Shown: positions 1 to 64,000 of the stretch, piece by piece
How the letters are laid out: each line of letters opens with the position of its first letter
How positions within the stretch are numbered: position 1 is the first letter of the stretch
Source: Podarcis bocagei
Taxonomy: Eukaryota
DNA: 64,000 bases
NCBI GenBank assembly: GCA_964188305.1
Contig: OZ076889.1
Reading direction: 5' to 3' (one strand)
Made by a program: the position numbers and the translations under genes
Notes under the pieces: model-generated
The model's database searches: none
Told to the model about the DNA's origin: nothing
What the model saw: the letters and a program-made list of their open reading frames with translations, nothing else

Positions 1-294
1 AAAGGCCATGGGAGGTGGCGGGGGGACCACTCTGAACCATGCAGGGTAAGTGCAGAGCCTGAGATCCCAGAAGGCAGCCCCAACCATTTCCCCCTTAGGG
101 GTGGGAGGAGACCAGCAGTGCCTCCTATTGCCAACACGCCACTTTGGAAGCGGCCTGGCAGAGGGCTGCTGAGGAGGCGGCAGATGCAGCCTCCAAGGAG
201 TGTGCTGCCGCCCCCCTCGGTGGATCCTGCCACCTGAGGTGGCTGCCTCACCTGGCCGCCCTGAATATTAGAACCCAGTTGCTGGGAATCACAA

Positions 295-410
295 GTGGGG
301 AGACGGCTGTTGCACACAGGCCTCCCATAGGTATCTGGTTGGCTCCTGTGAAAACAGATGCTGGACTAGGTGAGCCTTTGGTCTGATCCGGTAGAGCTCT
401 TATTATGTGT
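295..410 (+). mobile_element. Degenerate CR1/L3-type LINE 3' end (or SINE with CR1 tail)
   Basis: gatgctggactaggtgagcctttggtctgatccggtagagctcttattatgt resembles the common squamate CR1-type 3' terminus. Confidence 0.5.
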
Positions 411-520
411 TTAGAAAAGACACACAAGTAACATAGGCAACATACTTTTGTTTCTTGCTCCATTTTGTTTCTATAACCTTCATGTGCTTTCATATAATGG
501 CCTCAGCCTTAGCCTTAGAC

Positions 521-822
521 CAGGGGTCAGCAAGGTTTATCTTGCCTGGGCCAGATCGGTCCCACAGAGATCCCTCTCTGGGCCGGATTGTGAGCGCACG
601 CGCCCATGATTTTCGACGTCTGCACTTGTGCAGATGTGATTTTCGGTGTCTGCGCATGCACAGACGCAATTTTCAGCACCATGGAAGCGAGTCCCCACGC
701 TGCGCTGCACAGGTTTAGAGCAGCGCAAGAGCAGGCGGCTCAGTTCAGAGGCAGCTCTTGGGCCGGTCAAACAACCTCTGTGGGCCGCTTCCGGCCCATG
801 GGCCTTAGGTTGCTGACCCCTG
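521..822. mobile_element. hAT-superfamily MITE (302 bp)
   Basis: Perfect 13-bp TIRs caggggtcagcaa/ttgctgacccctg; perfect 8-bp TSD CCTTAGAC (513-520, 823-830); CpG-rich interior with ~30-bp subrepeats. Confidence 0.9.
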
Positions 823-1072
823 CCTTAGACTATCCAGGGCTTCTGCACTTTTATGCAGAAGAGAAAAATGCATTTCAGTAGATGTAGCTTACCATGCAAA
901 CTTACATTTAATTAAAGTTGATTAAAGTGAAGTATTGTGGAAGTAGGATCATCTTTTTCATCTTTCACCTGGCCACCTAGCAACCAAACAGCCAGCAGTC
1001 CAGAAGCTACTAGCTGAACTCAGATCAGATGCATTTAGCCTACCTAACTCAGATCAGATGCATTTAGCCTAC

Positions 1073-1625
1073 CTGTATTCTGCTCTGGTCAGACCTCACC
1101 TGGAGTACTGTGTCCAGTTCTGGGCACCACAATTCAAGAAGGACACTGACAAACTGGAACGTGTCCAGAGGAGGGCAACCAAAATGGTCAAAGGCCTGGA
1201 AACGATGCCTTATGAGGAACGGCTAAGGGAGCTGGGCATGTTTAGCCTGGAGAAGAGGAGGTTAAGGGGTGATATGATAGCCATGTTCAAATATATAAAA
1301 GGATGTCACATAGAGGAGGGAGAAAGGTTGTTTTCTGCTGCTCCAGAGAAGCGGACACGGAGCAATGGATCCAAACTACAAGAAAGAAGATTCCACCTAA
1401 ACATTAGGAAGAACTTCCTGACAGTAAGAGCTGTTCGACAGTGGAATTTGCTGCCAAGGAGTGTGGTGGAGTCTCCTACTTTGGAGGTCTTTAAGCAGAG
1501 GCTTGACAACCATATGTCAGGAGTGCTCTGATGGTGTTTCCTGCTTGGCAGGGGGTTGGACTCGATGGCCCTTGTGGTCTCTTCCAACTCTATGATTCTA
1601 TGATTCTATGATTCTATGATTCTAT
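1073..1625 (+). mobile_element. 5'-truncated young CR1 LINE (ORF2 C-terminus, 3'UTR and (ATTCTATG)n tail)
   Basis: Uninterrupted frame [19 protein letters not shown]...[11 protein letters not shown]...LEKRRLRGD (stop at 1531); diagnostic CR1 octamer tail at 1587-1625. Confidence 0.95.
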
Positions 1626-2035
1626 CAAACTAGATTGGTTTATTGTGCTCTGTTGTACTTAGGATGTTGAGTGATCCCCACTGCTATGTGTGCATAAGGT
1701 CTGACTGGGAGGATGTGAACCAGCCCTTTGCTTCCATCATTGTTTCTTTCTCTGACTGCCAGACCAGACCTTAGCAGGTTCGCTCATACCACAGAACACC
1801 GATCTAGAATGGTAAGGTGTTTATATTAGGCAGTCCTCTATCTGAAAGATGAAGAACCATAAAAAGGTAGAGCAGGGACACTGAAGTTGCCCATGGACAT
1901 TAGCACCTAATGTCAGCAGACTAAGCAGGCACCCAGGTGACTTGGTCAAATTCTTCTCTGCTATAGCAAAATGTATTACATTTTAATTCAAATTATAGCA
2001 ATTATTTATAAAATGTCCATCTCTACCTGTAAAGT

Positions 2036-2037
<2 letters not shown>

Positions 2038-2087
<50 letters not shown>
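2038..2087. repeat. (GT)n microsatellite
   Basis: Direct reading, ~25 units. Confidence 0.98.
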
Positions 2088-2089
<2 letters not shown>

Positions 2090-2784
2090 TTCTTTTAGGT
2101 GATTCATTTGCTTTTTTCAGTGATGTGTATGTGGCTGCCATACATTCCTCTATACCTATCTGTCAACAGAAGCTATTTAGATTCTATTTGCCTTTCTTTC
2201 CCGTGTTGCTTCTGGACCAAAGGTGAGATGTCAGTGCCCTGGACAGAACAGTTCCTAGTTGCAAGATAGAGAATCTGCAGTACAGTATGGGAGCTAGTTC
2301 AAGTTTGGTGGCACCTTTTTCATGCTGTCCCTCTGTTGCAACTCCTGCTTTCCAGAATTTGTCAGCTGTGGCTGTAAAGTTGAGTATAACAACAGACCTA
2401 GTTAAAGAAAGGTTGCTAGGCTATGTGATGACTCAAACCTGAGCTGGCAGAACAGGTCTTGGGCTGGTACCGCTCACTTGCCCATGCATGTGAGGGAGCA
2501 GTGAGTGGCCCCAATCCCTGCCTCTCCCAGGACCTGAGCTACCTTTAACTTCCCTTTCTCCTTTCCTGCATGAAACCCTAGCGCTTGGGCTAGGTCTGGG
2601 CCAGACCATCTAAGTCAAGCAGACCATGATCCCTAGTGGGCTCAGGGGGAAAACCCATGTCCATGATTACCTGGATCTGATGCCTTCAAAGCAATGTGAT
2701 GAATGAGATACGTTCTAACAGCTTTCAACATATAGCCAACTTCCAGGAACTGCTATATTTTTCCAGAGTTGCACAGAGGTGATC

Positions 2785-2887
2785 AAGCACTAGTAACTAT
2801 GTAATTCTAAACATGCCTACTCAAGAATAAACCACACTGAGTTCAATGGGACTGACTCTAACATAATTGTGTTTAGGATTGCAGCCA
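2785..2887. mobile_element. Old short palindromic MITE-like repeat (related copies near 34140, 48060, 49545 and 55738-56070)
   Basis: attctaaacatg...ctgagttcaatgggact...gtttaggattgcagcc pattern recurs in degenerate form. Confidence 0.45.
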
Positions 2888-3195
2888 AAGAGATCAACTG
2901 CAGTTCAGATTGGAATTTAGAGCCAAACAGAACAAAATGTATATAGAATTCTAAAATTACTTCAGTGGTTAGACTTTGAACATTCACAATTTAAGAAAGT
3001 GGCCAGAAAAAGTACAAAATGCCTGGTCTAGTTTTACTGATTTTGCTGCCAGTGTGGTTTAGAAGTGGGAAATGTTATATTGATGTTAATATGTAGTTAA
3101 CAGACGGATAGTGTACCAAGGGGTCGAAATCAGGGAAAGAAGAAAAACCTATTATTTGAATTTTCAGTTGTTGGCAAGTTTGTCTCTGCCAGTTA

Positions 3196-3452
3196 GAGAG
3201 CCAGTGTGGTGTAGTGGTTAAGAGCTGTAGTCTTGCAATCTGGGGGAACCGGGTTCGCGTCTCCGCTCCTCCACATGCAGCTGCTGGGTGACCTTGGGCC
3301 AGTCACACTTCTCTGAAGTCTCTCAGCCCCACTCACCCCACAGAGTGTTTGTTGTGGGGGAGGAAGGGAAAGGAGAATGTTAGCCGCTTTGAGACTCCTT
3401 AGGGTAGTGATAAAGCGGGATATCAAATCCAAACTCCTCCTCTTCTTCTTCT
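3196..3452 (+). mobile_element. Squam3-like tRNA-derived CORE SINE
   Basis: Head gagagccagtgtggtgtagtggttaagag (box A), gggttcg (box B), CORE-like gggtgaccttgggccagtcac, (CTT)n tail. Confidence 0.85.
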
Positions 3453-4058
3453 TTTTAGAAATCTCAACTTCTTCATACCAATTTCTCTACCCTGCCAGTT
3501 ACGTAACAGAACCCAATGCAAGTTCACACTATTGTCTAACATGGACCTATTGAACTGGACCACATACAAATCATAGATCATTATCAGTTATTAATATCTG
3601 CAGTCCCAGCAACTACCTAGCTGGTTGCTACAGTCTTATTCAATGTCTGGTGTACCCAGTCCCTTAGAAAAATAAATGAACAACAACTCATACGGAGGGC
3701 TCTCTCCTTTTTCTTCACGCTGGTCTCAGACTTGGTTTGCTTATGCAATGCTCTTTTCCATATTCCCTTGTCTCTACTGAAATGTATTTCATACTCGGAT
3801 ACATTTGTTGTCTTTGACAGCAGCACTCATGCACAGTCAGACCAGGAAACTGGAACAAGAATGACCAGATTGTATCTTAAAACTGGTTATTTTCCAATTA
3901 GAAAGCAAGACCCAGTAATTAACTCAGAGAGAAATTAACCTAAGGATGGAAATTAGGCTCCTGCTACAAAACATACATCAGATAGTCAACATGTAGGAAC
4001 ATAGAACAGATGTTTCTGTATAAGTAGGACTATAGAACAGAAGTTTCTCTAGGTTCTA

Positions 4059-4482
4059 CTAGTGGGGAGTGCCCTGTGCTGCCCAGGAATTTGTAGAAAC
4101 AGGGAAAAATGGTCTGGTTTTTAAACAGATAGTGTAATTTGTGAGTTTGGACCATCTTGGGAGTTTCCACCATCTTGATTCAAAATGGTGTCTGGCATCC
4201 AAATGTTGATGAAGTTCCCCACCCCTCACCTTGGAAACCTTTGTTGTGCCAAGTTTGGTAATGATATCTCAAGAGGCAGCCAAACCTATGCCAAAAAACG
4301 AGCAGTCACACCAAAGTGATAGTTCATTCTATCTTGTTCCAAAATGGTGCCTGGGATCCCAACATCAATGAAAACTGCCTCCCCCACCTCAGGAAGCCTT
4401 GTGCTGAGTTTGGCAACGGTGGTCAAACCTACAGAGAACAGATGGACAGACAGAAGAACCACTTTCCAATATTTATAATACA
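4059..4482 (-). mobile_element. Probable old non-autonomous Helitron-like element with two internal ~150-bp subrepeats
   Basis: ACTAG (CTAG|T on the minus strand) with GC-rich subterminal sequence at 4058; duplicated caaaatggtg...agtttgg unit; GACA microsatellite followed by tttataata at the other end. Confidence 0.45.
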
Positions 4483-4557
4483 TTATTTATTTCTGTACAC
4501 TACCTAGGTATTCCCTGAATGTTTATAAGTTCTGAAATAAGTAAAATGAATGAATGA

Positions 4558-5614
4558 GGCGTGCGTGCCAGGACTTAAAAAGCCAGAACCGGAGGCAGCG
4601 CTTCAGGGAATCATGCGGCTGCATGCCAGCAGTCAAGATGGCAGAAGCAGCAGCAGCACTGGCCCCGACGACATCCGTGGAAGTGCAGCTCCCAGTTCCC
4701 TGCCCTCACCTGGCTCAGAGCTTCTCCAGCAGGGTGGGCAAGTGGGACAAGGACCTGGTGGCCCCAGGGGACACCATCACCACTGACCCAGGATACATGA
4801 GAGGCCACGGAACATACCTGGGAGAAGATAAGCTCGTTGCCTCTGTGGCTGGTGTTGTGGACAGCGTGAACAAGCTGGTCTGTGTGAAAACTTTGAAAAC
4901 GAGATACAGTGGCAAAGTTAGTGATATTGTGGGACGAATCACAGAGGTTCAGCAGAAACAGTGGAAAGTCGAGACCAATTCCAGGCTAGATTCTGCCTTG
5001 CTCCATTCATCCATGAATCTTCCAGGAGGGGAGCTGAGGCAGAGATCAGTAGAGGATGAACTGGCAATGTGAGATTACCTGCAGGAAGGGGACCTTATCG
5101 GTGCAGAAGTCCAAGCGGTGTTCAAGGACCTTCTCAAGCCAGAGGTGATGGAGAAGATTGTGCTGAAGACGCGTCAGAGACTACTGGAACTGGAGGGGTG
5201 ATTGGAGAGGGAAAGTGGTGAGGCAGTGATGGTCCTTTCCTTTCAGGGATCTAGCCTCCCCAAGGTTCTTTTTTCCAGTGTGAGATTTCATTACAGATCC
5301 CATGCCGAATAGAAAAAGGGGGACTGTGGAAGCGATGAGAACTTTTGCTTTAATAATCTTGGTATCCTTTGTTATCCTGTGGCCCTCCCAATGAGGCTGG
5401 ACTACAGTTCACACACCCCCAACCACCAGCTGTACTACCTGCAGGGGCTGATAAGTTGGGTTGCAGCAGGATAGGAGTCCAACAGCTTCTCAATGGCTAC
5501 TGCTTTCTCAGCCCCTGACCTAGCACCACATTCCTCTACATGTAGTCAGCATTGTAAAAAGCATCTATGATACAGTGGATGCTTCAAGCTATGTGTGTGC
5601 ATGCAGGAGGAATT

Positions 5615-5669
<55 letters not shown>

Positions 5670-5718
5670 ACTGGCGATATTTCAATAAACTTTAGTTGTT
5701 AAAAAATAATAATGAATG
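4558..5718 (+). pseudogene. EXOSC2: Processed pseudogene of exosome component 2 (RRP4)
   Basis: Intronless; ATG at 4638; PGDTITTDPGYMRGHGTY, VGRITEVQQKQWKVETNSRLDS, MNLPGGELR; premature TGA 5070-5072; in-frame junction AEVQAVF|KDLLKPE at 5123/5124; natural stop 5199-5201; AATAAA 5684-5689; short A tail; flanking repeat aatgaatgaatga at 4545-4557 and 5719-5731. Confidence 0.95.
5613..5669. repeat. (TTTC)n microsatellite in the retrocopy 3'UTR
   Basis: Direct reading. Confidence 0.95.
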
Positions 5719-7015
5719 AATGAATGAATGACGTAAGGATAAAGATATCCCAGATGGGGATAACTTATAGGATTGACCTGCTATGGGGTGGTGGTGGTGC
5801 ATCAGATTAACCCATCTCATCTGTCTCTTTTCAGCCACTATTTTCATTCTTTTCAGTGCTTTCATGTTCTGAACTCCAGGGCCTGGGCAGGCCTAGGCAG
5901 GCTGGGTCATCCTCTTATATACCTGCTGGGATTGACAAGGCATCTGACTCTCACCTGAATCTCATAGCTCTCCTGTAGCTGCCTCTGATTAGTTATCATT
6001 AACTCTTTGGGGGAAATAATTAGCATCATACGTCACGTGCATGGAAGTTGCCAAACCATAACCAACTAGAAGGATTACTGTTAATAGCACCAGTTTTCAT
6101 ATAACTTGATATTGCTGGATAGTTTTGATGCAAAAGCATTTTTAGTTTGCTGTTGGGAACTTCAAGGTCCCTGCTCTCCCTACTTATGCTCTTTGTACTG
6201 GACCTGGAGACTCCAACAGAGAGCATTCCATGTCAAGAAAAAGGGCAAGCGGGCACTCTATCAAATGACAGGGCAGGAGTTACACGGAGCAGGGCCTTTT
6301 CACTGGTGGTGCCCATTGTATGCCTCGCTCTTCCCAGACCAGCTCTCTTTTGGCCTGTATTTTGGAGCTTTATAATTTAGGAAGACTTTGGAAGAACTGG
6401 TTGACAAGTCTTATCAGTTGCTGACGTATGAGCGGATTTTATTTGCTGCTATTCTGTGCTTCTGGTGCTCCAGGGTTTACACCAGCATAATAGAGTTGGT
6501 CAGGATGCCAGAAGGGATACAATTTATGAGCTTTCTCCATTATCTGCACAGCAGGGGGTGTTCAGTCCACAGTGCAAAGGCTGAGCTGAAGCATTCCCTG
6601 CTGGTTACATGCTTTCAGCAATAGGGGGGGCGCTGTTGGTGGTACCCAGTTGGTTAGCTGTCAGATTCTAGAGCTCCCTATTGGTGGCTCTTATGTAATT
6701 CACAAAATACAAAGTCCATTAATAAAACACAGTGTTCATTCATAAAGCAGTAACATTGCTACATATTGGGTGTATATTTCAGTGGTCGAACGTACAAGTT
6801 TATGGCCATGCTGTAGTGTAGTGCTTATGTGACTGTGAATAAAAGGTGGCTGGGCTCATTGTCTCAGGGTTTGGGGGGGAAGAGGTGACAAAACAGATTT
6901 CCAATAAGTGCCCCCCTTTATTTCCATAACAAGTCCTTGAGTCTGTACTCTGAATGGTGACACCAGGAACCTAGAAGGTGCAGGGCTTGTCAGTTCAACC
7001 CCTGCACAGTCTCAT

Positions 7016-7219
7016 CAGGGCTGACCTTAAGGCAATTGGAGCAATTGGGCCAAATTGGGCCCCGCAGACCCCTCCTAAGGGGGCCCCTGCACCAGGGCAA
7101 TCTAGATGGATTTTATTTATATCTATAAGATTTTGCAGACTTTGGCTGTGAACTGGGGCCCTAAAAAATATTTAAGTTGCGCCCCACTGCTTTAAATTGG
7201 GCCCCATTGGCTAGCCCTG
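7016..7219. mobile_element. hAT-type MITE (204 bp)
   Basis: Ends cagggct/agccctg; 8-bp TSD agtctcat/agtctaat (7 of 8 match). Confidence 0.75.
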
Positions 7220-7239
7220 AGTCTAATAGTTGCTGGGCC

Positions 7240-7590
7240 TGAGTTGCCCTGCCCTTGTATGAAGTCTTGGGTTTACAATTTTGGGAGAGGGGAGACTGCA
7301 GGCTGGTGAGGCCCCCTAGATTTAGAGGCCCGAGTTGTCCTGCCTTCACATGAAGTCTTGGGTTTGCAATTTTGGGAGAGGGGAGACTGCCCACTGGGGA
7401 GCGGGAGGGCTGGTGACGCCCCCTAGATTTAGAGGCCCAAGTTGTCCTGCCCTCACATGAAGTATTGGGTTTGCAGTTTTGGGAGAGGGGAGACTGCCCA
7501 CTGGGGAGCGGGAGGGCTGGCAAGGCCCCCTAGATTTAGAGGCCCTAGGCTTCAGTCTACTGTACTTAGCCTATACATAAATCCGGCACT
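7240..7590. repeat. Three-unit ~90-108-bp minisatellite ending in a hAT-like terminus (aatccggcactg)
   Basis: Units at 7240, 7331 and 7439, each ending ccccctagatttagaggccc. Confidence 0.8.
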
Positions 7591-7971
7591 GGTGTCTGCT
7601 ACAGCCAGAACCATCCTCTCAGAGGTAAAAAGTAGTCAGTACAAATTAGTTGGGGTAAACTGTTGAGGCTTGGCGTGCAGTTTCAGCCCTTTTCTCAGGG
7701 TCTCCAGGGAAAGGAATAAAAGCTCTTTGAGTTTCACAAACAGAGAATGTGTGAGTCATAGGGCTTTTAGACTTGCCCTCCCTGCATTCATTGCTCAGAG
7801 GCAATTTTCATGGCACTGCCTGCACACAAAATGTAAGAAACCCCAATGGAGAAAATAAAGGTAGGAGGTGCTAATGGAGCCCCCTCCCTTTGTGCCCCTT
7901 AGTTTTTAAATGTATTTTTCTCCTCATAGTGTCATTATCACACAGACTCTGGGCCAGATTCAACTAGTGTG

Positions 7972-8037
7972 AACCAATGTGGTGTAGTGGTTGGAGTGTC
8001 GGACTAAGACCTGGGAGATCCAGGTTCAAAACTCCAC
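7972..8037 (+). mobile_element. tRNA-derived SINE head fragment
   Basis: tggtgtagtgg (box A) and ggttcaaa (box B), with no body. Confidence 0.6.
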
Positions 8038-8942
8038 TACTACTTCATCACCTACTACTTCCTCAATGCTTTCATTTCTTTTCTGACCCTGCTCATAACT
8101 ATTACCAGTGTGCTGCTGAGCAGAGGAGCATAGGCTTATATATATATATATCGGTCCCTCAATTTTGCACAAAACCAGAAAACTGTACAAGAAAAGCACA
8201 TTTAAAAATTGTGCACCAGATACAGTACTGCACAGCAGTCTGAAAAGTGTGTGTTGAGATTTTACAATTGCTTTTATTTATTTTCATTCGTAACTACTTC
8301 CGACATGCGCTTGAATGGAGGAGAGTAGCTTTATAAGTGCATTGAATTGACGATTGCCAGACTGTGTGCTTTTGCGTACTTTCTGGGCACTTTCACTTTC
8401 ACTTCCTGTGACTTTTTAAAAAAACCAAGGTGTACATGCCCTGTCATTACTAAATCAGTTTAATAGAACCGGCAGGCAAGAACAAGTGCAAAAGGGAATG
8501 CCTACTGGTATGAATGGGAAAGACCAAAGTTGCTCTTCATATACAAATTTAAATATTTGGAGGGGGGAGTGGATTCACAGCTAATTAATGCTCAGCTGTG
8601 GAGTGGGCAGGCCCTCTGATGACTGATTTGGCCTCTTTGACTGATTTGTCTTTTTATTTATCACTGTTTGTATCTTTTTTCAGTTGACCACTGACTTGTT
8701 TCTATTTGGTTTTATTTTTGATATATTTTATGTGCCATTTTGTATCCATCTTGTTGTAAATGGCCTTGTGTTAGATGTTCTTATGGAAAGGCAAGATGTA
8801 TAATGTAAGGAAGGCTGCTTCTGTAATGCTCTCATAGTTGACAAATATATTTCTTCTCCCATTTGTGGCAGGGCAATACAGTGCTACATTCCACCTGAGA
8901 ACTACTGATTGGGTTAGGGGTGGCTTTGCTCATGTATGTACA

Positions 8943-9078
8943 ACAGAAGGGCCTAACCTGTGGGCCTCCAGATGTTGCTGAACTACAGCTCCCAACAACC
9001 CCTAGAACATTGGCCATGCTGCCTGTGGATGATGGGAGTTTGACAACTTCTAGAAGGCCATTATTAGCCACCTGTGCC
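8943..9078. mobile_element. Palindromic hAT/URR1-like MITE family (other degenerate copies near 13210, 14710, 18222, 20600, 23265, 35735, 37716)
   Basis: Internal inverted repeat actacagctccca...tgggagttg(tagt) with ccagatgttg/caacatctgg arms. Confidence 0.65.
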
Positions 9079-9814
9079 ATACAGATTACTATCCAATTAG
9101 CCTTATAAGGACTTCTTCCCTTTTCAATAATTGCTTCATCCTTTCTTTAGGCCTGTTGAACTTGTTTACTGTTGATTAAATGTCCTAGATAGATAATGTG
9201 GTTCCCTCTGTTCTGACATCATTGGCTCCCATGTCTCTGGCACAGAGGAGACATTTGATCTCATTTGGCATAAGGAGCCCTTTCCATCACCTGTCCTAAC
9301 CAACGATTGCTTCACATGCCCCTTCAGATGGAGCTTGTCAATACTTCTACCAGCACTGTGCTTAGGTTTGCCTCTTTTCCCAGGGAAAACCCGCTCTTCA
9401 GTGCTGAATTGGAGCTCGTGTCCATCAGGAGAAAACCTGAATTTCTGTTTGCTCCGATTGAGCACTAAACAGTGGTTTTCCCTGGCGGAACGCAGTGGGG
9501 CAAAGCAGCAGGACAAGAGGAAGTGTGGATAAGCCCATGCTTGAAAAAGACTTGTTCTGATGCAGCTCAGATGCTCTTCTTTGAAACATAGTCACATTGC
9601 CAACTCCTTACCATCTCCTTCTCTTAGACAACAGAGCCCACTGCACACTTTGACAAAACACATGCACATCTACACATGCACATCGTTCTGTTTCTCTAAG
9701 AGTTGCTTGCAGTTAGTAATGGAGTCAAGAGGCTACTGCATTTGAAAAGGACGCAAGCTATCAGGACACTAGCTATTAATCACAATAATTGCTCTGAACC
9801 CTGGAACCATTCCG

Positions 9815-9998
9815 AGTGTCCCTTTAACTCCATTTCCTAGTTGACCAATGCTTGGAACTACTGATGGATCTTCCAGTGATCTAAATCAATTTCAGAACAA
9901 CCTACCATGTTGGGCAGATTCCTGCATCTCAGGGGACTGGACTTGATGACCTTCATGGTCCCTTCCAACTCTATAGTTCTATGATTTCATGATTCTAC
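9815..9998 (+). mobile_element. Degenerate CR1 3' end
   Basis: ggacttgatgaccttcatggtcccttccaactctatagttctatgatt. Confidence 0.75.
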
Positions 9999-11094
9999 CA
10001 TTGGTGAATGGAGTGAACTAAGAACTGGTTGGAGCAATTGTAGTTCCAGCAGATGTCTTTATGGAAATCAAAGCAGCAAGATACCTAGAGAAGAAAAAGG
10101 CCACAGCATTTTGCTGTGTGCATACTTGTAGCTTTTCCACACAATCAGAAAACAGCACAATAAAGTTGTTTTGCACAGTCTGTATATCTGCCCCATGGTG
10201 GTGCTTTTGTTATTCATTCATATATATTTATTTATTTAAAAGATTTATTTCTTTTAAACAATTTTTTGAGAATTGTTGTGGCAGATCATAAAATAGTAAA
10301 ATACATATAAAGTAACAGATGCCAAACACAAAGCAAAAACAGAAATGGGCAGATAGTGCAATAGCTGATAAAATTACAGATAAGACTAAGTAATAGCATC
10401 TAATTAAACATTACCCAAGCATTCATGCCCTTAGCATGTCATATCCCTCTAGGCAACTTCATTTTGTCAACTTTCCAAATAAATCTATACTCCAAAACCT
10501 TTTATACCAGTATTTTTTTGACAACTGCTTCTGAATCTTCCAAAATTGACCTTCATTAGTTTTGCTACCATTAAAAGTGGCTTATCAACACTTTAGTTTT
10601 CAAATTCTTATTGCAACTGGAGAAGAACTTTTTAAAAATTCTTCAGAGGTTGTGAATGCGTTTGTTATACAACTCCTGTGCTCATATAATCTTTTAAGTG
10701 GCGAGTGCTAAAAAGTATCCCTTCGCTTTTGCAGCAATGTCCCTACTCCCAATTTTGTGAAAGTTTTGTTTATATACTTTGTTTGCCCTGAACAATCTTT
10801 TGGAGGTGTCTCATTCCCTTTCTACCTCATTGGAGAGAGATCAAGACTGCTTCCATTCTAGGCATTTAGTGTGGAATTGCCATGCTCAGTTCACTCATTT
10901 TTTACATCTATACTATTTTTCCTTGGCCTCTTCCATCTTTTCGCAGATTACAGAAAGTTTGAGTTTGCCCCCCAGAAGCGCAGAAAACTAGTGCAATCTC
11001 CCATAGCATACCGTAACTCTTCCACCTTTTTAAATGGGTGGAGTTTCTACATGGCCAGTTGAGTATCAAGTAAATGAACCTATCACAGCTCAGA

Positions 11095-11880
11095 AACATT
11101 AATTCCAGTCTGGCTTCAAGCCTGGTCATGACACTAAAACTGCCTTGGTCACCCTGACTGATGACATTTTTCAGGAGCAGATGACATTTATGGTGGGGGG
11201 GGGGGCACAGTGGGACTCTATTTGTTCTCAGTCTTTTGGCAGGTTTCCTTCTGGAGTGTAACTAGGGGTTGGGGGCACTGTGTTTCAGTGGTTCCACTCC
11301 TACCTTTAGGGTCATTTCCGGAAAGCAGTTGTGGGAGACTACTGTTCTGTGCCATGGGAGTTGTCCTATGTTGTCCCACAGGGCTTCATCTTGTCCCCCA
11401 TGCTAGTTAACATTTATATGAAGCCTCTGTGAACTATAATCAGGAGATTTGAAGTGTCAGCAATGTACTGGTGACATCTGGCTCTATCTCTGTGTTTCAT
11501 CTGAATCAGGAGAGGCAGCAGAGACGTTAGACCAGTGCTTGGAGGCGGTGATGGGCAGGATGTGGGCCAATGAACTGAAGTTGAATCCAGAAAAGGCAGG
11601 TGTTATGTGTCCCAAGTTCTCATTTCTGGGAGGTGGGGAAATGGCCTGTCCTGGATGGAGCAGGTCTGCAGCTTGGGCGTGCTCCTGGATTCAACACTGT
11701 CACTGGAGGCTCACATGCTAGGATTGCCTTTTTCCAGCTGTAGATGGTTCACCAGCCACAGCCCCTTTTGGACAGAAATGACTTGGTCCCTCTACTCCAT
11801 GCTCTGATAACTTCCAGCTTGGATTATTGCAATGGGCTATATGTGGGTCTGCCCTTGAAAACAGTTTAGAGACTGCAGTA
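11095..11880 (+). mobile_element. Decayed L2-clade LINE reverse transcriptase fragment
   Basis: QSGFKPGH..TALV.L.DD motif, LFNIYMKPL-like motif, LKLNPEK, LGVLLDS, RLDYCN remnants with frameshifts. Confidence 0.8.
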
Positions 11881-11906
11881 GCCACTTTGGCTGAAGCTCT
11901 AGTTAG

Positions 11907-12260
11907 GTAAAGGTAAAGGGACCCCTGACCATTAGGTCCAGTTGTGACTGACTCTGGGGTTGTGGCGCTCATCTCGCTTTATTGGCTGAGGGAGCCGGCG
12001 TACAGCTTCCGGGTCATGTGGCCAGCATGACTAAGCCACTTCTGGCGAACCAGAGCAGCGCACGGAAACGCCATTTACCTTCCCGCTGGAGCGGTACCTA
12101 TTTATCTACTTACACTTTGATGTGCTTTCGAACTGCTAGGTTGGCAGGAGCAGGGACCGAGCAACGGGAGCTCACCCGTCGCAGGGATTCGAACCCCCAA
12201 CCTTCTGATTGGCAAGTCCTAGGCTCTGTGGTTTAACCCACAGCGCCACCCGCGTCTCTT
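11907..12260 (-). mobile_element. Sauria SINE (Squam1/POMSINE-type), near full length
   Basis: (ACCTTT)n tail read as ggtaaaggtaaa; box B complement gggattcgaacc; 15-bp TSD tgaagctctagttag at 11892-11906 and 12261-12275. Confidence 0.92.
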
Positions 12261-12906
12261 TGAAGCTCTAGTTAGATCTCGCCTAATCCTTAATCACCTT
12301 GATAAAATGGCAGTTACTGAAAAGGAGTTCCCCACCGTTAAAAAAAAAAAAGCTTTATGGTATTATGACGATAAGTTATTTCATTTAAGCAGTATTTCAT
12401 TAATACAGTTGGAATAACCATTTTAGAACTAATTACAATATTGATTAAAAGAATATAGCTCCCACTGTAGCTCCCACTGTAAAGGCTGCAGTGAATGTGA
12501 GATGAGTTTCAAACGTCTCCTCCAGTGAAGTGGACTTCCTCCTTCCACACCATCATGGGGAGGGGGATTTATCGGTTTTGGGTTTTATTTTGTGTTTTTA
12601 TATTGTATTTTTGTGTTGTGAACTGCCCTGAGATCTACAAATTCAATAGATAATAATGACATAAATTGATATATCATGCCCACTGTTGTGGATGGAACAC
12701 AGGGTATGCGCACATAGCAAATGTACAAAACTCCCAATAGTGTGAAAAGTCAGTTGTAATTCTACTTGCAGCTTATGATGGTAGAACTATTATTGGGTTG
12801 GCCAAAACCTGTATAGAATTAGCCTAACTCTGTTCAGGTGTATAGAAATATATACTACAGCCTCTCTCTCTCTCCCATGTTATTCCCCACTCTTAGTTTT
12901 TAAGTA

Positions 12907-13131
12907 CAGTGGTACCTCGGGTTACATACACTTCAGGTTACATACGCTTCAGGTTGCAGACTCCGCTAACCCAGAAATATTACCTCGGGTTAAGAACTGT
13001 GCTTCAGGATGAGAACAGAAATCGTGCTCCGGCGGCGCGGCAGCAGCAGGAGGCCCCATTGGCTAAAGTGGTGCTTCAGGTTAAGAACAGACCTCTGGAA
13101 TGAATTAAGTACTTAACCTGAGGTACCACTG
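12907..13131 (+). mobile_element. Tc1/mariner-pogo type MITE, copy 1
   Basis: TIRs cagtggtacctc(g/a)ggtta; TA TSD. Confidence 0.9.
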
Positions 13132-16100
13132 TACTGGGGCTTGAAGCATGCTTTGATAATCTTTTAGTGATCCTGGGAAGATCTTCTAGTCTTTGAAATG
13201 TGTATAAAACAGGCATGGTGAACCTGTCACACTCCAGTATAGTATTGTATTGCATTAGAATTGCATCAAAAAGCCAAGCTAGTGTGGCCAGAAGTCAGGA
13301 GAGATGGGAGCTATAGTTCAATAATCTGTGGAGGACCACAAGATCCTATGAAAAACAGGTTTGATTGGTCAGCACAAGCATGCTTTCTTTACAACAGCTC
13401 TGTCCTTGCTGAGGAACCACTGGGTTTCAGAAGCTGCACCAGCATCTTACAGTCAATACTAGGCAGTTTGCCACTCAAATAGTGTAACCCACAACTTACA
13501 TGGCTCAAAGACAAATGTATTTGGTTGGCAAACAGGTATAAATGCACTTTATGCTAATAACTGGGTCATGTTTTGTACTGACATAAAATAAAGCCAGTTA
13601 GTGCACCGCTCCAATGATACATTTGTTGTTCAACTCTATAATTCCTTCCTGCATTCAGGACTGAAGGTAATATACTTTGCAAACATGGTGGTTTAGTTTT
13701 TCCTTCAAGCAACCTGCTCTTTCAGCTGCTGAACTATTCACGTCAATAACAGTAAAGGTCCTGGGTGCTGTTCACCTTGTGTTGAAATGTTGCCAGCTCT
13801 AAGGGAATTATCAAGGGAGAGATACGGCATGTGCTGCGAGTGTCGTGAGCAGAAAATAGAACCATAGAATCATAGAATTGATAGAATGTTTGCTCTCTTG
13901 CCATACAAGCAACCAGTTACCTCTGCTTCAGTACCCTGACCTGGCCCAGCCACTCCCCCTGCACTCCTAACCGCACCCATCTCTGCGGACCACTACTGCC
14001 ACTGAGTCAGCATAGGCAGGAGCAAGGCTGATAGTGCGCTTATAGTTTCTGTTGTACTGTTTGGTTTCCATGATTACGCAGGCCTCAAGAGACAATCCTA
14101 TAAAATCTGCTTTTACTATGAGAACTTATTAGTTAAAGTGAACTAGAAGGGGGAAATGCACAATTTGGGGTGGTTTTTTGTGTGCAATTGGTTTATTTCA
14201 ATGATACAAACAAGTTAAGGGTAAATTAACTTAAGGAAGTTCACATAAGGGACTTATACTGCCAACCGATTCTTCTTGACACCCTAAAGCTTCTCTGGAA
14301 AGTTGAGGAGGCCTTTCTGAACCATGTGGTTACGGCGCAGGGGGCTGCTGAGGGAAGAGGGACCCCCCTAAAATGGGGTTCGACCTTAATATAACTCAAG
14401 GAAGTTTAAGGAAGCCAAGTTTCCCATTCCTTCCTCCTCCCCTCCAGCTGCCCCACCCCATTCCGCATTGTTCAGAAGGGACCCCTCACCCTTTCTGGAG
14501 AGTGCTTTCAGTGGTTGCAGTTGGCTGTGGGAGGGAGAATGAGACAGCAAACTTTCCTTCCATAAGCTTGCTTATGTTAAATATTTAGGTAGAGCTGTCA
14601 ACTTTGGATTTCAAAATTTTTGTCTTGAAGCAGTAATTGGAAGATTACGGCTGAACATCTGGCGGAATCCTGATTTCTCCAGGGATAAGACAATTACAAA
14701 AAATAAATAAAACTCCCATTAGCCTCTGCTGATAGCATGGCCAACAGTCAGGGATAATGGGAGTTGTAGTTAGAAAAGAACAGGTTGCCTAAGATGACTC
14801 AGTAGTGTTATGAGGGGAATATATTAAAGTTGAACATTATGAGAGACATTTAGGTCCATCATTGCTTTCATATGTTTCATGGAAGGGAAAGGAAACATAT
14901 TCATGGACTTAGCTCTGACACAAATACAGTAAAGATCTGTTTATTTATGGAGTATAGTTCAAATGTTCCTGCCTTCCACTGATTAACACTGGAGAATATA
15001 AAAGATGGGAAAGCAGAGGAAGAACAATAAAAAAGCCAAGTTTCCCAAAAGGCATTGCATATGCTGCTTCCCTAAACTCTTATTGGCATTCCAGAGGCCA
15101 TAAGAAGGTGTTCAATGACATGCGCTTGTTCGCTTTGCCTGCCCACACTCCTAATGAGCACCCTTGGGCATCCAATCTCCCTGCAATCTCCCTTTGTTCT
15201 TCCAAGGTCTTGTTCCTACCAAGCAAACTTGTTTGCATGAGGACTAAGAGCCCCAGTTACTATGGCGTGCTCTGTCATGTCTGGTCCTCACGTGGCACAT
15301 TAGCCCCATTGCATTTTCAACATTCCTGTTTAGTATGATTCATAAGTGCTTGTTTACCAGGATCAGCTGTTCTATGAAGATTTCAATGTTTCTTATTTGT
15401 CCTGATCCTACTTCCTCCACCATCATGAAGTACCGGTTCATAACTACAGCTGTCTCTAATGGTCAGGCCAGGCAAGATACAAATTATGGAGGGGATGCAC
15501 ACAGTTTCCAAGGCACCCCAGTCACAACGTACCTTCCAATTCTCAATCTCTTTCTCTTGCCTAGTTTTAACACATAGCAGATGAAATGGTAGACCAATGT
15601 CTCAGAATGCATGTTTAGGCTTACTAGGCAGAATGATCTCTCTCTTTCACTCACACATATATTCCTTCAGACTAGCATGTCATGGAGAAAGCTTAGAAAG
15701 AAACACCCTCACATACAACTAGTAAATAAAAGTGTGATATAGGGAAAAGGGATGAGGATAGATGGATATATAACTCTGGAGATCCAAAGTTCCCATCTTT
15801 TTTAAAAACAAAAAACCACACACCTGTACCCATGGGAGGGTATTTAATGTTGGGCTATTAGTATATGTCAGGACTTGTCCATTAATTTGATAAGGGTGAA
15901 AGAAGGTATTTTTAAAAGGAAGGTCAGATTGTTTTGTGTTACATAGCTATTTTACTTTAAACTAAACAAGGGGGGAAGTAGACAAGCTGCTACAGAAGGA
16001 AACAACCCAGAGGACTGAATTGTAGGGAGAACCTTGTGGGAATTGATCTGGTAGAAGGTTTTCTGCCGATCAGCAGAATTCTGTTATATAGATATTCTGA

Positions 16101-16629
16101 GGTCAATGCCTTTACTGCACGGTCCGTGGTCTCCTGATCTGCCTCACTGAGATTGTTCCAGAGTTGTGAGTTGATGTCAGCCACATTTGCTTTTCTGATA
16201 GGGTGGAGGGGGGCAGCAGGGGAAAGAGAAAAAGATGAATCATTTTGATGCTATGGTATACTAGCAGCCACACCCTGGGCGCTGCGCCAGAAGCCAGGTA
16301 TGGTAGAGAGAACAGAGGAGAGTGTTCAGCAGAGAAAGCTCTATACTGAAGCACCTGACCATTTGTGAGAATGATCCCTGACCTTTCCACCTTATATGCT
16401 GCCAGTTCCAGGTTTGGAGAACCCTTGCACAAATCATGAGACAGAGAGGAAGGGGCAGGCAAGTGAGCAAGTTGCCCATGGAAAGGAGCTCAGCCAGGGG
16501 GGCTCTAGGCAGCGGGCCTTGGCATAAGCTTCAACAGATGCCCATCCTCACCAGTGAATACCCACATGCCCATTCTGGAGAAGAGTTCTAGTGAACTTTT
16601 TGACATCTCAGTTGGTTCTGATAATCAGC

Positions 16630-17025
16630 AGTAGGGGACCTCCTGCCTAATTAGGCCTTCCAGGTCTCCTCATTTGGACTGTCAGGGAATTTTAGCCAAG
16701 CCACACTCACCTGCCCTATGCCTGATGTGGCAGAGCCAAGAGGGGGGTTTCAGGCACTACCAATCCTGCAATTAAATAAATAAAGTTATTATTTATACCC
16801 CACCCATCTGGCTGGGCCTTCCTAGCCACTCTGGGTGGTTTAAAGCCCCATGCACAATGCTCCGCAAGGACTAGTAATCAGCACATGGGAAAAATGGTTC
16901 ACCTGACGTCGTTGTGACAGCATATGATTGACAGGGGGGCGGCCATGTCTCTTCTGTGAAAACTGATCTGTAGGAGATGGTGGAGATAAGGATTTGACCC
17001 TCCAGTCAGATCCAATTCTTTACCC
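16630..17025. mobile_element. Degenerate hAT-like element interrupted by a minus-strand LINE/SINE 3' end (16770-16842)
   Basis: ttattatttataccccacccatctggctggg...ccactctgggtggtt tail; flanking degenerate termini. Confidence 0.4.
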
Positions 17026-20000
17026 TTTTAATAAAAGAACTACACTACTTTTAAGGATATGTTTTTTTCCTGATAAGTCAACACATCCCCTTCCAGTTTC
17101 CTGCACCCTACATTTTCTTCTTTGACCAGGATTCCTTTTCTTGCATGAGCGCTCATTTGTGTGAACCGAGCCACAGTGATTAATTCCCTAAAAGGAAGAT
17201 GATGTGGCTGAAACCTGTCTGGGAGACACCCTGATTTACAAGTCTTGACCCCTAATCTGGGGGACAGGCTCTGGTTTCTCATCAGTAAAGTTCAGTTCAG
17301 TTCACTTTTGAGTGATTTTTTTTGGGGGGGGTGTTTTACTAAATACACTTTTTTTTTTTACTAAATACAAATTTAATGACAACAATAAGCCCTCAAAACA
17401 AAGAAGGGAATACACTCTGCATATGTTTGAAGCATCATCTCTTTTGTTAGTACACCTAGTAATATTTTAGTGCAGATATTTCAGGGTTGAGTTCTGGCAC
17501 TCGAGACGTGTTCTGAGGTTGAGACCACAGGCTCTAAATGTGAGCCCTGGCTCATATTTAAGATCTAAATCCACTTTGCTGCTGGGCTACTGAAATACTT
17601 CCATGTGGAAACTGAGCCCAATCATTCCTGCTGTGATTGGCAGGGTCTTGTTTGCTCCTGTGTGCTGAATTCCTTGACAGAGCCAACATCCCCCTGGGCT
17701 GAAGAAAACCTGCCTAGGTTTGGTTTGAAATGTTTTGGCAGTGCGCCCAGTACTAAATCTACAATAGGTGAGTCACACCTTGTGTATGTGAACCAAGTGT
17801 ATTTGTGTCAAATGAATGTGTATGCATATCTATGACATGGGAGGGATGGGAGGGGAGAGAGCGGCCCATGGTTTTGTGTGTGTGATCTAACGAAACAAAT
17901 AAGCTGATGGCCATGCCTCACATGGTTCAGTAGGGTGGAACAGGCTCAATTTATGTTAGAGAAAGTTTAGCATTAGAGTACTTACAACACTGCAGAAAGG
18001 AAACCTGGAAGATGTATGACCTTTCCTTCCTGTGGCAGACTTAGAGCTAATTTGCATGTTGCAGCTCCTACACCCAAAAGCAACTTTCCCAGAGGCACAT
18101 AAAAATGTCCAGATCAACATGTGTGTTGAGTCCTGGAGGTTCTTCTTTGGTAAACTGTAAAATAGCAGAAAGCATGCTTTAAAAATTAAATGTAATGGGA
18201 TTAAATTTTTCATTATTGTAAGGCAGTGGTAGCCAACATGGTGCCCTCCAGATGGATTCCCATCAGCCCTAGCCAATATAGTCAGGCATCATGGGAGTTG
18301 TAGTCCACAACATCTGGAAGGCACCACGGGAGCAGCCCATTACAAGTTACTTTAAGTTTTACTAATTAGTGCGTGGATATTGCAATACGTTTTATGGGTT
18401 AGGTCAGTTTCTGGGCAATATCTTATTGTATGGATCATGTTGTTTTTCTACATGACCAGAGGGGTATTGGTCTGGCGTATCAGAGGATCAAAGACCTGCT
18501 ACTATTTTTGTAGCAGTGCCCTTGCAGGGTCCTTGTTGCCAGTGTCCTGCAGCCACCCAATCAACATGAAAGGGGAGCTTTTTAATCACTGAGATGTCTT
18601 CTCACCCTTTGAGCTGATTGGAGTCAATCAGAGTGAAAGGAGGTGAGCCAGCCACAGGGGATTGGCTCCTAGGTTTGCTCTGGAGAAAACACACAGGAAG
18701 AACAGTGAGCTGGAGTTGGTCTATATGCTCCAAAGCCAAGCATTTTGGAAAACTGAAAACAGAAGGTGCTTCAGTTTCAAAGATATGGTGTGAAAGTTCT
18801 GTTATGTGGAATGGAACTTCAAGGAAAAGACAACATGTCACTCTGAAAGGTGATGGAGAACTACAAATAATTTCCCCATGTATGTATGTGTACAGAAAAT
18901 AGTAGATCCCTGAAAGACAGCACATGGGGATCTACACTGATCATTGCAACGCATCCCTAATTATTATTAGTGTATAATTATAAGATTATTGTAAAGTGTT
19001 AGAAGGGTACTAACTGTAGCTGTGAGGGGGCATGGCTATAAGAGGTGTAGCTGTGATCTTCATGAAGGGACCCTGCACTTTTGAATTTGCCACTCCGCTA
19101 CTTTCCATGATACTCCAAATTTCCAAAAATGGTTTGCTGTGGCATGGAGAAAATTGACTGGACTATCTAGTTAACAGTCTTCTGCATATGAAAAGCTGCT
19201 CACTACATGGCAATTTGAAGTAGTATCTATAATTATGTGGTGGCCTTAGCTATGTTTTTCAGAGATTCTGCTACATTGACTTGGAAGGTCCCAATAACTC
19301 CCAGCTGCAGTTGCCCTCCATTTCTCCTCTAGATCAACATATAAAAAATCCACGTTATCATGGGCCACAGAGAGCAGGTTCACTGCCTAACAGTACAAAC
19401 TGATAGTTCAGAACAGAAGTGTGAGTCAACCCTTGGAGAAAGCAAAATCCCCTGGGATTATTAGCTCGCCTGACCTGGGGAAAATTCTGGCCCAGCCCAG
19501 TTCCTAAGGTAGTCACGAACATGAGCAATAGCCATCAATCTAGTCATTCCAAGGGAAAAATGAAGTCCTTAGTATAAACAGTTCTAATATAAATTTTGAA
19601 GTTTTTCTGTATAAATACTGTTACTTTGGGCTTACAGGTTTACAGTGCTTTCTTTATTATCATCTTAGTACTATACCTAATCCAGAACCCTCTATAGGGG
19701 AAGCAGACTGTTTATCCTGAAAGGTGCTATGCAAATGGTATCATGTTATGGGGAAGCACCATGCAGTTACCTTGGACACATATATTTATGTACATAAACG
19801 ATCATGTACACATACACAGCTATTGAATTCACATATGACAGTATTTCTCAAACTTTATGAAACTATGTTATTCTTCCAAACCTATCAGATTTTCCATGTC
19901 CACATTCATACCTACCCCCAAGAGCAAGCAAATTGAAACAGCGCTATTGGGTATATCTGTCCATTTCCTGTACCACTTGTCACTTTCCTTTCCATCAAGT

Positions 20001-21163
20001 CCAATGCAGCACAGCATTGTGCTTCATTCTTCCTCTTCTTCAGCACCTATATCTCCTTTGTGCAACTTCATCCTGCTGCCCTCTACATAATGCCTTCCAT
20101 GGTGCCACTCAAAGTGTCTGGGGATATTTGACAGGAAACACAGGGAAGATTCCACCACCTTAAAAAGAAACAACAAATTTTGAAGTGAAGATGTGTACAC
20201 ACTGACTCTAAATCAAGTATGTTTCCCAAAGCGGATCAAATATGAGTATCTATTTTGGAAATTAAACAGAAGTGCAAAACCAGGCAGCTCAGTCTCCTAA
20301 CCCCTCACCCTGACTGCAATACCACTTTCAGCAGTTCTAGTGGGATAGCAGCCTACAGTCTGCAGAATCCTGAACCTAGAATGTTTATGGCCATATAGCC
20401 AGCAAGCCATGCAAAACTGTTATTCTCCCCTTGTGGTGTCCCCTACCATCTCCTTTGAAACAAGCAAACAAAAACAGCAGCTGCCCAGAAACTTTTAAAT
20501 GCATGCAAGGATGAACAAGGGAAATGAAATGAGGGGCATCCTGAACTCTGTCTACTACATCCTGACACTCTTTTTAGCCCAATGAGGGTGTAAATCAGCC
20601 TTCCCCCAACACAGTGCCCTCTTAGTTATTAGACTACAACTTCCATCATCCCTGATCTGTGCCAGGCTAATAGGAGTTGTAGTCTGAAACATCTGAAGGA
20701 TACCATGTTGAGGAAGCCCGGTGTAAAATAAACAGTCTGTGGGGATTATAACAGGCAGGCGAGACATTCTCATGTCAGCCTCTTCCTGTATTGAAGAGCC
20801 AACGAGAACCATGGAAATATATGGGCTATGAAGAGGCAAATGGAGGGCAAAGCAGGATGCTCTGCCAGTCCTCTGTAAATTAAATTCTCCCCCATCCCAA
20901 ATGCTTGGAGGATCTCCAAGTTATTTGCTAATGCTGTCAACGCTGCCCACCTGCCATGCTTGCTGAACAAGTCTTGTTGGAACTTGTAATGATTTCCTGT
21001 CTGCCAGTTAAACATCAGCTTGCTTGACCTGAGATCACCTGGACAGTTAGTTACTAGATTGCCCCCAAATGTGAGCTCATGTCAGTGCTTGGAGACAGAA
21101 TAGTTGGCAGCTGATGTACCTGTTCACCTGCAAGATTTGTTTCCTGCTTCCAGAACTACCACA

Positions 21164-21182
21164 CAGCACCCTCTGTTGGCCC
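21164..21182 (-). promoter_or_regulatory. Candidate CTCF site
   Basis: Minus strand GGGCCAACAGAGGGTGCTG is close to the CTCF core consensus; motif evidence only. Confidence 0.4.
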
Positions 21183-22147
21183 AGAGCACAAAACAGCCTA
21201 CAGGAAGCACTGCCTTACTGAGAGTCCATTTGAGGTGACGGACACCACTGGCCAAGCCAGAGTAGTAGATCTCCTACTCTGGCTTGTGCACAGAGCATTC
21301 GTGGTGAGGGCACAGACTATCCTCTGGATGAGCATCACCAACTTGTTCTCTTAGTCACGTCAAAAAGAAGCCTGCCTCCTTGCCACTAGGAGCAGCTAGA
21401 CTGGCTCAACTGGTCCTACCAAGGCTGGCATCCAATTCTATTATTCATCGAGAGTCTGCTCTTGCTCTCATCCAGGGCTGGCCATGTTCCATGCTCCCGG
21501 CAGACAGAGCAGAAATTACGTCTTCCTTGCTGTTAATAATTATTCAGAAAGAGTTGGGATAGTAAATAAAGCCAAAATCATCTACCTCGTATATACTGTA
21601 TACCAGTGGTGCACAGTTGCACCTTGAAAACTGAGTGATACAAAATTGGCAAAGGTGATGCCTTTTTATTGGGCTAGCTTCTGTTTGTGCAAGAGAGTGC
21701 AAGTTTCCAAAACTCAGAGGCTGTTTAAGCAGCGAATGCTCCTGTACACAGTCCTGAAACATGACCCCTTAGGAATCAATTATTTCAGTGACAGAATGCT
21801 ATTGCTAATGCTATCTCCACCCACCCCAACCTGATACCAGGTTAAGACACAATTATAAACCGATACAAGCAAGAAAAAACACAAAACACTAGAGAAGCAG
21901 ACAGGAAGGCATCAACCAAAAGATTTCAGGGCAAATTGGACTGCACTAAAGAGATTTCTTGTTGCCTGTGTGAGACCCTTTAAGAAGCTTCCTGAAAAGA
22001 CAGCCATGCTGTTTCATACCCCAAAGCAGGACCTTGTTAATGGGCATCCAAGTGTCAGCTGGGCCTGATAACTACGGTCTGCAGTCATCTGACTGACCGC
22101 AGCACACCAAAGGGATGGTTAATTTCCCTGGCATCTCCAAGATGTGT

Positions 22148-22340
22148 TTGGGGAGACCCCTGACTGAGACCCTGGGAAACCACAGCTTGTCATAGCCAGA
22201 TAGACCAATGGTCTGACTCAGTATAGGGCAGCTTCCTATAAGCTGTTAGCATCCCAAAGGTCATGGGTTCAGTTTTCCAGCTAGGGTTGGGAAGAAGCCA
22301 TTTCTGAAATCCTGGAGAGCCATGGCTAGTGTTCCTAATA
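22148..22340 (+). mobile_element. Two fragments of a tRNA/CR1-tail SINE (Squam2-like)
   Basis: gaccaatggtctgactcagtatagggcagcttcctat tail; ggtcatgggttcag head; gaaatcctggagagcc body. Confidence 0.5.
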
Positions 22341-23610
22341 CTGCTGTTGGGAGCAGGAAGATGGGCACATAGTGTACAAGATGTCTCTATTTTTTTAAAA
22401 TGGCAAAGGCAGCCAACTATTAGTAAGAGGACAGAGTAGGCCTCACACTATGGTGCAATTACATTCTTGGGAAAAGCTGGGGAAGATATATTTCCAAAGT
22501 ATAAAATTCAGAGGTGATAAAAGTTAAACTATGCACATTGGAAACACTAACTTCATTTTCGTTGTTTTTATTAATTTGTTAAGAGGATTTGTAACCTAGT
22601 ACTTGAAGCCACTCGCTCTCTCCAAGGGGCTAATAAGGTAAAGAAAAAACAATAAAAACCAGAACAACAAATTCATGCAAGTATAAAACAGCATAAAATA
22701 GCAGCAGTAGTAGAAAGTTATGGCCAGATAAAATATTGCATAAAATGAAAATATATAAAATGCCTGGAAAAATAATGAGAGTTTTTGCCTGGCACTGAAA
22801 ATACATCAGAGTAAGCCATCCTATGGAGTGTATTCCAAAATTACAGTGCCAACTTCATTTAGTAAAGTAGGAAAAAGGCACCAATGAAATGAGAACAAAA
22901 AAGCTGGTAACCAAAATAATGCAACTTGTATTTAAAAAAAAGATGCTACAGCTTTTAGCCTCAGCTCTTTGTCAGGGGAATAATTTTTAAACAATGAAAG
23001 ACTTGCTTTCTAGGCATGTAAAAAGAGCACTCTTAACAGTACAATCTTCTGAAAATTACTTCTGAATAGACATGTATAGGATCACACTGTCAATCAGATG
23101 GAAGTTACCTCAGTAGTACATGCATACCTGGAAACTATTGAAAGGTGTGGTATAAATCCCTAAAAGAAATATATAAAACATTAAACTGCCAGAAGTTGGA
23201 TGTAACACATACCAAGTACCTAGAAATGGCAGCTGGAAAAAACTTTTACCAGTCTGGCTTATACAAGGGGGGAGGTAGGGAACCCGTAGCCCACCTGATG
23301 TTTCTGGACTACAAATCCCATCATCTGGCTAGGACTGAAGGGAGTTGGTTTCCCCTTTACCATATCATTGATAACTGGCATGGAATCAGAGCAAAATAGT
23401 GTTGTGCACCACCCCAGTCTCCAAACAGTGTAAGATTTCAGGGGTGCCAGGTTCTTTTGGGAATGAGGCAGAACAGAGACTGTGGTGTCTTTATGATATA
23501 TGGTTTCTTAACACATATATACAACCTGAGCCTAGGATGGAGGGGTTCACAGCATCAACACCCCAAAAGGGTCTTTTTTTCTCCCTTGGATTCAAACAGA
23601 AATCTCTGAC

Positions 23611-24285
23611 TAAAGGGAGATGGGAAAAGTTTCTCTCAATATTTTATTCTGTTGCTCTCAAATATTATCTACACATAATAAATTCCTGCACTCTGCTAGG
23701 AGGGTAAAAAGCAGTAGCTTGCAAAAGTCTAAAAACAGACAGGTCATGAGGCCGCTTTCTTAACAGACAGGTCATGAGGCCGCTTTCTGCCTAAACCAGC
23801 TACTTGAAACTGCTGATGCTAGCTACAGGTCAGAAGGTCGCTTCCTGCCCAGCCAGAAACTGCTGTTAACCAAAAAACCACAAGCAAGATGTTTCCTGCT
23901 TTACTTCTGCTTTTAAGTAATGCAAGATAAGAAGAAGATACGAAGGAAATGCTTTGCTAGCAAAAGAAGACACGTGTACAAGGAGGTGGGAGGGAGTGCT
24001 TGGCTTAGCAGAAAGACAGAAATGTTTAAGCAAGCAATAAAATGTGTTTAGCAAGCAAGTCTGCGGGTATAAGAAAGTCTGTTGAAGTGTCTTGCTTTAC
24101 AGCCAGTACATTTTTAGGAACTATCCAACAGGCTGTCTCTGAGTACAGACCTTAACTCTGTGCACAGAATTTCAATAAAACTCTTTTCTCCAAAGAAGAA
24201 ACTTTCCTGGAATTTTTTATTCTCTTCTCGGCCCTGGGGACGCGGGTAAGCAATTCTCTGGCAAAGTAAAAGGCATAAGCCTACA
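23611..24285 (+). repeat. ERV 5' LTR
   Basis: TAAAGG...CCTACA; TATA-like tataag ~24068; AATAAA 24174-24179; no difference from the 3' LTR found by eye. Confidence 0.97.
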
Positions 24286-24288
24286 GCT

Positions 24289-24306
24289 TGGTGCATTGGC
24301 CGGGAA
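24289..24306 (+). promoter_or_regulatory. Primer binding site, tRNA-Gly
   Basis: TGGTGCATTGGCCGGGAA is the exact complement of the 3' 18 nt of vertebrate tRNA-Gly(GCC), including CCA. Confidence 0.93.
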
Positions 24307-24514
24307 TTGCCCCACCCCAGGGGCCCCGGGGAGGGCCAGGCTCAACCAAGGTGAACAGCTCCGATCGGCGTTCGCATTTCCGGTGCACACCCTGCCAGTT
24401 TGTAGGGGGAGATTGCCACACCGTCCTGGAGCAGAGACATCTGGTTGAGGGAGAATAAGAGGACAGAACGGCGCCGAGGGGACAGGTCCGCAGCGGAAAA
24501 AGGTAAGCCCGAAG

Positions 24515-24575
24515 GAAAGGGCTAGGGGCCCGAGGGAAAGGGCTAGGGGCCCGAGGGAAAGGGCCAGAGGCCTGA
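24515..24575 (+). repeat. Three 21-bp G-rich tandem repeats in the ERV leader, just after the major splice donor (AG|GTAAGC, 24502/24503)
   Basis: gaaagggctaggggcccgagg twice, plus a variant third copy. Confidence 0.85.
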
Positions 24576-24856
24576 TCAGCCTCACCTGGTAGTTGGCAAT
24601 ACAGTGCCCGGCAGTAAGAATGCCACCAGGAAAGGAATTGGTAAAGGTTTGGGAAAGGGAATGGGGCAGAGGGAATTAAGTGTTTTGTTGATATGTTGTG
24701 TATCAGATACTCCAGTGGATGAATTGTTGAATGGGGCCAAGGCTTAGTGTCCCCTTGGCCGAGCGATTGTAGGGTTGTGCATTTTCTAACAAAATGTAGC
24801 ATGTGGAGTGTGAGAGAATTTTGAAAACCCAGTTAGGAGCGGTTGTATCTGAAAAA

Positions 24857-25870
24857 ATAGGGTCTAGAGCAAGCCAATGTATTCCTCTGAATGCTTTTTA
24901 AATAACTGGAAAACAGCCACGAAGAGTGATGATTTGGGGATTCAAATTGAAAAACAAAAAACAAAAAACAGAGACTCAAAACTTTATGTGAGGTGGACTT
25001 GCCAACCCAGGGAACTGCGTGGCTTTGATTTGCAATTAATCAACCTCCTGTGGCAAATCAACCCCCTGTGGCAAAATATATTAAATGTCCACCCAGACCA
25101 GATCCCCTATATCTCTACATGGAAGACCAATGTAAAAAAAAGAATCTACCATGGCTAAAGTCTTGCTGTGACAGCAACACACAGAACAGGATTTGTACAG
25201 TGAAGCCTTTGGTGTTAGAAGACCCAGAAGATGAGGAGAGGGGAGTGATTAAGCCACCACCTTACACTCCACCAACAGCCCCTCCAACCCCCCCCCAGGC
25301 CAAGATCAAGAAGCACAGGGAAGTGCTGGTGTAGGGGGAGGAGGACCTGCGAAGGAGGATAGTGAGACGGAAGAAGAGGAAGAATTTAGGAAGACACTAG
25401 ATGATATGAATCAAGGAAAGAAAATGTGGACAGAAAAACAGAAAAAGAGACTAAAGGAGTTTGCAAAGCCATTTGAGGGAGAAGTTGGATGTAAGCCCCT
25501 TGTTAGTTGAGGCAGCAGAATGCTGCACCCCTGAAAAGAGGAAGAGATGGCAACGTAAGTGGGGACAGGCGGCGAAGAGAGTTATGTCTCACAGACAGTA
25601 TGAGAAAACCAGGAAGGATCAGGCAGCCGGAGAAATGCCCCTTCAGAGGGTTTATGATCCACCAGCCCCTGTCCCAGCTGGACAAGCGGAGGCACAGTCC
25701 AGCATATACCCTTTTCAAGTGCAGATGTTTGTAATTGAAGAAATCAGAACCCCTCTTTTGAGGAGAATCCAGCAAAGATTGTAAAATTGTTTGAAGGGAT
25801 TTTTTTAAAACCTATAATCCCACTTATGATGATGAACAATATCCCCTGGACTCACTACTAACTACAGAAG
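24857..25870 (+). pseudogene. gag: ERV gag remnant (MA, PPPY late domain, N-terminal CA), frameshifted and truncated
   Basis: (ATA)GSRAS myristoylation-type start with ATG lost; HPDQIPYI..W matrix motif; PPPY at 25254-25265; NPTYDD...LLTTE capsid motif. Confidence 0.88.
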
Positions 25871-25871
25871 C

Positions 25872-28170
25872 ATTGCTTGGCCCCTGCATGAGTCAACTAG
25901 GGGAATAGAGAAGGATCCTTTTATATGGGACAGGGAACAGCAGCAGGCTTTTCAGGATCTCAAAGTGACATTAAACCCCAAGAAGCCTTTTACCCTGTTC
26001 ATAGATGAAGACCAGGGGGGTAGCCAAGGGAGTCTTATGCCAGAAACTGAAAAATTGGCAGCAACCCGTCGAATACTTGTCAGAGAAGCTAACCCCAACA
26101 GAACAGAGGTTGCCCCCCCCCCGTATGAGAGTGATTGTGGCAGTGGCCACCCTACTCACAAAGGCAGATAAATTCACGTTTGGACAGGACACTAGCTGTG
26201 TAACTCCAAGAGAAAGTGCCAGATGCTGTTATTACATTCACGCCTGAAGTTTCAGGTTGCCACAGCCCTTAGCCTAGCTACCTTATTACAGATAGGAGAA
26301 GGTGAACAAGGGAGCTGCCCACTCAGTCTTACCTGTGCCTGTAACAAAACCCACAAACCAAGTGGTTAATATAATTGGAGCCACAGGTAAATCACAAAAG
26401 GCCCCGTTTTTGCAGTCTGTTACCTGCTGCCTAAGTGGCCAAATAGTCCAGCACAATTTTTTTGTATATACCAGAGTGTCCCATTCCTGTATTGGGCCGA
26501 GACTTGTTAACAAAATTACAAGCCCAGATTTCCTTCCAACCAATGGGGGAAGTAATGATGACAACTGGACCAGCAGGAGAGTTTTCTTTAGAAATGCCCC
26601 TGTGAGACCATTGGTGCTTGATGATGGTAAAAGAAGAGGAGGGAATCCTCCCTGTTAGCCTGCTTCATGATGTTGACCCTAGACTATGGGCGGAAGATAA
26701 AAACCAATACCCCATCCCACGACAGGCAGCTGAAGGAGTGTGGGTGCATTTGAAGCGATTGCTTCAACATGGAATTTTGGAACAATGCCAATCACAGTGA
26801 AACACCCCACTGTTGCCAGTGAAGAAGGAAGGGTACTGCATATAGGCCCCAAAGTTCTGGAAAATAGGAAAGGAAGAACAGGACTTTGAAAAACCACTGA
26901 CCCAAGAAACAGGGTCTAATGTTCATGTTGCCCTTGGCTTTGCTTAGAGTTTGTAGCCTCCCATTGAAACGTATTCACTTGTCATCCTTTTGAAGTGATG
27001 TTTGGAAGACCGGTTCCTTATGTGTGCATGCTTTCACCTATCCCTGCTCAAGATGTGGAATTGAACAATTATGTACAGTCTCTCTCTCGAGATTCTCTCT
27101 CTCAACCCAGGCCCGAACTCCTTGCGTGACCAGTTTGAGCCAGGTGACGAGGTGTGGATAAGACTGGTCCCAGGCACCACTGCAGCCGTGCTGGAAGGGC
27201 CCATCTGCTCTCCACACCCACAGCTGTGAAAATCGCTGGCACCACCCCTTGGGTCCACCACATTCAAGGAAGAAAGCTGCTTCAGATTGGACTGTGTCTC
27301 AGCATCCTGAAGATCCCCTCCAGTGACGACTGCCTTGCTGATATCACTCCAGAGGCTGATATCTCTACCCACGGTGAAGAATTGGATGGGAGGGGCGCCC
27401 GCAGGCAGCGCCCCCAACGTAGACATTTGTTCTCCAGCCAATTTAGAGGCACCACCAGAACTTTTGATATTGGTACCGGAACTCACTCCAGACGATGTGG
27501 AACCACGTTACACCCTTGATGAACAGCAGTGGACCAGCCAAGAAGGAGCAACGCTCCAGGAAGGACCAGACAGCCGTGTTTTTGTGCCCCAACATCTGGC
27601 CAGCACAATTGTAAAGAATTACCACGAGTCCACCCATTTGGGAGGCCCAGCTGCTAAAGCACACCTTGGGAGAATATTCTACCTCAACTAACTGCTGCTA
27701 TATCCCAAAATGTGCCCTGTGCGCCAACCAAGAGACTGAGAACTATCACCCTTTGGACTTCTATATGGCAGGCCAACCCCTTTCATCCGAGGCATCCCCG
27801 CCAGTTTGGGGCAGATGGGAGATCACATCACCCAAGAACAAGTGCAATCCCTGTGTTTGTTGTGTGTGTTTGCTTTCTTTCCAGGTATTCCCTCGAGCGT
27901 ACACCTGCAGTCCCGCGGCAGTCTCGCTGAGCCGGTTCACCAGTTCCTCTGAGTGACAGCGTCTGGCGACCCCCTCATCCCCAACTGCAGTGAAAGTAGT
28001 CGAGGTGATCCCCTGGGTACATCACACGCATCTGAAGGAGGGTGTCTGGACTTGCAAAAGAAATCCTGCTGACCCTCTGAAGTTGATCATCACCTTGTGT
28101 CTGACGCTACCAGGAAAAAAAGCGTTAGGCCACGGGCAACGCGATCCTGCGACTAATCATCACAAGGACA
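25872..28170 (+). pseudogene. pol: ERV pro/pol remnants in scrambled order
   Basis: RT connection (KPFTLFIDE, GVAKGVLCQ, PVEYLSEKL) precedes protease (NKGAAHSVL, IIGATG, LGRDLL-like), then RT N-terminus (QYPI, NTPLLPVKK), IN C-terminus (FEVMFGRP, TPTAVK..PWVHH), IN N-terminus (YHESTHLG..CALC) and a second IN C-terminus; no YxDD core seen. Confidence 0.88.
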
Positions 28171-28220
28171 GTTACAAAGACTTTCTCTTTTCTCTCTTAT
28201 TTTCTTTATTGACCTGCTCT

Positions 28221-28628
28221 ATGTCTTATTGCCCTGACCCTACCGAACCATACCAACCCTATTGGCCTGCTGGCCTCTGCTACGACTGGTTCGTCTTGCC
28301 GGTGGTAAGAGATGGCGTGCTCCTTGGCTATTGGAAACTGGGGTTTGATGAGATTACCGTATTGAGACACCCCACTACCCCGTTGTGGCTCCTCTCCCAC
28401 ACCACTGACCAGCACGCGTGGACAGTGCTCTTACGGGAAGCTGCAGAGACGATCGAAATCTATCTAGTTCTGGACCGCTCTTGCTGTTGTGGGAGGGTAG
28501 TCAACTGTTATCTGGAAGGTAGAGCACTGTACCAACCTCATTTGATAGACCAGGTCCTACTCTTAACCCAGGTCATAGATGGGACAGAACCTATCTTAAT
28601 GCAAGTATTGCAGGGGTGGGAGCCTTAG
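28221..28628 (+). CDS. Unrecognised 135-aa ORF at the env position (within a 212-codon open frame from 27990)
   Basis: First ATG downstream of the strong acceptor at 27884; preceded in frame by signal-peptide-like KDFLFSLLFSLLTCS; no env hallmark recognised. Confidence 0.35.
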   Translation: MSYCPDPTEPYQPYWPAGLCYDWFVLPVVRDGVLLGYWKLGFDEITVLRHPTTPLWLLSHTTDQHAWTVLLREAAETIEIYLVLDRSCCCGRVVNCYLEGRALYQPHLIDQVLLLTQVIDGTEPILMQVLQGWEP

Positions 28629-28854
28629 CCAGGTGTGCATTGAAATTACTAAACAAGTGCCAGTAAGAATTGCCACCCCAGGATTTCAGCTTCCATATGC
28701 TCTGGTCACTAGGGAGGCAGCACGTGAGTTCAATCCACCCAACAGGGCTAATAGAAAAATTGACCCACATAGTGGGAGCATCAACTCACCGGTGGGCTCT
28801 CATCCTTGAGGCTCAACAGGTAGTCGGGCACAAATATCAGTGGGCTCTTCAACA

Positions 28855-29127
28855 ATGAGCACACCCCCTGAATATTGGTGGGAGGAACCATGGAGATATT
28901 GGGTTTGGTGGATAGGAGTGATATGTACCGCCCTTGTCATATGGATGCTCTCGTATTTCTGTTGGCATGAACGGTATCGTATTTGTGGGAAGAATAGGCC
29001 CAATAATGCTTCTATTGCTTTTCTGCTTCTGTATACCCTGCTTAATGCAATGCCTGCAACATATGATGGGAAAGATGATGCCTCGCATGATGGGACCTCG
29101 CGTGATTGCTGTGCTGAGAGAATATAG
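28855..29127 (+). CDS. Putative 90-aa Trp-rich membrane protein, or env membrane-anchor remnant
   Basis: MSTPPEYWWEEPWRYWVWWIGVICTALVIWMLSYFCWHERYR; its ATG overlaps the upstream TGA (ATGA); A at -3. Confidence 0.35.
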   Translation: MSTPPEYWWEEPWRYWVWWIGVICTALVIWMLSYFCWHERYRICGKNRPNNASIAFLLLYTLLNAMPATYDGKDDASHDGTSRDCCAERI

Positions 29128-29155
29128 ACCCCTACCCCAGAACGAATCTAAGTAA
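28967..29155 (+). pseudogene. env: env TM anchor and cytoplasmic tail remnant
   Basis: GPIMLLLLFCFCIPCLMQCL anchor and YRPL (YxxL) motif, ending just before the PPT. Confidence 0.7.
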
Positions 29156-29165
29156 TAGATTGTTC

Positions 29166-29182
29166 AAAAGAAGAGGACGGAG
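29166..29182 (+). promoter_or_regulatory. Polypurine tract
   Basis: aaaagaagaggacggag abuts the 3' LTR. Confidence 0.85.
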
Positions 29183-29857
29183 TAAAGGGAGATGGGAAAA
29201 GTTTCTCTCAATATTTTATTCTGTTGCTCTCAAATATTATCTACACATAATAAATTCCTGCACTCTGCTAGGAGGGTAAAAAGCAGTAGCTTGCAAAAGT
29301 CTAAAAACAGACAGGTCATGAGGCCGCTTTCTTAACAGACAGGTCATGAGGCCGCTTTCTGCCTAAACCAGCTACTTGAAACTGCTGATGCTAGCTACAG
29401 GTCAGAAGGTCGCTTCCTGCCCAGCCAGAAACTGCTGTTAACCAAAAAACCACAAGCAAGATGTTTCCTGCTTTACTTCTGCTTTTAAGTAATGCAAGAT
29501 AAGAAGAAGATACGAAGGAAATGCTTTGCTAGCAAAAGAAGACACGTGTACAAGGAGGTGGGAGGGAGTGCTTGGCTTAGCAGAAAGACAGAAATGTTTA
29601 AGCAAGCAATAAAATGTGTTTAGCAAGCAAGTCTGCGGGTATAAGAAAGTCTGTTGAAGTGTCTTGCTTTACAGCCAGTACATTTTTAGGAACTATCCAA
29701 CAGGCTGTCTCTGAGTACAGACCTTAACTCTGTGCACAGAATTTCAATAAAACTCTTTTCTCCAAAGAAGAAACTTTCCTGGAATTTTTTATTCTCTTCT
29801 CGGCCCTGGGGACGCGGGTAAGCAATTCTCTGGCAAAGTAAAAGGCATAAGCCTACA
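29183..29857 (+). repeat. ERV 3' LTR
   Basis: 675 bp, offset 5572 bp from the 5' LTR, followed by TSD TGAC. Confidence 0.97.
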
Positions 29858-30790
29858 TGACGACCATCTGCTTGCTGTTTTGCATCTAGTTCACACCACA
29901 GCAATCTCTGCTCTCAAACTCAGGCTTTGTCCCCCACTAAGAGCTGTAGGGCCCCCTGCCCCACCCAGCCGTTGTATGGCAGAGAACCCCCTTTCTGTTG
30001 CTCTCTTAATGGCCCATCACCTTTCCTTTGATTTCTTAATGGCCCATCACCTGGGTGATTACCTCATCAGGATGCTAGCCTGGCTTGATTAGCTTTTAAC
30101 ACTTGCTAGGATTATAGGGGTCTGGCACTCATAACACTAGGTTGGAAAGTAGCCCCACCCAGGGCCCTGAAACTGGAACGGTTTAATTTGCTTAGATGAT
30201 ACGTCAATGGCTCATCCTAAAAGCTGATCCAGTAAAAAGATAATCTTTTCCTATTCTGACTCCCCTTTTGTAATATTTACTGCAACGCCCTGTTCATTTT
30301 GTCGGCAAGAGTCTCATGTAACTCAAGTTTATTCTACTTTGCTGAGATGTCTCTCCCTCATTCTTCACGATGGGTGGGGCTGGGCTTGTGTGTGTGGGAT
30401 CAATATTTCAGTTATGTTCTATATAGACAATAATTCTCTATGACAACCTGCAGCTGAAATGAATGCTGGGAAATCATAAAGAGCGTGGAGAACATCTAAG
30501 GGAATTGGGAATTCTAAGGAATTGGCAGGGCGGAGAAGCCCAACAGCGAGAAAACAAAGAAGTTTTAGTTTACCAGAAAATGTCACAATAAACTAATGGA
30601 GGATAGGTTCATCAACAACTATTAGCTGCAATTGCCAAGTTGAACCTCCATGTTCAGAAGCAGTTTGCTAGTACGAGCTCCCTGAAGGCAAAATCATGGG
30701 TGAAATAAATGGATCTTCCATTTGATCCAGCAGGATTCTTCTCATGTTCCTATGTTTTTCAAATAACCTCTTAATAATCTGTTAAAAGTA

Positions 30791-30940
30791 CCATACTTTT
30801 CCGTGTATAAGACTATGTTTTTTTACTCTAAAATAATGCTCAAAATCTGGGCTCGTCTTATACACGGATAGTATCTCCCCTCATTTTCTTAATTCGGAGT
30901 CCCCAAAAATAGGGGCCGTCTTATAGACGGAAAAATATGG
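30791..30940. mobile_element. Tc2/pogo-like MITE (150 bp)
   Basis: TIRs ccatacttttccgtgtataagac / gtcttatagacggaaaaatatgg; TA TSD. Confidence 0.85.
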
Positions 30941-32341
30941 TACATCTTTTTCTGGGTGGGGGTGGGCACAAAATATTTTTTTTATAAGAGCCAAATTCTG
31001 AAATTAATTCAGATTGAAAAAACAAAGATTTTTTGGGGAAGCATTATGTTTGTCAATTAAAACCGGACAAGGTCTCATTAGAAGTGAAGATTTAATAGCA
31101 GGATCAAATAAGTCCCCCATCACTTAACACTGCAAACCAATAGCTATGAATAATGATAAGTGTTTTCTGTAAGGGTTCAAAGTATTTCACACATACTGTC
31201 TCAATAATTATTGCAAGAACCCTTCAAATGGGCACCGAACTGCATGGGGCACCACAACAGTGCTGCAGAATGGAGTTGTCATGGGCCAGGAGCCAGCTTT
31301 GCCTGCTGAACAGCAGCCTAAAGCGGGAGAAGACAGAGTGACTTCACCTGTGGCTGATCATCCGTCAAGGACACAGAGGAGAAGGCACTGATGGAGAAGG
31401 CTTCAGCCTTCTTAAGTAGAGCTTCCAGCAGCATTCAGATGCTGGAAACAATGATTGTAGTTCCTGATCCTACCTTGCTTCTTCCTGCTTGTCTTGACCC
31501 TTGACCCCAGAATCATTGGATTCCCTGACCACTGGACTATCTGACCATGTGAACTGTTGTTTTCCTGACCCTAGGACTGGACCTGACTTCAGATGCTGAC
31601 TCTGCCTCCAGGTAAGTACACCTCAGAGACCCTTTTGGTCTCTCAGAGACTACAACAGGAGTGCAAGAAGCGGTTGGGGTGGGTACAAAATTTCAGCATT
31701 GCACGGGGTGCCACTGAAATTTGAGAGCCCAAAGTCTGCCACTGCTCCCCCTCCTATGCTAGTCCCACTGTGGACTCTCTCACCCTCCCATATGGTGACA
31801 TTTGGCCTGACTAATGATAACCAGCCTAGGCTGATTGACATGCCAATTGTGGAGCAGGACCAGTGACAAAAGAAAAGTAATTTTTATCCTTGTACAGCAG
31901 ACTGGTTTCTAGATACACACATTATCTTTATCTTCCATTCAGCCATGCAAAAACACCCAAGGAGGGTACAAAGCAGGGCCAATGAGGGGTGTGGCTTGGA
32001 GAGTTCCAAGGGCCAGATAGAGAGGCTGTAGGGCCACATTTGGTCTACGGGCCTGAGGTCTCCACCCTGACACAGGCCCTTGAAGTTGGCAGCCATACAG
32101 GTCATACACTAAATTGCAGAGGGTGGATCCAAGCAACCTATTAACAGAAATTTCTTTTTGTGCTGAGAAGCAAATCGTTTGCGTGGATTAGCAATTGGAC
32201 AGTTTGCTATCGCAAGCCACAATGAAGTGGTGATTTACAGAAATGACTCAAGCGATCATCATTCTTCTCTCCTGGCTTAATTTGCATGGTTAGAGACTAC
32301 TGAGTGGAATGCTCTTGCATCAGAGGCACTCATTGCAGCAC

Positions 32342-32950
32342 TATTTATTTCATTAAAAGTTTACATCGCTTGATTGTAAACACCTCAAAGCAGTCGACAA
32401 AAGATAAAACAGTGAAATCAAGGAAAAAGTACAACCCTACCTTAAAACATACAGAAGTTAAAATACTAAAACAGGTTAAAATTACCTCAACTTTCTAAGC
32501 ATCTGGGTGGGCTTATCTAAACAGGAATGTTTTTAGCAGGTGTCAAAAAGAGTACAGTGGATGCTTGGATTGCGAACGTGATCTGTGCAGGAGGCATATT
32601 CGCAACCCACGCATCTGCGCATGCGCAGGTCGCGATTTGGCGCTTCTGCGCATGTTCAAAGCGTGATTTAGCACTTCTGCGCATGCACAAGCACCGAAAC
32701 CCGGAAGTAACCCGTTCCGGTACTTCTGGGTTTGGCACGGTGCGCAACCCAAAATCACACAACCCAAAGCATCTGTAACCAGAGGTATGACTGTACAGTG
32801 AAGGAGCCCGCTTGATCTCAATAGGCAGGGAGTTCCAAAGTATAGGTGCTGTCACACTAAACAACCAAGTTTTTACAATTTCAGAATGGGTGTTATGTGC
32901 TACTTGTAGTAATGCCATTTCTGTCGATCGAAGCAGTCGAGTGGGCACCT
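32342..32950 (-). mobile_element. L2-type LINE 3' end (a related tail fragment lies at 47820-47975)
   Basis: Minus-strand FSVTAPILWNSLPIEIKRAPSL motif and (TAAA)n tail. Confidence 0.75.
32555..32793. mobile_element. Tigger/pogo-like MITE nested in the L2 fragment
   Basis: TA-cagt...actg-TA ends; the host sequence rejoins when it is removed; internal tgcgcatgc repeats. Confidence 0.8.
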
Positions 32951-35900
32951 GTACGCCAAGGTGATATCATAGTCTCACTTATGCACAACCTTCCCCCTCA
33001 AACATTAATAAATTACATAATTAATCTAGAGTAACTACCACCACCTTGCATGTAGTTACAATCAATAAAAAGGTCACAATCACCATCTGACTTATAAATC
33101 TGACCTTTGTGAGGGGGCAAATCGCTTTCTTTTACTGATTTAATCTATTATTTATTGTAAAAAAGTGAATCATCGTACAGGATAACTAATCTATTTTATG
33201 TGATTCTGGCTATGTGCCCCTTGCCTTGCACATATTGGTGAAGGTTTGTTGGGGCTGAGAGGCTATTACTTAATAATTAATATGTTAAGAGGATCCCATT
33301 ATACACTATTGCTTTTATTACCATTGCATTACATTGTGCTCTTCTGACATGCCTTATGGATTTGGGCCCCACCCCAGAGATGTTGCACTGTTGAACTTCA
33401 TCACCTTTTGGCAATTCTCCCAGCTCCAACCTGTTAGGTTAGATCAAGTGACTCTGGGTTGGCCTTAATTAAATGCCAATATTTTGAGTAGATGTGTATG
33501 GTGTCAGCATCTGCCCATGTGACAACAGAGCTGCGTGTGGGAGCAGGTTTGCAGGAGCCCAAGTGGATAGATCTGAATGTGTTGCCTCTGTGTGTATGTT
33601 GAGCAAGTGTGGCTGTGGACAAGCACTGTTGACATGCGATGCGTGGGATGCTTTGTTATGAAATGCAGGATTGTTACTGGAGCCCCTCTGCCATGGTGCC
33701 ACCACCAGCTAGCTTCAAAGTGCTTCATATTTATTTAGCTTTCCAGTCCAAACCAGAGATACTATATCCTGCAGGACCTTGGTAATTTAGAGGGATAGCT
33801 AAACATTCAACATCTCCATGAATTAGAAAATAAAATGTAATGGAACAAAGATGTTTTGCACAGGGAGGAAAGAAGAGTGGTAAGAATAATTAAGTAGGAG
33901 TTTGGTAGTATTATTGTACAATCTTAACTGTAAAGTAGGAAATTAAAATTAAAAAAATAGGGCTAAGTGACTAAGAAGCAACAATTACATTTGAGACAGA
34001 TTTAGGAGTAAACTACAAGATTGGGTTGGATCTTTTCTGGACAAAGTGAGTTCCTTAAATCCCACTGATTGGATAGGAACTACGGTAAGTCATGATTAAT
34101 TTTTCCCTCTGATCAAGGGGGATCTAAGTTTAACTAACTCACAGCACAATCCTAACTATGTCTACTCAGAAATCAGGCCTTCTTAATTCAGTAGGGCTTA
34201 CTCCTAGATTGGCTCTATCCCTTAGTCACATATCTTATACATACGTATCTCTGCATGCTTATTTCCTTATTTAATGAAAAGCAGTCTCAGGAGGCTAAGA
34301 TATTGAGGACTAGTGGGCAGGCAGGGCACTTGAACTCCCCAAGCTGCCTTTACCACCACTTCTCCACTCAATAGGTCTACTTCCCAAGGCAGCTATTCAT
34401 TTAATTCAATTACTTCATTACACTTTTGTATGTAAGGTATGGCTTGCCATTTAGGGACTGTCAGAACATGAGTCAACAGTGTGGTGCTGTGACACAAAAA
34501 GTGTGTTGTAGTGGACAAGAATGTTTAACTTGGACCCAAAAGGCTTAGGTCAAAATCTCTCCTCAGCAATTAACAGTGCAGTGGGAGACGGGTGAGGAAG
34601 GGCCAGGAGAACCAAGGGCCAAATGAAGCTTGTCTAACTAATGTACATAAGGAGAGTCAACCTATTTCTTTAGAGAAAGCAGACTTGGGAGATTGGGACA
34701 ACCATTCAGAGGAAAGGGGGCCAAGCAGAGCCTCCCCCCATCTTGTTTTCTATAAAAAAAAAATCACCGCAATCCCCAAGCTGCCATTTGCCCCTGATGG
34801 TGATATTGGGGGAAAGTGGCTGTGCTGGCGGTGATTTTTCTAGAAGGAAAACAGTGCAGGGGAAATGGTAAGACCTTTGTTTTAGATCTTAATCTGGAAA
34901 ACCTGCATGCAACTGAATCTTCACATTCCTCGTAAGGACATGGCTCACTTTAGTTTAACCCTGCCAACCAGACAAATGGGCAGGGCCAGCGCTCAATAAA
35001 GGGTCTCTGCAAACCAAACTGCAATACCTTGCTAATGATGCCCCTCTGGCCAGTCCCCTTACTTCAAAGCCTTAATAGAGAATGGTACAGGGGGACTAGG
35101 GGGACTGCCAGGGATTCAATTACTCTGGAGGCAAAATTACAGGTTCCCAGTAATGGCGGGCCCTGGGTCACCTGTCTTGTGCTCAGGTGCAAGACAATTA
35201 AAGGTTTACTTCCTGCTGGGCCATATTGTAGCCCTGTGGTTAGGCTTTTGCCAAGACCCAGCAGACCCCATTAGGAAGGCCACAGGCCAGGGAAGCAGTT
35301 CTGCTTCGGCAACCCCTGCTGGGCTACAGGCATACCAGCCCTGCCCTACTACTGGGGGTGACCAGAAAGGGGGAGGCGGTTCAGGCTGTACCACAAAAGG
35401 CTCCTACAGGGATGGTGTCAGGCTGGACAATGAAGGCAGCAGGTAGTAATGGCTGCCTGTAGGGCCCTCATATTTCAAAGGCACAGATGGCTCCACCAAA
35501 TTCTTGGTATTTGATGCTCTCCATTGCTCATACACCTAAGCATAGCCTGTCTGGTGGGAGAGAAATATTACCAGTACAATGCTACAATGCTATCAACAGG
35601 ACGAACTAATTCATAACAATTATTAGACCCTAGCTCCATACTCACAATGTGTATTACAAGAAACAAATCAGTGGCCATCTATAAACATGCATTGAGAAAG
35701 TGCAACCTCTAACCTTCTGCCAATATACTACAGTCTTTTTCAACCTGCTGACCTCCAGATGTTTTGGACTACATCAGCCACCAGGCCCAGGCAGCACCGT
35801 AATCCAAAACATCTGGAAGGCACCAAGTTGGCGAGTGCTGGCATACTAGATTATTGTTTCTTACACGCAGCATAGCAAGATACCCTTTCACTAATAAATC

Positions 35901-36679
35901 TGTATCTTAATATGTGTGTATGGGGCAACTGAATGATAGATAAGGGAGTGGTACAGGCAAGGCACACTGTGGGTCTGCAGCATTTGCATCCAATGAAGAC
36001 TCAAGAAGCACAATCAGTGCAGTTCAGTGGGGAGGGTTTTTATTTTTTGAAACCATCTCTCTGGTGTGTTATTGTAGCAGGACATGAAAAAGCAAATATT
36101 AAAAATGGCCTTTCCTTCCAACAAGAAGTTGCTTTTGACTGTTAAGTTTGTTTCCTTCAAAATCTCAAAATGCACCCTTTAATAACATAATGTTGTTGTA
36201 GTCCTCTTTTCAGCCATACTGTCTGCTGCTTCATTCTGCCTGCCCCAACAGAAGCCCATAACCCCTCGCTTCTCTCTTAATTCCAAACACTGGAGGTGGA
36301 GGGTGATGTGTTTGCAGCTTAGAAGGAAAAGCTATTTAGTTAAGGATGCTGCCCTATGTTTATCCATTCCCCATATATCCATGAAATCCACTTTTCATTT
36401 CTGTCTAATTGAAATCTTTTCCCTACCTGTACCCCTCCCCTCCCACTGAGTTTTGAAGGGAGTCATTAAGGAGGAGCTGGTTGATTAGTATGGGGAGCAT
36501 ATTCAGCTCACAAGAAACTGGGCTTTTATAGCTAATAATAGCAGGCTACCGGAGGGTGTTATTTTGGTCATCCCACCCATTTCCCTCTGTTTTCCAGAAA
36601 GGTGGCACATTCTGCTTCTCATTGGGCAACAGCTGGATTGCAGCTTCTGTACCTTACGTACCGGTAGCTCCTTGTTGCA

Positions 36680-37100
36680 TGCCATGCAGAGGGCAACAAG
36701 GAACCATGCTCCACAGGGAAGTAAGAGGCAGATGGAGTCGTCAACCTGGGAAGGTAGCCCAACCAGGAGAAGGAAGGCCTCTTCTGCCTTGTGGAATATC
36801 TTTGGGAGAAGAAAAGGCTAAGGAGTAAGCCCTTCACAAACCTAGAGTGGCGTCCCTAAGATGGTTCCAGCAACTCCTGCAGTCAAGTTGGTGGCAAACA
36901 TAATGCTCTGCTTTCTTTTGGACCACATCAGTGAGGCCAAGGGGGGCGGTCTTGTCATCTGGGCAGTACTGTACAGCACCTCCATACACTGCCCAGGCTT
37001 GTGCCGCGGAGAGATAATTTTGGTGCTGCTAATGCAATGGTTTGACTTCACCCCCGGAAGCACACACCATTGTCTCTCAAGACAGACAGATGCCAACAAC
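36680..37100 (+). mobile_element. RTE-related non-autonomous retroelement with (CAA)n tail
   Basis: Homologous to the inverted copy at 41935-42590 (shared gtcaacctgggaaggtagccca and gtgctgctaatgca..ggtttgacttcacc); ends gatgccaacaac. Confidence 0.55.
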
Positions 37101-39260
37101 TAATATAGTAAGTTAATTTAGTCATGACTGTGTTGTCCCATATGTTATTATACAGTACATTAACCTCTGGGGCTGTAGCTATGCTCATGTATAAAATTAA
37201 AGAAGCTGCTAGCAGATAGGAAACATTTTTTTGTTTTGTTAGCACAGACTTGGCACCACGACTTATGAAGTGACAGGAACTACACATGTCCCTGAGTATT
37301 AGGCAAGGCTTTTGCCAACTGGATTATAAAGAAACTGCATTTGGTGCTGTGACCTTAGAGTACTTCTCAGAAACAAAGGTGAGGTGGTAAACTTGTTTCT
37401 TGACTACATCACTGCAGAGCACAAGTAGGAGCTTATATCACCGCTTCTCCATACAAAAAAAAGCAAACAAACCCCCAAACCTCCGCACATAGAAAGGTCA
37501 ATGCCAGAGAGAAGTATTCCAGTCCAGCCTTGTCCCTGACATGCCAGTTTTCTATATGCCAGTAATTTCTGTAGAAGAGCATTCCATCATGTCAGCCTCC
37601 CCCTGTGGTGATACAGCCAAGAAACTGCTGCTTACGACAACCATTTCCTTCTGTCATCCAGCCCAGGAAGTGTGTGTTTCTTCCTCCTTAAACCTTCAGT
37701 TTATAGCATTCTTGGCCAGAGGTGGGAAGCCTGTGGCCTTCCAGATGTTGTTGAACTCCCAGCTCCCATCAGTTCTGTCTAGTCTGGGTTGGGGATGATA
37801 GGAACTGTAGTCCAGCAACATCTGGCATGACAGAGGCTCCCCATCCCTGATCTAGGCTTTGCATGACTAGGTCAAGAAAATGAAAATGTTGGAGTCAATT
37901 AATATATACTATGAACTTGGATGAATGGCAGATAAATTATAGGCACAAACCCATCTCATTAATTTATTTATAGTCAACTCCCAATTTACACGCATTAGAG
38001 TCACACACACCGGAAGGGGGTGGAACAGGCAGGATGGGGGAGGGACGGGGGGATGGGCTTATGTGTGGCCCGCCAGCACGCACAGTGACTCGGAACACAA
38101 CCCCCATGCAAATGCGGAGTTGCCTGTACACCATTTATATCCTGTACTTCAACGTAACTTTCAAACAAACGTAACAAATTTAACAAAAGAAATAAAAAGG
38201 TACACTTTAGTAATAATAATAAATGAAAGCATGGAAAACAGTGCAGCAAATTTAAACAACAAAATAAAGCAGCAAAAGCCCATTCAAAACAGACAATAAA
38301 ATTAAAGTGCTCTAAAATACAATCTCTGTGGACAGATCGATTGACAGGGAAAAGTTGATCCCTCCAGTAGATTTTGGGGGCAAAATTCTGTCATGAAAAT
38401 GGATTAATGGCTCACCTTTCTCAGCCGGTGGCAGGATGACCTGACAAGACACGTATTAAATTTAGAGAGACACCCACACTGCAAAGTCACATGTGGCAAT
38501 ATAACACCGAACACACTGGATCAGAGCAATGACTGAACCACTGAAAAGTGGCATATAAACAAACAGAGAGAAAGCTGAGGTAGAGGGGTTACTGAGCCAG
38601 GAAAAAGTAGCCACAGCGCGAGACACTCAGTAGCATGTCCTGAATGAAGGTCAGAGCAGAGGAGGAGGAAGAGAAGATCTCTTTGCCCCACACCTCCCAC
38701 CAAGTGAGTCACACATAGCTGTACACATTGGGGCTTTGCTGATTATTTTGGCTTTTTGGGCCCAGAGCGAGAAGCTCTCCATTCAGATCAAGCACATGGC
38801 TGCTTTTGGCTGGGAGCCCATCCAGCCGTCAAGCCCCAGCATGGGACACCAAATTTTTAGCATACTTTTCCTGCTATGGTTTGGCAAGGTGCCACATTGC
38901 AAGATTTGGCACTATGACCTATGGCTTACAAAGTGACAGTCTCCCACTCAGAACAATGCAGGACAGGTGTAGAAGGGATCGAGAGAAGACGCATTGGCCT
39001 GTGGCCTAGGTAGTTAAGCTAGTTTGAAACAGGCAAGATGGCAACCCAAGTGGTAGGTTCTTTTGGCAAAGCCACTAAACAGACAGGTGGGTGCAGTGGT
39101 ATATTGATTGCTTTTGATCTTCTGGAGATAATTTGCTTTCCCCTTAAAGATCAATCTTCTGTCTTAATTATAATGTCTTATACCCATCCCTCCCCCCATG
39201 CGCACACACACTGCTCTGATCAAATTTGGAGTCCCTTGCAGATGCATTAAAGCAATAAGG

Positions 39261-39737
39261 CAGTGCTGGATTTAGGGGGTGCTGGCAGTCCCCCCCACAG
39301 GGTGCCAAGCTGAGGGGGTGCATAATAATACAGTGGTACCTCGGGTTACATACGCTTCAGGTTACATACACTTCAGGTTACAGACGCTGCTAACCCAGAA
39401 ACAGTGCTTCAGGTTAAGAACTTTGCTTCAGGATGAGAACAGAACTTGTGCTCCGGCGGCGTGGCGGCAGCAGGAGGCCCCATTGGCTAAAGTGGTGCTT
39501 CAGGTTAAGAATAGTTTCAGGTTAAGAACAGACCTCCGGAACGAATTAAGTACTTAACCCGAGGTACCACTGTAATCATCATCATAATCATCATCAATAT
39601 TTATATGAGTACCTACTGAGGAAATCCATTAAAAAGCAACTGTACCAGAAAGGAATGATTGTGAAAATAAGAAATACTTAGGGAGGGGGTGCCAAATTTT
39701 GTCCTCAGGGCACCATATTACCAAAGTCCACCCCTGG
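39261..39737. mobile_element. Degenerate hAT-like element hosting a MITE
   Basis: cagtgctggattt ... aaagtccacccctg termini. Confidence 0.45.
39331..39572 (+). mobile_element. Tc1/mariner-pogo type MITE, copy 2
   Basis: TIRs cagtggtacctcgggtta; TA TSD. Confidence 0.9.
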
Positions 39738-41934
39738 TTAAGCTAACAGTTTCTTATCTCTATACAGTATTAAGATTCCATAAGAGCTGGAAATTCACAG
39801 GTCCTGAAAGGTAACAGGGCAAATTTAATTCACAAACTTATATGTAGTATGTCTCCTGCCTCTTACCTGCAGTATGTATAATCCACCCCCTTCTTGTCTG
39901 GATGGCTGTTTTTCACATTCTATTGATTGGCACTCAAAGACTTAAGTTCACAATTAGTATGTATTAATTAATATGAATATGTTGATGACTCTGCTTTTTT
40001 CTCCTGTACTGCTATCTTATTTTGGGGTTATTAGGATTATTTTTATTAGTCTTTGGTTGTCCTTTATTTCCTTTAGGGTTTTTTTACTATACATTGTAAG
40101 CTGCCTTGAGGACTTCATATGGAATGGCAGGGTAGACCAGTTTTACAGCTCCCAGTGCTCATTCACCAAGCAGTCTGAAATCCTCCAGCCCAGCCATCCA
40201 GCTGCTACCTAGGTGTAAAATGCACGACTTGTGCACCAGGCAGGGGCATCATAGGCTGAACAGGAACATGATGACAAGCAGAGGGGTGAGCTGGAGGGCA
40301 GCCTTCCTGTGCTTCTTCAGCCTCCAGCCAAAAATAAACCCCACTTGCTCTCCCAGTCTCCCTGGGTGGTGTCTGTTTATTTTCTGTAAGTGATCCTACA
40401 AGGAACAGAACTGCTGCCAAGGCTTCGTGGTGGAAGAAGGGTAAGCTATACTGAGGTCATTGTCCACACAATACATTTCCCAACAATAGGAAAACGCTTT
40501 GTTCCAGAGAGAACAACGCCTGACCCGAGGTTAGGGCTGTAGAAACCATTGCAAAGCCAACATGATGTGGATATGTGCAGATGCCATTTGCTGCTGTTGA
40601 TAGAGAATGGCAGATTAACACCATACATTTAAAGCACATCCAATGCACATTTAAAGCATGTGCCTTCCCCTAAATAATCTTGGGAACTCTAGTTTGTTAA
40701 GGGTGTTGAGAACTGGAGCTCTTTAAAGGGGAAGCTACAGTTCCCAGTATTCTTTAGGGGAAGCCATGAGCTTAAATGCATGGTGTGGATCTCTGTGTAC
40801 AAATGTGTATTTATGCATGTATGTATGTGAGCTCAGAAGACATTACCTGGTACCTTCAGCTGAGCCCCATTACTTGACTGACCACTCAGCTAAATGCTTT
40901 TCTGCGCAGGAGGGTAATAGCTACGGCTCAACTGTTTGTCTCATTTTCCTACACAGTAGAGTAGCAGCTTTGGCTCAATTCATTGGGAGTTTGTCAATGT
41001 GAAAAAAATGTGCTTATCTTTCTTCCAACACCAAATCACTTTAAAGTTCCTTGAAATACAGAAATTACAAGTAGAGGAATAAAAACCCAGTTAGTGGCAG
41101 GAAATTTTAAAATACTGCTAGCTTTGCCAATATAAAAAATATTAATGGATGTACTGCAGAAGATTTAAAGGGCTGAGCAGCTGGGCAAGGGAAGAGGCTG
41201 CCTCTGTCTGCTGTTGTATATGAAAACTGGCAAACTGAGGGATTCCAGAATAAAAAGCTAATATAACTCCACCCCGCTGTTGCTGGTCTACTCCTCACCC
41301 CTCAATTTGAGGCATGGTAGACTACAGAGTTGAATAAAGGTTTCCCCAGTCTCAGGATATATGGGCAAAAGGCCAGTAAATGCTTTTTGGATAGCCTGTT
41401 GGTAAATATTGATTCTCACATGAAAACAGAAATAAGAACTTCTAAAACAATTACTTATTTTGCATTTGCTCAGATAATAATTGTATATATTTTATTGTGC
41501 TGTGTTCAGTTACACACACACCCCTTGTCCTTTCCACCATCTCATTCTAGGACGCCACAGAAACTTGCTATAAAGGTAGAAAACAAGAGACACACCTAGA
41601 ATGGGGAATGCTGGGAAAGAGCACGACAGCAGAGGATTAGTTCTTTTGTATTTTAATACCTACACAGTAATTGTGTTTAGATACTCTGGGTTTATAAAAT
41701 AATTTCCATGGATCACCTACACAACAAGTAGGATTATGTAAAGACATTTTAAATGTGCTTGACATGATACCAAAACCAATGCTACAGTGAATTAATGTTT
41801 ATGATGTAAATGTGTTAAGTGTACAGTTTATGAGAGAAAACATTGCTGTCCAAAACCCCCACAAATCTGAAATGGAAAATATTAGAGCAGGTAGCCTAAG
41901 GCAATAAGTGCTTTATCCTAGTGGCTATAAAGGT

Positions 41935-42590
41935 ATTGTTGACATCCATCTGTCTCAAGAGACAATGGAGTGTGCCTCTGGAGGTGAAGTCAAACCACTG
42001 CATTAGCAGCACCCAAGCGGCCTCCCTTGGGCACAAGCCTGAGCAGTGTATATGGAGATCTTGGGCTGCTCAGATAACAAGACCCCCCCCCCCGCCCCCG
42101 CTGATGTGGATCAGAGGAAAGCAATACAGGAAGGAGGCGTACAGGGCACCATTCAATCGCCTTTGGGACTCCATCCCTGATTTGTTTAGGGTTTATTCCT
42201 TAGCCTTTTATTCTCTGAAGATATCCTGCAGGGCAGCAGAGGTTTAGGATCAGAATTTTCCTTCTCCTAAATGGGCTACCTTCCCAGGTTGACGAGCCCC
42301 CTCTTCCCCTCATATCCATCTACAGCATGTGCAGAAATCATCTTTTTGGTCATTGGACCCATTATTGGTCTCGTCCATTCAATCCACCGTAGCCTGTCTT
42401 TGCATTCAGGGGAAGTCCCAAACTCACTGAGGGTTTGAGACCCATTGGTTACCCTCACCTGCTTTAGCTGGCCAGTTGAAGCCATTTCTGGGGTGTGGCT
42501 GCTGTCACATACTGACAGCTTCCAGGAGCCACAGGTGAGAGCTGAGTGCAGGGTGGGAACCACAGGTGGACAAACTACCTCAGAAGGAGC
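41935..42590 (-). mobile_element. RTE-related non-autonomous retroelement, second and longer copy
   Basis: Reverse-complement homology to 36680-37100. Confidence 0.55.
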
Positions 42591-43744
42591 ATGACGTGTC
42601 CCATACCCATCCCCTAACACCCCATATTAAATTTAAGAAATGCAATTAAGGGAGTAATGAAATAAATTTGTAGATACTTGTCAGGAAAGTGTTATATTTT
42701 ATGTCTTACCCTCCAATAGAGGGGGAGCAGCTGGGAAAACTCAGGTGAGGAGGAAGAGCCAGCAGGGCTGCAAGTGAGGCCCCCTGTCTCACCATCCTCA
42801 TGCAGTGCCTGAGGCAATTGACTCACTCTGCCTAATGATAGGGCTGGCCCTGCAGACAATTCAAAGACAGAACAAGCAACACATGCAGCATATTGGAGGC
42901 TTGATGTAGTTCCCCTTTATATGCTGTACAAATGCTTTGACTAGGGAAGGATGCTTTATAGGGGCAGCCAGCAACATATGAATAATTCCATAATGGATAT
43001 ACTAGTTATATAAAAATATGTAATGGCAATGCATTTCAGAAGGAAATAATCCACATGCTGAGTCAGACCAGTTTCACCAAACATTTTGCTAGATCTATCT
43101 TGTAAAAATGTGTAGGGTCTTTAAAACCCAGATACTTGTGACCAAGTGTTATCCTGTACAAATAACTTCCACAGGAAACCTGAAAGGGCATTTAGCAGCA
43201 AGTGGTGTATTTCAAAGTTAGGTATTTGTATTCTAAATGGATTTGGTAATTTATCTTAAAATCCCCTGTTACCAGTGAGCTAAAGTTTTCATAGGTCCTT
43301 GGCACTTCTTAAGATTTTCTTTAGCACATTTTCTGAAAAGGAAGAGCCTGCCTTCTTGGCCGCCGCTCCCACCCCTCACCCCCATGTTGAAATGAAGCAC
43401 TGTGTTCTAGGCTCAGAAACAAAAAAAGCAAATAGGAACTATATCAAGACTCAGTTGTTTTGAAAACTCTTGAGCCCATCCCATTTGTTGCAGATAATGA
43501 CTGAAAATTTATAAAAGGCTGTGTTAGTAGTAATAGGGTTTTTGTAACTCCAAGTGTCTGAAAGACCCAGCTGGTAAGGGTGGGGACTTGTGATATTTCC
43601 CAAAACATCAGCAATCCACCCCACTAAAAATTAAATGCTATACAAGGCGCAAAAAGTTGGAATCCATACGTAAGTTGCAGTTTGAAGGCAGCCTGTTTTG
43701 ATGTAAAGATAACTGTCATGGTCTTTGTGGCCGCATATGGACTT

Positions 43745-44645
43745 CAAGTTAAACCATAGTTCAGCATTACAAGAAAACACCTTGGTGGCCTGGTTCACAC
43801 ATAATGCTAAGCCATAGTTTGTTTAAGCCATAGTTTAACAAACAATGAATTTGTTTTTTGAAGGTTAATTGCTTTTAAATAGTACTGTTTTGTACTGACA
43901 TGTTTTCTGCCCTGGGCACCAGTGGAAGAAGGGCAGGATATAAATTTAATAAAATAATATAAATATAAGTAAATAATTAAAAAGTTAACAAACACAGACA
44001 ATCAAACATACTATTGTTGTTACTTCAAAGTTCAGTTTGTTTTGTTTGCTCTTGCCTCATGTTTATTGTAGTTTGGTGAGCTTCTGGAGTGGGATGATCA
44101 AACAAACTATGGTTAAGACAGGGTACTGGATTCATATGTAACACCAAGCCATAGTTAAAACAAACTTATGTTTGTAAGCTATCAACCAGCTGTAGCTTCA
44201 GATTGTGGTTTGTTGGCAGTTAACAAAACTAGTTAAGCTGCTGGGCAGGGTTCACACATAATGGTAAGTCACGGTTTAATAAGCCATGGTCTAATGTTTT
44301 GTGTGAACCAGAGTCTTGGCTCACGTGCTCCTCCCTTGTCCCTCAACACAACTGCAAGGAGTTCTAAAACTTTTGCTTCCATTCTTGCTTAACCACAACT
44401 TGTCCTGTCATCTGAATTAACAAAGTGTGGTTAACCGTAACTACGGTTTGTTTGAAAGAAGCTTCAAGTCAAACATTGTTAACATTAATCAAAATGTGTT
44501 AATTCAGAGGATGGGACAAGCTGTGGTTATGTAAAAGTGGAAGTGGTGGCTTGCAAATTCTTCTGCATGGCCATGACAGTGCAGGGCAGGGAGCATGTGA
44601 AACGGAGACTTACTGCAGCTCATTCTCATAATCCTAAAACTATGT
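43745..44645. repeat. Cluster of old palindromic DNA-element remnants built on aaccatagtt/aactatggtt and ggttcacacataatg motifs
   Basis: Motifs recur in both orientations; 44310-44460 and 44460-44620 form a degenerate inverted repeat. Confidence 0.55.
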
Positions 44646-44653
44646 CCAGGGTG

Positions 44654-44997
44654 CAGTGGTGTAGCTAGTCTTCGGGTGCCTGGGGTGTCACGTGAGCCCT
44701 GCGCCCAGTGGGCCAGTGGGCCACTGGGCGGGGCGAGCTGGGGCAGAGCATGCTATGCGGAGCCTCCAAGGAGTCCGCCCACAGCCTCCCCTTAAGCTGT
44801 AGGGCGGCTGAGGAGGAGGCAGCGGGCAGACGCAAGTCCTACACTGGCATTTTGGGCAGTGTGGAGCATGCAGGCACCTGAGCCACCACGTCACTTCCAG
44901 GAGAGAGACATAGCTCGGGTGCGCTGCAGGCCCTGGTAAGTGATGTCACCCACAGTGTGGTGCCCAGTGTGCCCTGCCCCCCCCAGCTACGCCTCTG
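44654..44997. mobile_element. GC-rich hAT-like MITE
   Basis: Termini cagtggtgtagct / agctacgcctctg; approximate flanking duplication gtccaggg/gttcaggg. Confidence 0.6.
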
Positions 44998-46693
44998 GTT
45001 CAGGGAAACCCAGATTGGGCACCCCAGAAGTTGGGAGACTCACATAACTCTCAATTGACTCACTTCCTCTTTACCTGGACATCATAACTGCAACCCCACT
45101 GCAATAGTTCTCCCTCTTCCACACTCATTCTTCACAAACATTCCTTCTCTCTCAAGCAAATATTATTTCTGGACAAATACAGTGTGAATCAGCCCCTTTT
45201 GTTTTGCAGGCCTAGCTTGTCAGGCTGCTGTTTAATGACCCTCGTGCTGTGTACTGTAGGCTGTTCATTAACCTCTAGCCACAGATGGTGAGGAGCTGGC
45301 ACTGAGCCACTGGGAACAGTTTGCCAGCGCTAACCAGGAGCTGCCAGTGACCTTTACACGGGGATGACTATGCCTACCACAGGGAATCAAGGAGATGGAG
45401 AATTTGGTGTGACCATTTAAGGAATGCCTCCTCCTAATAGGGGTAGTGTCAGGGCCTAAGTGGACTTGTGCCTTTGCTTTTAAGGTGCAGGTTTTTAGAA
45501 ATGAAAATAGCACCAGCTTAACAGAGTGGATAATTTTTTTTATTGCAGCCGGCTTGAAGAGGCTATCTTCCTCACTTGCTGCAGCCTTTCTCTGAAGCCA
45601 CTATTTGCACCAGGCCTCTCCATGTCTGCTGCAATTCCAGAAACTCCCCCAGGCTAATGCAATCGGTGTTTCTAAAACTCTGCAATCCTGATAATCATCA
45701 CCCACCCCATGATGCAATTTGCATTTTAAGAAACATTAAATGCCAATATGCTTTTAGCATTAACCACATCCAAACCATACATTTAAAGCACATGACCTCT
45801 CTGCAAGAATTTTGGGAACTAGATTCTTCCTCATAAATCCACAGTCCCCATGATTCTTTGGAGAAAGTAATGTGCTTTAAATGTAAGCTGGATGTGCTTT
45901 AAATGTATGGTGTGGATCTGCCAATCATACCTAGTTTGGCCCTTGGCATCTTAATATTATGCTATTGCAATGTATATAGCAGAGGTATTAAAACCATGAC
46001 CCATGCGCTACATATGTTCTTTGTAGGCCAAGCCATACATCTGCATCATGTAAATGGATTCCACACAAAATTATTCCCTACACATGCAGTGCTGGTGATG
46101 ACAGGTGCAGCAGCAAAGGACTCAGGTGTGAAATGTTATTTTGATAGCCCTCTGAACTCTCCACCCAGGTAATGGAATCAAACAAATTGGTTATTAATTA
46201 GTAGAGGGGATTAAATAATGACTGCTGCCGTGAGTCACAAGAGAGTACACAGACACACAAGGAGTGTCATTCAGTAAACACACTTGGGGAAACCTAATGG
46301 TAATACACACGCATATACTTGAGTCATAGCAGAATCACGATCGTTTACCTGGGGTGCAATATATGTGGAACTGGGAAAGAGACAAAGAGTATATGTTCCT
46401 TCCTCACTACCACATGAGAGCATTATTTTGGTTTCTCAGCCTCTGGTGCTGTTCATCTTAAAGCATTATTTTGTTAATTACAAAAGCTTCCACAACATTA
46501 TAGGCATGTCCAGCAAGTTTACCATTGTGTGGTACTTCCCAAATATTTGAATTTGGACCCACCTATAGACATCATCTTCCCTCTGAGCCTTGCCCCCCAC
46601 AACATTTGGTAGGCAGCCATGTATTTAGTGTGTGATCACACAAAATCTTCACACACTAGTCACTGTTGCTGGGTGTAAGAATCTGATGACTGG

Positions 46694-47490
46694 TAAATGT
46701 TGGAAATGCAAAGAAACTGAAGGTACATTCTTTCACCTTTGGTGGACGTGCCCAAGGATTAAGGCTTTCTGGGAGATGATCTATAATGAAATGAAAAAGG
46801 TATTTAAATATGCCTTCCTGAAGAAACCAGAGGCCTTTCTCCTGGGCATTGTTGGCCAATTGGTGCCAAAGAAGGATAGAATTTTATTTATGCATGCCAC
46901 AACAGCAGCAAGAATTCTCATTGCAAAGTATTGGAAGACACAAGATCTACCCACCCTGGAAGAATGGCAGATGAAGGTGATGGACTATATGGAACTGGCG
47001 GAAAGGACTGGCAGAATCTGAGACCAGGGAGAAGAGTCCGTGGAAGAAGATTGGAAGAAATTTAAAGACTATTTACAGAAATATTGTAAAATTAATGAAT
47101 GTTAGAATGATGTTAGAATGAAATTAAGTGGTTCTAGCAGCAATGTCATAAAGGTGTATGAAAAAATGGCCGGTTAATAGGTGAGAATCTAAAGTTATAA
47201 AATATTAAGTTAAAGGACTAAGACAAAAACAAAGAGGGAAAGGAATTGCTGAATTAACCAATTGAACTGGAATACAAAAAAGGGAGGTGAGAGGAGGTCA
47301 GGGAAGCAAGGAAATGAAATGTAAGATACAGAAGGATTAATCTGTTTTTAAGTGTTTTTTCTAAAAAAAAAATCTATATTTTGTATTTTGTATGTTTTTC
47401 TTTTTTTCTATATTTTCCCTTGTCTCTTATTTTTAACTATGCAATTTTTAGTTTCTGAAATTTTAATAAATATCATTCAAAAAAAAAAAA
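46694..47490 (+). mobile_element. 5'-truncated L1-clade LINE (ORF2 CCHC C-terminus, 3'UTR, poly(A))
   Basis: CWKC..EGTFFHLWWTC zinc knuckle; AATAAA and A tail; 17-bp TSD aagaatctga(t/a)gactgg at 46677-46693 and 47491-47507. Confidence 0.9.
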
Positions 47491-49210
47491 AAGAATCTGA
47501 AGACTGGGGCGCTAAATCAATACTGGCATTAGAAGACTGCTAAAACAGACTTCCTCTTTAAGCCAGCCTCTGAAGGAGACAGAAGCGGAAAGGAGCTGCT
47601 GTAGCCAAATATATTTGGCCTGACATTGTGCAACTTCCATGATAACAGCAATTTTATTGGCTGTAACCGTAAAGCTCTACTGCTGAGAAAGGAGAGCTTT
47701 GCCTGCTGCAGGCTCTTCTGCCTCCCTTGAGCTTCAAACCCATCCTTGAATCCACTCCTCGCAGTGTCCCATGCAACAGTCCGGGAATTATTTAAATGCT
47801 TTATATATGGGAGAGGAGCTTTATTTATTTATTTAAATTTATACACTGCTCGATTGGGGGGAAAAATCCTCAAAGCAGTTTAAAAAAGATAAAATGGTAG
47901 AATTAAGAAAAAATGTACACCCTTACTTTAAAACATCCAAAAGTTAAAATACTAAACAGATTAAAATTACCTTAGACTTTAGTCTAATTCCAGACATAGG
48001 CAAGATGCCTAAACCTAAAACATCCCCTACAGATGCTTACATAAGTTTAACTTATTAAGATGATCCTATCTAAGCATTCTTATGAAGAAGAAATCTTACT
48101 GAAGTTAAGGAGACTTAGTCCATAGTTTATACTTAGGACTGAGATGTAAAACTGCTGCTATTATATGTTCCTACATTGCCTTGAAAAACACTTATTCTCC
48201 ACTTTTCCCCTTTGTGGGTTCTTATACTCTAGGGCTATATAGTGCTGTTGATACATTGCTTTTCTGCGCACAGCTGATGGAATTAAATGGGGTTCTATAT
48301 GGCATCTAATAGAGTACTATTTCCTTATAAAACCCAGCAATGTCAGTCCTAACGGGCAAGTTCCTTCTAAATGTGCACTTTGATATGTCCCACTACAGCA
48401 AAGTCTGTCTTCTCCTTACTACTGCCTCTTTAATTAGTAGCTTCTCTATTTTCTCTTTCTTTTAAAGTGGCTTCTGCCCCTTTAATTAGATGTTTCAAGA
48501 GTACAGTGGAGTAGCTTTAATCACTGGATATCTCTTTGCAGTCAGAGCAATTGCTTGCTTGCTTGCTTGCTTATTTATTTATTTATTTTATTAGGCACAT
48601 TTTTGCAATTTCACTCTTAAAAATAAAATGAATTAGAACAATCACGCATATTTGCAAACAGGAAACCAGTCATTAATACACACACTCCATGGAGAAGGAG
48701 CCAACTAATTACAGCCAGTCCAGGGATGCCATGGGCACAGAAGTGAAGGAACTAATTACAGGGGCACTAGCAGCTTTAAATGAAAGAGGCAAGGATGAAG
48801 CTAGCACAAATCATTTATGAAAAAAGGCAGGAAAACAAGATAAAATATTAGAATGTGGTAGGCTGGCAGTGATGTCTGGATTCTCTGTAAAAATGGTGAG
48901 TGAATGAATGCTGTATTATTGTCGGTATCATTTCGTATCACCTAATAACAATAGGAATGCTATTAGAACCAAATAAACAGGCATTCATTTCAGAAGCAAA
49001 TAAGCTTGTGCTTTTGACATGCATACCTAGTTCTTAGGATTGTTTAATTGTTCAGAACAATAGTCAAGCAGTTGTACAGAGGCAGAAAGCTGGCCAGAGA
49101 TATGAGTGCTCCCGGGGCATAATCGCTTGTGTGCTTGGGGGTGGGGGTTCCTCTTCTCCCTAAATGGTGTTCCTGTTTGGCTGGTTTGCTTGAGCGATTT
49201 GAAGCACATA

Positions 49211-49433
49211 CAGTGGCACCTCAGGTTAAGTACTTAATTCATTCCAGAGGTCCGTACTTAACCTGAAACTGTTCTTAACCTGAAGCACCACTTTAGCTAA
49301 TGGGGCTTCCTGCTGCCACGCCGCCGGAACCCGATTTCTGTTCTTATCCTGAAGCAAAGTTCTTAACCTGAAGCACTATTTCTGGGTTAGCGGAGTCTGT
49401 AACCTGAAGCGTATGTAACCCAAGGCACCACTA
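49211..49433 (-). mobile_element. Tc1/mariner-pogo type MITE, copy 3 (inverted)
   Basis: Reverse complement of the 12907/39331/55813 family; TA TSD. Confidence 0.88.
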
Positions 49434-50120
49434 TACAGGCGAAGGATGCCATTTCACTCATGGTGAGCCATTCCTAACTTATATTTGAGGTTGAAGAGGC
49501 TGGGTTTTGTTCATTCCAGCTGCAATGATTATATTATTCTTTGAAGTTGCAGACCTATCCCACTTACCTGGGAGGAAGCCTCACTGAAATCAATGGGACT
49601 TGATTCTGAGTAGGCATGTATAGGAAGTTTTTTAAAAAAACCCAACCCCAACACTTTCCCTTATTATTTTCCTCCTCAAGCTACACGTGTCCTTTTACCT
49701 TTTGCCATACATCACCCAGAGTCTGTGTGTGTTGCTGTCTTCTGAATTGTCTTCAGTTAGTATGTCTTCTCTTTAAAAGCAATTTCAAAACGTGCTGCAG
49801 CAGTAAAGGTCAAATTTATACACCACATCCTCACCTCTCCCAGTGCATATATTGCCCTATCCCAGCTGAGCTGTCCTTAAGCCTTTCTATTTATGCTTGC
49901 TGAGAAAAAGCCCTCTTGGCAACAATTAAACTGGAATAAGTTACACCAGTGTAAAGGACAAAAAAAAAAACACAACCCCAGGGAATGTTATGGGCAGAGA
50001 ATTGGCATGTTGGGGCTGGAAGGGATAGTGGGGCAAGAAAGTGAGTAGACAGAAGGTCCCCCCCAGAGAAGTTTCCCCCACCCCAAACACACACACTGAG
50101 GACACCTAGCCCAAGAGACC

Positions 50121-50490
50121 TGAAATATACTCAGAGTCGCAAAGTGATTTCATGCTCTTTATTCAGCTCATAGTGGTGAGGAGGAATGAATGAATGTCCC
50201 CTCAAAGTATCTGCTTTATATACATTATTTACACAATGAGCTGCACATGATTGGTTAATTCTGGGATTCTACTGTAAGCCAATCAGGTTGTGGATTCACT
50301 TATATCTGGAGCATGATTGGGTGGTTCCTGCCAACCAATCATACTGCTGCATTGTTCTTAGACCAATCAGACTGCTGCATTCTGAATCCTATTGTTCTAG
50401 GACCAATCAGACTGCTGCAATTTGGATCCTATTGTTCTAGGACCAATCAGACTGCTGCAGTTTGGATCCTATTCAACTCAGTACATAACA
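50121..50490 (-). mobile_element. Solo LTR (370 bp), Gypsy/Copia/BEL-type
   Basis: Minus strand TGTTATGTAC...ATATTTCA; perfect 5-bp TSD AGACC; minus-strand TATA and AATAAA; ~39-bp tandem repeats containing ccaatcag. Confidence 0.9.
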
Positions 50491-50934
50491 AGACCCCCAG
50501 AACTTGGAGCCAGCACTACACTAATTTGAAACAAGCTGTTGAACTAGAATTTTATTCAGCAAGTCTGCGCTTGGGCTTTTATGATCGAGATGCAGCAGTA
50601 AGTCCTTGTTTGTCAGCGCTGCACTATTGATTCATATTCAGAGTATAATTAGCCGCTCTGTCATACACACCACTATACACACATAGTGTCTGGGACAGTT
50701 TTTGGCAAATGGACTCTGTTTTCCCTTCAAGGTTTGGCAAGTTCCCATTTAAAGAAGGAATGCTGAGTTTCTTTTCCCTCTGATATTTAAGCAGGAATTA
50801 ATGCCGAGAGGAGAGGCGGACCTGGAAAGGGTGATATTGTAGAGCAAATAGCTAGAATCAACATTTTGGCCCAATAAACAATAAGTCTAAGGCTGTGTAC
50901 ACACTATACCTCTAAAATACATGTGCTTTAAAGG

Positions 50935-51076
50935 CAGGGCTCCCCCCCAATAATGTTTAGGGGTACTCTCATTTTCCTACTCATATTGAAATACTGCCCC
51001 TCAATGAGGCCAAACTTAGATTCACAAAATGTTTAGGGGTATGCGTACCCCTGCGTCCCCCCAGAAAAAAGCACTG
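50935..51076. mobile_element. hAT MITE (142 bp)
   Basis: cagggct/agcactg ends; perfect 8-bp TSD tttaaagg. Confidence 0.85.
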
Positions 51077-52190
51077 TTTAAAGGTATAATGTGAATACAA
51101 CCTAAAACACATTGAGAAGGTTTAGATGCCGAACTGGTATATGGAGCCCATGGGAGAAATGATGCTGGGTGACTTGAGGAAAGGGGCTAATCAAGAGGGG
51201 ATAGCTGCCAACTTCTACAGTACAGCTCAAAGTCACAGCCTCTCTGGAGGTCTATCTCAGATGTAGGGGTTGTTTGTAACATATCACTTTTATTGACCTA
51301 GGTAAAGGCAGCTCTGTTTCAAGAAGCAGGCAAGTCACAGAGTGGACTTCAGCAGGAAGCTTCTAACTGTCTTTGTTTATTGATGCACACAGTGTATTTA
51401 TACTATAGACAGAGCCTGGGTTACTCCCAAATTGGAGAAGTTGTGTACAGGAGATGTGGGGGGGGGGTGAGGGCTTACCAAAGGGTATTGTGGAGGACAG
51501 AGAAAGGAGTTAAGGGTTGAAAACTAACAAAAACCACTGTGCAAAGGCAAAAAGGCTCCTGCATACACAGAAGTGACCCAGCTGGAGAGAGTGTCCCCTG
51601 GGAGCTTGCACTGAATTTGGATTGAAGATAAAAAGAGGCTTTCAAATAATCCAAAGTGTGACATTCTAAAATAGCTTCCCTAGCAAAGTTGTGAGAACAA
51701 AGGATCTAATTCATTTGAAAACTCAGCAGGGTGTATTTGAAAAATATTCCATGTGAGGTCTATCTGATGCTTCCACATTTTTTCCTGGTGCTTTCTTATT
51801 TACTCCCTGAAGTTTTAAAATATACACCCCCGCCATACATGTCTGCAACCAGCATAGCTGAAGCACCCAGCTTATGAACACTCAGCTTTTGGATGTGGTT
51901 TGACAGATCACAGGATTTCTCCAAGTGATGTTTAAAAATAAAAACCTACAGGAGTAAAATGGACTAATTTGGACTATTATTAACATTATTATAGTTATTA
52001 ATTTCATTTAAGAATTGCTTCCTATGAGGCATTCTGAATCAATATAAAATAGAATAGCAGCCATATATAAAACAGTTAAAACAACTGTATATATAAAAAC
52101 CATTTAAATAAAACAATTATAAATATACAAAACCAGTTTAATACAGCAAGAGAACCTACATAAAATCAATTCAAATTCAAGACAGATACC

Positions 52191-52361
52191 CAGTGCTTTT
52201 TATCCTGGGGGTACGTAGGGGTAGACATACCCTAAACATTTTGTGAATCTTCATACTTTTGTCCATTTACTGTATTTATTTTTCCCCATTTGAACTATAA
52301 TGGTGATTTTCTTGAGTCAAAATGAGAGTACCCCTAAAGATTTTTGTAGAAAAAAGCACTT
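52191..52361. mobile_element. hAT MITE of the same family as 50935-51076, inverted
   Basis: cagtgctttt/aaaagcactt ends; TSD cagatacc/cagatatc. Confidence 0.8.
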
Positions 52362-52762
52362 CAGATATCAGTGAGGATGACTATTTTATAAGGCTTGTTG
52401 AAGGAGGAATTTGAAACTACATGTTCACATAAGCGCATCTCTCTCTGTTAAAAATAAGAGCACACAGAAAGATACTTCTCCCACCCCCTTCCCCACAGAG
52501 AGGATAGCGCTAATATATTTTGTGGGGGTGGGTGTTGGCTGGATTACACCTAGCATTAGTAAAACATGGATAGCAGGTGGGGAGGAACCTCAGGCTTGGG
52601 GCTGAATGCAGGATTCTCCTCAAGCCAAAGCTCCTCCTCAGCCACACCCCCATTCTCCAGGCCACGCCCCTCACTGGTGCTGCTTTGTAACCTCTTTGAG
52701 GGGTTGCCTGGCTGGAATGTGCCTTTGAAGTCTCTTCATGCCTCTTACTTGTCAGGATGGAG

Positions 52763-52765
<3 letters not shown>

Positions 52766-52811
<46 letters not shown>
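52766..52811. repeat. (GT)n microsatellite
   Basis: Direct reading. Confidence 0.98.
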
Positions 52812-52814
<3 letters not shown>

Positions 52815-53747
52815 AAAACAAGCCTAGCGTACAAAGCTAAAAATTACATTAATTGCCCCACCCACTTTTGCCTTTGTCACCACGTGGTTCCTGGAAGGTT
52901 GCCCAGAAGTGAATGAGGCCTTCAGCTGAACATGGTTTGCCACCCTGACTTAACACTAAGTATGCATTTTAAATTTGTTTTAATATATACAGTATACAGT
53001 TATGCTCCTTGGTTCAGAAGCACACCAGAAACTTATTAACATGGCCAGAAAAGAAATGAAAGGATTGAGGCAGTAGTGGGTGTGGAAAGGAGAAGAGCAG
53101 AAATTGATGGTTGATCCTCCCACCCCAAAACACCAAAGCAAATTTTCTGTGACCCCTGAGTGGAGCAATTTGGAGCCCAATTTCCTCAACTTTTTGGATT
53201 ATCTCCATATTGGACAAAGTCAAATTTACAGGGGAAAGCATAGATTTTTGTGCTATTTGACTGCACAAATTAAGCAACCACACAGTAAATTCTGTGTGGA
53301 CAAGCCCTTAGTCTCTCTGTGGAACACACAATACTTACACATGCTACTGAGAGAGAAAGAAAGGACAAATACATCCACTCTCCACCCCAACAATGAGATG
53401 TGATTGCATATGTGAATACATTCTGGCAAAAGTTATGTCTGCCCAGCAAAGGATGCATCCCACAGCTCAGCATGTGAGAGTCTGTGTTCTGGCAGAGGGA
53501 ATGTGATCGCCAGCAATGTTTCGCCAGTTCTTTCTTGTGGTGAGTGCTGCTCTCTTCTGGTGAGGGTGCATACATGCACTTTCTGTCTCTATTTGCATAA
53601 AATTATCCAGGAAGTTATTGTGATTTTTCTATCTCTGCAGTTTCTTTCTCCAGGCAGGAAGGAAAAGATTCTGCTGAAAGCTTACTGAGCATGTAACCTG
53701 ACACAGAATGTTCCCTGGATAGTGTGGTACCTGCAATGAGCATGTGG

Positions 53748-53782
<35 letters not shown>
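53748..53782. repeat. (GTCT)n microsatellite
   Basis: Direct reading. Confidence 0.95.
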
Positions 53783-53940
53783 CATCATGGGTACAGTGAA
53801 GAAGTATTAGCAAAGGGAAATAATTATTGTGCATCAGATTGTTTTTACTCATATGTACAACTAAATACCATTTGTGGTAAGCAAATGCTACTTTCAGTAT
53901 TGATATCAACATATGGAACCCACATTGATAGGGTAGCCAT

Positions 53941-54121
53941 CATAGGAGCCAACTCCTAGGGGCTGAGGTCTCTTCGCGCCCCCCCCAAAATATTTCAGGG
54001 GCTCCCTGCCAAGTTGATGGGCGTTGCCATTCAAATGGTGTGTGTGTCTCATGTCTTGTGATTGATTATGTGGGGAGGGGCTTACCCGGACCCACCTATT
54101 TTATTCAAGTTGGCACTCCTG
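53941..54121. mobile_element. Degenerate hAT-like MITE
   Basis: ggagccaact / agttggcactcc inverted ends; approximate TSD gtagccat/gtggctat. Confidence 0.5.
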
Positions 54122-55149
54122 GTGGCTATGTGTCCTACTTTACAGAGGATGCTCCTCTATTTCCCACCCTGCACTTTTAATTACACCTGGAAAAGAACTG
54201 GCAGTCAGTAAAGTTGGAATAAAATCAGAGTGACATGATACGCCATAAAACTGACTCTCATAAAAAGCCTCATAACTTCAGTTTGAACTAGCTGCATTTT
54301 TGGGATGCTTTTTGAAAGCAGCCCTATATAGAACACATTGACATCTCAGTGTAACTAAGGGATGTGTTACCCTGACTAGTTTTGCTTTTTCCAGAAATCA
54401 GTGCAACTGGCATGATAACAGCTGGGCAAAAGTAGTCCTGGCCACAACAGCCATTCAGTAACCTAAACTAAAGCACTGGATCCAGGAGTGCCCAGTTGCA
54501 GAAGTCGGCTGCAAATTACTGCATAGACTCTGTGAGGAGTCTGCCCTCCTCCCCTCTCTCAGTTAACCACTGTCTCTTCAAATTATTGCATAGATTTTCC
54601 AGGGGGTCTGCCCTCCTCCCTTGGATTTTTCTCCTCCTTTGATGGACTACAGCTCTCATCACATCCTTTGCCTTTAACACAGATACTGGGGAATAAATTG
54701 TTTTGTCTGTTTAAATCAGACTGGATGTGTTTGATTTGTAGCTATTCTATGGAAATACCACTAAGATCACTTGTGGGAATAAATATTGTACTAAAATTCC
54801 TAACTTTTTTTAAAAAGGAAAACAGTTATGGCGATCATCCAGTTTAAGAATTTATGCAGCGTGCGTTAAGGGGAGGACGGAAAACATGCTGTAAGATTTT
54901 ACAGGCGCAGTAGCATTCCCTGCTTTTACCTATATTGTAAAATGTAGCTTCAACATACAGGCAGCCTTACTTTTTAGTAGCGATGCTCTGACATCGACTG
55001 AGGGGCGTTGCCTCTGTTTGCCATATTTGTATAGTGAAAATCGCATCAGAATTTGACGCAAACAAAGCAATCGCTATCTGCATTCTACTTTAGTGATATT
55101 AGTTTTACGGCTACTCTCCACCCTGTACTTTATCGTCAAAATTTTAGAA

Positions 55150-55560
55150 AGTTTTTTCCACTACAAGCGGGGAAACGGAACCAGCAAGTTCGAACTCTTG
55201 ACGCTAGCCGAGCCACAATTGGTGTTGCACGTTCGGACCCAAGTGGGAAACGATTCTCGGATAAACGGGGACCGGAAGTAGTACTGGGATTCCCGTATCG
55301 GCGCTGCACAACCGGTGTCCGCTGCTGCTGTTTAGGGTTGGTAGCGCGTGAAAGGAAAGCGTGAGGTACGGGGGAAGGGAAATGGGAATGTGCGTGAGGG
55401 ATACGCTGGGAGTTGGCACTGCGTAAGAAACCGTGAAGAGCGGGAAACTTGAGGCGCGCGGAGTTGATATACACGGTTTGGGGAGCCTGGGGACATTTGA
55501 GCGGGCTGCAGCGTATGTGGAGGAGAGCTGGGGGATGTATCTTTCATTAGTATCCGGTGT
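55150..55560 (+). promoter_or_regulatory. DMAP1: CpG-rich promoter and probable non-coding exon 1 of DMAP1
   Basis: Sharp local CpG enrichment; ETS/GABP motif ccggaagt ~55272; candidate donors C|gtgagg (55361) or GAG|gtacgg (55366); 2.3 kb upstream of the ATG exon. Confidence 0.75.
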
Positions 55561-55812
55561 CTTTTCCCTTGGGGCTCCGGAACTCCAGAGCTACCATAGG
55601 AAAAAGTCCACGCCAAAACATCATGAAAAACATATATTTGTCGAAATGTAACGCTATCTCAATACTATTCCAGAAATATTGTTCCATTCATAATGCAACA
55701 ATTCAGGCTGAAGATTGAACTCCCGAATTCCAACTAAGGCTGCCGTCTCAGCCCCACATGCTTGGGAGTAAGCTCCATTGAGTTTAGGAGGACTTCTGTC
55801 TGGGTAGACATA

Positions 55813-56054
55813 CAGTGGTACCTCGGGTTACATACGCTTCAGGTTACATACACTTCAGGTTACAGACTCCGCTAACCCAAAAATATTACCTCAGGTTAAG
55901 AACTTTGCTTCAGGATGAGAACAGAAATCGTGCTCTGATGGTGCAGCGGCAGCAGGAGGCCCCATTAGCTAAAGTGGTGCTTCAGGTTAAGAACACTTTC
56001 AGGTTAAGAACGGACCTCCGGAACGAATTAAGTACTTAACCTGAGGTACCACTG
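55813..56054 (+). mobile_element. Tc1/mariner-pogo type MITE, copy 4 (DMAP1 intron 1)
   Basis: TIRs and TA TSD; nested in an older palindromic repeat. Confidence 0.9.
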
Positions 56055-57534
56055 TAGTTAGGATTGCACTTGACGTTCTTATCAGGGAGCAGCGGGGTGA
56101 TCTAAACTGCAGCCAGGCAGTAGTGGGAGAGGACAGATGGGCAGAGACACTGCCTCCTCTGCAGCCCTGTTGTTCACAGTTGCTTGGGCAGAAGGCAAGA
56201 GGGCAGGCAGAAACCTGCTTTGGGAACTGCTATAGTTTTCAGGTCCGATGCCATCAAGTGACTGCAGGAGTGGACAAAGCAGCAAATAAAGTCCATGTTA
56301 TTGTGTGGGATATCTTTAGGCTCATTTTTAATAACAGGGATTAAGGTTTGTGCACGTATATTTCAGTGGCCCACTTTGCACATCTCATTATACCATAGCT
56401 TACAGCAAGTAATGGGCAGCATTCTGGTGCAAATGGACAAAAGTTCCCACAGCACTCCTACCCCATTCCTACCAGTGCTGTGCTGTGGATATGGCTCTAC
56501 ACAAAGCATGAGTGTACCTAAGATTTGTTGTGGTCACCCACTCATGTTTCGTTTGGAGAGCAACAAGCCACGAACCCAGGTTTGGATCACATAACTAGCC
56601 AGACCGTGACTTGTTTTGTCTGCAGTGCAGCAGGAACAGAGTAGGAATGCTGTGAGAATGTTTGAGCACTTGAAATGGATGTAGCCAGGATTTTTGTGGT
56701 GGGAGCAGGCCTCAGCTATGTATTTTTTTTGATTTAGAGGGGGCAGCTGCCCCCCTTGGTTACGCCCATGGCATTTGTTCACTTTAAACTATAGTTTGTT
56801 TTAAACTATGGTTTAATGTGACAAGCAAACCAGGCCAGTATCCCCTTCCCAATGCTTGTCTACCTCCATATTTTAGAATAGTTGTTTATAAACAGAATTT
56901 TATAAACAGAATTGTTTGTTATGATTTCTTAGTCAGCTTCTTTTTCTATTTTATGTCGCGTCTGGGCCTGGATACCATTATATAATGGACAGTGGATGCA
57001 AAGGAGCGCTTTTATTTAACTCTTGCTAATCAAGTTTGACACCAGGCATGTGTGTAGTCTACTAAAATTTCTAAATTTTGGTTTGGCTAGATTACATAGA
57101 TGTGACTATGTTTATTTTTTTTCCTGCTTCAGAGATTCAGGTTTTCAAATAATTTGTCTGCTTCTTTTGACATAGACTCTTAGGAGGGAATGGGAAGAAG
57201 ATTGATTTGTAGATAGACTTGTAGTGATAGAGATAGCGAGGAGCAACCATAGTAGACACAGACACATAGCTGACACGAAACGTCCATCCCCTAGGGGCAG
57301 TCTAGAAACCATGTTCTAGGATTCTAAGTCTTTATCAGATGCTGCCTGTGCTTTTCACATAATGTCAAATATCAGGTTCTGCAGTTTGGTGGAAAACACA
57401 TGGGTGCATGGAATAAACAAAGCTCTGGTCATTAGTCCCATGGGTATAAAAGTTTCATGTGCCTGCCAAGACTGTTGCAGGTGCTTGTATTTTCTGTAAG
57501 TTAACTGTATGGAGAAGAGAAAATTAATTCCTAA

Positions 57535-57577
57535 TAAGTAAGTAAGTGAGTAAGTAAGTAAGTAAGTAAGTAAGTAA
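57535..57577. repeat. (TAAG)n microsatellite
   Basis: Direct reading. Confidence 0.9.
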
Positions 57578-57703
57578 CAAGCAGTCTGTTGTATGTAGAG
57601 GGAGTCAACAAATTTCGCAGCTAATTTTGTTAAGGCTAGTCTGTATCCTTTTGGCTTTTACTTAATTTTTAATTATGCCTTGCTTTTTATTTCAGGTGAC
57701 AAA

Positions 57704-57805
57704 ATGACTACAGGAGCTGATGTCCGGGATATATTGGAACTGGGGGGCACAGAATCTGAGAACATAGGAACTATTAACAAAAAAGATATCATCAATTCTG
57801 ATAAG
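57704..57805 (+). CDS. DMAP1: DMAP1 first coding exon (exon starts at 57696)
   Basis: ttcag acceptor; MTTGADVRDILELGGTESENIGTINKKDIINSDK; AAG|gtac donor. Confidence 0.95.
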
Positions 57806-58860
57806 GTACAAAAGGGGTGAGGAAAGGGGATAGGAGGAGGAGAAGCTTTGTGCATGTAATTCTAAGCTATATGCATGCAACACGATCTTCTTTTTTTGGA
57901 TCTTGCCAGCGTGATTGCTGCATACAGCAATATTGTTTACCCTAATCTTGAACAAGTTGTGAGACTACTTGTCTTGAACAAGTTGTGAGACTACTCCTCT
58001 TAAAAAATAGAAATAAAAGATCAGATTATTTTTCTTTTTTGACATATAACACATTTTTCAGCATCCTCATTCTGTGCTGTCCCTATAGTTCTGCATTTGA
58101 GTGTCAAAAAAATTAATATCTCTGTACCTGCTGGTGAAAGCAATGTGGTATCACTTATTTCAATTTTGTTTAATCTGTATACAGCATAAAGCTGGAGTGC
58201 ATAATTTGAATGTCCTTTTTGGGCATAAGGAAAATAGCAATCCGTTCTACTTTTGGTAATGATATTTACATTTTGAATAATATTCTTTACACTTGGATTT
58301 GCAGGGTCTCAGGATACCTCTCAGACTATATTCACTGAAGGGCTCCTCTCTCTTGCTTTTTGCTGCTTCCTGTTTATATTTGTAGCATTGTTTACATTGT
58401 TGAGTATAAAAGAGAATCACACCTGCAGCAGAATGACAGAAATGTGGAGGGATGGGAGAATTAGGGAAAGTTTGCTTGTCTGCGGAACTTTGGGAGGTCT
58501 GGTTGACAACTGCAGGTATTTTCTGTCATCAAATAGAAATTGTGCTATCCTCTTAATCTTCACCTCCAGAATGTTCCTGCATTTTGAGAACTATGAGTAA
58601 AGTAGGAAGTGAAGACTTTGCAGGGAAGCAAAATACAAACAACATCCTCTTGCTGCTCATATGTTTTTGTACCAAGAGTTTAAGCTTGACTAAAGTTAGA
58701 TCAATAAAGCTGGATTGTGATGTTTTGAGGCATTGCATAGAAGAGAACAGATGCAATCTGTCAGATGTAAAAATCAGAATAAACAGGGACTGATGCTTAT
58801 ACTCCCACATAATTTTGGTGTTAAGATTGCACAGCCTTTGATAAAAACCTTATTTTTCAG

Positions 58861-58952
58861 AAAAAATCCAAGAAGTCATCAGAGACCCTCACATTTAAGA
58901 GACCAGAAGGAATGCACCGGGAGGTCTATGCTCTGCTGTACTCTGATAAAAA
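58861..58952 (+). CDS. DMAP1: DMAP1 coding exon 2
   Basis: KKSKKSSETLTFKRPEGMHREVYALLYSDK(K); 92 nt with AG/GT boundaries. Confidence 0.96.
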
Positions 58953-60344
58953 GTAAGTTTTGTTACCTGGATAGTTGGTGTTTTCCTTAAACCAGCCTCT
59001 CATCTCCTAGGTATTTGGCAGGTGAAAGCCTTGACAAGTCTGTTCTTGAAAATTTACTTTCTCCAGCTTTCGATAGTGTTTTTACCTTTAGCCCCTTCCT
59101 AGGATCTATGACTTGCTCTACTGGAAGTGCTGTTTCAGCATTTTTGATCTCCATGATCTAAATGTGTGAAGCCCTTTTGATATGTAAAAAATTCAGATGT
59201 TGAGGGCATGGAACTCTCCTTTTAAAAAGAATGTTGGGAAATACTGAACTATTTACTGTCTGGAAGAACTATAGTTTTTGATTCTGAATTTTCATTTTGG
59301 GTTCATGAACCTTAGACAATGGAAAGTTCACATGAATTGTAACAGATTTCTCAACTCTCACATGCTGTTTTGTTCCTTGAATTTATCTGTATTTTCAAAC
59401 TTTCACCTGTTTGTGGTAGAAGATGAAGGAGAATCAGAAGCAAGTAAGGGGCAAGAGATGTCAGAGGCTGGATTGTAGGAAGGCCGTGCTATTATGCCTT
59501 GCCTGAATAATGTTTTAGGAGCACTATGCTTCGTGGATTCCTAGATTGAATGAAAGAAGCAGATTTTCTGTATCCTGCAGTATTTGAAAGTGCATAACAG
59601 GAAACCATGGTTTTTCCATTATGAGAATGTGCTGTGATTAGCCTTTAGCTTGTATTTAACTTCTAAGAGGTCTCTTCTTTGCTATCAGGAAAAGTGACAC
59701 CTTAGAGGTGATTATAAGACCTACTTTTTGGGTTTTTTGGTTGGCTTTCTCATCTTTTGTAGAGGAACTGAACAGATGGGAATAAATGGTCACTAGAGCT
59801 AACCTTGCTGCCCAGTGAGCCTTTAATGATCCCACCAGCTCCATCTTTTATAGCTTCAAGCAAAGAGGCATCCTATTCCTGAAACATACTTGTTCTTGGG
59901 ATCTGTCCTAGGAGATCTTTGGACATGCTCTTTTTTTAAGGTCTAACAGTTCCATTTGTCCTTTTTTACACTTCATGCCAGTGAACATGAGCAGCAATTT
60001 GAGGAAGTGGAAAACCAGGCTCTGTGTCAGCAGCAGCTGCAAGCAGAGCTGCTACTAGCCAATGCACATCCAGGCTAAATAATGGGGGTGTGGGACTGAG
60101 TGCAGACTCTGTACCTCACTGGCCTATGTTCACGTAAGAGACTAATAAATTTTGACCCTCTTAGATCTGTGGAGCTTTGGGTTGTGTGCTGAGTGTGTAA
60201 GATCAATCTACAGTATACAGAATTGCCCTGGCTTTACACTGATCTTTAAGCATTCCTCAGAGATCATAGAAGGGGATTAAATATGCAAAATGAGCCTCAT
60301 GCTGACAGTAGGTTCCATTAATTTGTACCTTGTCTTTGTTTCAG

Positions 60345-60540
60345 GGATGCACCTCCCCTTCTTCCAAGTGACACAACGCAGGGCTACCGCACAGTTAAGG
60401 CAAAGCTGGGATCTAAGAAAGTGCGGCCTTGGAAGTGGATGCCTTTCACCAACCCTGCTAGGAAGGATGGGGCCATGTTTTACCACTGGAGGAGGGCAGC
60501 AGAAGAGGGCAAGGATTACCCTTTCGCCAGATTTAACAAA
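60345..60540 (+). CDS. DMAP1: DMAP1 coding exon 3
   Basis: DAPPLLPSDT...KKVRPWKWMPFTNPARKDGAMFYHWRR...YPFARFNK; 196 nt, phase-compatible. Confidence 0.96.
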
Positions 60541-61466
60541 GTATGAAGGATTGATCAGAGCTTGTATTAAGTATGAAGGCTTGAACAGAGCTTGTGAAAT
60601 GGGAGTGAGTGGATAAATTTGTGCCAAAGTATCTCAAAGGACATCTCCAAATACCCTCTTTCTTTCACTTGCTATCTCTAGGGTTAATTCCCATATCAAC
60701 TTCAGAAGTGTAAGACTGATTCTGGTATCACAGGACATTAAACTCTGCAGTATTCTTTAACTTTTTTTAAATACTTGAGTCCTGTGGGGTGTGTGCTACT
60801 TATCAGCGTCCACACTGAAAGTCCTGATTTGGAAGGCATCTAAGTAACATTGGGTAGTGCCTCAAAGCCACAAATTAAAGTTAGCATGAAAAGGTCACAA
60901 AAAGTTAGCTACTTTTCACTTAGGAGCGTGCAGGTGTGAACACACACACAAACACACAAAATTATGTGAGGTCAGATTGGCAGATGAACATCTGTGGCTG
61001 TTCATATCTTTAGTCTAAGGAGATAGCATTCAGTAAAGGTGCAATTGCCCCCAAGATTGAGGGGGCCCGCCATGTGTGACATCACATGCAATGTTGCATC
61101 GTCTGGAGGAGACCAAGTGCTCTGAAGGAACCGGCCACTAAAGCTGCGCCACATTTGGCTGTGTGCTCAGCCTCCTCTGCCCCGTAAACATTGGGGGCCC
61201 AGCACTGAGTAACAGATAAAACGAATGGATGGAACTAGCGGCCCCCATTTTATCATTTGGGTGGCAGCAAAGATGGGATGTGGGAAATAAAGCTTACATT
61301 TTGAAGTTACTTGTGATTGGGGCATAGAAGAGGGCAACTGGATTTCTTTCCTGTGAAATCATGGGTTTGTTTTACCTCAAAGTAATCCTGCTAGAGGAAA
61401 CAATCCTGCATGAGGGGGAGCATGTTGTGCCAGCCGTCTCATTCAGTCTGTTCTTTCCTTCTGCAG

Positions 61467-61625
61467 ACAGTGCAAATTCCAATTTACTCAGAACAGGAGT
61501 ATCAGATGTACCTTCATGATGATGCTTGGACCAAAGCTGAAACCGACCACCTCTTTGACTTATCCAGATGGTTCGATCTTCGCTTTGTGGTCATTCATGA
61601 CCGTTATGACCACCAGCAATTCAAA
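61467..61625 (+). CDS. DMAP1: DMAP1 coding exon 4 (start of SANT/Myb-like domain)
   Basis: TVQIPIYSEQEY...WTKAETDHLFDLSRWFDLRFVVIHDRYDHQQFK; 159 nt. Confidence 0.96.
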
Positions 61626-62289
61626 GTAAGTGCCTGTCAGCTAATACCGTCTACAGTAAAGTTGCCATGGTGCAGTTTGTTGAATAAAACTTATTTCCAG
61701 TTTAAGGATCTGCAGACATGGACAATGCAGTGTGCAGGTTAAAATAATACATGCCTGTTAAGGGTTCCTGAATTCTCTTCCTGAAGTTTTGTGTGAAATA
61801 TTATAAGCACCAGCTGTGTTGGGTAAGAGACTTACAAAAGCAAGGAAAAGCTGGGTTGTTAAGCTCTGAGAGGCATCTCAACAGTGTGTATTTGAAGGTG
61901 GGATGGCTAGGACAGAATAGGGATTCTGTTGGTGTACTACCCACCCTGTCACTCAACAGTCTCATTTCTAGCAGGGGTACTCTTGGTGTTGGACTCCTCT
62001 CAGCTTGTTGTGCTGGAGAACTTCAACATTTATGCTGATGCCTTGTCAGGACTGGCTCAGGTTTTCATGGCTGCCATGACAACCATGAGTCTGTCCTAAG
62101 TAATCTGGCCCTACCCATGCTGCAGGACACATTCTGGACTTGGTTTTCTGTGCTGGATTGAATTATGGTGATCTTAGCGTGGAGGACAGTGTTAGTTCCA
62201 CTGTCATGGACTTGCTGGAGCTCATAATCTTAGTGGGTGTCTGGGTGTGATTAAGATAGTCCACCCTAGGAGGCAAGGTATCTGGAGTG

Positions 62290-62930
62290 TGTGTTGGCAT
62301 CTCAGATCATGGATGAGACAGATTATCTAGATCTGTTTCAATCTGGTTTCAGGCCTGGTTATGGGAGAGAGATGGCTTTGGTTGCCTTGGTGGATGACAT
62401 GCCAGGAACTGGACAGAGGGAGTGTGTCCCTTTTGGTTCTTCTGGACTTTTCAGCAGCTTTCAATACCAACCTTGGATGCCTTGTTGGAATGCAGCTTGG
62501 AGACACTGTTTTACAATGGCTTTGTTTCTTCTTGGAGGGGTGAACCTAGAAGGTGGTGCTGGAGGACTCCTGTTTGACACATTGGCTGTTGACCTTTGGG
62601 GTCTCTCAAGGTTGTGTTCTGTCCCCCATGCTCTTTAACATTTACATGAAACTGCTGTGAGAGGTTGTCTGGAGTGTTGAAGTTCAGTGTCACCAGTATG
62701 CTGTTGACACCCTGCTCTATTTCTCCTTTCCACCTAAATTCAAGGAAGTTGTCTTGATTCTAAACTAGTGTCTGTCATCAGTGAGGGTGAACAAATAGAA
62801 ACTTAATCCACACAAAACAGAGGTGCTCCTGGTCAGTCAAAAGGCTGTGCTGGATGGAGTTGTACTCTCCCTGTAGACATATGTTTGCAGTTTGCGTGTG
62901 GGTGTGCTCCTTTATTCAGCCCTGGGCCCT
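62290..62930 (+). mobile_element. Decayed L2-clade LINE RT fragment in a DMAP1 intron
   Basis: YLDLFQSGFRPGYG..ALVALVDD, LVLLDFSAAF, QYA(D)D-like and KLNP.KTE motifs. Confidence 0.85.
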
Positions 62931-63543
62931 CTCGTTGGGAGCCTCCCTTACTCCAGCAAAGGAACAATCATCAACCCACTTTAAGCTCCCAGTAGCTCCT
63001 TTGAATCCCCACCCTTATTTTCCCTATACCTGACGTTATGTGCAAGGAGAAGAACTAAGTTGATTAAGCTAGAAAAAGAATTTTAGGGTTTCTACTGCTG
63101 GGTAACTGATTAAGTGAGGTGAGATGGAGAGTGTTAGTGAAGATGTTGCCATGGAATCAGGGGACATGGAACAGAGGATTTTGGAGAATGGCTATATTTT
63201 AAATAAAATTGTATTGGTGAGGGAAGATCCCAGAATATGCAGTCCTGTCTTGATTTGTGATTATTGAATGAAGAGCAACAAAGCCTTGTATGTAGCATGG
63301 GACCACCGTCTTGTGATACCTAGGCCTGGATACTACTGCCCAGAGAGCGATAAGTTATTAGATGCTTTGCAGATACTGGAAAGAAATAAAACTATTTCCT
63401 GTGATAGAGTTCACTAATTGGCGCTAATTACAATCATTTTCCTAACATTTCTCTGATGCTTTGTTCACGTTGCATAACTTTAAGCTATTTTTTCATGGTG
63501 TTAGATTTCTTTAAGCTCAGTTGTATCCTTGTTCTCTCCTTAG

Positions 63544-63711
63544 AAGCGGTCAGTGGAAGATTTAAAGGAGCGCTACTATCACATCTGTGCCAAGCTGGCC
63601 AACATCCGTGCTACCCCAGGCACTGACTTGAAAATCCCTGTTTTTGATGCTGGCCATGAAAGGCGCCGGAAAGAACAGCTAGAGAGGCTATATAATCGGA
63701 CACCAGAGCAG
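63544..63711 (+). CDS. DMAP1: DMAP1 coding exon 5; gene continues beyond the window
   Basis: KRSVEDLKERYYHICAKLAN...HERRRKEQLERLYNRTPEQ; 168 nt. Confidence 0.96.
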
Positions 63712-64000
63712 GTAATGTCAGGAAATGTTGCAAGGCAGCCTGGCCTCACATTATCTTACACTGGATCTGTAGCAATAGCTCATCATTTCTGGGTACTCCC
63801 CAGTGCCCTTCAGGGCTGCTAATGTGACTCCTGTTGGAGGTAGCAGTAGGTGCACCTCCCATCCTTTAAGCGTGATTTATCAAGTAATGGGCATACACAT
63901 ATTAGGTGATCAATGTGAATAAAGGAATAACTACTAGAAAACAAAGTGTGTTAAAATACGTTTTATTTGAGTTTTGTCTGAGAAGGATAGAAGCGTAGTG

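Follow-up and report, generated by a model that had tools for sequence, protein, structure and literature searches.

A recently inserted, probably helper-dependent recombinant endogenous retrovirus in the lizard Podarcis bocagei

Non-autonomous endogenous retroviruses (ERVs) mobilised by the enzymes of other elements have been worked through as parasites of parasites in mouse, koala and cattle, and PMC10924933 credits them with a probable part in bringing ERV invasions to a close. For one close counterpart, mouse VL30, PMC4859993 gives identical LTRs in 42 of 86 elements, LTR lengths of 436-681 bp and a tRNA-Gly primer-binding site (PBS) in 57 of the 86. The provirus described here, from Podarcis bocagei, adds to these cases a lizard example with five mapped internal junctions. 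It lies within a 64-kb window, the whole stretch of DNA analysed, in which neither further pieces of the element nor Rfam matches are found.

Several properties are shared with VL30 as that account presents it (PMC4859993): the element is non-autonomous, carries stop-rich gag/pol remnants between near-identical LTRs, is flanked by a 4-bp target-site duplication (TSD), has a 675-bp LTR within the VL30 range and a PBS putatively of the same tRNA-Gly type. Unlike VL30, it belongs to another host and lineage, its pol is reordered from two families and a candidate open reading frame survives. The polypurine tract (PPT) also differs from the VL30 consensus quoted in PMC4859993. The likeness to VL30 or ETn proposed in a preliminary description thus holds for the functional kind, an element without Gag-Pol capacity that retains LTRs, PBS and PPT; membership of the VL30 family proper is rejected on the PPT, which departs from the consensus in PMC4859993, and on the closest relatives, which are lacertid.

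Features of the provirus and their positions in the window
Feature	Positions	Strand	Basis or closest match
Left TSD, TGAC	23607..23610	+	sequence comparison
5' LTR, 675 bp, starts TA, ends CA	23611..24285	+	
PBS, 18 nt, begins TGG, 3 nt past the LTR	24289..24306	+	
Predicted splice donor	24503..24508	+	
Family A gag remnant: MA, p12-like region, CA start	24860..25869	+	70% to P0026 residues 6-181
Family A RT thumb/connection, misplaced ahead of protease	25860..26309	+	77-79% to P0026 749-925 / P0029 424-600
Family A protease and RT N-terminus	26302..26849	+	76-79% to P0026 340-545 / P0029 15-220
Family A integrase C-terminal part to pol end; acceptor-like site 27110	26835..27372	+	81% to P0026 1313-1516, 54% to P0004
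Short stretch following family A pol, with the first ATG past acceptor 27110 and then the A-to-B switch (point approximate)	27386..27451	+	inference
Family B integrase N-terminal (HHCC-type) region	27452..27725	+	69% to P0001, 55% to P0004, 37% to P0026
Family B integrase C-terminal part; acceptor-like site 27884	27712..28094	+	66% to P0004 1025-1167, 44% to P0026
ORF135, 135 codons, env slot	28221..28628	+	homologue and frame analysis
ORF90, candidate small single-pass membrane protein	28855..29127	+	hydropathy
Overlapping frame, hydrophobic anchor and short tail	28922..29155	+	hydropathy; no significant match
PPT, purine-rich, single C	29166..29182	+	
3' LTR, 675 bp, copy of 5' LTR without difference	29183..29857	+	
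Right TSD, TGAC	29858..29861	+	sequence comparison

The ends of the element are those of a young insertion. Direct alignment of the LTRs, previously compared by eye, finds all 675 bases identical, and the identity breaks off precisely at both LTR termini; with no difference between them, assumed rates put the upper limit of the age at about 0.5-2.2 Myr, too wide a bound to show that the parasite-helper pair proposed earlier is active. The U3 of the 5' LTR contains a 28-bp perfect tandem duplication (23734-23788), followed by TATAA at 24068 and AATAAA at 24174. Among TSD lengths of 3-8 only 4 bp gives a match (chance about 0.004), the length characteristic of class I (gamma-like) ERVs. The PBS, which we take to be of the tRNA-Gly type with an 18/18 match, is retained together with the PPT, a combination that, with near-identical LTRs, marks non-autonomous LTR elements; ARAGORN detects no tRNA genes in the 64-kb window. 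TSD, PBS and PPT are present, as described earlier, but the cis signals are not all canonical: both LTRs begin with a non-canonical TA, so that the canonical dinucleotides of class I ERVs are found only at the right end (CA). A non-canonical left end is expected to reduce integration efficiency. Its presence in both LTRs would follow from reverse transcription, in which both take their sequence from one template.

The gag-pol region, by contrast with the LTRs, is dead, as had been reported. PDB matches to MLV RT, XMRV protease and p30 capsid, and tblastn matches to squamate Gag-Pol, identify it as MLV-type and class I; Pfam matches to Gag_MA and MLVIN_C are weak and below cut-off, and none of the three minus-strand frames of the interior matches a Pfam family. 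About 25 frameshifts and at least five stops are counted: 16 frameshifts and four stops in the four family A blocks against P0026, three additional frameshifts and one stop in upper gag against P0034, and six frameshifts in the family B blocks against P0004. Only 4 of the 24 frameshifts tested lie near homopolymers, against 6% of positions as background, so most are not read errors. APOBEC-type hypermutation was also considered: G-to-A changes outnumber C-to-T (33 vs 9, p=6e-4), but lack the downstream context and are unpolarised in direction. The gag remnant, interrupted by frameshifts and stops, has lost the rest of CA and NC, and it lacks an ATG at the point from which four named squamate Gags start, in line with the reported loss of the Gag start codon. 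The RT, RNase H and integrase catalytic cores are all absent: alignment covers only 763 of the 1517 residues of P0026, and its gaps take in YxDD, RNase H and the integrase core. Gag-Pol coding capacity is thus nil, as in other non-autonomous LTR retroelements, and without these cores self-copying is impossible. With about 30 lesions inside and none in 675 LTR bases, the damage most likely preceded insertion, as originally proposed, and mobilisation in trans, as for VL30, is the most likely route.

Decay is only part of the history of the interior. The blocks run in the order gag, RT-connection, PR/RT-start and integrase tail, then switch to a second family, across five junctions of which one is backward, the RT-connection standing ahead of the protease. 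In the protein-based maps, whose alignment ends are fuzzy, adjoining blocks overlap by 8-15 bases, which may include microhomology at the breakpoints. One junction (26302-26311) cuts the protease at its catalytic motif, and the RT part of that block stops short of the YxDD region. The letters NKG formerly read as the protease active site are indeed there, although they mark this rearrangement rather than point decay: N and K belong to the upstream RT-connection block, in another frame. Neither block order, second family nor ORF135 appears in the preliminary description.

Two integrase tails, 65% identical over 121 aligned bases, are a sign of mixed ancestry, the second belonging to family B, whose catalytic core is deleted. 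In the integrase stretch they share, copy A matches P0026 at 28 of 35 positions and P0004 at 16 of 32, while copy B reverses the preference (16/35 and 26/37). A tree of 41 columns places copy A in a 96/90 clade with P0026, P0027, P0029 and P0034 and copy B outside, in an unsettled position. CpG content also differs (28 of 567 C in family A versus 50 of 449 C in family B plus the 3' region, Fisher p=3e-4), family A being depleted to the level of the host flanks. The interior is, by these comparisons, a rearranged recombinant of two gamma-like families and not a product of simple decay; the union of segments from separate retroviral families within a single provirus is also a feature of recKoRV-type elements. 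The nearest named proteins are lacertid (Podarcis, Zootoca), including those of P. muralis (P0026, LOC114584662; P0004, A0A670ILY5) and P. raffonei (P0029), with 70-81% identity to family A pieces and 55-66% to family B pieces. Lacertid relatives of both families keep open pol frames, and P0004 has 15 members in its 90% cluster. The nearest open frames reach only 55-81% identity, and none of them is identified as a helper. A further copy of the 3' region, P0125, has a deletion of its own; by its likeness it shows that related 3' regions exist elsewhere, no more.

Taken together, the best explanation is a non-autonomous recombinant class I (gamma-like) ERV, recently inserted by the enzymes of another element, and it is probable that this recombinant depended on a helper and worked like VL30, recKoRV or the cattle D-type elements. 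An old, CpG-eroded family A locus may have been transcribed and its RNA co-packaged with that of family B. Template switches during reverse transcription would then have deleted, reordered and joined pieces into a product that retained LTR, PBS, leader and PPT, which helper Gag-Pol could have packaged, reverse-transcribed and integrated, leaving two identical LTRs. Splicing from the leader donor to the family B acceptor would allow ORF135 to be expressed from the transcript that ordinarily encodes Env.

The contrast of young ends with an old middle would be accounted for equally well by an interior swap in genomic DNA: after normal integration of a young provirus, ectopic recombination or conversion with an old defective locus as donor exchanged its middle, and the old interior would not have been reverse-transcribed at this insertion. 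CpG content near the ends does exceed that of the family A core, and meiotic recombination is named as a possible recKoRV route in PMC6112702. Five junctions, one of them backward, and two families nevertheless require a donor already scrambled, most easily by reverse transcription, and the family B integrase on the 3' side is broken too; such a swap is improbable. Decay of an old provirus in place, with LTR-LTR gene conversion wiping out the differences, is rated slightly lower still. Conversion between LTRs is a known process, and the 30-nt stretches in front of them resemble each other a little more than expected by chance (in a post hoc comparison, 1.6% of flank windows reach such a score). 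Conversion would have to span all 675 bases to the extreme ends beside a TSD that is still perfect, and decay in place neither reorders pol nor brings in a second family. The weakest of the three, an assembly artefact in which polishing made the LTRs uniform or repeats were misjoined into the mosaic, finds some room in the excess of homopolymer-near frameshifts, but the window contains no N, the TSD matches on both sides and the pieces are short and, as the integrase tails illustrate, too divergent to confuse an assembler. LINE-mediated retroposition is rejected in view of the complete LTRs at either end, the 4-bp TSD and the absence of poly(A).

The element may not have been wholly inert as a source of protein. 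Its leader has no ATG between 24090 and 24520, and a 21-bp unit repeated three times in tandem (24507-24572) lies just 3' of the predicted donor. Acceptor-like sites number 4 in the 5.8 kb of the element, a density no higher than that of the flanks, 0.76 per kb. Folding of four 200-nt leader windows (z between -1.2 and +0.5) reveals no unusual structure or packaging signal. ORF135 begins with the first ATG after the acceptor at 27884, and no other ATG would precede it in the spliced mRNA predicted here. The frame has no frameshifts, ends five codons before the stop of its closest homologue and shows modest signs of constraint, so the earlier picture of an old, dead interior applies to gag-pol, while ORF135 is nearly intact within a two-family, reordered recombinant. 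Five short homologues are known, with identity down to 38%; a search of 1.84 billion proteins gives four matches, all of 91-147 aa. No host or Pfam family is matched (a single Pfam match at E 0.09 is taken as noise), the best PDB profile match has E 1.3, the Atlas search returns no usable match, and AlphaFold2 on three sequences reaches a pLDDT of 38.5, with no fold assigned.

An Env surface protein is rejected for ORF135: it has neither signal peptide nor transmembrane segment (maximum KD19 hydropathy 1.32), a long SU-TM frame is absent and all four matches are short. Likewise rejected as a single protein is the 223-codon stop-to-stop frame at 27957-28628, whose first third is integrase tail and whose homologues begin at the ATG at 28221. 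Further downstream, ORF90 retrieves influenza M2/NB as first Atlas matches at 0.80-0.81, a weak lead given that one shuffled protein in three scores as well, and the overlapping hydrophobic frame is, in our view, reminiscent of an Env TM C-terminus.

Gamma-like retroviruses are regarded as having simple genomes, and with ORF135 this group may have gained a novel accessory protein. It is tempting, though doubtful, to hypothesize that it represents a family of accessory genes, so far not described, from a gamma-like retroviral lineage of squamates, made from a spliced env-type mRNA. A helper-dependent recombinant would have kept it nearly intact, while every enzyme was lost, because its product promotes the spread of the element itself, for instance by exporting RNA or countering a host defence. 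If so, the parasite supplies a protein besides cis signals and may still move in lacertids. If the element is single-copy and ORF135 silent, it is an ordinary young defective ERV. The five junctions offer markers for testing the spread of one recombinant master copy, and the backward pol jump and cross-family switch record the route by which such elements form.

Comparison with known systems sets these features in context. The element shares MLV-type MA, p30 and integrase C-terminal domains with the lacertid gamma-like ERV1 Gag-Pol proteins P0026, P0029 and P0004, which however have long open frames in normal order and are too distant to be direct parents. CrocERV31 (PMC4299795) is likewise a reptile ERV with a non-Env reading frame at the env position, but its frame is nectin3, a recognisable captured host gene, whereas ORF135 resembles no host gene or Pfam family. 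Young ends around an older segment, recombination and mobilisation in trans are shared with recKoRV (PMC6112702) and with the cattle ERVK[2-1-LTR] D-type and ETn/MusD elements (PMC10924933); there the ends are traceable to a known competent helper, whereas here both interior families are broken and the blocks permuted. In composition the lizard provirus is nearer to recKoRV, ETn or the D-type elements of cattle than to a provirus altered by decay alone. It represents a familiar type of parasite in a form that is both new and unusual.

The provirus at issue combines young ends with lost enzymes, permuted blocks and an interior drawn from two gamma-like ERV families, A and B. Its LTRs, called identical in the preliminary description, match at 675 of 675 positions when compared with each other, and the identity breaks off exactly at the termini. 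The target-site duplication claimed there is likewise present, as TGAC on both sides, with a match at 4 bp only among lengths 3–8 (probability by chance ~0.004). The left terminus, TA in both LTRs, is non-canonical. An 18-nt primer-binding site, which we take to be of the tRNA-Gly type, lies 3 nt past the end of the 5' LTR, and a polypurine tract, containing one C, stands directly 5' of the 3' LTR. Zero LTR differences give a 95% upper bound on age of 0.49, 1.0 or 2.2 Myr at assumed rates of 4.5, 2.2 or 1 x 10^-9 per site per year, respectively, none of them host-measured. Further pieces of the element were not found elsewhere in the 64-kb window. A short AT-rich similarity in the 30 nt before each LTR (23581–23610 and 29153–29182), equalled by 1.6% of flank windows, is probably due to chance.

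Features of the provirus, in window coordinates
Feature	Position	Remark
Element	23611–29857	
Family A gag block	25352–25869	P0026 residues 6–181
Family A RT thumb/connection block	25860–26309	P0026 residues 749–925
Family A protease/RT-start block	26302–26849	P0026 residues 340–545
Family A integrase-tail block	26835–27372	P0026 residues 1313–1516
Family B integrase N-terminal region	27452–27725	3' of family A pol end
Family B integrase tail	27712–28094	second integrase tail in element
ORF135	28221–28628	135 codons; opened by first ATG past 27884

In solved-structure searches interior pieces fall among MLV-type proteins, with no match for the third reading frame. Relatives came from a search with a related protein (best 120 of 357), 123 proteins were mapped onto the window, and block boundaries were set by frameshift-aware comparison. 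The four family A blocks are 70–81% identical to P0026 (Podarcis muralis Gag-Pol, LOC114584662) and carry 16 frameshifts and four stops, bearing out the decay reported for gag and pol; from the order of P0026 residues, the RT thumb/connection block therefore sits 5' of the protease. They cover 763 of 1517 P0026 residues, the gaps including the positions of RT YxDD, RNase H and the integrase core. Loss of the Gag ATG also holds, as none occurs where four named squamate Gags begin. The "NKG" read as a protease active site lies on the second junction (RT-connection/protease): its N/K side belongs to the RT-connection frame, the protease frame running from Gly onward. Over 25860–26012 of the displaced RT block the protein P0099 matches slightly better than P0026 (40/51 vs 35/51), and the block may derive from a third, related donor. 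Across 24860–27372, G-to-A differences from references outnumber C-to-T (33 vs 9; 20 vs 8 with a second reference), a strand-asymmetric excess beyond the CpG signal that could stem from repeated reverse transcription or from substitutions of this kind being tolerated.

The family B N-terminal region and tail are 55% and 66% identical to P0004 (P. muralis A0A670ILY5) vs 37% and 44% to P0026; identity of the N-terminal region to the protein P0001 is 69%. In the doubled integrase stretch, copy A matches P0026 at 28/35 and P0004 at 16/32, and copy B at 16/35 and 26/37. A 41-column tree of 22 rows (20 of 21 references chosen from the best 120 of 357 relatives) places copy A in a supported clade (96/90) without copy B, to which it gives no settled place. 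Family A is depleted of CpG to the same degree as host flanks (0.16–0.19 vs 0.20–0.22), and CpG among C is 28/567 in family A vs 50/449 in family B plus the 3' region (p=3e-4). Since A is CpG-poor, B CpG-richer and CpG sites enriched for differences from references on both strands, family A looks like a long-resident fossil and family B like a younger one. The first ATG past family A pol opens a chimeric frame of ~100 codons (27386–27691), in-frame across the family switch into the family B integrase N-terminus.

We consider it likely that co-packaging, template switching and insertion by the Gag-Pol of a helper, another element presumed to supply it in trans, explain the provirus. An old family A transcript would have been co-packaged with family B RNA, template switches would have deleted and reordered pieces, and the helper's Gag-Pol would have inserted the product. 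Exchange of the interior in genomic DNA is improbable. LTR conversion inside an old provirus, somewhat less probable again, must reach the very edge; because the odd left end is common to both LTRs, copying from one template fits better. Assembly error is the least credible of the three; the window is free of N. Frameshifts lie near homopolymers in 4 of 24 tested (one of 25 mapped omitted), somewhat above a 6% background. The preliminary observation was confirmed, its interpretation only partly supported.

No ATG occurs between 24090 and 24520, a stretch that holds a donor-like site at 24503. Two acceptor-like sites, at 27110 and 27884, occupy near-equal positions in the two integrase tails, each inside one of the interior's three longest ATG-free stretches (315 and 406 nt); taken alone, acceptor-like sites show no excess over the flanks. 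Just 5' of the one at 27884, 27860–27874 is a GT/pyrimidine-rich insertion relative to P0004. ORF135, in the env slot, has homologues of 78%, 57%, 50% and 38% identity and one deleted copy, all unnamed, 91–147 aa long and with Met starts at about the same place. A profile search of 1.84 billion proteins found four, none long, so a fragment of known Env or Pol was ruled out. Pfam, Atlas and PDB gave no credible match for ORF135, structure prediction no usable model, and its sequence no hydrophobic segment.

The openness of ORF135 may simply come from the segment's younger donor rather than constraint. Against this, in a small homologue set biased in that open reading frames were how its members were found, a neutral model gives a 0.015–0.024 chance of an open frame for the three distant homologues, and changes are more conservative than expected for three of four (z 1.9–2.4), the exception being P0126 (z 0.4–0.6). 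W/C/H/Y retention reaches P 0.01–0.02 for two of four, and along one shared stretch the mean BLOSUM score is +0.8 for the five changes in the ORF frame vs −1.7 for the six in a shifted-frame control. By hand estimate, family B's six frameshifts per ~640 bp predict about four in ORF135's 405 bp; none is observed. Counting against constraint are the low numbers involved, the window copy's stop five codons early and the absence of two thirds of the frame from P0125, another copy of the 3' region. That ORF135 is a retained new accessory gene helping the parasite is conceivable, if rather doubtful.

Elsewhere in the window, an intronless EXOSC2/RRP4-like sequence with one in-frame stop (4554–5300) is probably a processed pseudogene, and DMAP1-like exons (SANT domain; 61395–61739 and 63544–63819, + strand) lie ~31 kb downstream of the provirus. 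Four copies of a ~250-bp repeat with similar, inverted ends (12904–13150, 39328–39574, 49209–49436, 55810–56056) presumably represent a non-autonomous DNA transposon, and open frames at 947–1528 and 46629–47018 resemble, as we take it, LINE reverse transcriptase 3' ends.

Among the titles and abstract openings returned by searches of the open-access literature, none reports such a lacertid element or ORF; subscription journals, Repbase/Dfam and supplements could contain the family, and PMC9723728 left out retroviral transcripts. The earlier label VL30/ETn-like holds for mode of action: the lizard element works like VL30 (PMC4859993), but it is not a VL30 member. In construction it resembles recKoRV (PMC6112702) as well as ETn and D-type elements of cattle (PMC10924933). 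In CrocERV31, too, the env position is taken by an ORF other than Env, there a captured host gene (PMC4299795). The kind of element is already known; new are the permuted two-family interior and an ORF without an assigned family.
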